Source of the DNA: Tetramitus jugosus
Taxonomy: Eukaryota > Protista > Heterolobosea
NCBI GenBank assembly: GCA_937625935.1
Contig: OW569371.1
Span: 1 to 64,000, forward strand
Direction of reading: 5' to 3'
Length of the DNA stretch: 64,000 bases
This document shows positions 1 through 64,000 of this stretch, one piece after another (position 1 is the stretch's first letter; each line of letters starts with the position of its first letter). The position numbers were made by a program, and so were the translations under genes. The notes under the pieces were generated by a model. The model was not told the origin of the DNA and did not search any database. It saw only the letters and a program-made list of their open reading frames with translations.

Positions 1-801
1 CCAAACCCAAACCAAACCCAAACCCAAACCAAACCCAAACCCAAACCCAAACCCAAACCCAAACCCAAACCCAAACCAAACCCAAACCCAAACCCAAACC
101 CAAACCCAAACCCAAACCCAAACCCAAACCCCAAACCCAAACCCAAACCCAAACCCAAACCCAAACCCAAACCCAAACCCAAACCCAAACCCAAACCCAA
201 ACCCAAACCCAAACCCAAACCCAAACCCAAACCCAAACCCAAACCCAAACCCAAACCCAAACCCAAACCCAAACCCAAACCCAAACCCAAACCCAAACCC
301 AAACCCAAACCCAAACCCAAACCCAAACCCAAACCCAAACCCAAACCCAAACCCAAACCCAAACCCAAACCCAAACCCAAACCCAAACCCAAACCCAAAC
401 CCAAACCCAAACCCAAACCCAAACCCAAACCCAAACCCAAACCCAAACCCAAACCCAAACCCAAACCCAAACCCAAACCCAAACCCAAACCCAAACCCAA
501 ACCCAAACCCAAACCCAAACCCAAACCCAAACCCAAACCCAAACCCAAACCCAAACCCAAACCCAAACCCAAACCCAAACCCAAACCCAAACCCAAACCC
601 AAACCCAAACCCAAACCCAAACCCAAACCCAAACCCAAACCCAAACCCAAACCCAAACCCAAACCCAAACCCAAACCCAAACCCAAACCCAAACCCAAAC
701 CCAAACCCAAACCCAAACCCAAACCCAAACCCAAACCCAAACCCAAACCCAAACCCAAACCCAAACCCAAACCCAAACCCAAACCCAAACCCAAACCCAA
801 A
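1..801. repeat. Telomeric repeat array (CCCAAA)n / (TTTGGG)n
   Basis: About 800 bp of near-perfect CCCAAA at the window start, with the C-rich strand 5' as expected for a left chromosome end. A few CCAAA/CCCCAAA variants occur in the distal ~135 bp. The junction to unique sequence at 801/802 is abrupt. Confidence 0.97.
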
Positions 802-2546
802 TCGACTTTCTTCTCAAAAATCAAAAGTTTCACCCAAATTCAAAATAGAATCGATCTGTCATCTAAAATCTGATTAAACAAGATTAATGAAAGTTTAAAT
901 CACTCAGTCCATTTCTATATCCACTTCTTGACATTCACTCCTTACTCTTTGTCGAAAACAGAAATTCTTTCATTCAATGCTCAACATCTGGAAGGATTAG
1001 ATGTAATCTAGGGATTCAATACATGTTTAGTGAGTAATCATTTATGTTTCTCTTCACTTCTGATGGGTTGGGTCTGGGTATTCAACTCTGCATCCAAGGA
1101 AGTCTGAACAATCGACATATATTTCTCTCATGAGCCAATCTCACTCCAAAATTGTATTTTCTGCTATATTTCTCAGTAAATGACGTTCATACTTGTGAAT
1201 TCTTATCAACAAGCAAGATCTACTCTTATTTTATGAAGATGTACCTGAACTTTCTACTCTCCACTCATCTTACGAACTGAGATGTTTAATTCTCATTCTG
1301 CCTGTCAAATATGTGACCATATCCTGTTCAAGAATCAAATCTCTCATTCACTATCACTAATTCGGTCCAAATTAGTTGATTTCGCCAGAACAAGAGTGTT
1401 TCATAGCATTCACAAAACTAAACTCAAAAATTAAGCTTATTCTACCGAAAACATCTCATTAAACAACGAAATATCTCCATCATATCCAGATTATCTCTAA
1501 AACTGGTGGAAATCTTCAGTTCAAGACAATTTCAAGTCAATTAAAAGTCATAATACTGAAATGCAACTCAATCGGCCAAAAAACAACAAAAAATGACAGA
1601 AGTAAAAGGTTTAATGCTACAAACGATTACAAGAGGTCTAAAATTCCAGTCTAAAACATGAAAAAAAACTGTTCTCTTATCATACAGTCCAGTGTTAATC
1701 TCATACTTTTATGAAAAAATCTGCCATAACAGTCTGTTGCAGTTTTAATCCTGTCGCAGAGAAAATCTGTTAATTACAGCAGGGAGCGATCGTCTCTTCG
1801 AGACGATAGAGTTTTAATCCTGTTAAATCCTGTTAGAGCTCGTTGAGATGAGTAAAAGTTGTACTGAAAAAGTCCTTTGGGTTGGGTCTGGACTTATGAC
1901 ATGAACACCAAACCCAAACTCAAAAACCTCCCAAAACCATATTTAGACACTCCTCTTCCATAAAAGGCAATATTTTGTCGGTTCAGAAACGAATATAAAG
2001 TCACAGACCCAAACCGAACCCAACCTCTTGTGTCCAAGAGCAGTATACTCGGTGGTCCATAGTATTGATGATGAACGACACTCTCATGTAGAACACTCTA
2101 AAAAGTGTTGTGTTCTTTGGAAATACTTAACAGTATCCACCAAGTTCGGGCAATTCGGTGTTTCAAAAATGTATTAATCAAATCGAACTTTCTGTTTTTC
2201 ACCGAAATTAATATTAATATTATTATTATCTAAGCCAATAGAGCTCTGTGATGCATCACTTGGAGCAAAGAGTAGAGGGTTTTGTTCGTGTAATTTTTAT
2301 ACTTCTCCCATCCATGTTTCTATCAGCTCTCAAGAGGATAATCGAATAATTGGATAAAAATCCATAGATTGCGTACCTTCTCGTCTGATGTAGTTCTAGG
2401 ATAGTTCATATATAGAATATTATTTGTCCAAGCATTGTGTCTGTTTCAATATTGACATGACTAAGGCATCACCAGATTTTGCAATTATTTGAAATTTTTT
2501 TGAAGAACCAGAATATGGGTCCATTGCTGTCGAAGATTGTAATCGG

Positions 2547-2592
2547 TGTAGGTGATGCCTAGGGAGAGATGTAGGTGATGCCTAGGGAGAGA
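2547..2592. repeat. Perfect 23-bp tandem duplication (TGTAGGTGATGCCTAGGGAGAGA x2)
   Basis: Read directly: units 2547-2569 and 2570-2592. Confidence 0.9.
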
Positions 2593-2760
2593 AACCAAAG
2601 GATACCAAAAAAGGCGTTTTTTCAAGGAAAAAGTTTATCCGCTTGCACTAAGATGCACAAAGGAATGACCACCAACAAGCAAGGCTCAAAACACCATAAT
2701 CTCCACTAAGATATTAACATCATTCAACTACATTGCCAAAACACCAATATGCATTCGAAC

Positions 2761-2850
2761 ATGGTGTTTAATTTGACACCCAATGCCATTAACGCACAAG
2801 ACGTCTGAGTCTTGTGCAATGGTTCCAAATTCATCCCAACCATGGCCCGT
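2761..2850 (+). pseudogene. Possible Penelope-like retroelement N-terminal fragment
   Basis: Manual translation from ATG 2761 gives MVFNLTPNAINAQDV*VLCNGSKFIPT. This resembles the PLE pre-RT motif V.NLS...L...E..VL.KGLKF.PT. There is an in-frame TGA at 2806-2808 and no RT motifs follow. Confidence 0.3.
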
Positions 2851-3422
2851 AAGCCCTCATGCAATGCAGGAACTTGACTATGCGTCACTGCCAAATAAAT
2901 CTCAAGGAGATTATAAAAGCATGTGGAAAGAAATTGAAACAATGGGTGTTAAACAATATGAAAATAATCGTCTGAGATTTGGCATACCGCTAACTTCATA
3001 TATCAACCCTTTCGCTCTGAAGTTACAATTAACTTGTAGATCAACAGAGTCTACGTTATATAATTTTGAATTTTTTAATAATCCCCTGTACTCTTTGTAC
3101 CCATATCAATAACGAGTGCTGTTTTCTTCTTATATCGAGAAGAAGCTGGTTCTGCTTTTGAATGCATTATTTCAGGCAATTTTGAATTTAAAGAAGACCT
3201 GTATTTTGCAATATTGGCCAATTTGAATTCACGAACAATAAGGCAATGAATTATACAAATGATCGAAGAGGTAAACGAAGATGACTTATCATTATCTGAG
3301 AAACTGGATAGCATGTTTACTTCTTTTGTTACCGATGATTTATTCATGAAAGGAAAAATTCTTTTTCTGAAAAAAAAGAGAAATTGCTGCGAAAGTTCTT
3401 AAACTTATACCCTCTCTAAACT

Positions 3423-4046
3423 TCAAGGCAAACAATAGATGCAATAGTGAATTTGTTTCACCTTCATTTTTTTGAAACATTTCGAATATACAATTAAAAA
3501 ATGCCATTTACAGCTTGATTTGAATACAGTGAAGGCTTTAAACTTAAGTAAATCGAGAGTTTCAAAGATTTCGACTAGGATTTGAATTTTGTCAATGTCT
3601 CGCAGAACTATCAGAAGAGTATCCCGCTTGGTTGTTACACCAATCCGCAGCATGGTAAATGATTTCAGTTGGATTTTATTCCACCTTGAATACGTGAGGG
3701 TTCTGTATTTTTTGTTCAATGATTCCGCTAAATTATTCTCCCCGAAAATCTCTTCGAACGCTAGTTTCAAGATTGGTATTGGTATGTTGAAATATAGACC
3801 AAAATACCTAATCTCATCAAACAATAGGTTGATGTCAATTCCGTCGTCCATTAGAGTGTTCAAAAACTGAATGAACGCCATACGATAGTCATCTGCAGTT
3901 AAACTATTCATGTACTCGACAAAGCATGACAGACACATATCCACACAAATTCCAAAGTGATACAAATTGCTATCATGCTTTATATCGATTATCAATTCAT
4001 TAGTGATATAAAGTAGTTTTGGAAAAAAGCCCGAGTTTGGAACCAC
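3423..4046 (-). CDS. Hypothetical protein (true start uncertain)
   Basis: 207-codon open frame in an AT-rich region with a helical, protein-like composition; no recognisable domain. Confidence 0.35.
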   Translation of the reverse strand: MVPNSGFFPKLLYITNELIIDIKHDSNLYHFGICVDMCLSCFVEYMNSLTADDYRMAFIQFLNTLMDDGIDINLLFDEIRYFGLYFNIPIPILKLAFEEIFGENNLAESLNKKYRTLTYSRWNKIQLKSFTMLRIGVTTKRDTLLIVLRDIDKIQILVEIFETLDLLKFKAFTVFKSSCKWHFLIVYSKCFKKMKVKQIHYCIYCLP

Positions 4047-4942
4047 GTGTTAGAATCAGATACCACAAAATTCCGAAGGTATGGAAATTAACCAGGACAA
4101 GTTGAGTCTTCCAGACTCTGTCAAGGCCCCTATATGGTTCGAGGATGTTTTGAATGTATGTAGAAAGATAAGGCATGCAAGATACCCTATTAGAGACCCT
4201 ATTAGCTCTGTCGCGCAGAGGAGTGACATGGTGCCGAGCGGAATCATGACTCATAGTAACCCATAATAACCACCGATATTTAATACTTACAGAAACCAGA
4301 AACTACTTCAACTCCAATGTATCTACAATTAAAGTCTGCATGGGGGACCTAAATGTGAACAAAGAAAAAGAAAAAAGTAGATTCCAATCAATTCTAAACC
4401 TCAGCAACGAACATGAACTCACAACCCACACATATCAGAGGAAACTTCCTCGATTATGCCCTATGTTCAAAACAGTTTATCCAACAATGAAGTGTATAAG
4501 GGATACATGATCAACGGTCTTTGAGTCACACTTATTGATTTAGCTCAGAGATCGTTTACTCACTTGTCGAATTAATCTAAGTCTAAAGAAGGATAAAAAT
4601 GGATATCTTTTCCAGTTCTTTCATGATATCAATGGGGTGAAATCCATATCAACACTAGTTTGATGTTGTAATATTGTCCCGTCATCTTGATATTTAGTTT
4701 AGAAACCAACAATCTCTTGTCCATCAACTTCTATCAAAGTACCAAAAATTGCACAAACCCATACTAACTCTATTCACAGTTAAATTTTCCGTACAGCATA
4801 ACATTGCAGTTTTGTTCATCAAATCCGCATATGCCAACTAACTAAAACTGGCAGAATCATGTTTCATATCAGTCACTAGACAATCTACATAGTGTACTTC
4901 CATGAGCTAAAGGAAGCGTTCTTTGTAGGTTTGGAGTTGTAT

Positions 4943-5185
4943 GGGAGCTTCCAAATATATTATTTACCTCTCAATGGGAGCGTCCAGATATTATTTCTTA
5001 TGCCCCCCTAGGGAGGGGTCTGAGAAATTTATTCAAATATTTATTCATAGGGGTCTCTTAATCCCAATCCTAGCAGGAGAATTAATGTAACGTTCGAATT
5101 TACAGGAAAATATGTTATTCAAATTTATTCAAAACAGGCAGGGATGGGGTCAGAGGTGAATAAAATATCTGGATGCTTCCAATGA
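4943..5185. mobile_element. MITE-like element with imperfect ~28-bp terminal inverted repeats
   Basis: 4943-4970 GGGAGCTTCCAAATATATTATTTACCTC matches the reverse complement of 5153-5180, GGAAGCATCCAGATATTTTATTCACCTC, at 23/28 positions. A second direct copy lies at 4971-4996. The interior is non-coding with repeated AAATTTATTCAAA. Confidence 0.5.
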
Positions 5186-5697
5186 ACAATTCTAGTATAT
5201 GGATGATACATGTTTAGCTGTAACGAAGCATTGATTTGATAGAATCATATGATTAAACCAGTGTTGATATTTTTTGAATGGAATACAAGGGTATCACTTG
5301 ATGTTGTTGTTATTATTATTGCTTTTGTTGAAGAGACAATAAATTGGATAGAATGAGAGGAAAACAGCTGATTGTTTCTTTGTTTGTTGATTTTGAGATG
5401 AGATGGAAGAGGTGGTGGTAGAGCAGTCGTTGTAGGAAAAGGTAGGTCAGAGTTGTGAGATTGGATTGTGTTCGCTTGTGTGAAGGGAAAGAAAGTAAAA
5501 TGCAATGTGTGAACTCAACTTGTTGACTTCTTTTTGCTTGTTCGACCTTGCAGTTTTTAATTTCCAAAGATGGCTTCCAAAATTGTGTGAACCGGTTCAG
5601 AAAAAACTAGAACACAACAAATGGTGAAAAATGTGGAACCTCAGGAGACTTCTTCATTCAACAAAAACTCTCCAAAGAACCTCAAAAAAACTGTGCC

Positions 5698-6660
5698 ATG
5701 ACCATCCCACAACTGCCACGAGACATTCATCAAATCATCTTGCAATTCTTACCTATTGGTGACATTTACTCCAGAGCTACTCGTTTGAACAAGGACTGGC
5801 ACTCGACAACAGAAACACTCTTGACGTGGAAAACTGTGGCAAGACTCAACTGGCCATCCATGAATGAGTTCCTTACAAGACTTGAAACTGCAGACAAACG
5901 GGTCATAAGACAAAATGAGAATGAGGATGACGAAGAGGTAGAAAAGAAGAAGACCAAGGCATCTGGAAAGAGAACAAAGCGTTCCACAAAGAAGTCAAAA
6001 AGCAAGAGGAGCAAAACAGAGGTGACCAAACCGGATATTCATCAGAAAGAGTATTGGAAAAAACTTGTGATTGATCGCTTTGAGAGGGACAATAGTTATG
6101 CCATTCGACTCCTGAATTCTACGCGAAAATTTATCAAGTCTGACAAACATAGTACAGGTGAGATTGAACTAGCTTGTAATCAAATGAAACTTCTGGTAGA
6201 ATTGTACGATATTAATTTAACGAAAAGTGATGTTGTTAACAAGTACATTGCATTCATGCATGATAGTATCATTTACAATTTGATTCAAAAGGACAGCACT
6301 CATGATTCCAGGGGCGAGCGTCACGACATCTTTTCCGTTTCAGCTACTTTTTTGGATCACCAGTTTCGGGAACATTCAGTGAGAATGAATTATCATAATA
6401 TCATCTGTCCTTTTGGTGGACACGGAGAGCCTATATATCTATTCCAAATTTCATTTGATTTTACGTTTTATTTTTTGGCTTGCAATGATACCTCGGCATT
6501 TGCAGCAAACAAGGAAACTGAGAAGCGACTTTTAAGTCTACTTCAGATTGATGAAGATGATCCTGACAAACCATCGACCAGTCAAATTGAAACCTTTTTA
6601 GAGCAATTCTGCTTTTTTGACAAGGGCCTCGAGGAGTATCGCTTCTTCGACCCAAGTTAA
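5698..6660 (+). CDS. F-box domain protein
   Basis: N-terminal QLPRDIHQIILQFLPIGDIYSRATRLNKDWH is a typical F-box. It is followed by a basic NLS-like K/R tract. The 320-aa ORF is intact. Confidence 0.75.
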   Translation: MTIPQLPRDIHQIILQFLPIGDIYSRATRLNKDWHSTTETLLTWKTVARLNWPSMNEFLTRLETADKRVIRQNENEDDEEVEKKKTKASGKRTKRSTKKSKSKRSKTEVTKPDIHQKEYWKKLVIDRFERDNSYAIRLLNSTRKFIKSDKHSTGEIELACNQMKLLVELYDINLTKSDVVNKYIAFMHDSIIYNLIQKDSTHDSRGERHDIFSVSATFLDHQFREHSVRMNYHNIICPFGGHGEPIYLFQISFDFTFYFLACNDTSAFAANKETEKRLLSLLQIDEDDPDKPSTSQIETFLEQFCFFDKGLEEYRFFDPS

Positions 6661-7611
6661 ATAGATTGTCCCAAGCAACAATAAGTTCTCACACCGATTC
6701 TGAAGAATCTCTTTGAATTTGGTTCAATAAATTGTGTCAAAGCGCCTCCAAGTGGTTGCCAACCAAAAGATCAAACTATTCAAGGAGACGGTCGCATCCT
6801 CAAGGAAATTGACCCACACATTTTATGGTAACGACTTCCTTGTCGATGAAGTGAAAAGAACATGTTCTCGTTTGACATTGGTCACAAACAATATACTTTT
6901 GATAAATTTATCAATCACATGCTCCAATTGATTCTATTCATCGTCCACCAATCACTCCTGTTTTTTGCAGTAACGTGTCAATTCTATTCAAGCTTGAAGA
7001 ATTTGATAATATAATTTGGATGCGCAGATCCCAAACTGTTTGACAACGGGACTTTCCAAAAGACTAAAAATCAACCAAGGATTACAGCGCTGTCTTCGCA
7101 CCTATCAAGAAGGTGTGACCACTGGCAAGACTCAATTCCCCCGAGGAATTGGGCCAGAGGTATACATCAACAGGTTGGCAATCGAAAATGTTCCATACCA
7201 TTACGATACATCCGATCACGACAGATCTTAATGTCTATGAGCAGATAGGACCAAACAAGCTGTATACTTGGGTTCGTGTTGTTTTTCAAATATACTTTAA
7301 CTCGTGAGAGATTTTCCAACCAACCTAGAGTAAATAGAAAGTGAATACAACGCACATTTAAATAAATAAAAAAACATCCCAAGCTGTCTTTATTACTCCT
7401 CTGTAACAAGGTGATATTCTGACCCTCAGTAATCGATGTAAATTTTTATCATCAACCTTATTTTTTGATTTGGATTGTGGTAATGTAACGCTCTCGATAT
7501 GTTTCGATGATATCATAATACAGTTCACAATAAGAAGTCATATACGTAGCAGGAACTCTAACATTATCAATGGTGATGAAAAGACCGTGTCATGAATACC
7601 CAGTGATTGAG

Positions 7612-8661
7612 TCAATGGAGCATATTAATGCGCTGGCTCAATAATTGCTGCGCATAAGGGAGTGCTCCTTGTTCATTTCGAGATTGATGGACTGGTTGAG
7701 GAGGTAGTGCACTTGGAAATTGGTTTTCAATTGCAAGTTTGTTTGGTTCTGGTGATATCAATCCGAAGCGAGGAGGTGGTGGAGGTTCCAGACTTCCAAG
7801 TTGAGAATTGAATTTCAGAGCACGATTCTTTGAATCAATCTTCTTGATTGCATCACTAAAATCATGTCCCAACCCGGCATTAGTCATGATATATTTGTCA
7901 CAAAAGTCTCTCTTTCTCGATTCAATGTCGTCCAAGCTGAACCAGTGCTGACACCTATTACATCGAAGAACTTTCTCTTGCTCTGTCTTTCTCAGTTTGA
8001 ACACTTTCATAAATGTCTCTCTGGGATTGGAACCACCGTGGAGAACACCAACTCGTGAACATGAAGCTGCCCAGTAATTAGTCGCCTGTTTCTTGAGACT
8101 CACATATTGTTCATAATTCAATGTCAGACTGGAATCGAGCATAATAGCCTTGTTCTCCATGTTGTGGTTGTTCTCCTCACCGATCGTAATCATCGAATTA
8201 TCATCAAACACAAAAGTACTTCTCAGTTTGGCTTGATGATAACTCAAAGTATCCCAGTCTAACAAATTGCGAACAGCATTGTAAAATGGCTTTGAAACAA
8301 ATTGAATTGTCATGAGCAATTCAATAGCATCGACATAAAGCATCATGTGAAACAAAATGTCACTGTGAAGAAAGACAGAGTGATCATTTTGTTGTTGACT
8401 CTCCGAAGCACTTGCGCCACCATGTCTACGTTCTTGTTCTTGTTGTTCCGATAGCTGAAAAGTGCCTTGAACGATATGTTGCATCTTATCATGCACCTTG
8501 AGCTCAGTTCTCAACCTTTGAATCTCACTCAGGGACAAAGATAGCGGTTCTGCCATTTTCTGAACTAAAATTTCAATAACTCGATTTTTTTCTTCCAATT
8601 GACGTTGCAATGACTTTGTCTGCTCTTCATAGTAAAGACGCAATGTTCGATCGTTGGCCAT
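7612..8661 (-). CDS. Coiled-coil plus F-box-like protein
   Basis: Likely start is ATG 8661 (MANDRTLRL). N-terminal coiled coil, internal F-box-like LHSDILFHMMLYVDAIELLMTIQFVSKPFYNAV, a CxxC (CNRC) and a Pro-rich tail. Confidence 0.6.
   Translation of the reverse strand: MANDRTLRLYYEEQTKSLQRQLEEKNRVIEILVQKMAEPLSLSLSEIQRLRTELKVHDKMQHIVQGTFQLSEQQEQERRHGGASASESQQQNDHSVFLHSDILFHMMLYVDAIELLMTIQFVSKPFYNAVRNLLDWDTLSYHQAKLRSTFVFDDNSMITIGEENNHNMENKAIMLDSSLTLNYEQYVSLKKQATNYWAASCSRVGVLHGGSNPRETFMKVFKLRKTEQEKVLRCNRCQHWFSLDDIESRKRDFCDKYIMTNAGLGHDFSDAIKKIDSKNRALKFNSQLGSLEPPPPPRFGLISPEPNKLAIENQFPSALPPQPVHQSRNEQGALPYAQQLLSQRINMLH
7948..8418 (-). repeat. Inverted duplication, copy 1 (partner 19591-20058)
   Basis: The reverse complement aligns with 19591-20058 and is nearly identical. 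Confidence 0.92.
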
Positions 8662-8932
8662 CCGTTGTTGTCTTCCAATTCGTTCCGTCAACATGAATAA
8701 ACAACTTGTTTGTGATGAACAAGGAAAACAAGTTCCTTCGAGTTCTGGAAAGCGATTTTTCGGACTGACAAGTTGAAGCTCAGCCAAGCACAGCACACTT
8801 CAATCACCAGAATACAATTTTTCTCACAGAAAACAGGAATTTGCCTCTTTTACACAGGAAGTCATTATAAGACTCGTTTAAAAGGCGGTGTCAAAGTCAC
8901 TTCCCAAGTACTGTCCGAGAAAGAGTGCGGGA

Positions 8933-10096
8933 TCAAAGAGGATTGTTCTTCATTCCAAGAAGAGTTATCGAATTGGACCCACAATATTCAACCACTTTTT
9001 GGATGAAAGCCTTATCTCGTCCGCTCTGAGCCCAACTGAGTGTCTTAAGACCCTTCCAATACAGTAGTACCTTCTCTGTGATTGTTTTTTGATCGCATCC
9101 ATTCATCCTGAGTGTGTGAATACCAGTCAAATAAGAAAATGCATCATCTGTGATATTCTTGCAATCACTCATATCGAGCGTATGAATACCAGTCAAATGA
9201 ATGAATGTGTTTCCTGTGATTCGCTCACAACCAGTCATAGATAGTGTATGAATACCAGTCAAGGAGGATAAGGCTATATCTGTTATTTGATCACAAGCGA
9301 TCATATGAAGCGTATGAATACCAGTCAAATGAACAAATGCATTGTCAGTGATTTGATGGCAATAACTCATATTGAGCGTATGAATACCAGTCAGGTGTGA
9401 GAATGAATCGTCTGTGATATTCTTGTTCTTGCAATAACTCATATCGAGTGTGTGAATACCAGTCAAATAAGAAAATGTCTTCTGTGTGACTTGACTACGA
9501 AAACTCATATTAAGTGTATGAATACCAGTCAGATGAACAAATGCCTCGTCTGAAATTTGATTACAAAAGCTCATATCGAGTGTATGAATTCCACGCAAAT
9601 AACCAAATGCCTTGTCTGTTATTTGCTCACTCCTACAATTACGCATATTAAGTGTATGAATGCCAGCTAAATGACAAAATCCATTATCCGTAATTTGGTG
9701 GCAATCACTCATGTCCAGTGTGTGAATATTTTGCAAGTATTGGAAGTGCTCATCCACAACATTCGGATGCCAATTAAGGCAAACATTGAACAATGTTCCT
9801 CTGTTCAATTGAAACCAATTTTCAATCTCTTTTTGATTCAGAGCACGCACGAGTGTTCTCTTCTTGTTGAACATGAACAATCGATTGAACTTAAATTGAT
9901 TGATCCCTTTGCACGTGTAACTCAATTTCAACCATTCTGGAGTGTCACAAAATTCAATAATTTTTGACCATGTATCCCTGCATAGATGTTCAGAACAAGA
10001 AATGGCGACATAGTCATCACTTGTGAAATCTGTGATCCTCATTCGCTTGATTGGCACATCATCACTCGTGCTTTCAAGGAGAACTCGTTTTTTCAT
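8933..10096 (-). CDS. F-box/leucine-rich repeat protein (FBXL-like, cysteine-containing LRRs)
   Basis: Likely start is ATG 10096 (MKKRVLLES). F-box-like LCRDTWSKIIEFCDTPEWLKLSYTCK, then about 9-10 tandem 25-27-aa repeats GIHTLDMSxCxQITDxAFxHLT, which are also visible as DNA repeats (GAATACCAGTCA). Confidence 0.88.
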   Translation of the reverse strand: MKKRVLLESTSDDVPIKRMRITDFTSDDYVAISCSEHLCRDTWSKIIEFCDTPEWLKLSYTCKGINQFKFNRLFMFNKKRTLVRALNQKEIENWFQLNRGTLFNVCLNWHPNVVDEHFQYLQNIHTLDMSDCHQITDNGFCHLAGIHTLNMRNCRSEQITDKAFGYLRGIHTLDMSFCNQISDEAFVHLTGIHTLNMSFRSQVTQKTFSYLTGIHTLDMSYCKNKNITDDSFSHLTGIHTLNMSYCHQITDNAFVHLTGIHTLHMIACDQITDIALSSLTGIHTLSMTGCERITGNTFIHLTGIHTLDMSDCKNITDDAFSYLTGIHTLRMNGCDQKTITEKVLLYWKGLKTLSWAQSGRDKAFIQKVVEYCGSNSITLLGMKNNPL

Positions 10097-10265
10097 GATT
10101 TTTTTCTTGTAGTTTTCGACCGAAAAAATGACGACTTCCAGAAAACAAGCGAAAAACGAATATGTCACTGGCATCTGTGGCTCCTTCCAAAAATAGATAG
10201 AGGGGACAAAATTCAAGGCTGCAATTTCAAATTTCCAGGATCTGGCAACTGATAACAACACAAAC

Positions 10266-11273
10266 ATGAGCACATACTTTTATTCAACACATCAGTCACA
10301 GATACCCAAAGATGATGAAGGTTATGTCAAATCATTTTCATTGGACCAACCAGAACAATATTTGCAGTTCTTCCATCAGTATGGCGTTGTTGTGATCCAC
10401 AACATCGTGAGTGACGATGAATGTGATCGAACAGCAGAAGAAGTTTGGACACTGCTGATCAAGGATGGCATCAAGAAGGATGATTCAACTACTTGGGAGA
10501 ACTGGCCATGGGGAGCTCACTTGGGAATCCTTGGAAACGATTTCATTATGAGTAAGCAAGCTTGTGAAAACAGACAGCATCCAAATGTGCACCAACTGTT
10601 CACCAAACTCTTTGATACTGAGAAATTAATAGTGTCGTTAGATCGAGTGGGTATGATGAGACCTACCGTTGATCATCCAGAATGGAAATCCATTACAGGT
10701 TGGTTGCATTGGGATGCTAATCCATGGACCGGACGAACATCATTGTATGGATGGGGTGGTAACTTTCCATTTTCGCCTCATCATCCAAGTAATCCTTCTG
10801 AACAGGTTGAGAACAATTGTCACAAACAATTAAAAGTACAGGGTATTCTTGCATTGTATGACTGCAGTGAGAGAGAAGGAGGTTTGCATGGTGTTCCTGG
10901 TTTTCATCATGACATGGAAAAGTGGGCACAGAATCACATTGATCTGAAGGATGAGAGCTGCTATCCTAATGTTTTCGATGAGACAACTGTACAGGTGCCT
11001 GACAATGATCCCTTGAGACAATTCATTACTCCACTCCCGATCAGGAAAGGCAGTTTGTTGGTATGGGACTCAAGAATCCCCCATGGCACTCATCCAAACA
11101 ATAGTGACAAGTTCCGATTGATTCAGTACATTAAGATGGCACCAACAACAGATTTATCAATTGTGCCAGCCATGAAGATGAAAGGCATTTTCCCAAAGGA
11201 GTGGCTCAACATGCCACACGATTTTGAATTGACAGATGTGGGTGCAAAATTGTATGGCGTTCAACCTTGGTAG
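10266..11273 (+). CDS. Phytanoyl-CoA dioxygenase (PhyH)-like 2OG-Fe(II) oxygenase
   Basis: FFHQYGVVVIHN entry motif, HxD (WLHWD), VQGILAL..GGLHGVPG, distal His in WDSRIPHGT and the 2OG-binding Arg in RLIQY. Confidence 0.85.
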   Translation: MSTYFYSTHQSQIPKDDEGYVKSFSLDQPEQYLQFFHQYGVVVIHNIVSDDECDRTAEEVWTLLIKDGIKKDDSTTWENWPWGAHLGILGNDFIMSKQACENRQHPNVHQLFTKLFDTEKLIVSLDRVGMMRPTVDHPEWKSITGWLHWDANPWTGRTSLYGWGGNFPFSPHHPSNPSEQVENNCHKQLKVQGILALYDCSEREGGLHGVPGFHHDMEKWAQNHIDLKDESCYPNVFDETTVQVPDNDPLRQFITPLPIRKGSLLVWDSRIPHGTHPNNSDKFRLIQYIKMAPTTDLSIVPAMKMKGIFPKEWLNMPHDFELTDVGAKLYGVQPW

Positions 11274-11399
11274 GACCTCATGAATTGTTGGATAAACAAT
11301 TGAACTGAGCTTTATTTGAATGTAGACAACCATGAATGACTCGTTTTCAGAATAAAACAAATCGTTTTCCTTGTGCACTGTTCCGTGTGAGTTGTGTTG

Positions 11400-12506
11400 T
11401 CGTGCTAAAAGTGTCACAAATGAGTTTCTGGTGGTCCGCTGCAGCAGGTTTGACGCTAATATCTTATAGATGAGTTTTCCATTAATTATTAATTGTGGAT
11501 CACCAGCACCAGATGTTCCGTAATTGTAAAGTTTGTAAAGCTTGATTTCTCCATGGCTGTTCGCAACCACTAAAGTTCTTTAAGCTCTCAAGTTTCTCCC
11601 ATGGTTCAAAATGCTTATCATAGACTAAATAATATGCAGTGTTGCTCCTATCCATATCTATCTCCAAACAAAAGAATAACAACAATTCAGAATTAAATCT
11701 AGATGATCTGGAACTGCTCTTGTGTAGATCGTCCCTTTCAAACTCAAATGCACTGGACGTTGCATACGTAACATTGAAGTTGGTAGAGAGTCTTCTTTGA
11801 ACACTAGAAAGCTTAGAAATCAGAAAGATGTCGCATCGTAATGGATCATCGAGTGGTAGTGGTATCTTGGAAATCTCAGCGCTGATAGTTGCTCTATAGC
11901 TTGATTTGTTAGGGTCAGGAAAGACTTTTTGGCCAAAACTAGCGGTACTGGTGATGAAAAGTGGGTGAAGGGTTTCATTAGTTTCAACTATGTATTTATC
12001 GGAAGCATATTATACTTCTGGGTCCCTGTATTCATCGTTGCTTTTGTAAACCAAAATAAGCAATGGCTATTTCTTGGAAGGTACACTTGATTCAGAATAT
12101 GCTGGTCAAACATAACTCAGTAGATCTTCGATCCGAGTCTGATCAGAAGTGCAACAAAACTCAATATTGCAATTTCGATCCGAAAAATGTTGCTTGTGCC
12201 TCTGTTGCCACTGCCTGCACCGCAGTACATAGCAGACTAATCCCATATGCAGGCCAATAACTATTTGAAAGTCCTCCCATCCAACGCTAGTTGACTCTGT
12301 AATGTACTCGCCGTGGTATGATGAATTGCGGGGTTACAAGGATCCAACGTTGTTCCATGCAACTTCTTGCTTGCTTCGCTGCACTGTTTACCACAACTCG
12401 TGCAAAGAAATTTTCTTTGACAATCAAAGGCATTGTATCTTTTTCCTGTTATGTGCTTGTTAAAGTTTGTTGGCACTTGTTGTTGTCTCTTGCGGTGTTT
12501 TGGCAT
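11400..12506 (-). pseudogene. Decayed gene fragments of unknown function
   Basis: An open frame of about 170 codons runs 12009-11500 after a TAA at 12010-12012, with a frameshifted continuation from ~11570. An upstream CxxC-containing ORF lies at 12261-12506. Confidence 0.35.
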
Positions 12507-12917
12507 TTTTTACGATTTTCACTATTCCAAAAATAAGTGTACTAAACGTTGTACTAGGAATTTGAAATATCCAAGGAAACTCTCAAGTTTCGTCGAGACA
12601 GAAAGAAACATAGAACATGCACTCACCAATAAGAATGTGCGAAATACCTTCATTCCACTCAACTCATATGCCACCAACAACACAATTTTCTAGGTCGGTA
12701 CAAAACACAGCTGAGCACTCAACTAGCAAGCGCATTAAGTCCTCACCTAAGTCAGATCCTCGCAGCTTGACAACAATGGAGCAAATCAACAAGGATGTGG
12801 AAAGAATAATGAACGACGAAAAGATCAACAAAGAGTTCCAAGAGAAGTTCAGAAAGCATAATGACTCTGCTAATCCTCATGATTATTGATCTAAATTGTA
12901 AATAATACCTGTTTTAT

Positions 12918-13364
12918 TCAAGCAAGCAATAACATCATCAAGTCATCCTTAATAGCAGTTCTGTATTCAATTTCATCAATCACATCAACGAATTGGAAAA
13001 ACCCATCATCCGCACTCAAGAGAGTTACCTGAGGCGTTCTCGCAAATGTTTGCTTTGTGCAGCAATTCGCATGTGTGACAACAACTTGCTCTTTTGGTCT
13101 ACCACCACTCTTTCGGACAACAGTAAATCCATCATCAACTTGATCTTCAATTGAACTGGTTTTTGTTTCTTTCCATAATGGAACTCCAGTAGGGCGATGT
13201 TTCTTACTGGTCATTGGAACCACCAGATAATATTTTCTTGAATCAATGTCCACTTCACCAATGACCACACCTTTGTGCTCCTTGTACATATTGTTTTCTT
13301 CAATGTTCGTAAACTCTGGGAAAATCCCTTGAAAATCGCAGTACCATATCTCAAAACGTTTCAC
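12918..13364 (-). CDS. MazF/PemK-like endoribonuclease domain
   Basis: VKRFEIWYCDF..PE...EHKGVVI...YLVVPMTSK...QTFARTPQVTLLS...FVDVIDEIEYRTAIKDDL maps motif by motif onto MazF/PemK (KRG.IW.VDF, RP.VV, VVPLTS, S.A..DQIRT, C-terminal helix). The only start is GTG, so it may be the frameshifted continuation of 13361-13531. Confidence 0.7.
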   Translation of the reverse strand: MKRFEIWYCDFQGIFPEFTNIEENNMYKEHKGVVIGEVDIDSRKYYLVVPMTSKKHRPTGVPLWKETKTSSIEDQVDDGFTVVRKSGGRPKEQVVVTHANCCTKQTFARTPQVTLLSADDGFFQFVDVIDEIEYRTAIKDDLMMLLLA

Positions 13365-13531
13365 CCAGCTGGGTCATACAAGTATTTCAAACGCTCTTTA
13401 AGTTGAGTTTCACTGAGTCGAGTAGTTTCGTTGGTTTCCCTAAACCCATCACGTGTAGAACAACAGGTAACGAATTCTGGACCATCAATAGGTGACACAA
13501 GCACCAATCCATTCTCAATTCGGTAAAACAT
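13361..13531 (-). CDS. 56-aa ORF overlapping the MazF-like ORF (GTGA overlap); N-terminus of a frameshifted gene or a separate small ORF
   Basis: Manual translation gives MFYRIENGLVLVSPIDGPEFVTCCSTRDGFRETNETTRLSETQLKERLKYLYDPAG*. Its TGA (13363-13361) overlaps the GTG at 13364. Confidence 0.45.
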   Translation of the reverse strand: MFYRIENGLVLVSPIDGPEFVTCCSTRDGFRETNETTRLSETQLKERLKYLYDPAG

Positions 13532-13737
13532 TTACAGAAAGCAGAAGTCGCCTTCAAAAGCATACCTCTGGACCCACCGATAATCCAAAGGAGGATGAGG
13601 TAACCATCGATATTTAACTATCCTCGTAAAACAAAACTGTAGGTCACCGTTTGTAAATTCGTTATTACAAAAGCAGACTGTTCTTAACAAACATTCTCAC
13701 AACAAACGAATGAACAACTAATCCAAGATCACCAACA

Positions 13738-14289
13738 ATGCCAATCTACTAGGTATTCAGAATATTCAGACTCTCCTCACAACTAAGAAGTGTGCAAATT
13801 GTTCCAAGTCTGGTACATTGTATCATTGTCACCTTCCACAGATGCAGCTACTGTGAATGCGAAGTGTATTGTTCCAAGGAATGCGAGATAAATCACTTAG
13901 ACGTTCACAAGGAAGTATGTAGTAGTCTCACAGATTCCAGAGCAGCAATAAAGTATCTGATGCACATCGAGATCATGGTCAGAAACAAGAACAACAGCAT
14001 CATCAGTTTTGATCACTCCCTGCTCAAGAAGTTCTATGGGTTCCCTGCCTTGCTGAACCACTACTACACTGATCAATATGAAACGATAGGGGACATCATC
14101 ACTACAAGATTGAGATATGAACAAAACACACAAAACTGTAAAGATCAGTTGGACATTTTTTCAATGGAAGAGCCCTATATAACATTTTCTCATTTGCAAA
14201 ATGTCACAAAGGAAGTTACTGTTCTAGATACACCACGACTTTACAGGAAATGTTGTTTTCGGCGCGAAAGAAGAAGACAGGTGAAGTAG
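13738..14289 (+). pseudogene. MYND zinc-finger protein, frameshifted
   Basis: KKCANCSKSG in one frame (~13785-13815) joins HRCSYCECEVYCSKECEINHLDVHKEVC in another. Together they give the full MYND pattern. There is an in-frame TAG after ATG 13738. Confidence 0.6.
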
Positions 14290-14375
14290 CTGCTTTCCTT
14301 TTTGTTCTGTATTGTTTTGTTGCCATTCAATTGTCCACGAGATGATTTATATCAGATAGAATACAATCGACATGA

Positions 14376-15050
14376 TCATGAAATAGATGTAGTTGTTGCA
14401 CTAGATTCAGCAACAGATCCAGAGTCACTTGTTGGGATGGTCTTGAGTGTAACACCAATAGCCTTGAGATCGGAAATCAGAGTATTTGACAGACCATTTA
14501 ACAATGAAGCACATAGTCTTCTAACACAATGTTGTTCATCAAATATAGCTGTATATGATTGTCTGATGGTCAATCCACACTTATTCCAAGCACAATTTGC
14601 CAGACTGCTTAATTTCTCTGTGTGTACGTATGTGACACCATCTAATAATGCAAATGACTTCTCTGGTTCGTGTGTCTCATCAGGAACACAGAATCCAGTG
14701 TCTGCTAAAACTGCATGCATTATATTCACAGTACGTGCCAGTCACACAGTCATTATGTGACTCACAATGAGCACGAATAACCCCTCTTGCTCTGCACGTT
14801 CCCAAAACACAATTAGTCCCATCTACACATTGTTCAGTAGAGTCACAAGACGTTCCTGTTGACTTCTTTGGCTTGCAGGTGGTATCACAATATTGGTTCG
14901 TACTGCATTCTGAATGTCCATAGCACACCTCGTTTTCTGATCTAATTTGTTCGCATATGTTCTTGTCACTATAGCAAGCACCTCTTCCACATTGAGCCTG
15001 TTTAGTGCATGTATCACTCAAACATCTGTTAATACACTGACATGCCTGAT
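14376..15050 (-). pseudogene. Cysteine-rich repeat (Dickkopf/EB-like) extracellular protein, frameshifted
   Basis: Repeated C-x5-C-x5-C units in 14680-15021 continue in a second frame (14376-14729) into a Ser/Thr-rich tail. There is no ATG start or signal peptide. Confidence 0.5.
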
Positions 15051-15280
15051 GATATAGTGGAAGTAGTAGGATCCTTTGATACTAGGATATCTGTATTTGA
15101 ATAGAATGCCAAAGGCTTTGCAGCACTTTTTGAGAAATTCCATATCGCGTCGTTTCAATGTCTCAGAATCAGCCTCAAGATATACAAGGTGGATATATCT
15201 ATTCAGTTTCGGAAAATGTGAAAAGCAGTAACGGTAATCTGATAGGCAGTAAATCTTAATTGCAGTAGGAAAAATTCTGA
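15018..15280 (-). mobile_element. RAG1/Transib-like transposase remnant, C-terminal part (H-x4-H zinc motif)
   Basis: A frame absent from the ORF track reads EFLKKCCKAFGILFKYRYPSIKGSYYFHYIIRHVSVLTDV*. Vertebrate RAG1, recalled from memory, reads [32 protein letters not shown]. The His pair is at 15059-15042. Confidence 0.55.
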
Positions 15281-15282
15281 AA

Positions 15283-16594
15283 ATGAAACGAACACAAACC
15301 TCTCCTGTATCATCAGGTCACACAAAACAAAAGTATAGACGCAGAAGAAAAGTGGAAAGAAAGAATGATCAAAGCATTATGATTAATTTAACTCTTCAAG
15401 AGTTACATGAGAAGAAACTTGTGTATTTGAAACAACTTTGCCAAGAAAGAAGTATCCAAAAGAAATCAAATAAAAAAATTGTTTTAATTGCCCATCTATT
15501 ACCATATATCACTGACTTGACTGGTATTGATTCTCTAGATGATCACGAGATTGTCATAATATGTTCGACTTTGAACATAAAATATATTTCATCAATACAA
15601 GAGAGGAGAGAAATTCTAAAGAAGGTTGTAGCAACTACTGTTCCTAATATGAACAGTTATGATAATGTGAGAATCATTGAACAGAAAATATCACCCATCG
15701 TCACGGGTAACATAAATGAAGAGTCAAATGTAAACAAGGACGTTTCGTCAATTATAGTTCATAGCGAGAAGATTACACCAAAGACTCTTGTATTTGAAGA
15801 AGAATATACATACTTCGATGACAAAAGCACTCCAGACATGAAAACTCTCACACAATTGAACACCAGTGACTTAGAACGAATCAAGAAAAAACCTCATAAC
15901 CCATGCAGTAGAGCTGGAGCTTGAATTAATTGCACCAAAAACCTCAACTGAAATTGAAGAAGTGTTTGAGAAGAAAGATACGCGAACATGGGGGGAAAAA
16001 CGTTTGGAGAGGTTGCCAAAAACAACACTTTCTTCTGAACCTATATTAAATCCCAAATGGCAGACAGTACATCGAGGTGGTATTAAAACATTGGATGAGT
16101 TTAGAAGGACTTTCCCATTCACACAAGGATCTTTCAAAAGCAATGAAGCAATGGTGTCAAAAGAAATATCCACGTGGAACTTCATTCTTAAAATCAAGCC
16201 TTATGTGTTAAAGGGAAATGGTTAAACCCGCTACTCACAGGCATCTGGGAATATAAACTACCAGACAATCATGGAAGAGCAAAAGTTGCAATGTATGAAA
16301 TCTTCAACTGTACTAACGTTCTTTGTCACAATAGTCAAAAGAAATGTTCAGCCCAGTGGATGTGGCAAAAGCTCTATGATTCTGAAGAAGATCATTTTGA
16401 TACATTGTAAAGGCCAGCATGGAGAGAATTGGATTTCAACAACTATCTTCTCCCGAGGACTAACAGTATCTCAAAAACACTTAGTACAAGTTCAACACAA
16501 TCAATTTGGAGTTTCAGCAAGCAAAATAGCAAATAGGACAGGCTTGGATTCCAAACTTGTGCATAATTTCATTGTCTTGCTTTCTCGATTGTAG
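15283..16594 (+). pseudogene. Frameshifted gene with tandem SAP/HEH-like motifs and a MULE-like zinc/HTH region
   Basis: LHEKKLVYLKQLCQERSIQKKSNKKIVLIAHL is SAP-like. The frameshifted continuation IFNCTNVLCHNSQKKCSAQWMWQK../ILIHCKGQH..LTVSQKHLV..GVSASKIA..VHNF resembles the WRKY/FAR1-like zinc plus HTH N-terminus of Mutator transposases. No DDE core is seen. Confidence 0.35.
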
Positions 16595-16630
16595 AAGGTT
16601 TATTTATTCATTAAGAGATATCAACTACAT

Positions 16631-17086
16631 ATGAATGATGAATCATCTTCTAGAAACATGCCTGGACGATCAAAAAAGGTATCAAACACGACAAGAAAGT
16701 TTGGAAGACCTTCCACTGACAAGCGTTTGACTACCTTAACCAACCGCACGTTCACTATTATAGATCCCAGTGACATTGACCGAATTATTGGAGTCTCCCG
16801 AGAACTGAACCGTACTATGTACAAAGTAGAATGGTCTGATGAATCCCGAGATCAGTGGATTGATTGTCTCGATATGACGAGTGCCCAGTATATGGCTCAT
16901 CAGTATTTGAAATATTTGGATGACTTTTTGGATGAATATGAAGAAGTTACGATGACGAAGTTGAACATCACTTCCGTTATAAAACAAAAAGGGAAATATC
17001 TTGTAGGAAACAACGGGGACTATGAGGAATTATCCACTGAGAATGCAATGGCTACTCGTATATTCCTAAATTTTTTCGATTTCTAA
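16631..17086 (+). CDS. Chromodomain-containing protein or fragment
   Basis: IDRIIGVSRELNRTMYKVEWSDESRDQWIDCLDMTSAQYMAHQYL fits the chromodomain pattern (V/IE.I......Y.V.W......W....l). Confidence 0.6.
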   Translation: MNDESSSRNMPGRSKKVSNTTRKFGRPSTDKRLTTLTNRTFTIIDPSDIDRIIGVSRELNRTMYKVEWSDESRDQWIDCLDMTSAQYMAHQYLKYLDDFLDEYEEVTMTKLNITSVIKQKGKYLVGNNGDYEELSTENAMATRIFLNFFDF

Positions 17087-18452
17087 ATCTACTGCTGCTT
17101 TTCAGTTCAATTTTACTGCTCTTAATATTTACTGCTTTTCCGAATTTCTCTGCTGCTTTTAAGTTCCCTGCATTCAGTTTCATCAACAGCATCTGGACAA
17201 CATCAGCAATATCTCTAAAAGTATGCTCTTGGTTCATCATCATCTCAGTGACATGTTGGAAATGATTTTTGAATTCATTCTATCCCTCATCTCCTTACTA
17301 CTATGCATGAATCTCTTGATTGTACTGCAAACACTTTACAATTAAGGAGAGTCAAAGTGAAAACTACTATACCTTTGGATCCATCAACAGAAGCCTTAAT
17401 TTGAAGTTTCTGCAAATGCTCTAAGTTTGGATATTCATTCTCTTCAATCTCTAGAAGTGATTTCACAATTTCAACAGGATCAACAGAATAACCAATACCA
17501 GAACCAGGTTTTGTTGCTTTCTTCCCTCTGGCAGATGTTGAACGTTTTGGAGTTGGTTTTGGTGGTGTTAAATCAGTTCTTTCAGTCAGATTTGCAAATC
17601 GATTATGATTGTTGCGAGTATTTTCATGGCAGTATTAGCAGCATTGGAAGAATTATTACTTGTCAATTGTTCAGTACTAGATTGATCATTACCAGTAGAA
17701 TTGTTGTTAGAAGCATTAGACATCATTACTTCATCAGAAGGAGTATCACTCATAGTATCTGCACTAGTATTAGAATGAATAGAATTTTCATTGCCTATAT
17801 CAGAAGTGCTAGTATCACTAGTTGCATTAGATTCGCTAGTTCATGAAGTAGTAATTACAGCAGGAGTTGTATAAGTTACTTGCAAGTTGAACTGAACTTG
17901 AACTTTCTTATTGATTTGTTGTCGTCGTTTGTCAAGAGTATTGCTGTGCTTGAGAACATGTACAAAATTGAAATATGTTCTAATAGCTTGAAATTAGCTG
18001 AGACTGATTAGATACCAGTCGAGGAAAAAGAGAGAATTATCTGTATCTAGATTTCTCAAAGTTGAAGCATCTACATGATCCTTGGTGAATTTACGAATCT
18101 CTAATAATTTGGTTTTGCATTTCATTATATGAGTGAGAATTTGATATAGTTCATCCATATTGTTCTTGAAATAATATGCTAGTAATTGAATTTTACCAGG
18201 AACTTTTGGTGAATTATCATTTGCTGATTTGTCATCTGCTGGTTTGTCATTTGTTGAATTGGTTGATTTGTCAGTGTTATCATCATTTTCAGGAGGAGGA
18301 CCATCATATACAACAGATGAAATGAGTGTATTCATAATTCCACCAATCATCACGGTAAGGTTTTTTGGGTTTAAATCCGACAATCCTGAGCGTTGTAACA
18401 AAGCAAAAAAAGATGATAATGAATGGCCAACAGCGCTGCCGTTGGTCAACAT
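17052..18452 (-). mobile_element. RAG1/Transib-like transposase remnant, N-terminal/core part
   Basis: Reading through stops and frameshifts gives LFFLDWYLISLS*FQAIR..LDKRRQQIN, an S/T-rich spacer, GYSVDPVEIVKSLLE..LQIKASVDGSKGIVVFTLTLLN..QSRDS (K-x-S-x-D-G like RAG1 KESCDG; Asp at 17385-17383), then HTFRDIADVVQMLL (LH..R-like). Confidence 0.5.
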
Positions 18453-18468
18453 TTAACAACAAACAAGC

Positions 18469-18990
18469 ATGCCATCACGTGTGAGACAAGCTCCAGCCTA
18501 TTTGGCTGACTATGAGTTAACAGTAGATTTCAGAAGACGTGAATACAGAAGTGGTCCAGTATCTGAAGGAGGAAGGAGGCTTGCAGACAGCAATGATGAT
18601 GCCCGTAAAGGAAGACTGAGCAAATCGAGGAAGGAAATGATTAAGAGTACGGTGTTGCAGTCAATTAGAAAGCGTATGACTGCAAAGAAGCCAATCAGAG
18701 AGTTCAAACGGTTTAGCACTGTTAATTGTCTGGAACGATCCGAGTACAATACATTTGTAAGAGGTACATTGGAGTATTCGTTTGGAAAACAGAACCCTCG
18801 AAACATTGTTCAGAACTCTATCCGTGCCATCATGTCTCTGAAGAAGTTTACGGATGTATTTGGAGATAAAGCAACAAGATCTATTGCGAGAACTGGCATG
18901 AAATGCTGTTTGACATATCCAGTAGTCCTGATGTATAACCAGAAGGACAAGTCAATGTACGTTCAAATGAAATATGAGATAAGAGACTGA
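18469..18990 (+). CDS. Hypothetical basic protein
   Basis: Intact 173-aa ORF with a host-like A/C-rich start context (ACAAACAAGC-ATG) and an N-terminal RxRxxPxYLxDY motif; no recognisable domain. Confidence 0.55.
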   Translation: MPSRVRQAPAYLADYELTVDFRRREYRSGPVSEGGRRLADSNDDARKGRLSKSRKEMIKSTVLQSIRKRMTAKKPIREFKRFSTVNCLERSEYNTFVRGTLEYSFGKQNPRNIVQNSIRAIMSLKKFTDVFGDKATRSIARTGMKCCLTYPVVLMYNQKDKSMYVQMKYEIRD

Positions 18991-19590
18991 GATGGAAAGG
19001 AAATTGATCTGTATGTGATTGGATCTGCCGAGGAAAAGAGAGCTGTGGCTAGCATGCTAAAGGGCAATTCGGCACCAGTTGTTCCAGTACTCGTCGACTG
19101 TCAAGTGACTAGAAGAATATCAGATCAGTGTGAATTTATACCTGTACAATAAGTAAAGGAAGAAGCAAAGCGCTTTCTATGCAAGAGACCATAGATCTGG
19201 TAGTACAACAAGTCACAACCTAGAGCATCATTAAACTTATCATTCGAAATGTCATCTCTCGCTCTCGCTTCGCAGGCTTGTGCTGCAAACAGTCGCCATC
19301 TTTCACACAACATTGTGGTTTTTGAAAATGAAGGAAGAGAGCTATAGTCACGACAATACCAGTTCAATCCAGCTGCTTATATAGTACTTTAATGTGCTGT
19401 TTTTGCTATAATCTGGGTTCACCTTGGTCCAGCTCACCTCATAGGCTTGGGAAATGGAGTTTGACGGGAATTCGTCGACCTATTTTTCGGTTTTAAAACC
19501 AAAAAACCGTCCCGTGTCATGTTACTGAGTTTGTTTCTAGTTGTTGCAGTTTGCTTATCAAATTCCTTTTTGCCTCCTGGTCTATTATTT

Positions 19591-20058
19591 GGTGCAGGTG
19601 CTTCGGAGAGTCAACAACAAAATGATCACTCTGTCTTTCTTCACAGTGACATTTTGTTTCACATGATGCTTTATGTCGATGCTATTGAATTGCTCATGAC
19701 AATTCAATTTGTTTCAAAGCCATTTTACAATGCTGTTCGCAATTTGTTAGACTGGGATACTTTGAGTTATCATCAAGCCAAACTGAGAAGTACTTTTGTG
19801 TTTGATGATGATTCCATGGTTACGATCGGTGAGGAGAATAAGCACAACATGGAGAATAATGCTATTATGCTCGATTCCAGTCTGACATTGAAATATGAAC
19901 AATATGTGAGTCTCAAGAAACAAGCGACTAATTACTGAGCAGCTTCATGTTCACGAGTTGGTGTTCTCCACGGTGGTTCCAATCCCAGAGAGACATTTAT
20001 CAAAGTGTTCAAACTGAGAAAGACAGAGCAAGAGAAAGTTCTTCGATTTTGGTGTCAG
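19591..20058 (+). pseudogene. Partial inverted copy of the F-box-like gene at 7612-8661
   Basis: Near-identical to 7948-8418. It lacks both ends of the gene and has a TGG>TGA nonsense change at 19936-19938. Confidence 0.9.
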
Positions 20059-20189
20059 AAAGTTCTTGAATTGTTTTATGTTCATCCTCGCCGCGAAACT
20101 CTATCTCAAGAAGCTTTCTTAAATCATCTCTGTCCTCGAAACCGTTTGGGTAATCCTCTTTGATTCTTGGTCGTCAAACAAACAAAAAC

Positions 20190-20750
20190 ATGTCGACGAT
20201 CGATGCTCTCATCACCACACTCCAATCCCTTATCATCTCTGATTCGAGAAAGGTTTGCGTACGTTGCCGAAGTAAACTTGGTTATCTGCACAATGGAAAG
20301 ATCATTTGTGATGCCCGAACGTTCACCAGTTTGAATGAGTTCGGTGTTTTTGCTTACGGTTCTAAGTACAGGAGTATATCTAGTGTGCAATATGATTTGA
20401 TTACTTTTGAATGTGATAATTATAGAGTAACCTATTCTGATATAAAGCAAAAAGTGACGCTGCAGCGAGGCAGAGCATCAGAAAACTTAAAGCTTATTGA
20501 ACAATATATCAAAGAATACTCTGCAACAATGAAAGATCGTCATAAGGAACTTCAAAATGCAGAAGATTCTGATTCAGATACAGACGAGGAACACGATGAT
20601 AAGCATCCACTAATTCGAACAGGCACTGGTCATGAAACTCTACGACATAGAAAACAGCAACACAACAGACTCGTAGAAAACAACACTAATAACGAACCAC
20701 TGCATTCAAACATGAACACCCAGCAGAAACACAACAAACAAACACCATGA
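20190..20750 (+). CDS. RAMA-like domain protein with an acidic/low-complexity tail
   Basis: ATG 20190 is in host-like context (AAACAAAAAC-ATG). LGYLHNGKIICDARTFTSLNEFGVFAYG resembles the RAMA consensus G.L..dG.I...g..F.SpS.F. Confidence 0.5.
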   Translation: MSTIDALITTLQSLIISDSRKVCVRCRSKLGYLHNGKIICDARTFTSLNEFGVFAYGSKYRSISSVQYDLITFECDNYRVTYSDIKQKVTLQRGRASENLKLIEQYIKEYSATMKDRHKELQNAEDSDSDTDEEHDDKHPLIRTGTGHETLRHRKQQHNRLVENNTNNEPLHSNMNTQQKHNKQTP

Positions 20751-21300
20751 GTGATAACATCAATAATAATCCAGTACAGTTTGCTTTCAAGCACAACTAC
20801 GACTTCAAGAACCAAATCAATACCTACTGCATCATCGATATGCAACTGTATAATGCTGGACTTATGAAAGGACTATATGGTGACTACTATCGCTATCCCA
20901 GTGTGGCAACAGACGGTCGTTTTGACACCCCAAGAAACAATGAGCAATCAATTCATCTCAAGTAGCAGAATTTAATTTATTCCAGCATCCAACAATGGAT
21001 ATGGTTATTTCACTTGGAATGACAACCTACCACTCTAGATGACTCGCTAGTGTGCGTTCAATAAATTGTACAGTTTCCAATGAATGTAAAAAATCATATA
21101 TTGAAGTTCCCCATCCTAATCACAATTGGTTGATTACATTTGACAGCTATATCCAAAAGTGTACGGCTTCTTACAAGCGTTTGTAAGATTCACGAAACTG
21201 AAAAATGTAGAGACACCAATTTGTCTAATTGGTGATCCCCTTTCCAATATTCTGAGAGAGGATGGAATGGGTCACTATGTGAAAAGGAAGCTGCAACATT
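20747..21300 (+). pseudogene. Decayed ORF starting with an ATGA overlap on the RAMA-like gene
   Basis: A 72-aa ORF (20747-20965) is followed by protein-like fragments with stops (e.g. QLYPKVYGFLQAFVRFTKLKNVETPICLIGD). Confidence 0.3.
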
Positions 21301-21431
21301 AATTCAACCAAATTCTAATCGAAGCGATGTGCACGCAATTCATTGGTACGAGGAATATAAAGCCTTGGGGGGAACGATATTTTTTCGGACACTAGGGCAT
21401 CTGTCTCTACTGTCTCTGCTTGTATCTAGGA

Positions 21432-23597
21432 TCAGTCTTTTGTGTCAGAGCGATTTCGTTGAATCATCTGCATTGATTGCACAATAGAGCATAATCCTCG
21501 CAAGACTAAACTTCGTTTCCGAGAGTGTCCTCCAATGTGTATGATGCCAACAAGTTCAGCCATTGCTTGTCGCACAGTCCTCTGAAACTTCAACACAATT
21601 TCATCTCTCGTCCTGACTAACTGATGATTCGTTTCCAATTCGTTTCGAATAAAATATATTCTCGAGTTACTGGTATTAAACTTAGTTTCCAACTCGGCTG
21701 CATATCTCTCACCAAAATGTGCAACGAACCCAGCGCTATTGAATATCATCTCCAGATGTTGCATAAAGTTACTCGCAGAAGCATTCAACCTACTCACTCG
21801 AGGATCAAATCTCTGCATTTGTTCTGTGATATCCCTACAGGGATTCAGTACAGATTTTACTAACATCGAATCGACTCTATCCATATCAAATTCAAACTCA
21901 ATGAAAGCTACTATTGCTAAATCCTTTGTGAGACACTTAATCGCTAGCTCTCTAATTCCTTTTTCAGTTGTATTATCTATATAATTACTTATCGTTGTTT
22001 TCAGTGCCCCAAAGTCCAATTTCTGTTTGTGGAGCATCAAAACCCACTCAAGTTCTTGTTTCATAAGGGATAGTAAATCATATATGATAGTGTTGCTTGC
22101 TAACATATGGATGATACGAACAGTTATGAGGGATCTAGTTGCATAAAATAGAGCGCACTGACGGATCTGAGACCAACGATATCCTCGCAGTTGTCTACTC
22201 TCTCCAGCTATTTTGGACCATAGTGATCGTAAGTGTCGAGATTTCAGTGCTATTCCACATGTGTGAAGGCACCAATGTTCGAAAGTATCATCCTTCGTGT
22301 TATCAATACAGTTCTGAATGTAGTTTACCAGCTGGAAATGCAAACCGAACCCCGGAGGTTGCTCATAGCGGCTATAGAATAACAGCATATGGTCATGCAT
22401 GTTGTTCAATATCTGCTGGTAGGTAATGTTAGCCAGTGTGGACACTGAATAAAATATATTTTTCATGTTAATTTGTATGCGTTTCTCCCTATGCTCCAAA
22501 TTGGTTGACTGTGCAATCAGTGATGATCGAATATTTAATAAAAACTTGCCCGTGTACTGGCTTGTTTCCTTCTTTGTCGTCTTTTCGTATTCCATTTTCT
22601 CATCACGTATATTAGATGAACTTAAACTAATCTCCTGGTCCGGAACAGGTACTAGACAATCAATCACATCAGAGATAGAATCAATCTTTACAGACAAAAG
22701 ATCTCGTAATTGACGCGAATGTTTCGTGCACATGTTAACCTCTCGATTGCAAGCATGTACATATACCAAAAATAGGGATCCACTATAGTCGCTAATATCA
22801 TATTGAAATAGAATCTGAATGAGCACTGTTTCCAGATATCTAATACACTTGAAGTAGACGAGCTCTTCTAAAACACTGTCAAAATGTTTCTCAACCGAAC
22901 TCGTGATACATTCTTTCCACATAGAAAAAGCGTCCCAAACCAATGTTCGAACAGGTGATCTATAGTTTGCACAATTGGGTATCTGAATTCTGCTCCATAT
23001 ATCGTGCAATCTCTTACAAAATACTAGCAACCTCATGACCGTAATCGATTTCATTGTCAAGTAATGCACAGGAGCTGCATATCCATACTTTGTACTTAAA
23101 GAACTCGGCAGAATCACATATCTGATAAATTTGAACCTCCATCTGGTCAGCATACGTCTCAAAATACGATCCATGAGCAATTTTCTTACAAATAGTAATG
23201 GTAATAATGCATTATTCATTTGATTTAGGTTGTGATCAAAATTCTGTTCCAATAGACGCAACAGATGATTGCTCTGAAGCATAGAACGAGAGAAACGATG
23301 GATGGCATGCACAAATGGGATCACATGTGCATTGGTGATGGACAAGTTTATATAAGTCAGATGAATGCACTTCAACTCTCTCTCCAGCTTTTTCCTTCGC
23401 TTTCGAAACATGTATGACAATGAACGATTAGGTAATGAACTCAACAACGCCCAACACTCCTGAAATGACACCCGAATTGAATCATCTTCTATCACCCGAG
23501 CATTTAATTGATCATCTCTGTTGGTAATCAAACTTTTGAGATGGAAACTGAGAGAGATTTGGAGGAGATCAGCATTTGATCTGTCCTTGTCGTTCAT
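21432..23597 (-). CDS. Helical hypothetical protein, possibly TCP11-like
   Basis: About 720-aa open frame with likely start ATG 23597 (MNDKDRS). Weak resemblance to TCP11 in EKRIQINMKNIFY..YQQIL and the C-terminal VAHFGERY. Confidence 0.65.
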   Translation of the reverse strand: MNDKDRSNADLLQISLSFHLKSLITNRDDQLNARVIEDDSIRVSFQECWALLSSLPNRSLSYMFRKRRKKLERELKCIHLTYINLSITNAHVIPFVHAIHRFSRSMLQSNHLLRLLEQNFDHNLNQMNNALLPLLFVRKLLMDRILRRMLTRWRFKFIRYVILPSSLSTKYGYAAPVHYLTMKSITVMRLLVFCKRLHDIWSRIQIPNCANYRSPVRTLVWDAFSMWKECITSSVEKHFDSVLEELVYFKCIRYLETVLIQILFQYDISDYSGSLFLVYVHACNREVNMCTKHSRQLRDLLSVKIDSISDVIDCLVPVPDQEISLSSSNIRDEKMEYEKTTKKETSQYTGKFLLNIRSSLIAQSTNLEHREKRIQINMKNIFYSVSTLANITYQQILNNMHDHMLLFYSRYEQPPGFGLHFQLVNYIQNCIDNTKDDTFEHWCLHTCGIALKSRHLRSLWSKIAGESRQLRGYRWSQIRQCALFYATRSLITVRIIHMLASNTIIYDLLSLMKQELEWVLMLHKQKLDFGALKTTISNYIDNTTEKGIRELAIKCLTKDLAIVAFIEFEFDMDRVDSMLVKSVLNPCRDITEQMQRFDPRVSRLNASASNFMQHLEMIFNSAGFVAHFGERYAAELETKFNTSNSRIYFIRNELETNHQLVRTRDEIVLKFQRTVRQAMAELVGIIHIGGHSRKRSLVLRGLCSIVQSMQMIQRNRSDTKD

Positions 23598-23718
23598 CGG
23601 AATTTTTGTCGGGAAGAAGCGACAAATTCCCAAAAAATTTAGAAATTGTTGTTTTCTCATACTAAAAATCAAAAAAACTTCTCTTTGAACACAATTGACA
23701 CAAACACAACGAAACAAC

Positions 23719-25833
23719 ATGGATACTGACTTTGCTGACTTGAATTTCCTGAATGACGAAGAGGAAGGAGACCAAGAGGAACTTGAATCTGTCAAGGAGG
23801 TGAGTTCATGATTTTGCCATTGTTTTTTTTAATACTTCTTCTGGTCAATTGTTCTCAGACCGCAACAACAACATATACTTACTGACACACAAATAAATGG
23901 ATTGAAACAATCACAACAATAGGAGTTTCAATCAGACAGAGATAGCATACTCATTCTAATTGATGCCAATTTAAGTATGTTTCAAAAGAATATGAAACAG
24001 CAGGAAGAAGAACAGCAGGAAGGAGGCTCTCATAGTAATAGCAATGAAGAATTACAGATTCCATTCCTTCATGCTGTCAAGTGTGCTGCTCAAATCTATT
24101 GTGATAAGATTGTTGCTGGCAATGATTTGATGGGAACTGTATTTTATGGAACGGACAAGAGCAAAAATCAGTTTGATTTTAACAATGTTTATATTTATCA
24201 TGATGTCGATGTGCCCGATGCAGATCGTATCAAACAATTAGAAGCACTCAGTAAGAGTAATAACGAACAAATTGAAAAATTGTATGGGCATGCATCGAAG
24301 AAAGGATCGTTGCATGATGCTCTCTGGACATGTCAACATTTATTTTCCCACGTGCCAAAGAATGTTGCCTTCAAGAGAATCTTTTTATTCACAAACGATG
24401 ATGATCCATTTGAAGCTGGTGATGCAAACATACGAAAGAAATGTTTGGAGAGAGCGAAGGACTTGATGGAGTCAGATATTATGCTTGAACTGTTCGTATT
24501 AGGCTCAAATAATTCCAAATTTGATCCCTCTCTATTTTGGAGTCATGTAATCTATCGATCCGATGATGAGTACACTGGACAAATTTATATTGATGGAGCT
24601 AGATCATTTCAACAACTTTTGGAAGGTGTAAAACAAAAGAGCTATACAAAAAGAGTTCAATCGTCATTCGAACTTGAGTTGATACCATCGAGAAAAGATG
24701 CCAGTGGATCAACAATACCTGCTGTATCCATGTCAGTAAATATGTATTCGCCCTTCGTCCGAGTCTCTCTACCTCAGCGTACTCTCCTCGAGGCTGAGAC
24801 AAATAAGCCAATCGTCCGCTCTACAAGGTATGTGTGCCCGCTTACAGGAGCAGAAGTCCAGCACTCAGATCTTTTAATGGCTTCAACTTATGGTAAGCAC
24901 AAAATTGGGTTCACAGAGAACGAGATCAAACAAATTGAAAACTTTGGAACAAAAGGAATTAAATTGTTGGGTTTCAAGCCGCGAAGTAGACTCAAGATAT
25001 ATCATAATGTGAAACCCTGTGGATTTCTTTACCCGACAGATGCAAACATCTCGGGCAGTTATTCGGCCTTCTCTTCCCTCCACAAGAAGATGCTTGAAAT
25101 GAATCGCATTGCTATATGCAGGGAAATAGCCAGAGATGGCTCCTGTCCACAACTAGTGGCATTAGTGCCACAAGAGGAGAAGGTGGATCCGGATGATCAT
25201 GAAACACAAACTCAACCACCTGGATTCAATCTTATCTATCTCCCATATGTCGATGATATGCGAGATACAAGCAGTATTCCTTTCGAACAAGCCACAGTAT
25301 TACAAAAACAAATTGACAAGGCGAAAATTATGATCAAGAAGCTCAATGTTGATATGGCTAACACAGAATTTGATAATCCTTCAATACAGAGACATCGTGC
25401 CATTGTGACTGCATTGGCCCTCGATCGTGATAATGTTGCTGAATATGTGGATCACCTACAACCAGATCTCGAAGGCATGCGCAAGTATCAAGCAGAAATG
25501 GATGACTTCAAGCAATCTGTTCTCCCATCTGACTACGCACCAGAACCTGCTGCCAAGCCCAAGAGAAAGAAGACCGATAATTACACACCTAAATACCCCA
25601 AGTATGAACCAGATAGAAAGAAAGCCAGAATGGATGTTGACCTGTCAGACTCAGAGCGTGAAGACGAACCGATTGACATGGTGTCTTTAGCCAAGAAGAA
25701 CCAAATGAACAAATTAACAGTACCAGTTCTGCAAGAATTTTGCAAGGTGTACAACATCAAGCCCAAAGGCAAAAAGAAAGCAGACATTATTGAAGCCATT
25801 CTGGGCTTTTTGACGGAACACAAAAAAATTTAG
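23719..25833 (+). CDS. XRCC6: Ku70 DNA end-binding protein
   Basis: Exon 1 23719-23799, GTGAGT...TAG intron 23800-23922, exon 2 23923-25833. vWA RDSILILIDAN, KRIFLFTNDDDP, LLGFKP, PPGFNLIYLPYVDD and a C-terminal SAP domain. Confidence 0.95.
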
Positions 25834-25938
25834 ACGGCAGTTTTTCGTAAAATTGACATCTCCAACGATCATCTTTCTTCACATTTTGGCGCCACCGTGG
25901 AGATCTCTCTTTTCACACAACACCTCGAACAAAAAAAA

Positions 25939-26730
25939 ATGAAAGCAATCAAGAACTTGTACCTGTTTCTGTACAATGCCATCTTAACTGGAGGATGGGC
26001 CTATTTGTTATTCCTCGTTGTTGATCACTACTTGAATCAACGTGACCCTCAATTGCTCTATGTTGTTGTTGAGAAGCCATTGAAACTTTTCCAAACATTG
26101 GCCATCATGGAAATTGCTCACTCCATTTTCAGACTCGTACCAAGTCCAGTTGGTACAACTGTTATGCAAGTTTGGAGCAGATTGTTTGTTGTTTGGTTTA
26201 TTATTGACTTGCCAGAGGCATACACTGTATGTATTTCAACACACACGGATATGTGTTTTTTTTAATCTCATGTGTGAATGTACAATTTGAGGAATTAATC
26301 ATCTTACTTACACACAACATTGTTGTATCCACTGCCACTCCTATAGGAGTTCCAAAGCTACTTTATTGCAACTGTTTTGATCGCATGGAGCATCACTGAA
26401 ATCATCAGATACAGTTTCTATGCTTTGAAGTTGTATGATATTTGCCCTTATGTCCTAGTGTACTTGCGTTACACATTGTTCTACGTCTTGTACCCATTGG
26501 GTGTCGGTAGTGAATTGGCTCTGATCTTTTTCAGATTGTCCTATTACAAGAAGCACAGACCATTCTCCTATGATATGCCAAATGAGATCAACTGGAGTTT
26601 TGATTCGTATATCTTTGTCTGGTTGATGATTTTGGGTTACATTCCAGGATTCCCTCAATTGTTCAACTACATGAGAGTGCAAAGAAAGAAGGTTTTGGCT
26701 CCACAGGTTCCAAAGACCAAGCAACAATAA
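25939..26730 (+). CDS. HACD: Very-long-chain 3-hydroxyacyl-CoA dehydratase (PTPLA/PHS1/PAS2)
   Basis: Exons 25939-26226 and 26347-26730 (GTATGT...TAG intron, phase 0). Motifs FQTLAIMEIAHS, QVWSRL, AWSITEIIRYSFY, LRYTLFYVLYPLGVGSE and MRVQRKK. Confidence 0.95.
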
Positions 26731-26952
26731 AGTGATTCACAGACATGTAGATGAAGTAACGGAACAAAATTTTCCAGGTGGAGAAATGGGCATTTTCATT
26801 CCACCGACATCTGATAGATGAATTTTCCGCACTGCCCCAATCAAGATCAAGATCTTTTTTCAGCCCGTGCGGAACGATTTTTCATTTCCAATCATCGTAA
26901 AAGCGTTTGAGATCACCACAGCAACGAACACAACAACCATAAAAAAGCGAAG

Positions 26953-29861
26953 ATGGCATCACCAAACCCATATGAACAAACCATTGTAGAAAAGATTAGT
27001 GACACTCACAAGATCTATAGCTTGGCCAAGTTGGCTGAGAAGGATGAACGTGTGAATCGATTGCCACACTGTATTAGAGTGTAAGTCTATCTTTTGTGTT
27101 ATCATGTTGTAGTTGTCAGTTGTCACAGTTTTATTCTTCTTCATCTTTATGAATGATTATTGTTGTTATTGACACACATATTCCTTCTATTGTGTTCCTC
27201 TGTGCTCTCGATATGCTCATTTGATCAATTTTTCGCAGTCTTCTGGAGTGTTGTTTGAGAAACTGTGATAACTTTACTGTGACTGAACAGGATGTTGAGA
27301 AGATTTTGGATTGGGAGAAGACTTCATTGAATGAAGTTGAAATTCCATTCAAGCCTGCTCGTGTACTTATGCAAGATTTCACTGGTGTTCCAGCTGTTGT
27401 CGATTTGGCCGGAATCAGAGATCAAATGGCCGTTCTAACAGACAAGGAACGTGCTCAAACAATCAATCCACTTGTGCCAGTCGATCTGGTCATTGATCAC
27501 TCTGTTCAAGTTGATGCCTTCCGTTCTCCCGATGCACTCAAATTCAATGAACAACGTGAATTTGAAAGAAATTATGAACGTTTCAAGTTCCTCAAGTGGG
27601 GAAGCAAGGCATTCAAGAATTTCCAAATTGTTCCACCTGGCTCCGGTATTGTTCATCAAGTCAATTTGGAATATTTGGCTCGTGTCGTGTTCGAGGCATT
27701 GGCCGACTCTGGTGCCGAAGTGAAGGAGCACTCGGAAGAAGTTGCTGACAAACTGAAGGTTCTGTATCCTGATTCCCTTGTTGGTACGGACTCTCACACT
27801 ACCATGATCAACGGTCTCGGTGTTCTTGGTTGGGGTGTCGGTGGTATTGAGGCTGAGGCAGCCATGCTTGGACAACCAATTTCCATGGTGTTGCCAACTG
27901 TTGTCGGTTACAAATTGACTGGTACTTTGCAAGGACAAGTCACCAGCACTGATCTAGTGTTGACCATTACTGAAAATTTGAGAAAGTGTGGCGTTGTTGG
28001 TAAGTTTGTCGAATTCTTTGGTGATGGTGTCAGTCAATTGAGCTTGGCTGATCGTGCTACTATTGCAAATATGGCACCTGAGTGTGGTTCTACTTCCAAC
28101 TTCTTCCCTGTCGACGAAGAAACCTTGAAGTATTTGAGACAGAGCGGTAGAAGCGAGTACAAGGTAAAGCTTGTTGAGGACTACTTTAAGGCTATGGGCA
28201 TGTTCAGATCTGAGAAGGACAATTTGATTAGATACTCTCAAACATTGGAATTGGATCTCTCTACCATTCAACCTTGCGTTGCTGGACCAAAGAGACCACA
28301 TGACCGTGTCACCGTCGCTAACTTGAAGGAAGATTTTAACAAGTGTATGAGCAACAAGAGAGGATTCAAGGGATTCGAGATTCCAGCCGAAGAACACGAC
28401 AAGGTTGTTCAGTTTGACTATGAAGGAAAGACCTATGATCTGACTCATGGTGACGTCGTCATTGCGGCAATCACAAGTTGCACAAACACTTCCAACCCTA
28501 GTGTCATGATCGCAGCTGGTCTTTTGGCTAGAAAGGCTTTGGAACACGGTTTGGAAGTTAAGCCATACATCAAGACATCCCTCAGTCCTGGCTCTGGTGT
28601 CGTTTCCGAATATTTGAACAAGTCTGGTCTTCAAGAAGACTTGAACAAGTTAGGTTTCGGAGTTGTTGGTTATGGTTGCATGACTTGTATTGGAAACTCT
28701 GGTGAGCTTCCACAACCAGTGAATGATGCGATTGCAAACAATAATCTTGTATGCACTTCCGTTCTGTCTGGAAATCGTAACTTTGAGGCTAGAGTTCACC
28801 CATTGACCGCTGGTAACTACTTGGCATCTCCTCCATTGGTCGTTCTGTATGCTTTGGCTGGTAGTGTCAAGGTTGATTTCGACAAGGAACCAGTTGCTTT
28901 GAACAAGGAAGGAAAGCCTGTATTCTTGAAGGACATTTGGCCAACAAGAGAAGAAGTGCAAAAGGCTGTTGATCAAAATATTGATCCACAAATGTTCCAA
29001 AAGGTTTATGACAATGTCAAGAAGGGAACTGAGTCATGGAACAGTTTGCAAGTCACTGAATCCACCACTTACGAATGGGACAACAAGTCCACCTACATTC
29101 ATGAGCCTCCATTCTTCAAGGGAGTCAAGAAGGAGATTGACTCCTACAAGCCAATCAAGAGTGCACGTCTCTTGTTGAACTTGGGTGACAGTATCACTAC
29201 AGATCACATTTCCCCTGCAGGTAACATTTCCATCAAGTCAGATGCTGCAAAGTTTTTGATGGAAAGAGGTGTTGATCGTAGAGATTTTAACACTTATGGT
29301 GCCAGAAGAGGTAATGATGAAATTATGGTGAGAGGTACCTTTGCCAATGTAAGATTGTTGAATAAGATTGTGGGTCAACCTGGTCCATTGAGTAAGCATT
29401 TCCCAAGTGGTGATGTTGACAGCATCTTTGAGACTGCTCAAAGATATAAGCGTGAAGGAACTCCTGTTATTGCAATGGGTGGTGCTGAATACGGATCTGG
29501 AAGCTCTCGTGATTGGGCTGCAAAGGGACCATATTTGCTCGGCATTAAGGCTGTCATTGCAATCAGCTTCGAGAGAATTCACAGAAGCAACTTGGTTGGT
29601 ATGGGAATTCTGCCATTCCAGTTTAAGACTGGTGAGAATGCTGATACACTTGGTTTCACAGGCGAGGAAACGTTCGACATTGATCTCAGCGGAGTTCAAC
29701 TTGAGCCAGGTATGGATGTCGCTGTTAAGGTATCTGGTCATCGTAATAACTTGCAAGAGTTTAAGGTTACCCTACGTTTGGATACCTTGCCAGAAATCGA
29801 GTACTTTAAGCACGGAGGTATCTTGTGCTATGTCCTGAGAAGATTGGCATCCCAACAATAA
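26953..29861 (+). CDS. ACO1: Aconitate hydratase, AcnA/IRP1 type
   Basis: Exon 1 26953-27080, intron 27081-27238, exon 2 27239-29861. Motifs [46 protein letters not shown] and [12 protein letters not shown]. No evident mitochondrial presequence. Confidence 0.97.
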
Positions 29862-29896
29862 GACATAAAAAACAAGTTTATTTAGTTTATGTCAAG

Positions 29897-30163
29897 TTAT
29901 TCTTCACATAGATCACGGCGAGGGCAATAGAGTTCAACAGCAGTTTTAGGAGGTTCCCTGGCAGCATGAACCCTCTCAAGTTGCTTTTTGCCTGATTCTA
30001 TGATATCAAAGAGATCCCTTTCAGCGACACTGTCAATGAACCTCTGAATATCCCACTCTTCGACATGAACATCCACAGCAGCAAATATTTTCTTGATATC
30101 TTCTACCTCAGGGAAAGGATTGCCTCCAAGAATGGCGAGAAAGTAAGCAGCAATTATCTTCAT
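29897..30163 (-). CDS. 60S acidic ribosomal protein P2-like, lacking the conserved C-terminal motif
   Basis: MKIIAAYFLAILGGNPFPEVEDIKKIFAAVDV...DIIESGKKQL matches the P2 N-terminal dimerisation domain. The protein ends ELYCPRRDLCEE. Confidence 0.75.
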   Translation of the reverse strand: MKIIAAYFLAILGGNPFPEVEDIKKIFAAVDVHVEEWDIQRFIDSVAERDLFDIIESGKKQLERVHAAREPPKTAVELYCPRRDLCEE

Positions 30164-30314
30164 TTCGGTTTCAGTTGTTTGTTCTGTTTTGTTTTTTGTT
30201 TTGTTCTGGTAAGTGGAACTTGCTGTTTCAGAAAGGGTCTGACGCGCGTCAATCCAGGAAATGAACTGGCCAGAGTCTGATGTGCTGAAATTGTTTATTG
30301 TCCTGTATTCGGTG

Positions 30315-32540
30315 TTAATTCTTTGCATGATGCAACAACACCTCTAAACTCTCCAGCACATCAAATCTTTTGGCCATCGTTGTCTGCACACCTCGAACCT
30401 TCAATATATGACAAATATTCACATTTAACAAAAATACAGCTTGATAGTACTTTGGTTTCTCGCTGGCTCTCATAATAAATAATGGAAGTAACAGTTTTTG
30501 ATCATTGATGTCATCATCTCTCACAAAACTTCGACTGGCCATGGGAAACACTTGGAACTTCAACGGAATTTGATACAGTTTAGACAGAATACGAATGCAC
30601 TGGCAAACGAATCCAAGAGCACTCGCAGCTTCATCATCCGTACTCAGTTGGTCATTCTTATAAATAGAAAGGCCATTGATTGTCCAGTATTTGCCTGTTT
30701 TGTCTCGGGTCACTTCAAAGCATTGAGCAACCAGACTTGCAATCTGTCTCTGTCGTCGTTCACACCGATTCACAATGATGTCCAACTGTGATCGTAACTT
30801 TGGAATCTTTGCATTTTCGTGCTGCATCAGCGTAGCAGAGTATTGATTGAGAGAGTGGCATGAACTTGTTAATTGATCCAAATGGTTCATAATATACTGT
30901 GATTTGACAAGTTGATGCTTTCTCTTCTTTTGAATTGCGAGGAACGACTGCTCGTGAACACATTGCAGTTTTTCAATGCGATTCTTCTTGTTTTGAATCT
31001 GTTGTTTCAATAGTCGAATTCTTTCTCTCTGTTGTATCGTTTGTTCAATTGTTTGTTTCAATGCAAGACTACTCTCTTGCTCGGCATTGATTCCATACTG
31101 GATACCAACGAGCCTAATCACAATGAAGAATTTTCACCGGGTCATATCATACGCAGTAGCAACAACAATAAAGTGTGAGTGACAACAAAGACAATCTCAA
31201 AACGGATGAATAATCATCGTTCAATAATAACGACACACACCTTCCAATCATGTTTTCCAATTGATTTAACGTTATAAAATGATGCACATTGTCCAGATTG
31301 GGTATTGGTTTCAAATGAACAGACGGAGATTGTGCAGGTGTCAATTCATTGCTGCTCAATGCAGAGTAACCAATGAGCATTTGATGAGCAGTCTCTCTCG
31401 TAATAAATATACCATCAGCAAATTCTAAAAAGACACAGTTCAATGGAAATCTCTGTGCCACCATGTTCATCATCTACAACAAGTTAAGTAATAATCAATT
31501 CAATTGAATATCGAATAATAATATATTAGAATAAGGGGCAATCATCCAAAGAAAAAATAAGGAAAAAAAATAGAAAAATATTACAAAAATTTGACAATCT
31601 CATCTCGTACATTAGGTCCAACAAACACCACATCAGACAAATCGCATGTCATTTGTACAATGGGCTGATAAAAATCAACACTTGTTTGCACAATATTATC
31701 GTCAATCTCATCACTCTTCTTATCTTGACTATCAACACCAATTAGGCTATTAATCGATGAATCCAAACTACTACTACTACTACTACTGCTGCTCTTGTTA
31801 TACACTGAATTTTTCATATTGATAGTATTGTTTTTCATTGTTGCATTTGTCGGTACTGTATATTCCTTTTGAATTTTCAAATGAAATGTTCGTGCTTTCA
31901 ACAGTGAATCATATTGAGTCGATTGTTCATATTGTTTAGTTGCTGTTGATTCAAAATAATCATCTCTATCATGTTGTTGTTGTTGTTGTTGTGATACTGC
32001 ACTTTCTTTTTCATCATCGTCTGTTATTGTTTGTTGTTGTTGATTCATCTTTTTTTGAATGGTTGATGAAGCCACATTTGATGATGATGATGATGATGAT
32101 GATGCAGTAGTAGTGGATGAGAGTTGAATGACAAATGTAGCATTGATTGTAGAGTCAATATCATACTCTGCTGAACATGAATAAAGATATCCTTGATCAT
32201 CATCATTATCATGATAACCATCATCACCACTACTACTACTACTACTATTATTATTATTATGATCATTATTGTTATGATTATGATTGTTGTTGTTGTTGTT
32301 TGAAACTTGAATGGATAGAATCAGAGAAGAATACAGTAATGGTTGTTGGTAATTGTTGTTCTTACTTAGACTCGTACGACTACTACTACTATTATTATTA
32401 TTATTGTTCGAACATGGTGACTTGTTGTTGTCAGATGAATTTGAATTTGAAGTTGTAGTTGTTGTTGATGAGAGACCGACTTCGATGTGTCTCAGATGAA
32501 CACATTTCAAATTGCGTAATCTCCGTCTATTGTGATTCAT
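30315..32540 (-). CDS. UVRAG: UVRAG/Vps38-like PI3K complex II subunit
   Basis: Exons 32540-31611, 31473-31241 and 31113-30315 with GT-AG introns. N-terminal RRRLRNLK.V.LR, a coiled coil, and ALGFVCQ..ILSKLYQIPLKF..MASRSF..LPLF..AVFLLNVNI. Confidence 0.8.
31765..32470. repeat. Trinucleotide microsatellites encoding poly-S/N/Q tracts
   Basis: (CTA)n, (TTG)n, (GAT)n and (TTA)n runs inside UVRAG exon 1. Confidence 0.85.
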
Positions 32541-32760
32541 TTATTGATATGTATGGTTGGTTGGTTGTCACAAACAACAACAACAACAATCGGATGATGT
32601 TCTTCTCTGGGGTTGTCTCTTGTTTTGGTTTCTTCCAAAGTGTCAATTGGACAGAAAAAACCGGAGTATATCGTCATCGCTCTGTTCTGAAAATCGATCC
32701 CGCCAAAAATTGGATCCAATTTCTCCTCGATGCCCGAAAAACAAAAAGAAAAAGAAATTC

Positions 32761-34944
32761 ATGAGTATGGAAGAAGAGGAGAACAATGATGATGCAACAA
32801 CAATTGCATTCAAGATGCTTCAAGATGTTCAACTAGGAAATGAAATTGGACTGTTGCGATGGTGTCATACGATGGATCTGTTGGCGCTTTCATTCTCCAA
32901 TAACCAAGTCCATATCATTCGTCCCTCCAATCTTCAACGCTTACACATTGTTCATCCCTCCCAGTTATCCACTCAAAACTCATCAAAGGTATCAGGCATT
33001 GATGACTTGTGTTGGAGTGCAGATGGATTGTTGTTGGCTATTGCTTCATCGAGTGTAGAATCGAATCGTCATGCAATTGATTTGTTGGATTTGGAGAGTG
33101 GTCAAATTGTGTTCTCTACTGAGATTGTCAGTAAGCGATACTGTAAATTATATTGGATGAATCATGAACAGATGATTGATAATGTGCAGTCCATGTTGGA
33201 TCGGCGAACGAGTCAATTGGATTATAGTTTGAGACCGTTGGTTGTGTTACCTGAATTTGCGAGTTTGGTCAATACAAGTACCAAGGTACAGGCCGATATG
33301 TTGCATCACGCTCTGTTGAGACCCATGAATTCGTTCCATGTGTTGATTGCATTGTCAGAGGATCGCTCCCTTGATTTCTTTGCGATGGGTACCATGTTGA
33401 TCTTTTCAATTGATTTGTCCGTATTGTTGTCAGATGGCGATGAAATTACAAACATTAGTGTGCTCAAGGATTTGTCTCATATTGTTGTGTGCTTGGAGAA
33501 TGAGATGAGAGAGAGTAGAGTGTTGACTATATCTTTATCTTCTATGCTCCAACGCGATTCTGCCTTGGATTTCACTTCTGCTTATAACCACTTTATCCAT
33601 GCACATGATATCTTGTGTGATGATATATTGTTGAAATCTTCTGAAACACAAGAGAGCTCAAAGATTGGACGGTGTATTCATGTGATGCACACGATATGGG
33701 AGCAACTCTTTAAGAAACAGTTTTTACCTTTGTTTGATGAGCTGAATAACAATATTGTACGAGAAGATCTTCTGGTACAGAACAATGATCCAAGTGATAA
33801 CATTAATAATGCTCTGATTACATTGTTAGTTGCAGGTACAGTGGATCATCCAACATTGCAGTGGCTATCTATTAACGCAAATGATCAAAACTTAACCAAG
33901 TTAGTTCGATCGCTGCGTCAAGTGCATCAAGCATTAACAACCTACATTATCGACTACTTACAAGGTTATGTAGAAAACTTAATTGTTCGATTTTCTAACT
34001 TGTTTATAGGTGATTCAAAGTTGGTTCAAATCTGTCAGACTCTATATTCCCAATGTCAGCAAACGTTGAAGCAATCCAATATACTATTTCAGCAACTGGA
34101 TCACTTGTTGGAGTTTATTAGGCACGCACAACTACGGATTTGTGGCAAATCTAAAACAAGTCAGAGATTGCAGCAGCTAAATCAATTTGTTCCACTACCA
34201 TTACGCCCTTATGACGTGAAGCAAGTAACTAGTTGCCTCAGATCACCTTGGATGTCTGATCAACTCTCGGACATGTTGAAGCAACTACAGAGTCAATATA
34301 GTCAATTGAAAGAAGCGTATGCTGCAGCCTTGAGTCTTCGAGTCAATGAACGATCATCCAACTTGGCGAAACACATTTTTCCTACTGCGAGGCAACAGCC
34401 TGTGTTCCAAGGTCAGGTTCTATCAATCCAAGTATGTATCAACTCAAATAGATTTATGTCGTTTTTGTTAGCACCTTTGTTTTATTAACCATCAGGTATA
34501 TTTTCTGTATGACAGTCATCTGCTAAAATATGTACGCTGGTGCAATTGATGGAGACGGATCAAGGCGAACAATACCTCCACTTAACAAAGATTGAGCCTC
34601 TGGGCTCTCCTTCGACAACAACCATTTGCATTCCAGATGGATTCTCAATCGAGTTTTGTAATATTTATGACGACGATCAATTATTTTGCTTGCTGCGGAA
34701 TCAGGCAGAAGACACTGCTGGCCAGATGGCCATGGTGACATGCAGTTATTCAGACTGCACGTGGACTACCAATGCAACTGATGCGGAAGAGATGCAAATC
34801 ACCAAGCATCGACTGCTCGAGAAAGGCGAGCTCCGTGGTGTTGACATTGTTGGCGGCAAGGTTCGTATGGGATGCATCGTGACCAATGTTGACGACAAAC
34901 CTGGTTCAAACATTTGTATCTTCGATATGGAAGATGACGAATAA
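32761..34944 (+). CDS. ANAPC4: Anaphase-promoting complex subunit 4
   Basis: WCHTMDLLAL...RPSNLQRL and LCWSADGLLLAIA are characteristic of the APC4 WD40 domain, followed by a helical bundle. Intron 34432-34515 (GTATGT...CAG). C-terminus IFDMEDDE. Confidence 0.85.
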
Positions 34945-35097
34945 TAAAGCACGTACTCATCAATTGATTTCTATAAAAAGTTTGAAAATGGTTTATCAGA
35001 CCGAAGAACCTAGCAATTGAATCATAGTGGAATAGTAGTAGTTATAGTAGTTACAGTAGTCGTACATGATCAGAAGAACAAATTTGTGAGTGTGAAT

Positions 35098-35746
35098 TCA
35101 CAAGTGATGATAAGCATCTTGCTTGCCCATGCAATTCCTCACTCCACTCTTCAACAAAACAAGCATCAAATAGCAGCAAAATCCTAGTCCAAGCACACCA
35201 GGAATCGCAATGGCAACACTCACAAACACAATCTCCAACACGTGATCAAACTCATCTTGATCAATCTGTTTCTGTCTCAACTGAATCAACTCATCCTGAA
35301 ACGAATCATCATTCACCAATGAAAAATAACTATTGTTGCCTACAATGTGATCATTGTTCAATTTGACTACACCAAAAGTCAATAGTTGATCCACGAGAAT
35401 TACATCCCGAAACACATCCATATTCTTCCATCCTTTTTCATCATTTTCAAGTTCATTACTATTACTCCTACTATTACTACTATTACTACTACTTGTGTGA
35501 TTGTGAGGAGGTGTAGGTGGTGGATGTGGATGATGATAGGAATATCTGAGGTGAACACGATACAAGTACCGTATCGTACTATTCTTTGGATTCAAATTCC
35601 ATAATTGTGCAATTTTTCCCTCGACTGTTTCACCGTGTTGCAATGGAAAGAGATTGTTGCTGTTGACGAGTGATGACATCATCCAATTTTGACGACATTC
35701 AACTGTTGTTATCATGATGATGGCAATCATGATGAGGATGAATGAT

Positions 35747-35778
<32 letters not shown>

Positions 35779-35841
35779 GGCCATCAGTGAACTACTACCA
35801 TGCTTGTTGTTGAGATTAGTCGACAAATGTCGTAATGTCAT
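35098..35841 (-). CDS. Predicted single-pass membrane protein
   Basis: Likely start is ATG 35841. N-terminal hydrophobic signal (MLSFILIMIAIIMITTVEC) and a C-terminal TM (IVFVSVAIAIPGVLGLGFCCYLMLVLL). Confidence 0.65.
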
Positions 35842-36226
35842 TTTTGTGTGGTGGTTGGGTGTTTTTATTCGCGAGTGGGAAATTTTCGAAAGGGAGAATA
35901 GCAAAAATCTTGTGATCCTTTCCGACGCAAGAAAACACATTCTCCAACATGGATCCATGTTTCACTTGATCATGTGTTGATTTTATTTTGGCAAGAGAAT
36001 AGAAATTTCATATCACAAGGTTGTCATCGATCTGGGCATGGGAAATGATTTTCGGTGCCCTGATTTTATGAGAGGAAAAAAAGCGTGATCGGAGTTTAAT
36101 TTAGTTTTTGAAGGTGTTCATCTGTCGTAGATTTAAAGAAAGTACTTTACAGTTTTCGCTTGAAAAACACGAGTGAGAGTAATTGTCTTTTTTTCATCTC
36201 GAGTTGGACGTGTTTGAGCTTGAACA

Positions 36227-39200
36227 ATGAGAGACAACAATGGATCTGTCAAGAGGCTCTGGATGGTGGTCGTTGTGTTGTCATTCTTGTGTGGAATGAT
36301 TCTACAAATTGGTATGTGATTATAGTTGTTGAACATTGTTGCTCGCCACACTTGTGACGTATGATTGACCTCGTACGTTGTGATACAATTGGTTTGATTG
36401 AAAAAATTGATGACTTTACTGAGTGTAGCTCTCGCGGAAGTACCTTCTTGTAGCGATGTTTTAGCGAGTGAGGCCTCTGTTTGCTCGGCTCATGGATTCT
36501 GTATCGCAAATGATACGTGCTTGTGTCATGATGGATATGATTTGCCGAATTGTGCAACGAGAGGATCAGGTCATGTATTTTCATCGGGTAACAACGCCAA
36601 TAGACAGTTGGGTGATCCACTGTTTACGAGTTCTACCACTTACTCAATGATTCGAGTGGGAGATTATCTTGGTTTAATGAGAGTGGAAGTCATCTCATCC
36701 GGTGATGGATTCTCCTTGGCTCTCACAACAAACGGTGAAGTGTTTGCATGGGGTGTGAATAATTATGGCCAATTGGGGCTTGGATTTACTTCGAAATATG
36801 AGGCCATCCCATCCATTCTCAGAGGCGATTTGCAAAACAAGAGAATTGTGTCGATTTCTGCTTGTTTTTATCATGCATTGGCAGCTGATGTTGATGGAAA
36901 TGTTTATGCATGGGGATCTAACAATGCCGTTGATGAAAAGGGACAAACGGCTAGCGGGTGGCTTGGTGTTCCTTCTGGAACCAATTTTTACTCCCCGAAG
37001 AAGGTGAGCGGTCCCGCTGCTTTTACAAATGTGATCAAAGTCAGGTGTGGAAAATATCATTCCATAGCGCTCAGTTCGGCAGGTGCAATATTTACTTGGG
37101 GTGCACCCAATGATGGTCAAATTGGTGATGGGAGGTTAGGTGGGAGTTCTAGACCCTCTCCCCGCAGAATTTCTGTAATATCTGAAGAATCTGGGTCCGC
37201 GGTTTCTTTTGTAGATGTTGCCACTGGTGAGAGACACAATATTGCATTGGGTGAGAAGGGATCAGTGTGGACTTGGGGTGCCAATGATTTGGGACAAGTA
37301 GGTTACGGATATACAGCAGCAGCGATGCCAATTCCTATTCTTCTATCCTCTGTATCATCGATTGTTGGAGTGGCTGCTTCCAAAAGTTCCACATATGCAT
37401 TGAAGAATAATGGTCAAATGTATTCATGGGGATCCAATAGCAACGGTGAGCTTGGTAATTCAAGTATAACAACGTTCTCAGTTTCCCCTGTTTTGGTGAC
37501 CATGATGCCGCCAAGTGTCATTGTCAAGTCTGTAGTCTCTGGATTTTCTGCTACTAATATTTATGCGATCGCTTCAGACTCTACTGTCTATTCTTGGGGC
37601 AATAATGCCAATGGGCAATTTAGTATTGGATCAGTGGGCACTAAATACATTTCTCCAATGGTGATTGGAGCCCCTTATCTCGCCAGCACTATTACAAAGA
37701 TAACTCCGGGATCAACCCATTCTATGTATCTAGTTGATTCCTTGACTTGCTTCTCAATATTTGAAAAGGATCCTTTGGTATGCTCAGGTCACGGAGATTG
37801 TACATCGAATGATGTTTGTGGATGTAGGAGTGGGTATACTGGATCTGATTGTAGTTGGCCCTCTTGCTTTGGCAGGGATGCATCAGATAGCGCGGTTTGT
37901 TCTGGTCACGGACAATGCTTAACAATTGATACCTGCATGTGTCATCAAGGTTATTCGGGTCAGAGTTGTGAAAAGAAAGACGAAGGTTTTCTCTATGCGT
38001 CCGGCGATAATAGCTTTGGACAATTGGCCGATAACTTAGGAAGGACTGGTGTCTCTAGAATGATTCCTATTCATTCTTGTGCATTTGATGGAATACACAT
38101 CAACTCTGTTGCATCTGGTATGTCTTACTCATTGATTCTATTGGTCAATGGCACACTATTTTCAGTTGGAAAGAATGATCATGGTCAGTTGGGAGATGGC
38201 ACAACCACGAAAAGAGGTAATCCAGTGAGAGTTGAAGGATTCTTCAACGGAACTATTCTGGCTATGTGTGCAGGGTTAACTCATTCATTGGTAGTTGATG
38301 AAACAGGAAGCGTTTGGTCATTCGGAGACAACAGTCATGGTCAATTGGGCACTGGCAACGCTGATCAAGCATCCACACCAGTTAAAATAGGAGGTGCTCT
38401 CACAGGTGAACAAGTTGTTTCTGTAGCATGTGGTTCATTTCACAGTGTTGCTCTTCTCAACAATGGAACTGTTCTTGCATGGGGGAGAAATCATTTTGGG
38501 CAGTTGGGAGATGGCACAACCGTGCAGAAAACACTTCCTCAGACTGTTTTATTGACTGGATTGTTGTACAAAAGAAGAGTGGCATCAATTGCAGCGGGAG
38601 GATCATTCACGATGGTGATTGCAGATGATGGAACGCTGTATCGATGGGGTGAAAACACGGTTGGTCAACTTGGTGATGGCACACTAAATACAGCAACACG
38701 TGCCAGTGCATTAACAACAGGAGTACTGGCATCAAAGAAAGTGACAGGAATTGCGGCAAGTAGCGATTCATCGCACGTAATTGCTGATGGTCTTCTCTAC
38801 TCATCCGGATCTAATCTTTTTGGTCAACTCGGAATTGGTTCACCAACAACTACATTAAGTTTCCAAAAAGTGGCTGGACCTCTCTCGAACAAAATTGTAT
38901 CCAAGATATTTGCTGGCGTTTGTGATTCTCAGACTCATATCAGTGCAATCACTGATTCTCTTGCTTATGTTTGGGGAAATAATAATTTTGGTCAATTGGG
39001 GGATGGAACAAGTATACAAAGAACATCTCCAGTTAACTATCACATTTATTTCCCTGATCGAGAAGTTTTAAGTATGGCAGTGGGATGTGTTCACACATTG
39101 ATTGTTTATGATCTGGCCAAATCTTGCTATGGCGTATTAGCAGATGAACCATCAGTGTGCTCATATCATGGAGATTGTAGCTCCTTTGATCAGTGTTCAT

Positions 39201-42200
39201 GTGAAGAGGGATACAGTGGATTAAACTGTGATTATTTTGAGTGCAATGGTATAGCAAGAGATTTTTCTTCTGTTTGTTCTGGAAGAGGAGTGTGCGCTGG
39301 GGTTGATGTGTGCTTGTGCGATCCAGGATACTCTGGCTCGAATTGCGAGAAAGAAGTGCGCGGAATAGCTTATTCAATGGGTCAACAATCCAATGGCGTT
39401 TTAGCGAATGATGACGTTTCTTCAGCGGGTTATTCACCGATTCCTCTGTTGGTTGGTGGACTTTTGACCAAAGTTATCGTGACCAAAGTTGATGGAGGAG
39501 ACTCTTTTTCAATTGCACTCTCAAATGTAGGTGATTTATATTCGTGGGGATCTGTCAATAACTTTGATAGACCTCAAAAGATGTCAAGCAATGTGCTTGA
39601 TTGTTGCGCTGGTGTTGGCCGAGTGGTTGCCATCAAAAAGGATGGAACTGTTCAAACTTGGGGTGCAGTGTATGGACTCACTGCATCTCCTTCATTCGAT
39701 GATAGTGAAAAGCCAAAGTCGGTCGCATGTGGTGCATATCATACATTGATTCTGACCAATCTGGGAGCAGTCTACTCTTTTGGTTATGGCGCAGCTGGTC
39801 AATTGGGCGTGGGATCAACATCAAACCTTGCAACTGCTCAGAAAGTATTAGGATTAACCAATATTGCACAAGTAGCGGCAGGTGATTATCACTCACTTGC
39901 TTTGGGAGAGTATGGAGAAGTGTATTCTTGGGGAAGAAATAATATGGGCCAGTTAGCCGATTCAACAGTAGCGGATAAAAAGGTTCCAGTTCTGGCAACA
40001 GGAGCTATCACCACAGAATTAATAGTGCATATCTCTGCGTCAGTCCAGAGCTCTTTTGCAGTAACGAATAAGGGTCAAGTTTATTCTTGGGGAAGTAACA
40101 CGAATGGATTATTGGGTGACTCTTCAGCAGGTACATCCAGACCATTGCCTGGATTGGTTAAAAACATCGACGATATTCAAATGAAAGCTGTTTATACGAG
40201 CAGGATTAATTCTTGGGTCACTGGCATTGATAAAACAGATGCTGGATATTCGTGGGGAATAAACCAATATTCTCAATTGGGAGATAAGAGCACGAACGCA
40301 AGACAGCAACCAGTGAAGCAAGTGGTGAATGAAAACTATCCTTCAACATACTTGGTAAGTGTTGGCGCAGGTAGTACATATTCACTTCTGTTGTTGAATG
40401 GAACCATTTGCTTTGGTTTATTGGCAGATGATGCATTGGTGTGCAATTGGAGAGGAACATGTGTTGATGAGGATCGATGTGCTTGTGATTCTGGTTATTA
40501 TGGAAATGAATGTGGCCTGACAACCTGTTTTGGTGTGCCTTCCAATAGCTCAACTGTTTGCTCTGCAAGTGGAACGTGCATTGCCCATGATGTTTGTTCT
40601 TGCATTGATTCTTTCGCTGGCAGTAATTGCGAAAAGCCAGTTATGGGATATATTTATGGTGCCGGAAAGAATAGTGATGGACAGCTTGGGGATGATTTGC
40701 AGATTGATCGTTCAATTCTTGTGGCAACTTCGTTGCCACTGTCCACTGACAAGTATGTGAAATTTTTGTCTGCAGGATTGGATTTTTCGCTTGCCATCAC
40801 TCGAGAGGGAGAGTTATATACTTGGGGTTCAGATTTTTATTATTACGGTTCCAACACTGGCTTTGGGAGAATTCAAAGAATTCGCCCAATATTGAAATCT
40901 AATCTGCGGTTTGTTTCTGGCTCAGCTGCACAATACCACGCTGTTGCAGTGACTGATGATGGAAAAGTGTATTCTTGGGGTTGCAACACTTTTTCATGTG
41001 ACACTGAATATTCACTACTAAGGACGAACACTGATGGTAACTTCTATTATGAAACAGCGAAATGCACAGAAACTCAATGTTGTGTGGGATCTTTTTCAGT
41101 CGTTTGTACTTCAAATCCAGCAGTGCTCGGATATTTGGGTTTAGGGTCTTCTTACTATTACAGTGCTACACCTCGAGAAGTAACTGGCATGACTGGCACA
41201 GCAGTTTCGGTATCATGTGGATTATATCATTGTTTGGTGTTGATGTCGAGCGGAGCACTATGGGCATGGGGAGACAACACTCATGGTCAGTTGGGTAATG
41301 GCGGTTTTGGCACAAATGTCCGATCTTTCAGTCCAGTGCGAGTGGCACAATCATTAGCATCAGGCGGAACATTGAGTGATGTGAAAGTGATTTCTATCTC
41401 TGCTGGATCCTACCACAGCATGGCTCTCAGCTCTATGGGTGAAGTATTTGTGTGGGGAAGGAATGCAAATGGTCAAATTGGTGATGACATTATTCGAAGT
41501 TCCAACTTGAGTCGATTCCCAAAGAAGATTGTGAATTCTCCATTGTATAGAATTCCAATCAAATCCATCATTGCTGGAACTTCTTCTTCATTTGTGATTG
41601 ACTCAAACAATAATGTGTTCGCATGGGGAAGCAACACGAATTATCAATTGGGAATTAATTCGACAGTCACACAGGCATCAACTCCAGTTGCTTTAGAAAA
41701 TTGTATGTCGATCCATACAATGTCATCGAGCAGATTTGGAAGTGATTTTGTGATTGCGGGAGATTTGAATGGAGATGGATATGGCTGGGGATTGGGAAGC
41801 AATTATGAATTGTTGAATGGAGTGACTGACATAGTTATTTCACCACAATCCACACGGAAACTCTATGCCAATCCAGTGATACAAACATACACGAACAGAT
41901 CGATTGTTGCAGTGGCTGCTGGCGCTCAACATTCTCTTTTCCTACTAAATGGAACATTCTGCTTTGGTTTATTCTCGGATGATCCTTTAGTCTGTTCATG
42001 GAGAGGGCAATGTGTGGCCACTGACGCATGCGTTTGTCAATCTCATTACTTTGGTCCTGATTGTAGTTTAACCACTTGTTTTGGAGTCAATTCCACTGAT
42101 CCAACTGTCTGTTCTGGATTTGGTGCATGTGTTTCACATGATGCATGCTCATGTGCAACTGGATACACTGGTAACAATTGCAGTGTTTGGTTATTTGGTG

Positions 42201-45200
42201 AAACCTATTCAATTGGTGCCAATTCAGATGGTCAATTGGGAGATGATTACTATCTGGATCAATCAAGTCTCACAAGAACATCATATCCACTCTCATATGG
42301 TGAGCATGTTCAATATATTGATGCTGGTGTTGACTTTACTGTTGCAGTTTCTAGAACGAACCAGTTGTTTGTCTGGGGGAAGAATAGTTATTACAACTTG
42401 GGCACAGGAACGACAAAAAAATCAATGAGGCCTTTTCAACTTCTCTCTGATCGCAACATTGTAAGTGCTTGTGCAGGAAAGTATCATGGTGTTGCTGTTG
42501 ATTCTCTTGGAAATGTATTCACTTGGGGAACCAACACTCGATCTGGTATTGTGACATGTCCAAATGGCTCTCCTGCCAGTACTTCTTTTTGCTCTGAAAC
42601 AACTTGCTCATGTAATACCAATACTGCTCCACCAATAATAGGATATCTTGGATTGGGAGGCTCTTACTACTTCTCCACAACCCCCAAGCAAGTTTCACTC
42701 AGTGCTCAAATTGTTTCAGTGACTTGTGGAGCTTCACATACGATTGGCTTGTCTGCTTCAGGAAAGCTGTATGCTTGGGGAGAAGGCTCAAATGGGCAAT
42801 TGGGAATTGGAAATTGGGCGAATTCACTTTCTCCAGTTGTGGTTGCAGCCAGCAGTCCAATTCGAGACATCTTCTCCAATGTCAGAGTCGTTCAAGTTTC
42901 CACCGGTCTATATCATAGCATTGCTCTGGGAAGCAAAGGTGATGTTTACACTTGGGGAGACAACAGCAAAGGGCAATTGGGTCATGGAACAACAAAAGAC
43001 AGTCGACACCCTATTCAAGTATTTACAACAGTACTCGGTCTGCCAGTCATTCAAGTTGTCGCAGGAGATTATTCATCCTACGTGTTGACATCAGATGGTC
43101 AAATTTATTCATGGGGTGACAATTCAGTTGGCCAACTGGGTATTGACAGCACCGTTTCGTTTGTCTCCATTCCGACACATGTATCAAGTTTAGCTGGTGC
43201 AAGTATCGTTTCTCTCGCGACAAGTTCAAGCACAGTGATTGCCATTGCATCTAATGGAACAGCTTATTCATGGGGACTCAATACTAATTCTCAGGCAAAT
43301 GATGGATCAATCACATCAAAGGGAGCACCAACACTTGTTGTGAATCCTTATCCAACGAGGAAGATTGTTGCTGCAACAACGGGAAATATTTTCAGTGTTT
43401 TGGTTTTGAACACCACTTATTGCTTTGGATATCCGATGGATGATGTGATGGCTTGTTCAACTCGAGGAAACTGCACAGATACAGATACATGTGTATGTAC
43501 CAACAATTACTTCGGAAATACCTGCCAATTCACAACTTGTTTTGGATTGAACAACACAAACTTGGATGTTTGTTCTGGTCATGGGTCATGTATTGATCAT
43601 GATACTTGTCAGTGCCCGATTGGGTTCACTGGAAAACACTGTAATCAGCCAGTGTTTGGTTCACTTCGAACAATTGGAAACAATAATTATGGCCAATTGG
43701 GAGATGATTACACAATTGCAAGGACGGAGTTGACGAAAACGTATCAATCATTGGCCGATGGAACTCTTGTTCAACAAATCAGCTCAGGCGTTGATACATC
43801 ATTTGGCATCACAGTTTCTGGGGAGTTATATTCATGGGGTTCTGGTGTCTATGGTCGAATGGGCAATGGTAACACTTCAACCAAACTATTTCCAAGTAGA
43901 CTACTGTCACCAAAGCAAGTTGTGAGTGTTTGCAGTGGATCTTATCATAGTACAGCAGTGACAAGCTCTGGCGAAGTGTTTTCTTGGGGAGTGAACACAA
44001 TTGATGGAACAACAAACAGTTTTTCAATCATAGCAGGTCAATTGGGAATTGGATCTTCCAACTACATTTACTCGCCGACAATAGTATCGGGACTATATGG
44101 AACACCAATTACAGTGGCATGTGGCCATGTTCACACATTAGTTTTGACAAACGAAGGATATGTGTTCGGTTTTGGTGATGATGAAACATATGGAGCAGTT
44201 GGTTATGGTTTGGTACGAAAGGAAACGCTACCTGTTCGAGTTGGTGCAAGCAGCCCAATCAAAGGCATTCTTTCAGAAGTCAAAATTGTTGCCATTGCAG
44301 CAGGTCAATATCACAGCATGGCACTTGGAAACAGAGGTGAGGTGTACACTTGGGGAGATAACAGCAGAGGCCAATTGGGAGATGCTTCAACGCTCAATAA
44401 TCGGCACCCAAGACAAGTTATGAATCAACTGTTTGGAAAGAGTGTGATTCAGATTGCTGCAGGAGCAAAATCATCATATGCAATCACTTCTGATGGAGCT
44501 CTGTTCTCGTGGGGAGAAAATGATGCTGGTCAGTTGGGAATCAATTCCACAATCAACCAAAGTATTCCCACGGTTGTGCAAGGAGTGGAGGATGCTATCA
44601 GTATATCAGGTGGCACATGGAGCAAATATGCATTGGTGGTCACACGAAACGGCACGGCATTCGGGTTTGGAGATAACACTTTTACCAAGATTGGGGACGA
44701 CACCAGCATCAGCAGGTTATCTCCTTCGCGATTAGTGAATCCATATGCATCTAGCTTTTTTGTTGCTGCAGAAGCATCATCATCTCATTCCATGTTCCTT
44801 TTGAATGGTACCTTTTGCTTTGGAATCTTATCTGATGATGAGAATGTTTGTTCAACAAGAGGAACTTGTGTCTCAACTGATCATTGCATTTGTGAGTATG
44901 GATATCTGGGAGTTAACTGCAGCACTATCAATATGTGTTTTGGTTTGAATCAATCAGATAGCAATGTGTGCTCTGGCCATGGATCGTGTGCAGCAACAGA
45001 CACGTGTATTTGTGAAACTGGGGAGTGGTACGGTGAGAATTGTCAAAGTTTTGATTGTTTCAATGTGTCTTCGAATGATTCCGCCGTGTGTTCCGCTTAT
45101 GGTCATTGTATTGCGCCAGATGTGTGTAACTGTACTAGAGGATACACTGGAGAAAACTGCCAATACACCATTTGTCATGGCAGGAATACTTCTGATTCAT

Positions 45201-48200
45201 TGGTGTGTAGTGGAAACGGAAGATGTGTTGCCCCAGATGTATGTTTATGCGACTCTATTCCTAGTCCTGGATATACAGGAGGAAATTGCAGTTATCCTAT
45301 TTGCTATAGCAGATACGTCGAAACTGTGTTCACAGCTCCGACTGCATCCGTTGATTTAGTATTGGACACCAGTATGGACTGTTCTGGACATGGTAGATGC
45401 GTCGCTCCTGGAATATGCAATTGCACAACTGGATATGTTGATGCCTATTGCAGCACTCCGATCTGCTTCGGGTTGAATTCTTCAGATCCTGGGTCATGTA
45501 ATAATGGCAAAGACGGAGTATGTGTTGCTCCCAACAATTGTACTTGTTCTTCAAAAGTAGACAAAGACGGTAACTGTTTATTATCGACATGCTTTGGGAG
45601 AAGTTATATAACTACTCCTCCTCCATGCAGCTCTCATCTTGGACAAGGCAACTGCCTCGATATTGATCTTTGTGTTTGTACCCATGGATATGGCGGTTTA
45701 GAATGTGAACAAAATATCTGCAACGGTATACTTGAAGAGAATACCACGCAAGTATGCCATGGAAGGGGTCACTGCTATCAACCTGATCGGTGTATGTGCC
45801 AATCTGGTTACAACGGAACAGATTGCGAATATGTAAACTGTTTTGGAAGATTAGATGTAGATCCCTCTGTGTGCTCTGGGCATGGTGTTTGCGGTTCACC
45901 AAATGTATGCACATGTGACAATGGTTATGCTGGTAGGGAATGTCAGCATTCAATATGTTATGGATTGATCTCAAACAACACAAATATCTGCTCCAATCAT
46001 GGGGAGTGTGTGTCACCAGACACCTGTGAGTGTGATTATGGATATTATGGGAAGAGTTGTCATCTGGTGATGTGTTTCAGAGTTAATGAAACCGATCCAT
46101 CAGTTTGTTCATCTAGTGGTTCGTGTATTGGTGTTGATCAGTGCGATTGTGTTGCTGGTCGTGCTGGCGATATGTGCCAACTTCGCATGTGTTTCACCAG
46201 AAATGAAACTGACCCACTTGTTTGTTCTGGAAATGGGAATTGCGTGTCAATTAATGAATGTCATTGTTTTAAAGGATGGACAGGTTTTGATTGCTCTCTC
46301 GTAGATGCTTTAACAGCGAACATTTCTTCAAAACAACATATTGAATATTGTGACGACATTGTTCTCGTCGCTTCAACAAACAAGAATGTTGAACAATACA
46401 TATGGTCAATGGTTGCCGGAAGCAACCAAAATCAAATCAACGGATGGTTAAAACAATTTTATCTCAACTCCTCTGTGACGATTCCATTTGTGATGTTAAA
46501 CAATGGTTCAGAGTTTAAGTTCCAAGTTATTGTTAAGGATGGCGTAAAAGTCAGTGAACCTTCATTTATAAACATTACAAGACAAACAAGAACAATGCTT
46601 GGTGTATCTATAGGTGAATCTCTCGTTCATGCCCGAATTGGACGAGCAAATGTAATTGATGCGCATGTTGAACCTGTTAGTTGTATGATTGGTCAAAATA
46701 TCTCTTTCGCATGGAAACAAATTCAGGGTCCTCCATTCGAATTCACAGCCAATCACAAAAGTTTAATAATACCCTCTCATTCGTTTGTAGAACTTGGTTC
46801 AGTCGCACAGATGGAGAGTTTTACTTTCTTATTCTCTGCAAAATCGATATTTTACGAGGAATATGCTACTGTTACTATCAAGCCGATGAATACTCCACTG
46901 ACTGCGTTCATTCAAGGCGGAAATCGACGACTTTTACAATCAGGAGAAATTGTACTAGATGGACGGTATTCCATTGATCCTGACAATACAAAAGAAGAAC
47001 CAAAGTACTTCTGGTATTGCTTGAGAATGAATGATCAATTGTTGATGCACTTTCCGAACCATATCAAAACAAATCTACCGATTCTTACGCTTCCTCAAGG
47101 ATCACTACCAATTGGTGTCTATCAAATGTATCTTAACTTTACAAAGGCTCATCGAACAGACTCTCGCTCAGTTACTATCGAAATACTTCCCAACAGTATC
47201 CCAAATCTCCAGGTTCTCGTACTGACAGATGATATTTATGTTCCGAATAGAGCAAAACAGATTCTGATTCGATCACTTGTCAAGGATCATCGGGGAAAAC
47301 TTCAATACAATTGGTCAGAATTGACTAAGCAACTAACTCTAACAGACAAAACAACTGCAACTCATCCAGGATCTCCAAATTTGATCATACGTGAGAACAC
47401 TCTGCAACCAGGTCGAAATTATACTTTTCAACTCATAGTATCTGATGTCACGGGAGCAAAAGGGAATTCCTCAGTAACGCTATATGTTCGAAGAATGCCA
47501 ACAGCTGGAAAATTGATTGTGGAGACGAGTAATCGAACGACTGATGTAGATGAATATCACTTGTCAGCAACTGATTTCTGGGCTCAGGATGGATTGCTCA
47601 AATATACCTTCGGATATTATGATGAGGAAACTCCTCATAAGATATTTATACCACTCCAAGATAGACCCTCATTGATCAACAGTATCAAGACAACACTTCC
47701 TTCTCCGAAAAGTGGTACACTACTGATCTCAGTTCGAGTGTACGATTGGTACGATGCGATGGTTGAAGTGAACAAGCGAGTTAATATCTCCAACATTGCA
47801 TTTTCGAAAGCCAGATTGGAACGGACAATGGAAGTGTTTCGGTCTGATATCAATGGAGAAGGTAATACTCGTGAGTTAATCACTACAAAAGCCTTCACGA
47901 TTCTTACTACCTTGAATAACCAGAAAAATTTGACGGAGGAAACTACTACGGAGGCAATCGAAATGAAGGAAAACTTGGCTGTCTTGTTAAGTACAGTTTC
48001 AATTGATAGAGATCTGATCACTGAGGAATCATTGCAACAGCAATCAACTCTCTGTAATTTATTAACTTCTGATCCTTCCCAAACTTCGAGGTCTCTACTT
48101 TCCTCTGCTATATCTTACATTCAAAAGATCAATAGTGATCTTCAACAAAACTTTTTGTTTGATACTATCCGCGCGTTGAGCACATGCTCCTCCAATGTAT

Positions 48201-50560
48201 TCAAAGGACTTTCCGTTGTCGGAAACGATACCAAAATGTCTGAGATAGGTCCGTTGTATAGGAAGAATTTTGATATGGTCGAAAATTTGAGTGACAACGT
48301 CCTTGAAAACACTGTTAGGGGGACAGTGTTACAAATCTTGGAAACAGATTCCTTTTCCGCTGCAATTTATAGAGATGATGTTAGTTCTATTGTGAACCAA
48401 GTGATACAAGTGGAAGGAAAAGCCAATGGCTTGCATACCTCAGTGTCTCTCCCTTTCTCTTTTACTACTGCCAGTCAAGCAGTGACATTCCACGAAAACA
48501 GCACAGAAGATGTTGGCGTAAAAGTCCTTCTTGGGCCATCTCCATATCAAGACTTTATGTCAAGCCAAAATATCACCTCTCCCGTATTGTCACTTATATT
48601 CGAACAGGGAAGTACAAGGCCTGAAGTAAAGGACTTGATCTATCCCATCATTTTTAGCATTCCAATTCCGTCTCCTGGTTTAGATATGAAGACATTGAAC
48701 CGAAATGAATCCCAAAGAGGGTTTAGACCCTTTTGTAAGTACTGGGACGAGAAGATGCTAGAATGGAAAACCAACGGTTGTCGAATGATATATTATAATG
48801 AAGCATTTGTGACCTGCGCTTGCAATCATACAACTAATTTTGCAGCGTTTGTTGAATTCGCTATCCCAAATCTCCAATTTCTCGACGCTCAAGATTTCCG
48901 TAACATTATTAAGCTAAACAAGGATAATATGGCAACTGTTATATTGATGGCTTCTCTTGCATTGGGCTACATTGTGTTGGTCATATTAATGAATATTTAT
49001 AACTTTTTTAAGTGGAAATTTGCTCTTGCTCTTGCTATGAAGAAAACTTTGTACGATGCAAAGAACTCTCGACATACCCATGATGGGAGAACTGAGGAGA
49101 AATCAAAAGGAAGATTCAGAGTTATCATCTTCTCCTTTTTGTCAGAACATCCTTACTTGGCATTCTTCATGGGACCAGAAAACAGCTTTGGGAAAATTCG
49201 GAGACTCACTATTATCTATGCCGGTATTTTGGGTATATTTACGGGTAATGCAATCACTTTTGGAACAGAAATAGAGAATGGAGTTCAATTCTTGGTCAGT
49301 TCAGTTGTGAGCGAAATAATTTCAACTCCTTTCGTGATGTTCTTTACGATGCTATTTGTAAGCACAAAAGCACTGCCTGCTTTTAAGAAAGAAGTCATAG
49401 TGGATACCGTAGATCCAGCTCCTCCTACATTTGGATATTGTCAACCAACCAACTATCCAAAAAATTCGAGATTCCACGGGGTCTTTACACCTGGTTCTCT
49501 GGATCCAGTTGCAACTGAGTTGCCCCCTCAAGGTCGTCGTTTTTCAAAGCTTCGAAAACAACTTGTGAGGGCTCTTTCGAAAGTTCTTGACTTCGGAGAT
49601 TCAATAACCCATGTATTATTGACTCGGTGTCGAGCATTCTTGGATCGTATCACTTGGCAAGGGGCAATCATTATTTTCTTCATTTCGTTGATATATGGAG
49701 GCTGTGTTGTTGGTGTAATGTTCCTGTTTCAATGGAACTTTGGAAGCTGGTTCAACGCAGATTATCAATTTGGATTGGGAACTCTCTTTGTTGTTGCCTA
49801 TTTTGTATTTTTGGAAGTGACATATATTCGAATACGATATAGGAAGTTTGTAAATAGAGATGTCTTGCAATGGCGTCCCAAATTGCGTGCATTTGGAATA
49901 ATGAGTTTAATTGGTTTAAGCTTCTTAGTGTTAGCCTGTGGACTGACTCCTGTGTTGATTCTAGCAACACCAAGCATTCGCCATCCATGGTTTCTCAGAG
50001 TACTCTTTATCGAACTTGGAATTGTAGTTATTGCTCTCTCTACATTTGTATTCATGTTTATATTGTCATGGAATGTAACTCACTCGAGTGTCGTGGATGA
50101 TGAATCACATGGAATTCGTCCTAACCGAACATCGTATGAACTTGGCTCTGTAAGTTTAGAGCTTATGGGGGCCAAAACTCAACGAAGTATTGATGAACAA
50201 GATGGAGGAACAAATCAGAGCTTATCTGACGACGCGATCACAAGAAAATCATTGCTCAAGTATTTGAGCAATTGGTGGAATGCTGATTATTGGTTCCCAT
50301 GGCCATGTCTCATCCTCTGGTACATTTTGTTTGCGATTTATATATTTGGTTGTTCCTTTGTGTTGGTTCTCTATGGAATTAAGTTTGATCAGCAAACATC
50401 AGGATGGTTGTTGGGTTGCGGCAGTGGAGTTGCACAAGATATCTTCGTGAAGCCTGTCATTGAATTCGTTGTGCACAATGTTGTGTACGTTGCCATCCTT
50501 GAATGTTTAGCAGGAATGTTCTTGAACAACAGAGTCAGATTTGATCACGGACCGGCGTAG
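36227..50560 (+). CDS. Giant RCC1-repeat/EGF-repeat/REJ/GPS polycystin-1-like membrane receptor (~4,740 aa)
   Basis: Signal-peptide exon 36227-36311, intron 36312-36428, then a 14-kb exon. Six RCC1 propeller blocks separated by EGF pairs, a long EGF array, PKD/REJ-like region (LDGRYSIDPD), GPS CKYWDE..WKTNGC..CACNHTTNFA (~48734-48845) and PKD1-like TM segments. Confidence 0.9.
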
Positions 50561-50636
50561 AAAGAGCACATCTTTAATGCCACGTTTACTTCACAAGGGA
50601 ATGATTTATCGAAAGACAAGTGTGCGTGCGAGTGAT

Positions 50637-51561
50637 CTACACAGCAGAAGGATACACATTTGAAGAGTAGTCTTGGTTTGATGTTTGATAGACCACTGGA
50701 GCGTGACTTGATGCAACATAGGCTTGTTGCACATGCGATTGATAGGCACCAGTGCTGTTGTTGTGAGCAGCAGCAGCATACAGTGGAACAGTTTCCAATC
50801 TGCTTCTTCTGTCCTTCTTTCTGCATGCAGCAACACAGCAACAAATGCATGACACTGGCAAAACAATGTACAATAGGACAGCAATGAACAGAATGGCAAG
50901 ACCAGAGATGATGACAACAGGCATGAACCACTTTGGAGCAATAAACACACGTGTCATTGTCAAAGAATTGATTGTTCCTTGAGTGCTAGCAGCATTGGAG
51001 ATGACCAAATAAATGACTTTGTTGTCTGGATATTGGTCAGACAATGGTTGTTCCATTTTTCCAACAGATAGAAACACGTAAGAGTTAGCCATGCCCACCT
51101 TCTTGACAATGGGTGAATAACTTTCTCCACTGGTAAACTTGTCATATTCAGTATCGGTCAAAAACATGACCGAAGAGTAGAATGAGCACTGGGCAGCAAT
51201 ATTCCAATAACTAAAGTACTTGGCTAAAAGAAGAAGTTGTTGTTTTGTTGTTGTCCATCATTATCATTATCATCATGGAGGCAGGTCATCAATTGGATAT
51301 AGAAATCACATGTGAGTGAGCACACAGAGTGTTAAACACACCAAACAACAGACAAAAAAGAGAAAAGAATCTAAGTCACCCTCAGAGATACATACTTGGA
51401 AGAGCACTGCTATAGTATCTCATACCATCAACAGTAATGTTATACTCTGTGGTAGTCACATTCTGAGAAAATCCTTTGACTTGTTGTGGACCAACTGCCA
51501 AAAAGAGGAGGACACACAAGACGAGTGTGAACAAGGAGAGATTTTGTTTGGTAGTGTTCAT
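50637..51561 (-). CDS. Type I membrane protein with a Cys-rich juxtamembrane segment
   Basis: Signal-peptide exon 51561-51396 (MNTTKQNLSLFTLVLCVLLFLAV), intron 51395-51224, exon 2 in frame with the 176-aa ORF. The TM is followed by CICCCVAAC and a P/Y/Q-rich tail. Confidence 0.75.
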
Positions 51562-51740
51562 AATTTAATGTTTGTTTGTTTGCTTATTTGTGCTTTTGTG
51601 TGTTCTGGTTTTGCTCTTTGTCCTTTCCAAAAAAAAGTGAACATGGAGTATTTGGTGTTCCATTTTGCTTTTGGAAGCGGAGAAGAGGAAAGTGGAGAGT
51701 TTCTGATACTGTATGGAAAGTGATTACTTTGGAACTGGAT

Positions 51741-54232
51741 TCAAAAGTCGTCGTCTGCCATTGTCTTTTCATCTGCCTCCTCTCTCATTTCGTCATACAA
51801 TTGCAACAGCATTTGTTCCATGGATGACGCAGAGTATGATACATATTTGGACTTGTTCTTGGTGAATGGAATGGAGCAAAACTCCTCGTCGAACTTCACA
51901 TACACGGGAATCACTGTCTCAATCATTGCCTTCCTCAAACGCTCCTTCAATTCAATTCCAAACACTGTGTACTTTCTCTGGTCGTTGTAAATGGTCAAGA
52001 ATTCCTTATTAAAGCTGGTGAGTCGTTTCTTGATGTCGTTTCTCGTTGATCGCCCATACTGTCCCTTTCGGTCCATCTTGATCACATCCTTACAGTTATC
52101 GTATCGCAGCGAGTTGAGTGTCAAGTTCCACGTTTCGGACACAACGTCTGATATCGTTTTGGTCACCTTTTGCGAATATGGATCCGATTTCTTGGCAAGA
52201 GCTGCCTTCACGGCCTTAATCATAATCTCTGGATCTCTCGACGTTGAATCCGCAGCATTGGAAGAAGTAGTCGGAGAGTTGATGCTGTTACTGTTGCCAG
52301 TGGGAGTAGCAGCTGTAGCGGATGCAAGGAAGGGCGACGATAGGAGCTCCTGTAGTTTGCACGATATATAATGATAATTGTTACAGATAAATATGAATCG
52401 CAGAGGTCGATGAGAGTAGCTGTGTGATTTGGCCTCAATGTTCGCATCCACAGATTTGAACAACTCATCGAGGAATGATTCCTCGGCTGAAAAGGAACCT
52501 CTTCCTCTGTAGATGGAGCTGAGAATCTCCTGAACGCTGCTGTACGTAAATAGACGCTTAATAAAGTTGATCGCGTTGGCTGTAGCTTGATGTACGCTTC
52601 CATCAGGACTCACCGGTATATTGTTGGAACCGATTTCATTGGAGAATTCACGAATCATGTGCGAAAGTTCCTTTGTGAACGATTTGGCAAGATCCTGCTC
52701 CTGACCTCGGAATCCGGTCTCATATAGTACTTGTTTAAATCCTTGTTGCAACTTTCCTTCATATGCATCCAATACGTTCAACAGTGCAAACACCTTTTCA
52801 TTTGTTTGACTCTGTGATGCAATGAGTTCCGTCTGAGCCATAAATGTTCTCCAACTGGCATCGATAACCGATTCAAAAACACTAGATGCGGTCGCCTGCT
52901 TATTATTAATGTCCTTTGGTACAATTGCCTCCACAATTTCCTTCTCTGCCTGCAATAGTCTCAGGAAAAAGTTCATAAAGAAGATGAATTTGCTGCCAGA
53001 GTCCGATTCAAAGCTCTTCAAGTCTCCACCGAGACTGACCTTTCCCATCACGTCCGACACGAATTGATCCACATTCGATTGAAGCTTCTCTGCATCCTTG
53101 CCCAAATAACTCACCATTTTCCTCTCGAGACCAACGACTTTCTTTGTCGTGTGCGATGTGGCATCATATGCCTTCTTCGTCGTCGATATCACACTATCAA
53201 TCACTACTCCCGCCATTTTACCTGCACCGGAAGCAGCATCACCAACCGTCGACATGGCATAAATTTTGGACAGTGTGCGCATAATGTAGCGCGAACGACT
53301 GGCCACAAGAGCCTTACGATACGTAATGGATCCATTCAACGAGTCCAATCGCTTAGCAATACGATGTAAAATAGCTACGCACTCCTCAGTGATCATCTCT
53401 CGAACCAAGTCCTTTGAACCAATCATGTACGGATCAATCATTCTCTTCTCTGCCAAGTTCAACTGATTCAAAAATTCAATTTCCAACTGCTTGATTGCCT
53501 GTTCTCTCTCCAACATCTAAAACATTATCCACATGCACATTCACATTCACGCATAGACAACACACATGGAATGAGTTTTCATGCGCTGACAACAACGACA
53601 ACAACAAGAAATAAATATTGAAACATACCAAGTGTTCATTCAATTTCTTTGCTCCCTTGAAATTGGAATTTCGATTAAAAAACTTGATGGCATCATCAAT
53701 CTGATCCAACGATTGCAAAAAGGTGGGAAGATTGCCATTCACTCCCAATTCAATTCGTTTCTTTACTCTTGCACCAGTCATGTACTTGTTCTCCACTTGT
53801 TCAATGCACTTGACAGTCTTATCAATGTCTATTCTCATCATACATCACACAACAACAACAACAACAACAACAACAATAACAACAACAACAAAAAAGACGA
53901 GTCAATCATCACACAATCAATCCATGGATGCATCATCATCATATTATTCACATCTATCATCTAAACTTACTATCACAGGAACGTTTGAGAACATCGATGC
54001 GATTGTTCAACTGAGTCAACTCGAATTCCAATTTTGAAAAGTTGGTCTCAAATTTGTTCAATAGCTTAATCATGGAGTCTTTGGACTGTTCAGATCGAAC
54101 AAGTGAATTCTCCAATCTTTCGAGTTGTTGTTCATAGACACGGAATGATTGTTTATTGGCGTTGAATCCCCTTCGTCCACTATGATTACCATTGCTAGTT
54201 GTGATGGTGGTGAGTGTTTGGGTGTTGTTCAT
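51741..54232 (-). CDS. EXO70: Exocyst subunit Exo70
   Basis: Exons 54232-53971, 53828-53629 and 53516-51741. Motifs NIDKTV, PDGSVHQAT, IFICNNYHYI and IKKRLTSFN...FTKNKSKYVSY. Confidence 0.9.
53850..53890. repeat. (CAA)n microsatellite in Exo70 intron 1
   Basis: Read directly. Confidence 0.85.
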
Positions 54233-54340
54233 TTTTTTCTTTGCTTGAGTTTATTTGGCCGACGGGCGGAATGAAATAAGCGGAACTTCGCAGTTTATTC
54301 CTACTGGATGAAATACAATTTTGATGTCTGGTGCGTTTTT

Positions 54341-57300
54341 TCAATCTGTTTCTAGCAACAATGCGACACCTCTTTGGATCCAGTGGTCCTCACTCTTATA
54401 AATGCCAATGTTTAGCTGCACAGACATGACAAAGTTGGTGCTGATACCAGTAGTAGATAGAGCGCCTGCTCTGCTGGTAGTTTTGTACACTGGGCAATCA
54501 TATTGCAAGTTCTTTTTGGTTGATTCTTCTTTCGCGATTGGTTCGAGCCACAGTGTTGGCATCTCTGTGAACAACTCACCGGCATTACTCTCAACCAAGC
54601 TGCCTGCATCGGAATCCCATCGTGCTCCCTGTAGATGCAAACCGCGAACATAGACACCAGTTTTTGGCGGTGCATAGACCAAATCTTGATTCTTTGTAAG
54701 TACTGTTGTTTTGAATGCTAATTTGTCAATTGCGATGAGATAGTTACGGGCGTGAGTCTGTAGCACAGCAGTCAAGAATCCTTGGGGGAAAAAGAAGCAC
54801 GATATTAGGAAACAACTTGGGGGACCGTTGACAATCCATTTCCTCAGAAATGATATTCTGAAACATAAATCGGTGAACCATGATTGGAGCGACTTTCTTG
54901 AATGGTAGGCATTACGAGACCACAAGTCAGGAACCTTTTGATACAGGAAGCACGAATACATGAGTTCTAGTTCTGAGCTCATCAATACGAAGCCATTTAC
55001 AGCCTTCTGTAATTCCTCCAGAGATCGTTTCACTACGGATAACAATTTGTTATACTGGACAACTTCTTGAGACAGGAATGTACCTAGACAATTCATAGTA
55101 CCATTACTTGCCATGACAAATGTTGAAGGATCCGCTAGCTTCATGTCGAGAGGTCCGGGTAGACGATCGAGAAAGTCTTGTGCTGTCTCTATCACAATAT
55201 CATTGCTCGACTTTTCTTTAGTGGTGGCTGTTGGCTTTGAGTCTCTGTTTCCGCTTCGACTGCTGCTGCGACTTCCTACTTTGGAAACACTAGTGGACTC
55301 GGATCTTGGTTGAATAGATATGATGGTGTTTAGAAGTTCAGTTGTCTCTTTCTGTTGATAGGTAATATTTGCATTATGATGCAATCCAAACACTTCTGGA
55401 GATTCCGTTGATGGTAATCCAGCAATAAAGGTTCTCACCTTTTCAAGCTCAGATTCTGGTGGGGCGCAATAAGTATCTGAAGTTTCTTGGAATGCATATG
55501 AATCATCATTCACAATCTCAGAAGTAAAGAATTTAGATAGCAAGCTCTCGACACATCTTAAGTCCAAGAAGTCTGTCACTCGTCCTCCATAGTGAATCAC
55601 ACCAATTGTGTATCGCAATGCCTCCCATGGAACAGTGGGTTGTTCATTCAAGTATAACTTTAGCGATCTCAATGAGGCATCTAAATCAGATGCATTCCAT
55701 TCATAAGGCACATTCCAGCCCAAAGAACCGAATTTCCTTCTCTCCTGGATGAGCGCGTGGAAGAATATGAGACCAAAGGCCAACTTCTTCCATTCTCGAG
55801 GTTTTGTACAGTTCTCGTATGTTCGATCGTCCATTCCCTTAAATGATCTCTGAATATTGCTCTTGAGACCCTTTGGAGGTTCGTTTGTAATCTTGATCGA
55901 TGCTTGTAATACAGAGACAGGGAATTTTGTCGTTGGCATACTGGTTAACCATAAGCGAAAATTTGGATTCGTTTCCTTCTTTTCTATTAGTTCTTCTACG
56001 AGGCGTTCCATCTCTTCCATCCAAGACACCGCCAAATGACAATTTTGTAAAAACACCCAATCACCGCTCTGCATTGCTTGAGAAACATATTGAGCTGCTT
56101 TCTTGCCTTGGCCCTTACCCAAACTTAGTCTTAATACACGCTCAGAGTACTCTCTGTCTTCGACAAACTTGTCGAACAATGCTTGGGGATCAGCACCGGA
56201 TGATAATACAAAGATGATAGGAGTATTCGATGAGGTATCCTTAAAGATAGATTCCAATTCTGGCTGAGGATTCACAATAAACTTTGGCCCAAGATAAGTA
56301 GAAACGAGCTTACTGATTGCGAATATTAATTTCTCTTCTCTCAGAACCTTTACCAACAACAATTTTCTCCACTGGGAAAGAGATGCTTCATATCGATCGG
56401 GTATGATCTCTTTCATCACATCATCACTCAAGTAAAGCTTTTTCCAGTTATCTTCATGAGCTCGACTTTTCACTGACTCAATCAATCCCTCGTAACCATC
56501 TAATTTATCTAGACCGGCAAGTTGGTTCCACACAGAATCGGGAAGCCAAGAAATGGGACTCATACTTCTCTCAGAGTTTCCTCGTAAAAAGTATCTCCAC
56601 TCACTATCGGATATTGCGCCTTGATATCTCATGATCTGGACGGTCATCAAGAAGGAAAACAACAGTTTATCTTTCTCGAATAATCCACGACAGACAATAT
56701 CATAAGTGACATCAGTAATGTAATTAATGAGCATATCCAGTCTCTTATCAAGATCTGTTGACTGTTGCGCTTCTCTTAAGCATTTGTTAAACATTGTCTT
56801 GAAAAATTGAAGTGAATTCTGATACATGGGATCAACTTCAGACATAGAAGAAACCACAAAGTATAAAATAGAGCCACGACTTGCGACAGATCTATACATT
56901 TCTCTCGTGGAGTCAATTTCTTTGGCTGTTTCTTCTGCTTGATGCAGACTATCCGACACCTTCTCAGAAACAGCCTTACTACTGTTGAGAGTTTCAATCA
57001 AAATATCATCATCTAGTATATTAGTGTCTGATGGTTGATGCAGTAGTGATAAGATCTTGTCCTGGGTTTCCTTCAATTGATTTTTTCCTTCAGAGATTTG
57101 TGTTGTGAGAGTATCTTTCTGTTGTTCCAAATCAGGTCGTTCACTACGAACCACATCAGCAAGCAGTTGGTCTTCCAAACCACCTTCTGTGACCGTGAAG
57201 TTAATGACAGTTACCTTGATGCAAACTTCGGGCATATAATGTGGATTTGGCAGCTTGGTTGTCATGTATAGCTTAAAGTTACTGTTATATTCTATATTCT

Positions 57301-60300
57301 GATCGCCAATTCTAATCATAATTCTTGGCCCGTCCCTGAATGTTTGTCTCAATAGTACCGGCTCCAGTACTGGATCTAATTCTTCTCCAACATTTTCAAT
57401 AAGAGTGGGAGCACCTACTCGAATAGCGCTTTCAATCTTCCGACTCAGATCTCTGTCATTGGCTTTGATGACTCTCAACCCACGGCTTCGCTCCATATTC
57501 TTGATCCATTTGTTTGCTTGTCCTTGAGGATCGATCATTAATGGCCAACGGTTTCCTGCAGACACTAGCACAGCATTATCATTGGAAAAGCTGTCAGAAG
57601 GAAGTCCCTGGATACTCCATTCTCTAAGCTGTATTGGATCCACGATAGATGTCAGCAGGAAAGTTGCAGATATCGATATATCATTACATTGAGCACGCCA
57701 GTCTTCTATTAAACGTTGACGGAAATCAGAGGTAAAGGGACCTAGATACGCAACACTTCCAGCAGCAAGTAAAATATCACCAATCAAATTTTTGATTTGT
57801 CCCTCCAAAGTCAGAGCTTGTTGTTTCCACCGACTTTCTTCACCGGAGAGACCGGATAGCAACTTTTCTGCTCGAATTAATCTGTTCTCTGTTTGCTTTG
57901 TCTCAAATTTTAATTGTTTCTTTTTCTGTTCTGCTTCTAGCAATTGTCGTTCCAAATCAAACACACTCCGCTCAATTTCAGTGAGAGATTGTTCTTTCTG
58001 TGCGAGCACTTGCTTTGCTGAGTTGAGTTCTGTCTCAGCAGTCTCCAAGGCTTGTTGTTTTGGTGCAATGTTCCGAGAAATTACACAGTATGTATAAATG
58101 TTGTGAACCCATGTACACATGAATCCTCCAGCTTCGGATGTCTGTTTTCTTACCGACTCAGGCTGGAAGTTTGGCAGGTCAAGATATCGTTTCAACTTTT
58201 TCAGTGTGGAATCTTGAACTTTGTCCTTGTCAAATTCTTTCAAATTCTTCAAGAACGTTGTTTCAGTCAACATTTTCACACTTTCATCCCAATTGGGTTT
58301 CTTACCAAACAAAATACAGATAGTTTCCATCAAAATTTTAAACATTTGAGGAGGATTCCTCATCGCCTTAATCTCATAGATATGCTGTGGTGAGAGAGCT
58401 CCAACAGCTTCATTAGCTTTTTCGAAGGCTGGCATGGCTTTATCAAGTTCTTCTTGGCACTCGTCCCTAATTGTTTGGGTTCTCTCCATAAATTCTTGAC
58501 ATTCCACACGCTCTTGTGCAACCACTTTTCTGACTTCGTCTGCTTGCTTCTTTTCGGATTCAATCTGTATTGTTAAATGTGCTATGTCTTTCACAGCTTG
58601 ATTAAGAATTGGTTTCTGCTCAGTCAGGTAAGTTTGCAATTTTTCTACACTCTCATTAGTTTCTGCCAGTTTATGTAATCCACCCCTGAATTTGTCGAGC
58701 TGAGTGCTGATGTATGTATGTTGTTGAGACAACATTTTGGCATATAACTTGACAAGTTCGATGTACGATGTTGGTGTCGTGTAATTATGTCTTCTCAACT
58801 CGTTAAGGAATAAGGTTGAGTATTTCTCCACGCTTGTATGAATAGAGACACAGATAGTGCAGATTTGATCGATTGAACCAGAATCCCTGATCAGAATGTT
58901 GTCTTGAAGAATGTTCTTTGCCACGCTAAACAATGCATCCTTTGGCCATTCTGAGTACCAATCAATCGTGCAGTTATTGACCAAGGATGGAAACATTCGC
59001 AATCTAGTTCTGAATGCATCACCTATCGGATTCATGCAAAGACATATATGCAGATTCTCTCGCACTAGAGTCACAAAATGTCTGTAGATTACATCTTTTG
59101 TTTCGACTAATCCTAGCTCTTTCACCTTTGGTCTAACTTCTCTCAAGATACGCTCCATATCTTCGGGCTCATACAACCCGACTATCTCGCCACTATTTAA
59201 AATGTTATGAATATCTTCCAAAAATGACTCCTCTAGAACTTGAGAATCACTGAATAAGAAAACATATGGCCTTGCTTCACACCCGGTGTTCAACAATATT
59301 TGCTTCAGCGCTTCTCTGAAGTGTGCATGCTTGAAATTACGTGTAATTTCCAACTCAACACAAGAGTATTGGGCAATATATGCTCCAAGTCGAACTAGGG
59401 AGTGTCGACCACTCCCTCCAACTCCCACCAGAAGGGCATTACCTCGCGGTTGTTTAATAACTCTGTACAATCTTAGGAGATGCTGTATTGCATCTTTGAA
59501 AAACACCAGGTCAACATCCGAATTCTTTTCCACATTGTAATCTAAAAGATTATCCTGGAGTAAGTGAACTAAGGAATTCACATCCGATATTTGTTCATAT
59601 AATCTATCATCTCCTGCCATTATATCTGTAAAAACAATCTCTTGAATGGTCATAGTATCATATGACAAATTGAAGTGCTTCTCGAGCATTTCTTGCTGGA
59701 GCATTTGGAACCACAGTGTGTCGCTTGAAGAGACCAAACGATCGCAAAACACTCGAGAGCCTTCATGCACCCATAATCTTGCCACTTGCTCCTCTTCCTT
59801 CAAGGTCGAGGAGCGGGCTTGTAACATGCCCTGAAATAGCTTCGACAAGTCTCGTAAATTGAAAGTATAATGACTTGTTGATGGTCTTGGCAGTAAATGC
59901 TTCTTTAGTTGGTCATACATTTCAAGTGAAGCAGCAACAACATTACCCACAGAATCAAACACTGAAGCTGAAAACTCGGAAAAGAATGCCGAGAGAATCG
60001 ATGAGAAGATGGTTTGCATCGAATCATCGGTCAACAGTGGAATATTAATCATATGGAAATGTCGAAGTAATCTTGAAGTGACCTCGTTTCTTCCACCACC
60101 TGGAGGTGCACACGCAGCTATAAAGTTTGTGTCCCGGACATGAATAAAGAATAGTTTTTGTCTATCATAAAATCCACCTTGATCAATCGTTTGTCTCAAT
60201 AATTCAATCGGTGGCTGAGCACCGTATTGCTCCAACTTGGGCATATTCAAATCATCAATGAATATGATGGCGGTTTTTCCTGCGGGAGCTCCTAACAGCG

Positions 60301-63300
60301 TCTTTCGTTTGGATTCCAATTTTTCCTGTATGATGTCCTGTAAGTTTTTGCTCGTCGTTTGAGCACTTAGGTTGATATTAATCGACAAATGCTTGCTTTT
60401 TGTGTCCTCTGTTCGCAGCTGATCAATCAACAATTGATTAATCGTCAGAGTTTTACCAACGCCCGTCGCTCCAGTGATCAGAATGTTTCTGTTGACTGAA
60501 AGGATAGCTTCCATGAGGTATTGATGTTTGACGGTATCTGGAGTGGGCACTAACATTTTTGAAAATGACAAATTCGGTTCATAGTAAAACAATGGTACAA
60601 TGTTGTCCCATAACTTATATGTCTGGCTGGCAATATCAACACAATAATCAAACACGGTTCTCTCCTCGGGGAAATCTGGTGTAACTGTTCTGATGAGATC
60701 AAGCGCAAATGAATGAAATTTGCTTCTTGATGAATCATCCAAATTGGCACCCAGAGACCATATGTAGGCAAAAACAAAGTACATATCGACCAGCTTGCTT
60801 GCATCGACTTGGATACCTTCAGAAACAAGGTCGTCCTCCTTCCTATGCTCCGAATCTTCTTTTTCATCAACAATCTTTTCCTCTGTAGTCTGATCTGGGA
60901 TGATACTTGGCAGAGTGGTATCCTTTTCTGGGAAGAACAAATTCGTTTTAAGATTAACACCACGAGCTGGAACAGTCAATGCATCAAATAGGTGCATCAG
61001 ACTGCAAACAAGATTGGAATTGACAGATCTAATGTACTCCTTGCATTCGGTCCGAATAAACTCGAGTGTAGGTCCCACTAGGATATCAACCATCTGTGAT
61101 ATACGCTCCACCTTCTCAGGTAAGCGTTTTCCCACTTGCTTCAGCCAACTCTTTATCATGGGTCCCCAAACACCATCGAGATGGGATTCCTCTAAATAAA
61201 CCATACCGCAACGACTAACTGTGGCAGGAGACGCAACCGCCAGATCTCTCACTTCGAAAACAGATATAACAGTAGATGGTAGTTTGATACGTTGTCCGTT
61301 CGTTAGGCACAGCATCTTATTATCATCCAGGACAGTATTCATATTTTCAATCCACAACGCATCAACGGGTCCATCAAAGACAATCCAGTGGAAATGTTGT
61401 GATTTGTCCTCAACAGCTGACCGAGCAATCTTGGCAACAATACCATCATGCCACTCGTGAGTTTGTTCACTCATATCGCCATAAAGTTCCTCCATTCGAA
61501 TGCTCTTTGGATTCAAGATGTGTGTATTCACTTTTTCAAACAACTGTTTGGTTTCATGCAAAGAAGTCATTGCATTTTGCAATGTTCTATATGCTGTTGA
61601 CTTTCCCGTACTTGCTTCTCCCACAAGCATAACACCGTGTCTCACAGCCATTGTTTCATGAAGTTGCAAAATCTTACCAGTGTACTCTGGCACTAATTGA
61701 AGATTATTCTTCAGGAGATCACTCTCGATTGCTGCGAGCAGATCTCCATGATTGGAAGTGGGGAGTACCAGCCCAGGGAACAAATCCTGAATAATGGCCA
61801 TAAAGAGAACAACATCCTCTCTCAGAAACTTGGGAACATTACTATCTCTCATGGCTCTGATCAGAACAACATCTTCGGACAATTCTTGATCCTTGCGTTT
61901 CAAAGCACCTGCAGTTACAAGAATACTTTTGACTGCTCTCATACCAAAATCGTAGTGATCTTGTTTTGACAACTGCTCGGAAGAGAGTTTGAAAAGACGA
62001 GTCATTTTCTGAGCTAATGTCCGAGCTGTCCCAAAACCCTCCGAAAACAACATAATCTCGGCGATAAGTGCGTAATCTGGAATCATCATAGCCACAGGTC
62101 TGAACAATGCTTTCAAATTATCGGGTAATTCCGTACGACCAGCATATCCTGGATTCATTGTAATAAACACACCATAGTTGGGATTCAAGTTAATATCGCG
62201 ATCATCGAACAAAAAGTGGTCTTCTTTGGCCATGATAGCTCTTTGAATGATTCTCATATATTGTGCAACCACTGACAACACTTCAACGTCAATTCTATTG
62301 AATTCATCAAAACATGCCCACGCTCCTGCTTGTGCAAGACCTGAAAACATTCTACTCATCATTTTAACCTTTAAGCCCTCGGAACAGTTGAATACAACAC
62401 ATTGCCTCGCTAGAGCTTTCGCTAAATCTTTCACTGACTCAGTTTTGCCTGTACCTGCAGGCCCTTGAGGTGCAGCTCCCAAAAATAAATTCAACGCACC
62501 CGTACAGGTCATAAAGCATCTATCTGTCAGAGGAGTAATCACTAATCTTGGTTGATTGCCTAGATATTCATAACCATAAAGGAAAGAAGCATTTCCTTGT
62601 CGTATTGTACAATTATTAATGTCATCCTCCCAATAATATCTCAATTGCATTGTCCACTCAAAGTCATTTGTGCTTGAACAACCCTTGTGAATTAAACGAT
62701 CAATTACATCACGGGCGTGCACATCAACAACAAGAAGTGCATTCATGATAGTTCGGTGTAAGGAATCCATGTCTGGATGCCTCACCATCCGAACCATTCC
62801 CTCAATGACCCGAACAAAACGAGCTCTATATTCCTTCAAAGCATTCTTGTTTGTATCATTCTCTACTTCTGTTAATGCTTGTGACACGTCCTTTGTCCAG
62901 TTGATTTGTTCGCATGTTAATATGCATTGTGCTGGGAAAGAAGTGATCCAAGAATCTCGTGAATTCTCTTCGTAAGCAAAAAGACATTCCTTCAATGTAT
63001 CGTGTAACGATTGTCTCATCATATTCTCCACATTTTGAAGCCAATACTCAACATTTCCCTGTGGAATCACTGGTTGACTAAACTCGACACGCTCTCCTTC
63101 TGCGCTCAACATGGCCAATATTTCACTCCTGCTGTCTTCCTTGAAATGTAAACTCTTAATATTATCAAAGCATTTGCTCAAATGTGGCTGTACTGCCCGA
63201 GGCTCTCTTGTTTGCGATAGAATTTCCAATAATTCATCGTTGGACAAGAAGAAGAAACGAGGAAAGGCTTCTCTCTTTGTTTCTAGGAAATCTTCTAAAT

Positions 63301-64000
63301 TTTTTTGAACTTCTTCTAGAATCTCATTACACCGAGTTAGTGTGCTCAGTACATTCTCTTCATTGGTCTGTTCAACAACATTCCGATTCATATTTGTCCT
63401 CGCCATCAAGCCCCGAAACTCATTATCGACTGAGGAGAATTTTGCAGCCTCTTCATGAAGTTGTCTCTTGATATCATCAGAGCTAAAGATGAACTCTAGG
63501 TAGGCCCAATTCTTCTGGCATGTTAGCCACTCTTCAAGAACGTCAGCTACATTTGACAGTTTGGTCTCCCATTCTTCAACTCGTTTCTTCACACCAACAA
63601 TGTATTGAGATGCCAAAACGGTTTGCAATAGTACTTGGTTATCCTCTAATAGCTGGAAAATATGCTCTGTTGATCCCAGTATAAATACATCCTTCTGTTT
63701 TCGATATTGTACAATTGTAAACTCCATTCCCTTCCATGAGTTTTCAATTTTATCCAAAATATTTGTCAACTCAGCCTCACCTGTAGCCATGGAAGATATC
63801 TCGGATATTAAATCTTTACATTCGAAAATTCCGATCTTAGCCAACGTTTGAAGATCGTACGATGTAAAATTTTCATCTCTTCCCATTCCTTTGAAAATTT
63901 GTTGCCAATGATATGCCTTCATGTCAGAATTTCCTATCATAAGAATAACAGGCATTTTATCTCTCCACAATTTCACACTGTTGAGCAACTCTTGCGTGAC
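54341..64000 (-). CDS. DNAH6: Axonemal inner-arm dynein heavy chain, DNAH6-like (5' end beyond the window)
   Basis: P-loops GPAGTGKT, GEASTGKS, GATGVGKT and GVGGSGR, plus CFDEFNRID, SEQLSKQDHYDFGMRAVKS (DNAH6-type), stalk/MTBD and the C-terminal HWIQRGVALL. Confidence 0.93.
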   Translation of the reverse strand, partial: VTQELLNSVKLWRDKMPVILMIGNSDMKAYHWQQIFKGMGRDENFTSYDLQTLAKIGIFECKDLISEISSMATGEAELTNILDKIENSWKGMEFTIVQYRKQKDVFILGSTEHIFQLLEDNQVLLQTVLASQYIVGVKKRVEEWETKLSNVADVLEEWLTCQKNWAYLEFIFSSDDIKRQLHEEAAKFSSVDNEFRGLMARTNMNRNVVEQTNEENVLSTLTRCNEILEEVQKNLEDFLETKREAFPRFFFLSNDELLEILSQTREPRAVQPHLSKCFDNIKSLHFKEDSRSEILAMLSAEGERVEFSQPVIPQGNVEYWLQNVENMMRQSLHDTLKECLFAYEENSRDSWITSFPAQCILTCEQINWTKDVSQALTEVENDTNKNALKEYRARFVRVIEGMVRMVRHPDMDSLHRTIMNALLVVDVHARDVIDRLIHKGCSSTNDFEWTMQLRYYWEDDINNCTIRQGNASFLYGYEYLGNQPRLVITPLTDRCFMTCTGALNLFLGAAPQGPAGTGKTESVKDLAKALARQCVVFNCSEGLKVKMMSRMFSGLAQAGAWACFDEFNRIDVEVLSVVAQYMRIIQRAIMAKEDHFLFDDRDINLNPNYGVFITMNPGYAGRTELPDNLKALFRPVAMMIPDYALIAEIMLFSEGFGTARTLAQKMTRLFKLSSEQLSKQDHYDFGMRAVKSILVTAGALKRKDQELSEDVVLIRAMRDSNVPKFLREDVVLFMAIIQDLFPGLVLPTSNHGDLLAAIESDLLKNNLQLVPEYTGKILQLHETMAVRHGVMLVGEASTGKSTAYRTLQNAMTSLHETKQLFEKVNTHILNPKSIRMEELYGDMSEQTHEWHDGIVAKIARSAVEDKSQHFHWIVFDGPVDALWIENMNTVLDDNKMLCLTNGQRIKLPSTVISVFEVRDLAVASPATVSRCGMVYLEESHLDGVWGPMIKSWLKQVGKRLPEKVERISQMVDILVGPTLEFIRTECKEYIRSVNSNLVCSLMHLFDALTVPARGVNLKTNLFFPEKDTTLPSIIPDQTTEEKIVDEKEDSEHRKEDDLVSEGIQVDASKLVDMYFVFAYIWSLGANLDDSSRSKFHSFALDLIRTVTPDFPEERTVFDYCVDIASQTYKLWDNIVPLFYYEPNLSFSKMLVPTPDTVKHQYLMEAILSVNRNILITGATGVGKTLTINQLLIDQLRTEDTKSKHLSININLSAQTTSKNLQDIIQEKLESKRKTLLGAPAGKTAIIFIDDLNMPKLEQYGAQPPIELLRQTIDQGGFYDRQKLFFIHVRDTNFIAACAPPGGGRNEVTSRLLRHFHMINIPLLTDDSMQTIFSSILSAFFSEFSASVFDSVGNVVAASLEMYDQLKKHLLPRPSTSHYTFNLRDLSKLFQGMLQARSSTLKEEEQVARLWVHEGSRVFCDRLVSSSDTLWFQMLQQEMLEKHFNLSYDTMTIQEIVFTDIMAGDDRLYEQISDVNSLVHLLQDNLLDYNVEKNSDVDLVFFKDAIQHLLRLYRVIKQPRGNALLVGVGGSGRHSLVRLGAYIAQYSCVELEITRNFKHAHFREALKQILLNTGCEARPYVFLFSDSQVLEESFLEDIHNILNSGEIVGLYEPEDMERILREVRPKVKELGLVETKDVIYRHFVTLVRENLHICLCMNPIGDAFRTRLRMFPSLVNNCTIDWYSEWPKDALFSVAKNILQDNILIRDSGSIDQICTICVSIHTSVEKYSTLFLNELRRHNYTTPTSYIELVKLYAKMLSQQHTYISTQLDKFRGGLHKLAETNESVEKLQTYLTEQKPILNQAVKDIAHLTIQIESEKKQADEVRKVVAQERVECQEFMERTQTIRDECQEELDKAMPAFEKANEAVGALSPQHIYEIKAMRNPPQMFKILMETICILFGKKPNWDESVKMLTETTFLKNLKEFDKDKVQDSTLKKLKRYLDLPNFQPESVRKQTSEAGGFMCTWVHNIYTYCVISRNIAPKQQALETAETELNSAKQVLAQKEQSLTEIERSVFDLERQLLEAEQKKKQLKFETKQTENRLIRAEKLLSGLSGEESRWKQQALTLEGQIKNLIGDILLAAGSVAYLGPFTSDFRQRLIEDWRAQCNDISISATFLLTSIVDPIQLREWSIQGLPSDSFSNDNAVLVSAGNRWPLMIDPQGQANKWIKNMERSRGLRVIKANDRDLSRKIESAIRVGAPTLIENVGEELDPVLEPVLLRQTFRDGPRIMIRIGDQNIEYNSNFKLYMTTKLPNPHYMPEVCIKVTVINFTVTEGGLEDQLLADVVRSERPDLEQQKDTLTTQISEGKNQLKETQDKILSLLHQPSDTNILDDDILIETLNSSKAVSEKVSDSLHQAEETAKEIDSTREMYRSVASRGSILYFVVSSMSEVDPMYQNSLQFFKTMFNKCLREAQQSTDLDKRLDMLINYITDVTYDIVCRGLFEKDKLLFSFLMTVQIMRYQGAISDSEWRYFLRGNSERSMSPISWLPDSVWNQLAGLDKLDGYEGLIESVKSRAHEDNWKKLYLSDDVMKEIIPDRYEASLSQWRKLLLVKVLREEKLIFAISKLVSTYLGPKFIVNPQPELESIFKDTSSNTPIIFVLSSGADPQALFDKFVEDREYSERVLRLSLGKGQGKKAAQYVSQAMQSGDWVFLQNCHLAVSWMEEMERLVEELIEKKETNPNFRLWLTSMPTTKFPVSVLQASIKITNEPPKGLKSNIQRSFKGMDDRTYENCTKPREWKKLAFGLIFFHALIQERRKFGSLGWNVPYEWNASDLDASLRSLKLYLNEQPTVPWEALRYTIGVIHYGGRVTDFLDLRCVESLLSKFFTSEIVNDDSYAFQETSDTYCAPPESELEKVRTFIAGLPSTESPEVFGLHHNANITYQQKETTELLNTIISIQPRSESTSVSKVGSRSSSRSGNRDSKPTATTKEKSSNDIVIETAQDFLDRLPGPLDMKLADPSTFVMASNGTMNCLGTFLSQEVVQYNKLLSVVKRSLEELQKAVNGFVLMSSELELMYSCFLYQKVPDLWSRNAYHSRKSLQSWFTDLCFRISFLRKWIVNGPPSCFLISCFFFPQGFLTAVLQTHARNYLIAIDKLAFKTTVLTKNQDLVYAPPKTGVYVRGLHLQGARWDSDAGSLVESNAGELFTEMPTLWLEPIAKEESTKKNLQYDCPVYKTTSRAGALSTTGISTNFVMSVQLNIGIYKSEDHWIQRGVALLLETD

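What the first reader, a model, noticed from the sequence alone, without database searches (positions are those of the whole stretch)
12918..13531. MazF/PemK-type toxin RNase in a eukaryotic subtelomere with a small overlapping upstream ORF
Seen: a 148-aa ORF with all MazF/PemK landmarks. The Thr of PMTS is retained, the catalytic Arg position is His (EHKGVVI) and there is a ~30-aa insertion. A 56-aa ORF precedes it, and its stop overlaps the GTG start (GTGA), the geometry of bacterial antitoxin-toxin operons. Established: MazF/PemK are prokaryotic toxin-antitoxin ribonucleases. Inference: either a horizontally acquired TA-like pair, or one ~200-aa gene with a 1-nt frameshift (adding a C to GACCC at ~13372 gives ..YLYDPSWVKRFEIW..). 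It could act as an addiction or antiviral RNase carried by a mobile element.
Basis: partly seen in the sequence, partly recalled or inferred. Interest (0 to 1): 0.78.

Follow-up and report, generated by a model that had tools for sequence, protein, structure and literature searches.

The report
Broken single-gene MazF-like protein in amoeba
What looked like a bacterial toxin-antitoxin pair near an amoeba chromosome end is one gene, split here by two extra bases and unbroken in soil and groundwater sequences, whose protein is predicted to have the fold of bacterial MazF RNA-cutting enzymes and likely acts alone, possibly against viruses.

Summary
Contigs from two independent studies (groundwater X4, soil X8; weakly a soil RNA library, X12) lack 2 nt at 13365-13366, which gives one 201-aa frame (P0002..YLYDPAVKRFEIW..). 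Contigs identical to the window carry the extra bases, so the break is real in this isolate, not an assembly slip. The host is a heterolobosean amoeba. Residues 52-201 are a divergent MazF/PemK domain: Pfam E 0.002-0.005, under the cut-off; own PemK profile 0 of 2000 shuffles; alignment-guided model Z 13.4 to MazF. Thr52 is kept; Arg29 is His. His there, an N-terminal extension and a central insertion also mark a long phage-borne PemK clade that includes the only PemK gene found in SaPIpT1028, likely the single-protein antiphage system Sma. The likeness is architectural: sequence does not place P0002 in that clade. Only one distant relative (P0004) was found among 1.84 billion proteins. Best reading: a horizontally acquired stand-alone MazF-type RNase, likely dead in this strain. 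Activity and antiviral role are untested.

The parts
13367..13522 (-).
   Evidence: Matches P0002 residues 2-53 with two substitutions; no Pfam hit; Atlas best score 0.77, a lead only
13365..13366 (-). 2 extra bases relative to environmental alleles; shift the frame and create the TGA/GTG overlap right at the start of the MazF domain
   Evidence: Left out in X4 (3437-nt contig, depth 9.7), X8 (depth 2.3) and X12 (only 14 nt on one side); present in X1 (1913-nt contig, 0 differences over 11803-13715) and X3 (depth 2660, none lacking them)
12918..13364 (-). 3' part of the gene: MazF/PemK-type domain (residues 54-201 of P0002) with His83 at the Arg29 site, Thr105 at the Thr52 site and a ~30-aa insertion (about residues 118-148)
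13523..13531 (-). Strain-specific 5' end (M-F-Y); environmental alleles stop matching the window at 13522 and have their own ATG directly before the Arg codon and a different upstream flank
   Evidence: X4 contig aligned only to 13522 with ~2.4 kb unlike beyond; X8 loose end of 255 or more letters at 13522; P0002 begins MRIENG
12596..12917 (-). 3' flank shared with the intact groundwater allele (likely 3' UTR)
   Evidence: X4 record 21 matches 12596-13522; short pieces in RNA library X9 at 12706-12856 and 12885-13035, not shown to be transcribed
1..801 (.). Telomere array (CCAAAC/CCCAAA-type hexamer, 134 copies); the gene lies 12 kb from it

Best explanation
The two ORFs are one gene for a 201-aa protein, broken in this isolate by 2 extra bases, whose C-terminal 150 residues are predicted to fold like MazF and which likely works, when intact, as a stand-alone RNA-cutting enzyme of bacterial or phage origin. 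Shown: one frame in environmental alleles, a real break in this isolate, a MazF-type sequence profile with Thr52 kept and His at Arg29, host-like codon use. Inferred: it would dimerise like MazF, use His83 as acid/base and Thr105 to hold the phosphate, and be kept quiet by its own N-terminal extension or central insertion rather than by a separate antitoxin; when triggered (most plausibly by virus infection, by analogy with the single-protein antiphage system Sma) it would cut RNA and stop translation. The window allele would give a 56-aa peptide and at best a product from the next ATG (13289) that lacks the first strand of the barrel, so it is likely a null. Odds by step: one broken gene 0.92; MazF fold 0.9; active RNase when intact about 0.5; antiviral role about 0.3.
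For: Fused protein P0002, 201 aa, 99% identical, on 3 contigs. 2-nt difference seen in runs of three studies, two of them bridging the site with more than 31 nt each side and differing from each other at 13448 and 13468. Pfam PemK E 0.0019 and 0.0047; PHROG 1936 MazF-like E 0.023; ESM Atlas top hits are PemK clusters, score 0.91, 173 shared features, 10 of 10 best named hits in one family or clan. PemK profile: P0002 14.5 bits and the independent relative P0004 9.9 bits, 0 of 2000 shuffles each; hhalign 79%, E 1.6e-5. Model with 74-row alignment pLDDT 74.3, core 83-95; VIA Z 13.4, rmsd 2.8 A over 104 residues to MazF-mt1, ten MazF/Kid entries on top. His at the catalytic site is shared by P0004 and by 33 of 40 non-redundant long phage PemK proteins (3 Arg, 4 motif not parsed), including PT1028 ORF005 (H75). 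Five of the six best viral-fold hits are named long phage PemK or endoribonuclease proteins of 178-266 aa, one is unnamed. Codon use is host-like (CAI 0.74 and 0.71 against 0.66-0.75 for the other window ORFs tested).
Against: All family hits are under the curated cut-off; none in NCBIfam or PADLOC and none to solved MazF sequences. The single-sequence model was poor (pLDDT 39.7) and matched nothing; the good model was built on an alignment of PemK proteins, so its fold match is not independent. Arg29 is essential in canonical MazF (PMC10893535, PMC11394972, passages), and only 3 of 64 ordinary PemK proteins have His there. Sequence does not tie P0002 to the Sma-like clade: hhalign 27% against 79% for ordinary PemK, best single hit an ordinary PemK, N-terminal extension no better than shuffles (306 of 1000) and pairwise to PT1028 ORF005 no better than shuffles (232 of 1000). 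Four of five base differences among alleles change the amino acid: no sign of purifying selection, on very few sites. The loss in this isolate shows the gene is dispensable at least there.
Confidence: 0.6

Rival explanations
1. One gene, MazF fold, but catalytically dead or repurposed: a neutral or RNA-binding relic of a horizontal transfer that is decaying in the subtelomere.
For: Arg29, Pro30, Glu24 and Gly10 are not kept; the isolate carries a null allele; 4 of 5 allele differences are non-synonymous; only one distant relative among 1.84 billion representatives.
Against: His and the PMT motif are kept in P0004 at about 35% identity; His is the usual residue in the long phage clade; the frame is open in at least two independent environmental haplotypes.
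Confidence: 0.27
2. The gene is cargo of a mobile unit (virus, transposon or recombining subtelomeric cassette) and serves that element, for example by excluding competitors or shutting off host translation.
For: The shared segment 12596-13522 has a different upstream flank in X4 and X8; an inverted 458-nt 97% repeat brackets 11 kb around it; phage relatives sit between repressor and integrase; earlier notes report an integrated virus and a telomere element in this genome (unchecked).
Against: No match in viral contigs, phages or plasmids; no integrase, transposase or capsid hit among the neighbours tested; depth equals the flanks in X1, so no extra copies at 85% identity or more; the inverted arms lie inside duplicated coding sequence.
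Confidence: 0.2
3. A two-gene antitoxin-toxin operon kept in bacterial geometry.
For: GTGA overlap and a small upstream ORF.
Against: Natural alleles are fused; such overlaps occur in 18 of 165 ORFs of this window; the small ORF has no antitoxin family hit; eukaryotic scanning ribosomes do not normally re-start at an overlapping GTG (established knowledge).
Confidence: 0.03
4. The window allele is still functional because a 77-nt GT..AG intron (13445-13369) removes the shifted stretch and keeps the MazF domain whole (178 aa).
For: Of 17 in-frame GT..AG options only this one and an implausible 11-nt one keep KRFEIW.
Against: The same intron would put the fused alleles out of frame; its 5' site (GTTTAG) is not the usual consensus (consensus recalled); the RNA-library contig X12 covers 13351-13503 without a gap other than the 2 nt.
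Confidence: 0.05

Closest known systems
MazF/PemK/Kid endoribonucleases (Pfam PF02452; E. coli MazF, B. subtilis EndoA, M. tuberculosis MazF-mt1)
   Same: Profile match over the first four strands, aligned Q77 strand and C-terminal helix; Thr52 and Pro50 kept; predicted barrel (Z 13.4).
   Different: His for Arg29, no GxE motif, ~53-aa N-terminal extension, ~30-aa insertion, no cognate antitoxin gene, eukaryotic host, 10-21% identity.
[quoted passage not shown]
   Same: One protein with an N-terminal extension (domain starts at residue 54 in ORF005, 55 in P0002), His at the catalytic site (H75, H83), an insertion at the same place and a shared KQTFA word before the Q77 strand.
   Different: The clade keeps G-x-N-x-G-S-E and has a long coiled insertion (230-320 aa in all); P0002 has neither, its insertion is modelled as strands, and neither the extension nor the whole protein is significantly similar. 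That ORF005 is Sma is my inference: it is the only PemK hit among 5 of the 22 ORFs tested; the original paper was not held.
Type III toxins ToxN/AbiQ/CptN and CcdB (same fold)
   Same: Hairpin in place of the first helix resembles ToxN; fold hits Z 9.8 (CptN), 10.3 (CcdB), 5.7-6.1 (ToxN, AbiQ).
   Different: ToxN profile of 7 sequences gives hhalign 0.4% and weak scores (4 of 1000 and 200 of 1000 shuffles as high); no tandem RNA repeat near the gene.

Membership tests
MazF/PemK toxin (PF02452) | Score over the Pfam gathering cut-off (23.1 bits) | tested here: not met
   18.8 and 17.5 bits
MazF/PemK toxin (PF02452) | Remote profile similarity above chance | tested here: met
   0 of 2000 shuffles for P0002 and for P0004; hhalign 79%; Atlas 0.91
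MazF/PemK toxin (PF02452) | MazF/CcdB barrel fold | tested here: inconclusive
   Met by the alignment-guided model (pLDDT 74, Z 13.4), which is not independent of the alignment; the single-sequence model was uninformative
MazF/PemK toxin (PF02452) | Catalytic Arg (E. coli R29) | tested here: not met
   His83; Arg in 61 of 64 ordinary PemK proteins
MazF/PemK toxin (PF02452) | Catalytic Thr/Ser (E. coli T52) in P-x-T | tested here: met
   P103-M-T105, kept in P0004
MazF/PemK toxin (PF02452) | Homodimer | not tested
   The complex-prediction queue was full; no job ran
MazF/PemK toxin (PF02452) | Sequence-specific RNase activity | not testable with these tools
   Needs bench work
Type II toxin-antitoxin operon (MazEF/PemIK) | Separate upstream antitoxin gene | tested here: not met
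   The upstream ORF is fused in frame in natural alleles and has no family hit
Sma / long His-type phage PemK clade | His at the catalytic site, N-terminal extension, central insertion in one protein | tested here: met
Sma / long His-type phage PemK clade | Sequence placement inside the clade (G-x-N-x-G-S-E motif, similar extension, higher score than to ordinary PemK) | tested here: not met
   8.1 bits and 27% against 14.5 bits and 79% for ordinary PemK; extension 306 of 1000 shuffles
Sma / long His-type phage PemK clade | Antiviral protection | not testable with these tools
   Needs infection assays
Type III toxin (ToxN/AbiQ) | Profile match and upstream tandem RNA antitoxin repeats | tested here: not met

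The most novel reading that the evidence does not exclude
Free-living heterolobosean amoebae carry a bacterial- or phage-derived, self-contained MazF-type RNase with a His active site that works as a eukaryotic antiviral (abortive) effector, the counterpart of the phage-island defence protein Sma, and that segregates as intact and null alleles in changing subtelomeric contexts.
Probability: 0.22. Interest if true: 0.78.

Novelty: new variant of a known kind. Interest (0 to 1): 0.5.

Why it matters
MazF/PemK RNases are treated as prokaryotic; four literature searches (listings only) showed no paper on a nuclear-encoded eukaryotic member. If P0002 is active it would add MazF to the bacterial defence effectors taken up by eukaryotes, give a small natural enzyme with which to test His-for-Arg catalysis and antitoxin-free control, and offer a natural null allele for comparing strains. 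If it is inactive it is only a decaying transferred gene.

Tried and rejected
No whole genome is held for the window, so paralogues could be judged only from contigs laid on it: none at 85% identity or more in X1. Pattern scans for relatives of P0002 or alignment A1 found none in viral contigs, JGI metagenomes or GTDB genomes; tblastn none in phages or plasmids at E 1; A1 matched 0 of 5 genomes and 1 of 401 at E 0.02 with two stops inside, not followed up. P0003 is a low-complexity Cys-rich repeat, rejected as a false hit. A second homologue search with A1 added nothing beyond P0002 and P0004. The single-sequence fold model and its searches were uninformative. Two-sequence profile against E. 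coli MazF alone: 0.2%. ToxN reading rejected. Rfam: nothing in 11200-15500. Homopolymer or assembly error rejected. The homodimer prediction did not run because the queue was full, so dimer formation and any contact between extension and barrel are open. X7, X9 and X10 cover only the 3' part and do not reach the junction. RNA-library pieces (X9, X12; 151 nt, depth 2-4) do not show transcription. The primary Sma paper (PMID 35985290) was not held; the Sma alignment in the supplement of PMC13660305 is a picture and could not be read, so the residues tested in Sma are not known to me.

Full report
Observation. The two minus-strand ORFs are as described: 12918..13364 (148 aa, GTG) and 13361..13531 (56 aa), overlapping in GTGA. 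The window begins with an 801-nt hexamer telomere array and has eukaryotic housekeeping genes; the best named relatives of its Ku70 are from Acrasis kona (43%), Willaertia magna (43%) and Naegleria (37-40%), with closer unnamed ones at 47-56%, so the host is a heterolobosean amoeba. The overlap itself is no signal: 18 of 165 ATG-ORFs of 50 aa or more in the window end on a start codon that opens 100 codons.

One gene, not two. The only close homologue among 5.8 billion proteins is P0002, 201 aa, 99% identical, which joins both ORFs as ..YLYDPAVKRFEIW..; it is on 3 Logan contigs. Eight of the 20 listed runs were laid on the window. Groundwater run X4 (3437-nt contig, depth 9.7) and soil run X8 (depth 2.3) lack 2 nt at 13365-13366 and bridge the site by more than 100 nt on each side; they give the same junction yet differ from each other at 13448 and 13468, so they are separate haplotypes. 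Soil RNA library X12 shows the same gap with only 14 nt on one side. X1 has a 1913-nt contig identical to the window over 11803-13715 and X3 has depth 2660 at the site with no contig lacking the bases; these may be the window's own source, so they show that the break is in the isolate's DNA and not an assembly error, and that no intact allele is visible in it (contigs drop rare variants). X7, X9 and X10 do not reach the junction. The break falls exactly at the start of the MazF domain, which explains why the pieces look like antitoxin and toxin. X4 and X8 also leave the window at 13522 and have an ATG directly before the Arg codon with a different upstream flank, so the gene lies in different 5' contexts in different strains. 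An intron rescue of the window allele is possible on paper (77 nt, 13445-13369) but has a poor 5' site and would break the fused alleles.

What the protein is. Pfam PemK matches at E 0.0019-0.0047, under the cut-off; PHROG 1936 at E 0.023; NCBIfam, PADLOC and PDB sequences give nothing. The ESM Atlas returns PemK clusters at 0.91 with 173 shared features. A search of 1.84 billion representatives gave P0002, one low-complexity false hit and P0004 (126 aa, 35%, E 1.3e-4, a 983-nt contig), which shares His, PMT and the T-x-A-R-T-x-Q-V strand. A profile of 64 PemK proteins (63 non-redundant at 55% from fetched loci plus E. coli MazF) scores P0002 14.5 and P0004 9.9 bits, with 0 of 2000 shuffles as high for each; hhalign gives 79%, E 1.6e-5. 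A ToxN profile does much worse. AlphaFold2 on the lone sequence failed (pLDDT 39.7). With a 74-row alignment it gave pLDDT 74.3, core 83-95, residues 1-30 under 50; this model matches MazF-mt1 at Z 13.4, rmsd 2.8 A, 104 residues, with ten MazF/Kid entries first, then CcdB 10.3 and CptN 9.8, and Tudor/chromo barrels at 6.7 or less (Foldseek agrees). Because the alignment was made of PemK proteins this shows compatibility, not independent proof.

Active site. E. coli R29 aligns with H83 and T52 with T105; G10, E24 and P30 are not kept. Arg and Thr are essential in canonical MazF (PMC10893535 and PMC11394972, passages), and Arg stands in 61 of 64 ordinary proteins. But His is the rule in a long phage-borne PemK clade: of 80 viral loci, 78 gave an ORF and 40 were non-redundant; 33 have His, 3 Arg and 4 were not parsed. 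These proteins also carry an N-terminal extension and an insertion at the same place as P0002. One is identical to ORF005 of phage island PT1028, the only PemK hit among 5 of its 22 ORFs tested. [quoted passage not shown] I take ORF005 to be Sma by inference; the primary paper was not held. The best viral fold hits of the model are mostly long phage PemK proteins. Against membership: P0002 scores lower to this clade (8.1 bits, 27%) than to ordinary PemK, its best single hit is an ordinary PemK, and neither its extension (306 of 1000 shuffles as high) nor the whole protein against ORF005 (232 of 1000) is significant. So it may work like Sma but is not shown to be one.

Surroundings. Neighbours are a MYND-finger gene (divergent, 13792), a PhyH-type dioxygenase and an F-box/LRR gene; no integrase, transposase or capsid hit among those tested. 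GC, GC3 and codon use of both parts are host-like. No relative was found in viral contigs, JGI metagenomes, GTDB genomes, phages or plasmids. A 458-nt inverted repeat (97%) brackets 11 kb around the gene but lies inside duplicated coding sequence. Five base differences among alleles include four amino-acid changes: too few to read selection, and not in favour of it.

Mechanism and verdict. Most likely the intact gene encodes a stand-alone MazF-type RNase acquired from bacteria or phage, using His83 and Thr105, controlled by its own extension or insertion, and most plausibly used against viruses; the window allele is likely a null. The one-gene reading is shown, the fold is well supported but below curated thresholds, and activity, dimerisation (the job did not run, queue full) and the antiviral role are inferred. 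The main rival is an inactive relic. Four literature searches (listings only) showed no paper on a eukaryotic nuclear MazF. Novelty: new variant of a known kind; interest 0.5, lowered from 0.78 because the operon is an accident of a frameshift and the family has two known members, kept up by the eukaryotic host and the parallel with Sma.

Noticed in passing
window 7962-8419 and 19590-20047: Inverted duplicate of 458 nt (13 differences) inside two copies of a coding region, 11.2 kb apart, bracketing the MazF-like gene.
   Followed up: partly
window 13651-13756: A 50-100-nt stretch in the divergent intergenic region matches several other contigs in X1, X3, X4, X8 and X12 (loose ends, depth spikes): a multi-copy motif or small element.
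   Followed up: no
window 14120-14394 and 14471-14866: A second X1 contig skips 273 nt and replaces 394 nt by 532 other letters: a paralogous or allelic version of this subtelomeric block.
   Followed up: no
window 10266-11273 (+): Intronless 335-aa PhyH-type dioxygenase (Pfam E 1.2e-13), a possible further transferred gene.
   Followed up: no
window 15283-18990: Cluster of short orphan ORFs; 16631-17086 looks chromodomain-like and 18469-18990 begins with a motif seen in retroelements (both recalled, no Pfam or PHROG support).
   Followed up: partly
L272-L351, L261-L264, L352:4599-5396: A widespread long PemK clade of Firmicutes prophages and satellites has His in place of the catalytic Arg (33 of 40); some records label it 'antitoxin mazE-like', probably wrongly. 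PADLOC has no model for the four tested.
   Followed up: partly
window 36410-50560 (+): A single 4716-aa ORF with EGF- and RCC1-like repeats by eye (labels recalled, not scanned).
   Followed up: no
P0004: The only distant relative starts just before the catalytic His and lacks the first strand, like the product predicted from ATG 13289 of the window allele; it may be a gene-calling or contig-end artefact.
   Followed up: no

Follow-up and report, generated by a model that had tools for sequence, protein, structure and literature searches.

RAG1 is the enzyme that assembles antibody genes; its catalytic residues are D600, D708 and E962, and its zinc ligands are C727/C730 and H937/H942. Models of RAG origin hold that a Transib element captured a kelch gene and that it made 5-bp target-site duplications. 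Transib transposons themselves were reportedly described by Kapitonov and Jurka in 2005. A RAGL element, AanRAGL, is found in Aureococcus (Tao et al., 2022; PMC9435367). The EnSpm/CACTA, Mirage, Chapaev, Plavaka, ESTA and Lanisha branches have in common 5'-CA..TG-3' termini and two motifs, C(2)C and H(3-4)H, and HHpred links ESTA to RAG1 (Kojima, 2025; PMC12730594).

Here we describe a locus from the heterolobosean amoeba Tetramitus jugosus, studied in a window of 64,000 nucleotides (contig OW569371.1, positions 1 to 64,000), in which a transposase relic lies on the minus strand from 15024 to about 18345, 15-18 kb from a telomere. This stretch is very probably the dead remnant of a cut-and-paste DNA transposon with a RAG1/Transib-fold enzyme, belonging to a family that we call A. 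A sequence-only reading had proposed a dead RAG1-like transposase of the Transib superfamily. The first part is borne out by two stops, two frameshifts, and fold and profile matches in the family; of the second, the enzyme fold and motifs stand, while the hallmarks of Transib at the level of the transposon are lacking in the intact relatives.

An intact element and its relatives

The search for intact paralogs elsewhere in the genome succeeded. One intact element of family A lies at G000:C26:338681-342847, with its DDE triad intact; it measures 4167 bp, is bounded by 14-bp perfect terminal inverted repeats (CAAGACAACACAGT) and carries an intronless 1020-aa transposase gene together with a convergent gene for a 219-aa partner. 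Other intact relatives are also without introns, and at least three lineages, at 20-30% identity, are present in the genome. A four-sequence profile run against 5.8 billion proteins in a word-indexed search gave no match, which is attributed to limited sensitivity because a full HMMER protein search then returned 763 relatives. These are annotated in databases as hypothetical proteins only, and a literature search found no paper on them.

The transposase: motifs, profile and fold

The catalytic triad of the family-A enzyme (D488, D564 and E796) is invariant in four lineages within the genome and invariant or at least 90% conserved in 41 relatives. In the same sets the C(2)C motif after the second Asp (C581/C584) and the H(4)H motif before the Glu (H771/H776) are conserved; these lie at the places of the RAG1 zinc ligands and are predicted zinc sites. 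In the HMM alignment H771, H776 and E796 fall on the RAG1 H937/H942/E962 stretch, and D488 and D564 are, to judge from motif, order and aligned ranges, the putative counterparts of the RAG1 residues D600 and D708.

A profile of the 41 sequences matched only RAG1 and BbRAG1L in the PDB (E 8.7e-6 to 4.5e-3; the top 16 all RAG1 or RAG1L) and did not reach HzTransib there, and a single-sequence phmmer search of the PDB with the paralog gave no match. The Pfam RAG1 family, PF12940, was the only recurrent family among 85 external homologs, eight of which matched it (best E 1.9e-7); it did not match the amoeba proteins directly. One homolog each matched Transposase_21 (E 0.008) and Transposase_23 (E 0.0013), both weakly. 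The language-model neighbours of the transposase were RAG1_RNase_H clusters and vertebrate RAG1.

An AlphaFold model of the transposase (pLDDT 80.4, pTM 0.78) gave 49 Foldseek matches at E <= 1e-3, all of them to RAG1, RAG1L or HzTransib (best E 3.8e-11). In VIA-align it reached Z 22.8 with RAG1 (residues 460-1004, 426 residues, 3.7 A), Z 22.4 with HzTransib (412/480 residues) and Z 20.5 with BbRAG1L, and among other DDE transposases Z 13.4 with the P element, 9.4 with ISCth4 and 7.9 with Hermes; with no CMC-superfamily structure in the PDB, the RAG1 fold match alone does not separate Transib from CMC. The anticipated profile and fold matches to RAG1 and Transib were thus obtained, with nothing else at that level, and the intact family-A transposase is of the RAG1/Transib type at the level of the enzyme, in triad, motifs, fold and profile.

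Termini, target sites and the partner gene

The elements end in CAATACAGT/CAATCCAGT in family B, in the family-A repeat given above and in CAATACAACCAC in N. lovaniensis. These termini are of the CA..TG type and begin with CAAT or CAAG, not with the CAC that had been expected of intact paralogs. The RSS/Transib heptamer consensus CACAGTG does occur in the family-A repeat, internally at positions 9-15, so the terminal CAC(A/T)GTG heptamer that is a hallmark of Transib is lacking. For family C no terminal repeats were found in the flanking DNA searched. At eight insertions (five of family B, one of family A and two in N. lovaniensis), judged from the flanks with both ends read, no target duplication was seen, neither the 5 bp that is a hallmark of Transib nor the 2-4 bp that is one of CMC elements (EnSpm/Mirage/Chapaev).

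Families A, B and C, N. lovaniensis and one SRA contig all have a conserved partner gene adjoining that of the transposase. The two genes lie tail to tail in families A and B, at C4, C16 and C25, in N. lovaniensis and on the SRA contig; in Planoprotostelium a partner-like piece lies upstream of the transposase on the same strand, and beside the Willaertia gene no partner homolog was found. Two convergent genes between terminal repeats, one hallmark of RAGL/ProtoRAG elements, are therefore present; the other, a linked RAG2-like partner with a six-bladed kelch propeller, is absent. The convergent RAG2-like kelch gene that had been envisaged is accordingly a convergent gene with no kelch match in Pfam. 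Its conserved domain of about 150 aa is alpha+beta (pLDDT 80-93 in the model). With this model Foldseek found nothing at E <= 1e-3 and VIA-align, run on 48,161 chains, found no Z >= 5 (best Z 4.7); searches with the partner sequence profile against the PDB and in the ESM Atlas gave nothing convincing.

These data bear on the strongest alternative, namely that the family belongs to another CMCT branch (EnSpm/CACTA, Mirage, Chapaev, Plavaka, ESTA or Lanisha) and not to Transib/RAG1 proper, so that its RAG1 likeness would stem only from RAG1 and Transib being the members with solved structures. The motifs and termini shared by those branches and the link between ESTA and RAG1 (Kojima, 2025; PMC12730594) speak for it, as do the CA..TG termini found here, the two weak matches to Transposase_21 and Transposase_23, and the lack of both a 5-bp duplication and a CAC-first heptamer. 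However, the 2-4-bp duplications of CMC elements are lacking as well, PF12940 is the one Pfam family that recurs, the two histidines are spaced H(4)H like those of RAG1, the language-model neighbours are RAG1 proteins, and the fold match runs through RAG1 460-1004 from end to end. We therefore regard placement in another CMCT branch as unlikely, and retain the RAG1/Transib-type enzyme as the preferred reading.

The relic in the window

The relic and the features associated with it are as follows:

2025..2114, minus strand: partner-gene relic of 26-30 aa with the C-terminal strand motif (profile E 1e-5 and E 9e-5)
15024..15210, minus strand: relic block 4, paralog aa 721/724-782 (tblastn 75.8% identity, E 8.8e-25; profile E 6.5e-14)
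15201..15210, no strand: left copy of the 10-bp target-site duplication ATTCAGTTTC, an exact repeat at both junctions
15211..17171, plus strand: nested, internally deleted candidate Mutator-like element of 1961 bp (HMMER and tblastn to G000:C50)
17172..17181, no strand: right copy of the same 10-bp duplication
17182..17294, minus strand: relic block 3, after a frameshift, paralog aa 522-~534 fused to aa ~696-723
17296..17628, minus strand: relic block 2, paralog aa 391/423-517 (tblastn E 4.5e-29; profile E 1.1e-14)
17629..17867, minus strand: divergent Ser/Asn/Thr-rich linker between blocks 1 and 2 (three-frame translation)
17868..18345, minus strand: relic block 1, paralog aa ~285/303-417, the helical region upstream of the catalytic core

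The window fragments were searched piece by piece, with stops taken as X in one local tblastn. In tblastn they follow the order of the intact paralog at 52-76% identity (block 1: 59.8%, E 2.5e-35); in whole-genome HMMER they reach E 7e-37 (block 1), 2.7e-26 and 6.3e-26, and the profile of 41 relatives matches all four at E 1e-14 to 2e-5. The four minus-strand motifs that had been read in RAG1 order are confirmed in their places by translation and by alignment to the paralog. Paralog residues of about 303-540 and 697-782 are retained. The first 300 residues are gone at the N-terminus, as is the C-terminus along with the catalytic Glu, and neither the terminal repeats nor the partner gene are present.

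Block 1 is broken by an in-frame TAA at 17996-17994, directly after LFFLDWYLISLS in three-frame translation, and the linker that follows contains a shift of reading frame and does not align to the paralog. Block 2 retains the conserved Q.SRDS strand and the first catalytic Asp, whose codon at 17385-17383 (motif SVDGSKG, 17391-17371) lies exactly where it had been placed. In block 3, which has the second stop (17282-17280), two overlapping tblastn pieces in one frame, 17294-17238 and 17252-17172 (the latter containing HTFRDIADVVQMLL; paralog aa 697-723, E 3.8e-4 against the window), bracket an in-frame loss of about 160 codons, among them those for D564 (the second Asp), C581/C584 and H629. The proposed deletion of the D708/CxxC block thus proves right, paralog aa about 535-695 being missing together with this conserved His, and so does that of the E962 segment: block 4 retains the H(4)H motif as HYIIRH (15059-15042), and its homology stops at aa 782, 14 codons short of the Glu at aa 796. 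Of the triad and zinc motifs the window copy has the first Asp and H(4)H only.

The outer limits needed some revision. The feature had been given as 15018-18452; the relic within it runs from 15024 to about 18345, and the ATG at 18452 falls in an unrelated repeat of about 1.2 kb that abuts the relic and begins at ~18346-18351. No match to a terminal repeat was found in the window near the relic, so a CAC-type terminus at 19460-19516 is not supported; this stretch falls within an unrelated ~1.2-kb repeat. The partner-gene relic lies 2 kb from the telomere; its distance and strand set it apart from the main relic and show that it derives from another dead copy.

The opposite-strand interruption between blocks 3 and 4 is likewise real, at 1961 bp and not the 1.8 kb first estimated. 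It matches the open frame at G000:C50 with HMMER (E 1.6e-8 and 2.6e-24) and the C50 protein with tblastn (aa 435-603 and 993-1151), and it retains N-terminal (SAP-like), middle and C-terminal (chromo-like) parts of a transposase whose intact form, of 1153 aa, is encoded at C50. Its imperfect terminal repeats match the ends of the C50 element. The C50 protein has a Ulp1 protease domain (Peptidase_C48, E 5e-16) and a weak SAP match in Pfam, and Pfam MULE and SWIM models found no match in it at E <= 0.01. Mutator-like elements make target duplications of 9-11 bp, a range that includes the 10 bp seen here, and those with Ulp1 also have imperfect terminal repeats and internally deleted non-autonomous derivatives; the C50 relative resembles them in its Ulp1 domain and a CxC..CxH (SWIM-like) motif. 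By duplication length and motif the insert is a candidate member of the Mutator-like superfamily. Excising the insert in silico joins paralog residues 723 and 724 exactly. Since its removal restores contiguity with the intact paralog, both fragments are from one gene, and the possibility that they came from unrelated genes falls away: one intact paralog carries both.

A working or domesticated gene, with its stops and frame changes lying in introns and the opposite-strand cassette an intron-borne gene, is very improbable. The four frame pieces are indeed recognisable at the identities given, and the first Asp and H(4)H are kept. Yet the intact relatives are intronless, the stretch of ~160 codons that encodes CxxC and the invariant second Asp is missing from the DNA and not merely out of frame, homology ends short of the invariant Glu, another repeat stands in place of the first 300 codons, and the edges of the cassette are a transposon-type 10-bp duplication and not splice sites. 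Chance likeness of motif order in AT-rich, non-coding subtelomeric DNA, for which one might cite the lack of any Pfam match across all window pieces, is refuted by E values of 1e-25 to 1e-37 against the intact paralog, by independent relics on four other contigs (whole-genome HMMER) and by matches of profiles from other species.

Proposed history and significance

Intact elements of the family would move by DDE-catalysed excision and integration, integration would, to judge from the flanks, take place without duplicating the target site, and the partner, a small protein, may act as a cofactor. The window copy cannot transpose, because it is without the N-terminal third, the second Asp, CxxC, the Glu, the termini and the partner gene. 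The candidate Mutator-like element would have entered this relic later and then lost its own middle, and the copy would now be decaying neutrally near the telomere.

The relic has no function, yet it records the history of its family, in which RAG1-shaped transposases would have been in the amoeba long enough to split deeply, die, be invaded and gather near chromosome ends. What the window newly adds is an older lineage, the intact family-A element and the relics near chromosome ends. We suggest tentatively, as one possible picture, that heterolobosean and amoebozoan amoebae harbour an old and diversified RAG1/Transib branch with its own partner, for which no solved fold gives a match, and without staggered target cuts. 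If this is true, lineages at 20-30% identity and relics near chromosome ends would imply long vertical residence and not recent transfer, recruitment of a small partner would parallel that of RAG2, and the family would offer a second, independent solution of transposase plus cofactor for testing models of RAG1-RAG2 origin. With such a sister solution in protists, one could test the contribution of the cofactor and the way in which target cutting is determined.

Comparison with known systems

The amoeba family differs from CMCT lineages in that these make 2-5-bp duplications and the amoeba insertions show none, and the CMCT Pfam families Transposase_21 and Transposase_23 are matched weakly in just 2 of the 85 external homologs. 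Transib (HzTransib, PDB 6pqx) and the amoeba elements are both cut-and-paste elements, a few kb long and bounded by short terminal inverted repeats; however, the family-A heptamer is internal and not terminal, the eight insertions are without a 5-bp duplication, and there are two genes where Transib has one. Compared with RAGL elements, the family has no 5-bp target duplication and its termini are CAAT/CAAG and not CAC, while a second gene is present in both, convergent in the heterolobosean copies. In place of the six-bladed RAG2-like propeller, the amoeba partner has an alpha+beta domain of ~150 aa without kelch signal or solved match. Sequence identity between the transposase and RAG1/RAG1L is just 11-13%, yet the enzyme shares the fold of the RAG1/RAG1L proteins of RAGL/ProtoRAG (mouse RAG1; BbRAG1L, PDB 6b40; AanRAGL) at Z 20.5-22.8, and this likeness spans the dimerisation/DNA-binding region to the C-terminal domain. 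The D..D..E order, C(2)C and H(4)H are common to both, and RAG1 H942-E962 aligns with the HxPE...GS....E stretch of the amoeba transposase.

The Relic and Its Intact Paralog

The minus-strand stretch from window position 15024 to ~18345 is a dead RAG1-like transposase gene, an intact relative of which survives in the same eukaryotic assembly (26.35 Mb, 56 contigs). The window (C28:1-64000) begins with CCCAAA telomere repeats, which places the relic 15-18 kb in from the end of a chromosome. The sequence-only reading had proposed a split RAG1/Transib-like remnant, and every string it quoted is present in the minus-strand three-frame translation; within the relic, a TAA (17996-17994) comes after LFFLDWYLISLS. 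The relic fragments were searched one by one. Pfam gave no match for any piece, and an own-genome search with the first piece led to contig C26, where a frame runs uninterrupted for 1036 codons. Its 1020-aa product, the paralog that supplies our residue numbering, carries all the quoted motifs in unchanged order and aligns to the window in that order, which confirms the original observation; whole-genome HMMER agrees with this alignment.

Relic motifs and matches to the C26 paralog
18215-17868, minus: paralog residues 303-417 (E 2.5e-35)
17628-17296, minus: residues 391-517 (E 4.5e-29)
17391-17371, minus: SVDGSKG motif, Asp codon at 17385-17383
17294-17238, minus: residues 522-540 (part of the 4.5e-29 match)
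17252-17172, minus: residues 697-723 (E 3.8e-4)
15209-15024, minus: residues 721-782 (E 8.8e-25)
15059-15042, minus: HYIIRH motif, in the three-frame translation of the window

Block 1 of the relic contains an in-frame TAA and is separated from block 2 by a divergent low-complexity linker and a frameshift. Block 2 retains the first catalytic Asp and is followed by a second frameshift and another stop (17282-17280), after which paralog residue ~534 is fused in frame to ~696 with the loss of ~160 codons, D564, C581, C584 and H629 among them. The H(4)H motif survives in block 4, which ends at residue 782, 14 codons short of E796. The second-Asp/CxxC block and the Glu segment are thus absent from the relic, as had been inferred, and are present in the paralog as VVNDWKA..FCGHCDC and YYHYIIRHVPE..QGAEAFH.

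Upstream, an unrelated ~1.2-kb repeat covers 18351-19520, with copies 86-95% identical on C13, C31, C49, C29, C51 and C40. The first ~300 transposase codons are consequently gone, and another element accounts for the ATG at 18452 and for the opening ~35 codons of the listed 152-aa ORF. A 173-aa "orphan gene" (18469-18990, plus) was rejected as a unique gene, being part of this repeat. The window retains none of the family terminal repeats, and no partner gene (the second gene of these transposons) lies downstream of the relic; the sole partner-like trace in the window is at 2025-2114. Directly adjoining the truncated 3' end is a Cys-rich, Dickkopf_N/DUF7107-like ORF (14683-15021, minus, E 1.4e-8). 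Two further ORFs gave weak matches, to a MYND finger (13792-14286, plus, E 4e-4) and, below the cut-off, to PemK/MazF toxin (12921-13364, minus, E 0.0018).

The Nested Insert

The opposite-strand interruption noticed earlier is indeed a plus-strand insert, at 15211-17171, with a length of 1961 bp rather than 1.8 kb. It is flanked by an exact 10-mer, ATTCAGTTTC, at 15201-15210 and 17172-17181, and its imperfect inverted repeats match the termini of a C50 element, of whose 1153-aa protein it encodes N-terminal, middle and C-terminal parts. When the insert and one ATTCAGTTTC copy are taken out, paralog residues 723 and 724 join exactly. Such a layout is the textbook outcome of a nested insertion with a later internal deletion. 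In the C50 protein Pfam recognises a Ulp1 protease domain (E 5e-16) and, weakly, SAP; its MULE and SWIM models give no match. The 10-bp duplication and a CxC..CxH motif point to a putatively Mutator-like insert.

Transposon Families, Ends and Partner Gene

The assembly contains at least three lineages of the transposase, with 19-30% pairwise identity: family A (intact on C26, decayed on C32, C46, C38, C24 and in the window), family B (five 4206-bp copies, 100% identical) and family C (C4, C16 and C25). D488, D564, C581, C584, H629, H771, H776 and E796 are invariant across them. All five family-B copies have an in-frame TAA (L047:5879-5881, on C9) in a conserved stretch of the 927-codon frame; this leaves a downstream start of the enzyme, readthrough of the stop, or a burst driven in trans. 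A variant genetic code is argued against by the 1020-codon family-A frame, which lacks internal TAA, TAG and TGA.

Family B ends in CAATACAGT and CAATCCAGT, with no flanking direct repeat at any of its five insertions. A perfect 14-bp repeat, CAAGACAACACAGT, bounds the family-A element (C26:338681-342847), and two Naegleria lovaniensis copies, 99.4% identical, end in CAATACAACCAC; none of these three insertions shows a target duplication. Read from the flanks, duplications were found at none of the eight insertions readable at both ends. The family-A repeat (L017:4682-4695 and 8835-8848, on C26), with the next 5' base G, contains CACAGTG, which is the RSS/Transib heptamer consensus but lies 8 bp in from the element end.

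Families A, B and C, N. lovaniensis and one SRA contig all have the partner gene in tail-to-tail orientation to the transposase (35-38% identity, E 1e-23 to 3e-52). The conserved part of its protein (~150 aa) has no kelch signal, and a model of the domain (pLDDT 80-93) found no structural match (best Foldseek E 0.025; best Z 4.7 among 48,161 chains). The partner is not RAG2-like. A different protein is encoded convergently to the RAG1-like transposase on an SRA contig that is close to an N. gruberi protein (L065:5371-6393, minus). It matches 2OG-Fe(II) oxygenase weakly (E 0.035) and, by analogy with those reported beside fungal transposases, may be TET/JBP-type cargo.

Of 26 partner-gene matches across the assembly, five are short relics <10 kb from a contig start (C24:7585, C48:5259, C43:8264, C47:3145, C28:2025), which suggests that dead copies of this family gather at chromosome ends. 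The last of the five, at window 2025-2114 (minus; 26-30 aa, E 1e-5 and 9e-5), is 2 kb from the telomere and comes from another dead copy. C46 also starts with a telomere and holds a fuller relic 2-4 kb in. Window 1454-1808 is 84% identical to C46:3722-4069, just upstream of the C46 relic.

Affinity to RAG1 and Transib

A four-sequence profile matched only RAG1 in the PDB, weakly (E 0.16). A word-indexed protein search gave no match, and a full HMMER search was therefore run, returning 763 relatives at E <= 1e-3, of which 37 were joined to the four in a 41-sequence alignment. RAG1 and amphioxus RAG1L account for all of its top 16 PDB matches (E 8.7e-6 to 4.5e-3), which span the RAG1 H937/H942/E962 stretch. 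From the same alignment, AlphaFold2 modelled family-A residues 240-870 confidently (pLDDT 80.4, pTM 0.78), and all 49 Foldseek matches to the model at E <= 1e-3 are RAG1, RAG1L or HzTransib. In VIA-align the model pairs with RAG1 460-1004 at Z 22.8 (426 residues, 3.7 A), with HzTransib at 22.4 and with BbRAG1L at 20.5, the next-best fold being P element transposase (Z 13.4); we infer that the catalytic site superposes on that of RAG1. No Pfam family other than RAG1 (PF12940) recurs among the external homologs, where it is matched by 2 of 41 and 6 of 44 (best E 1.9e-7). RAG1_RNase_H clusters and vertebrate RAG1 are among the language-model neighbours. The first reading had staked its proposal on a profile hit, and RAG1/RAG1L matches were obtained by both profile and fold.

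Because Transib has been grouped with EnSpm-like lineages by common C(2)C and H(3-4)H motifs and CA..TG termini (Kojima 2025, PMC12730594), we retain, as an improbable alternative to RAG1 affinity, that the amoeba clade sits elsewhere in this wider group. The relatives that carry a species name come from N. lovaniensis, N. gruberi, Willaertia magna and Planoprotostelium fungivorum and are annotated as "hypothetical proteins". A quick maximum-likelihood tree puts families A and B in a supported clade (SH-aLRT 98) with an N. lovaniensis protein, which is closer to B than A is; family C and a Willaertia/Naegleria clade each stand apart.

The known range of RAGL elements with kelch partners and 5-bp duplications extends to the alga Aureococcus, and that of Transib includes bacteria (Tao et al. 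2022, PMC9435367); the supplements of that study that were searched make no mention of Naegleria, Willaertia or Heterolobosea. The window contributes the family-A lineage with its intact element, the exact lesions of the relic and a nested insertion with its duplication, and further the N. lovaniensis termini and the pattern of relics near chromosome ends. In P. fungivorum the transposase is preceded, on its own strand, by a partner-like piece (L068:3322-3501, plus, E 1.5e-7), a gene order that is the one reported for the Aureococcus RAGL element, although the partner is different.
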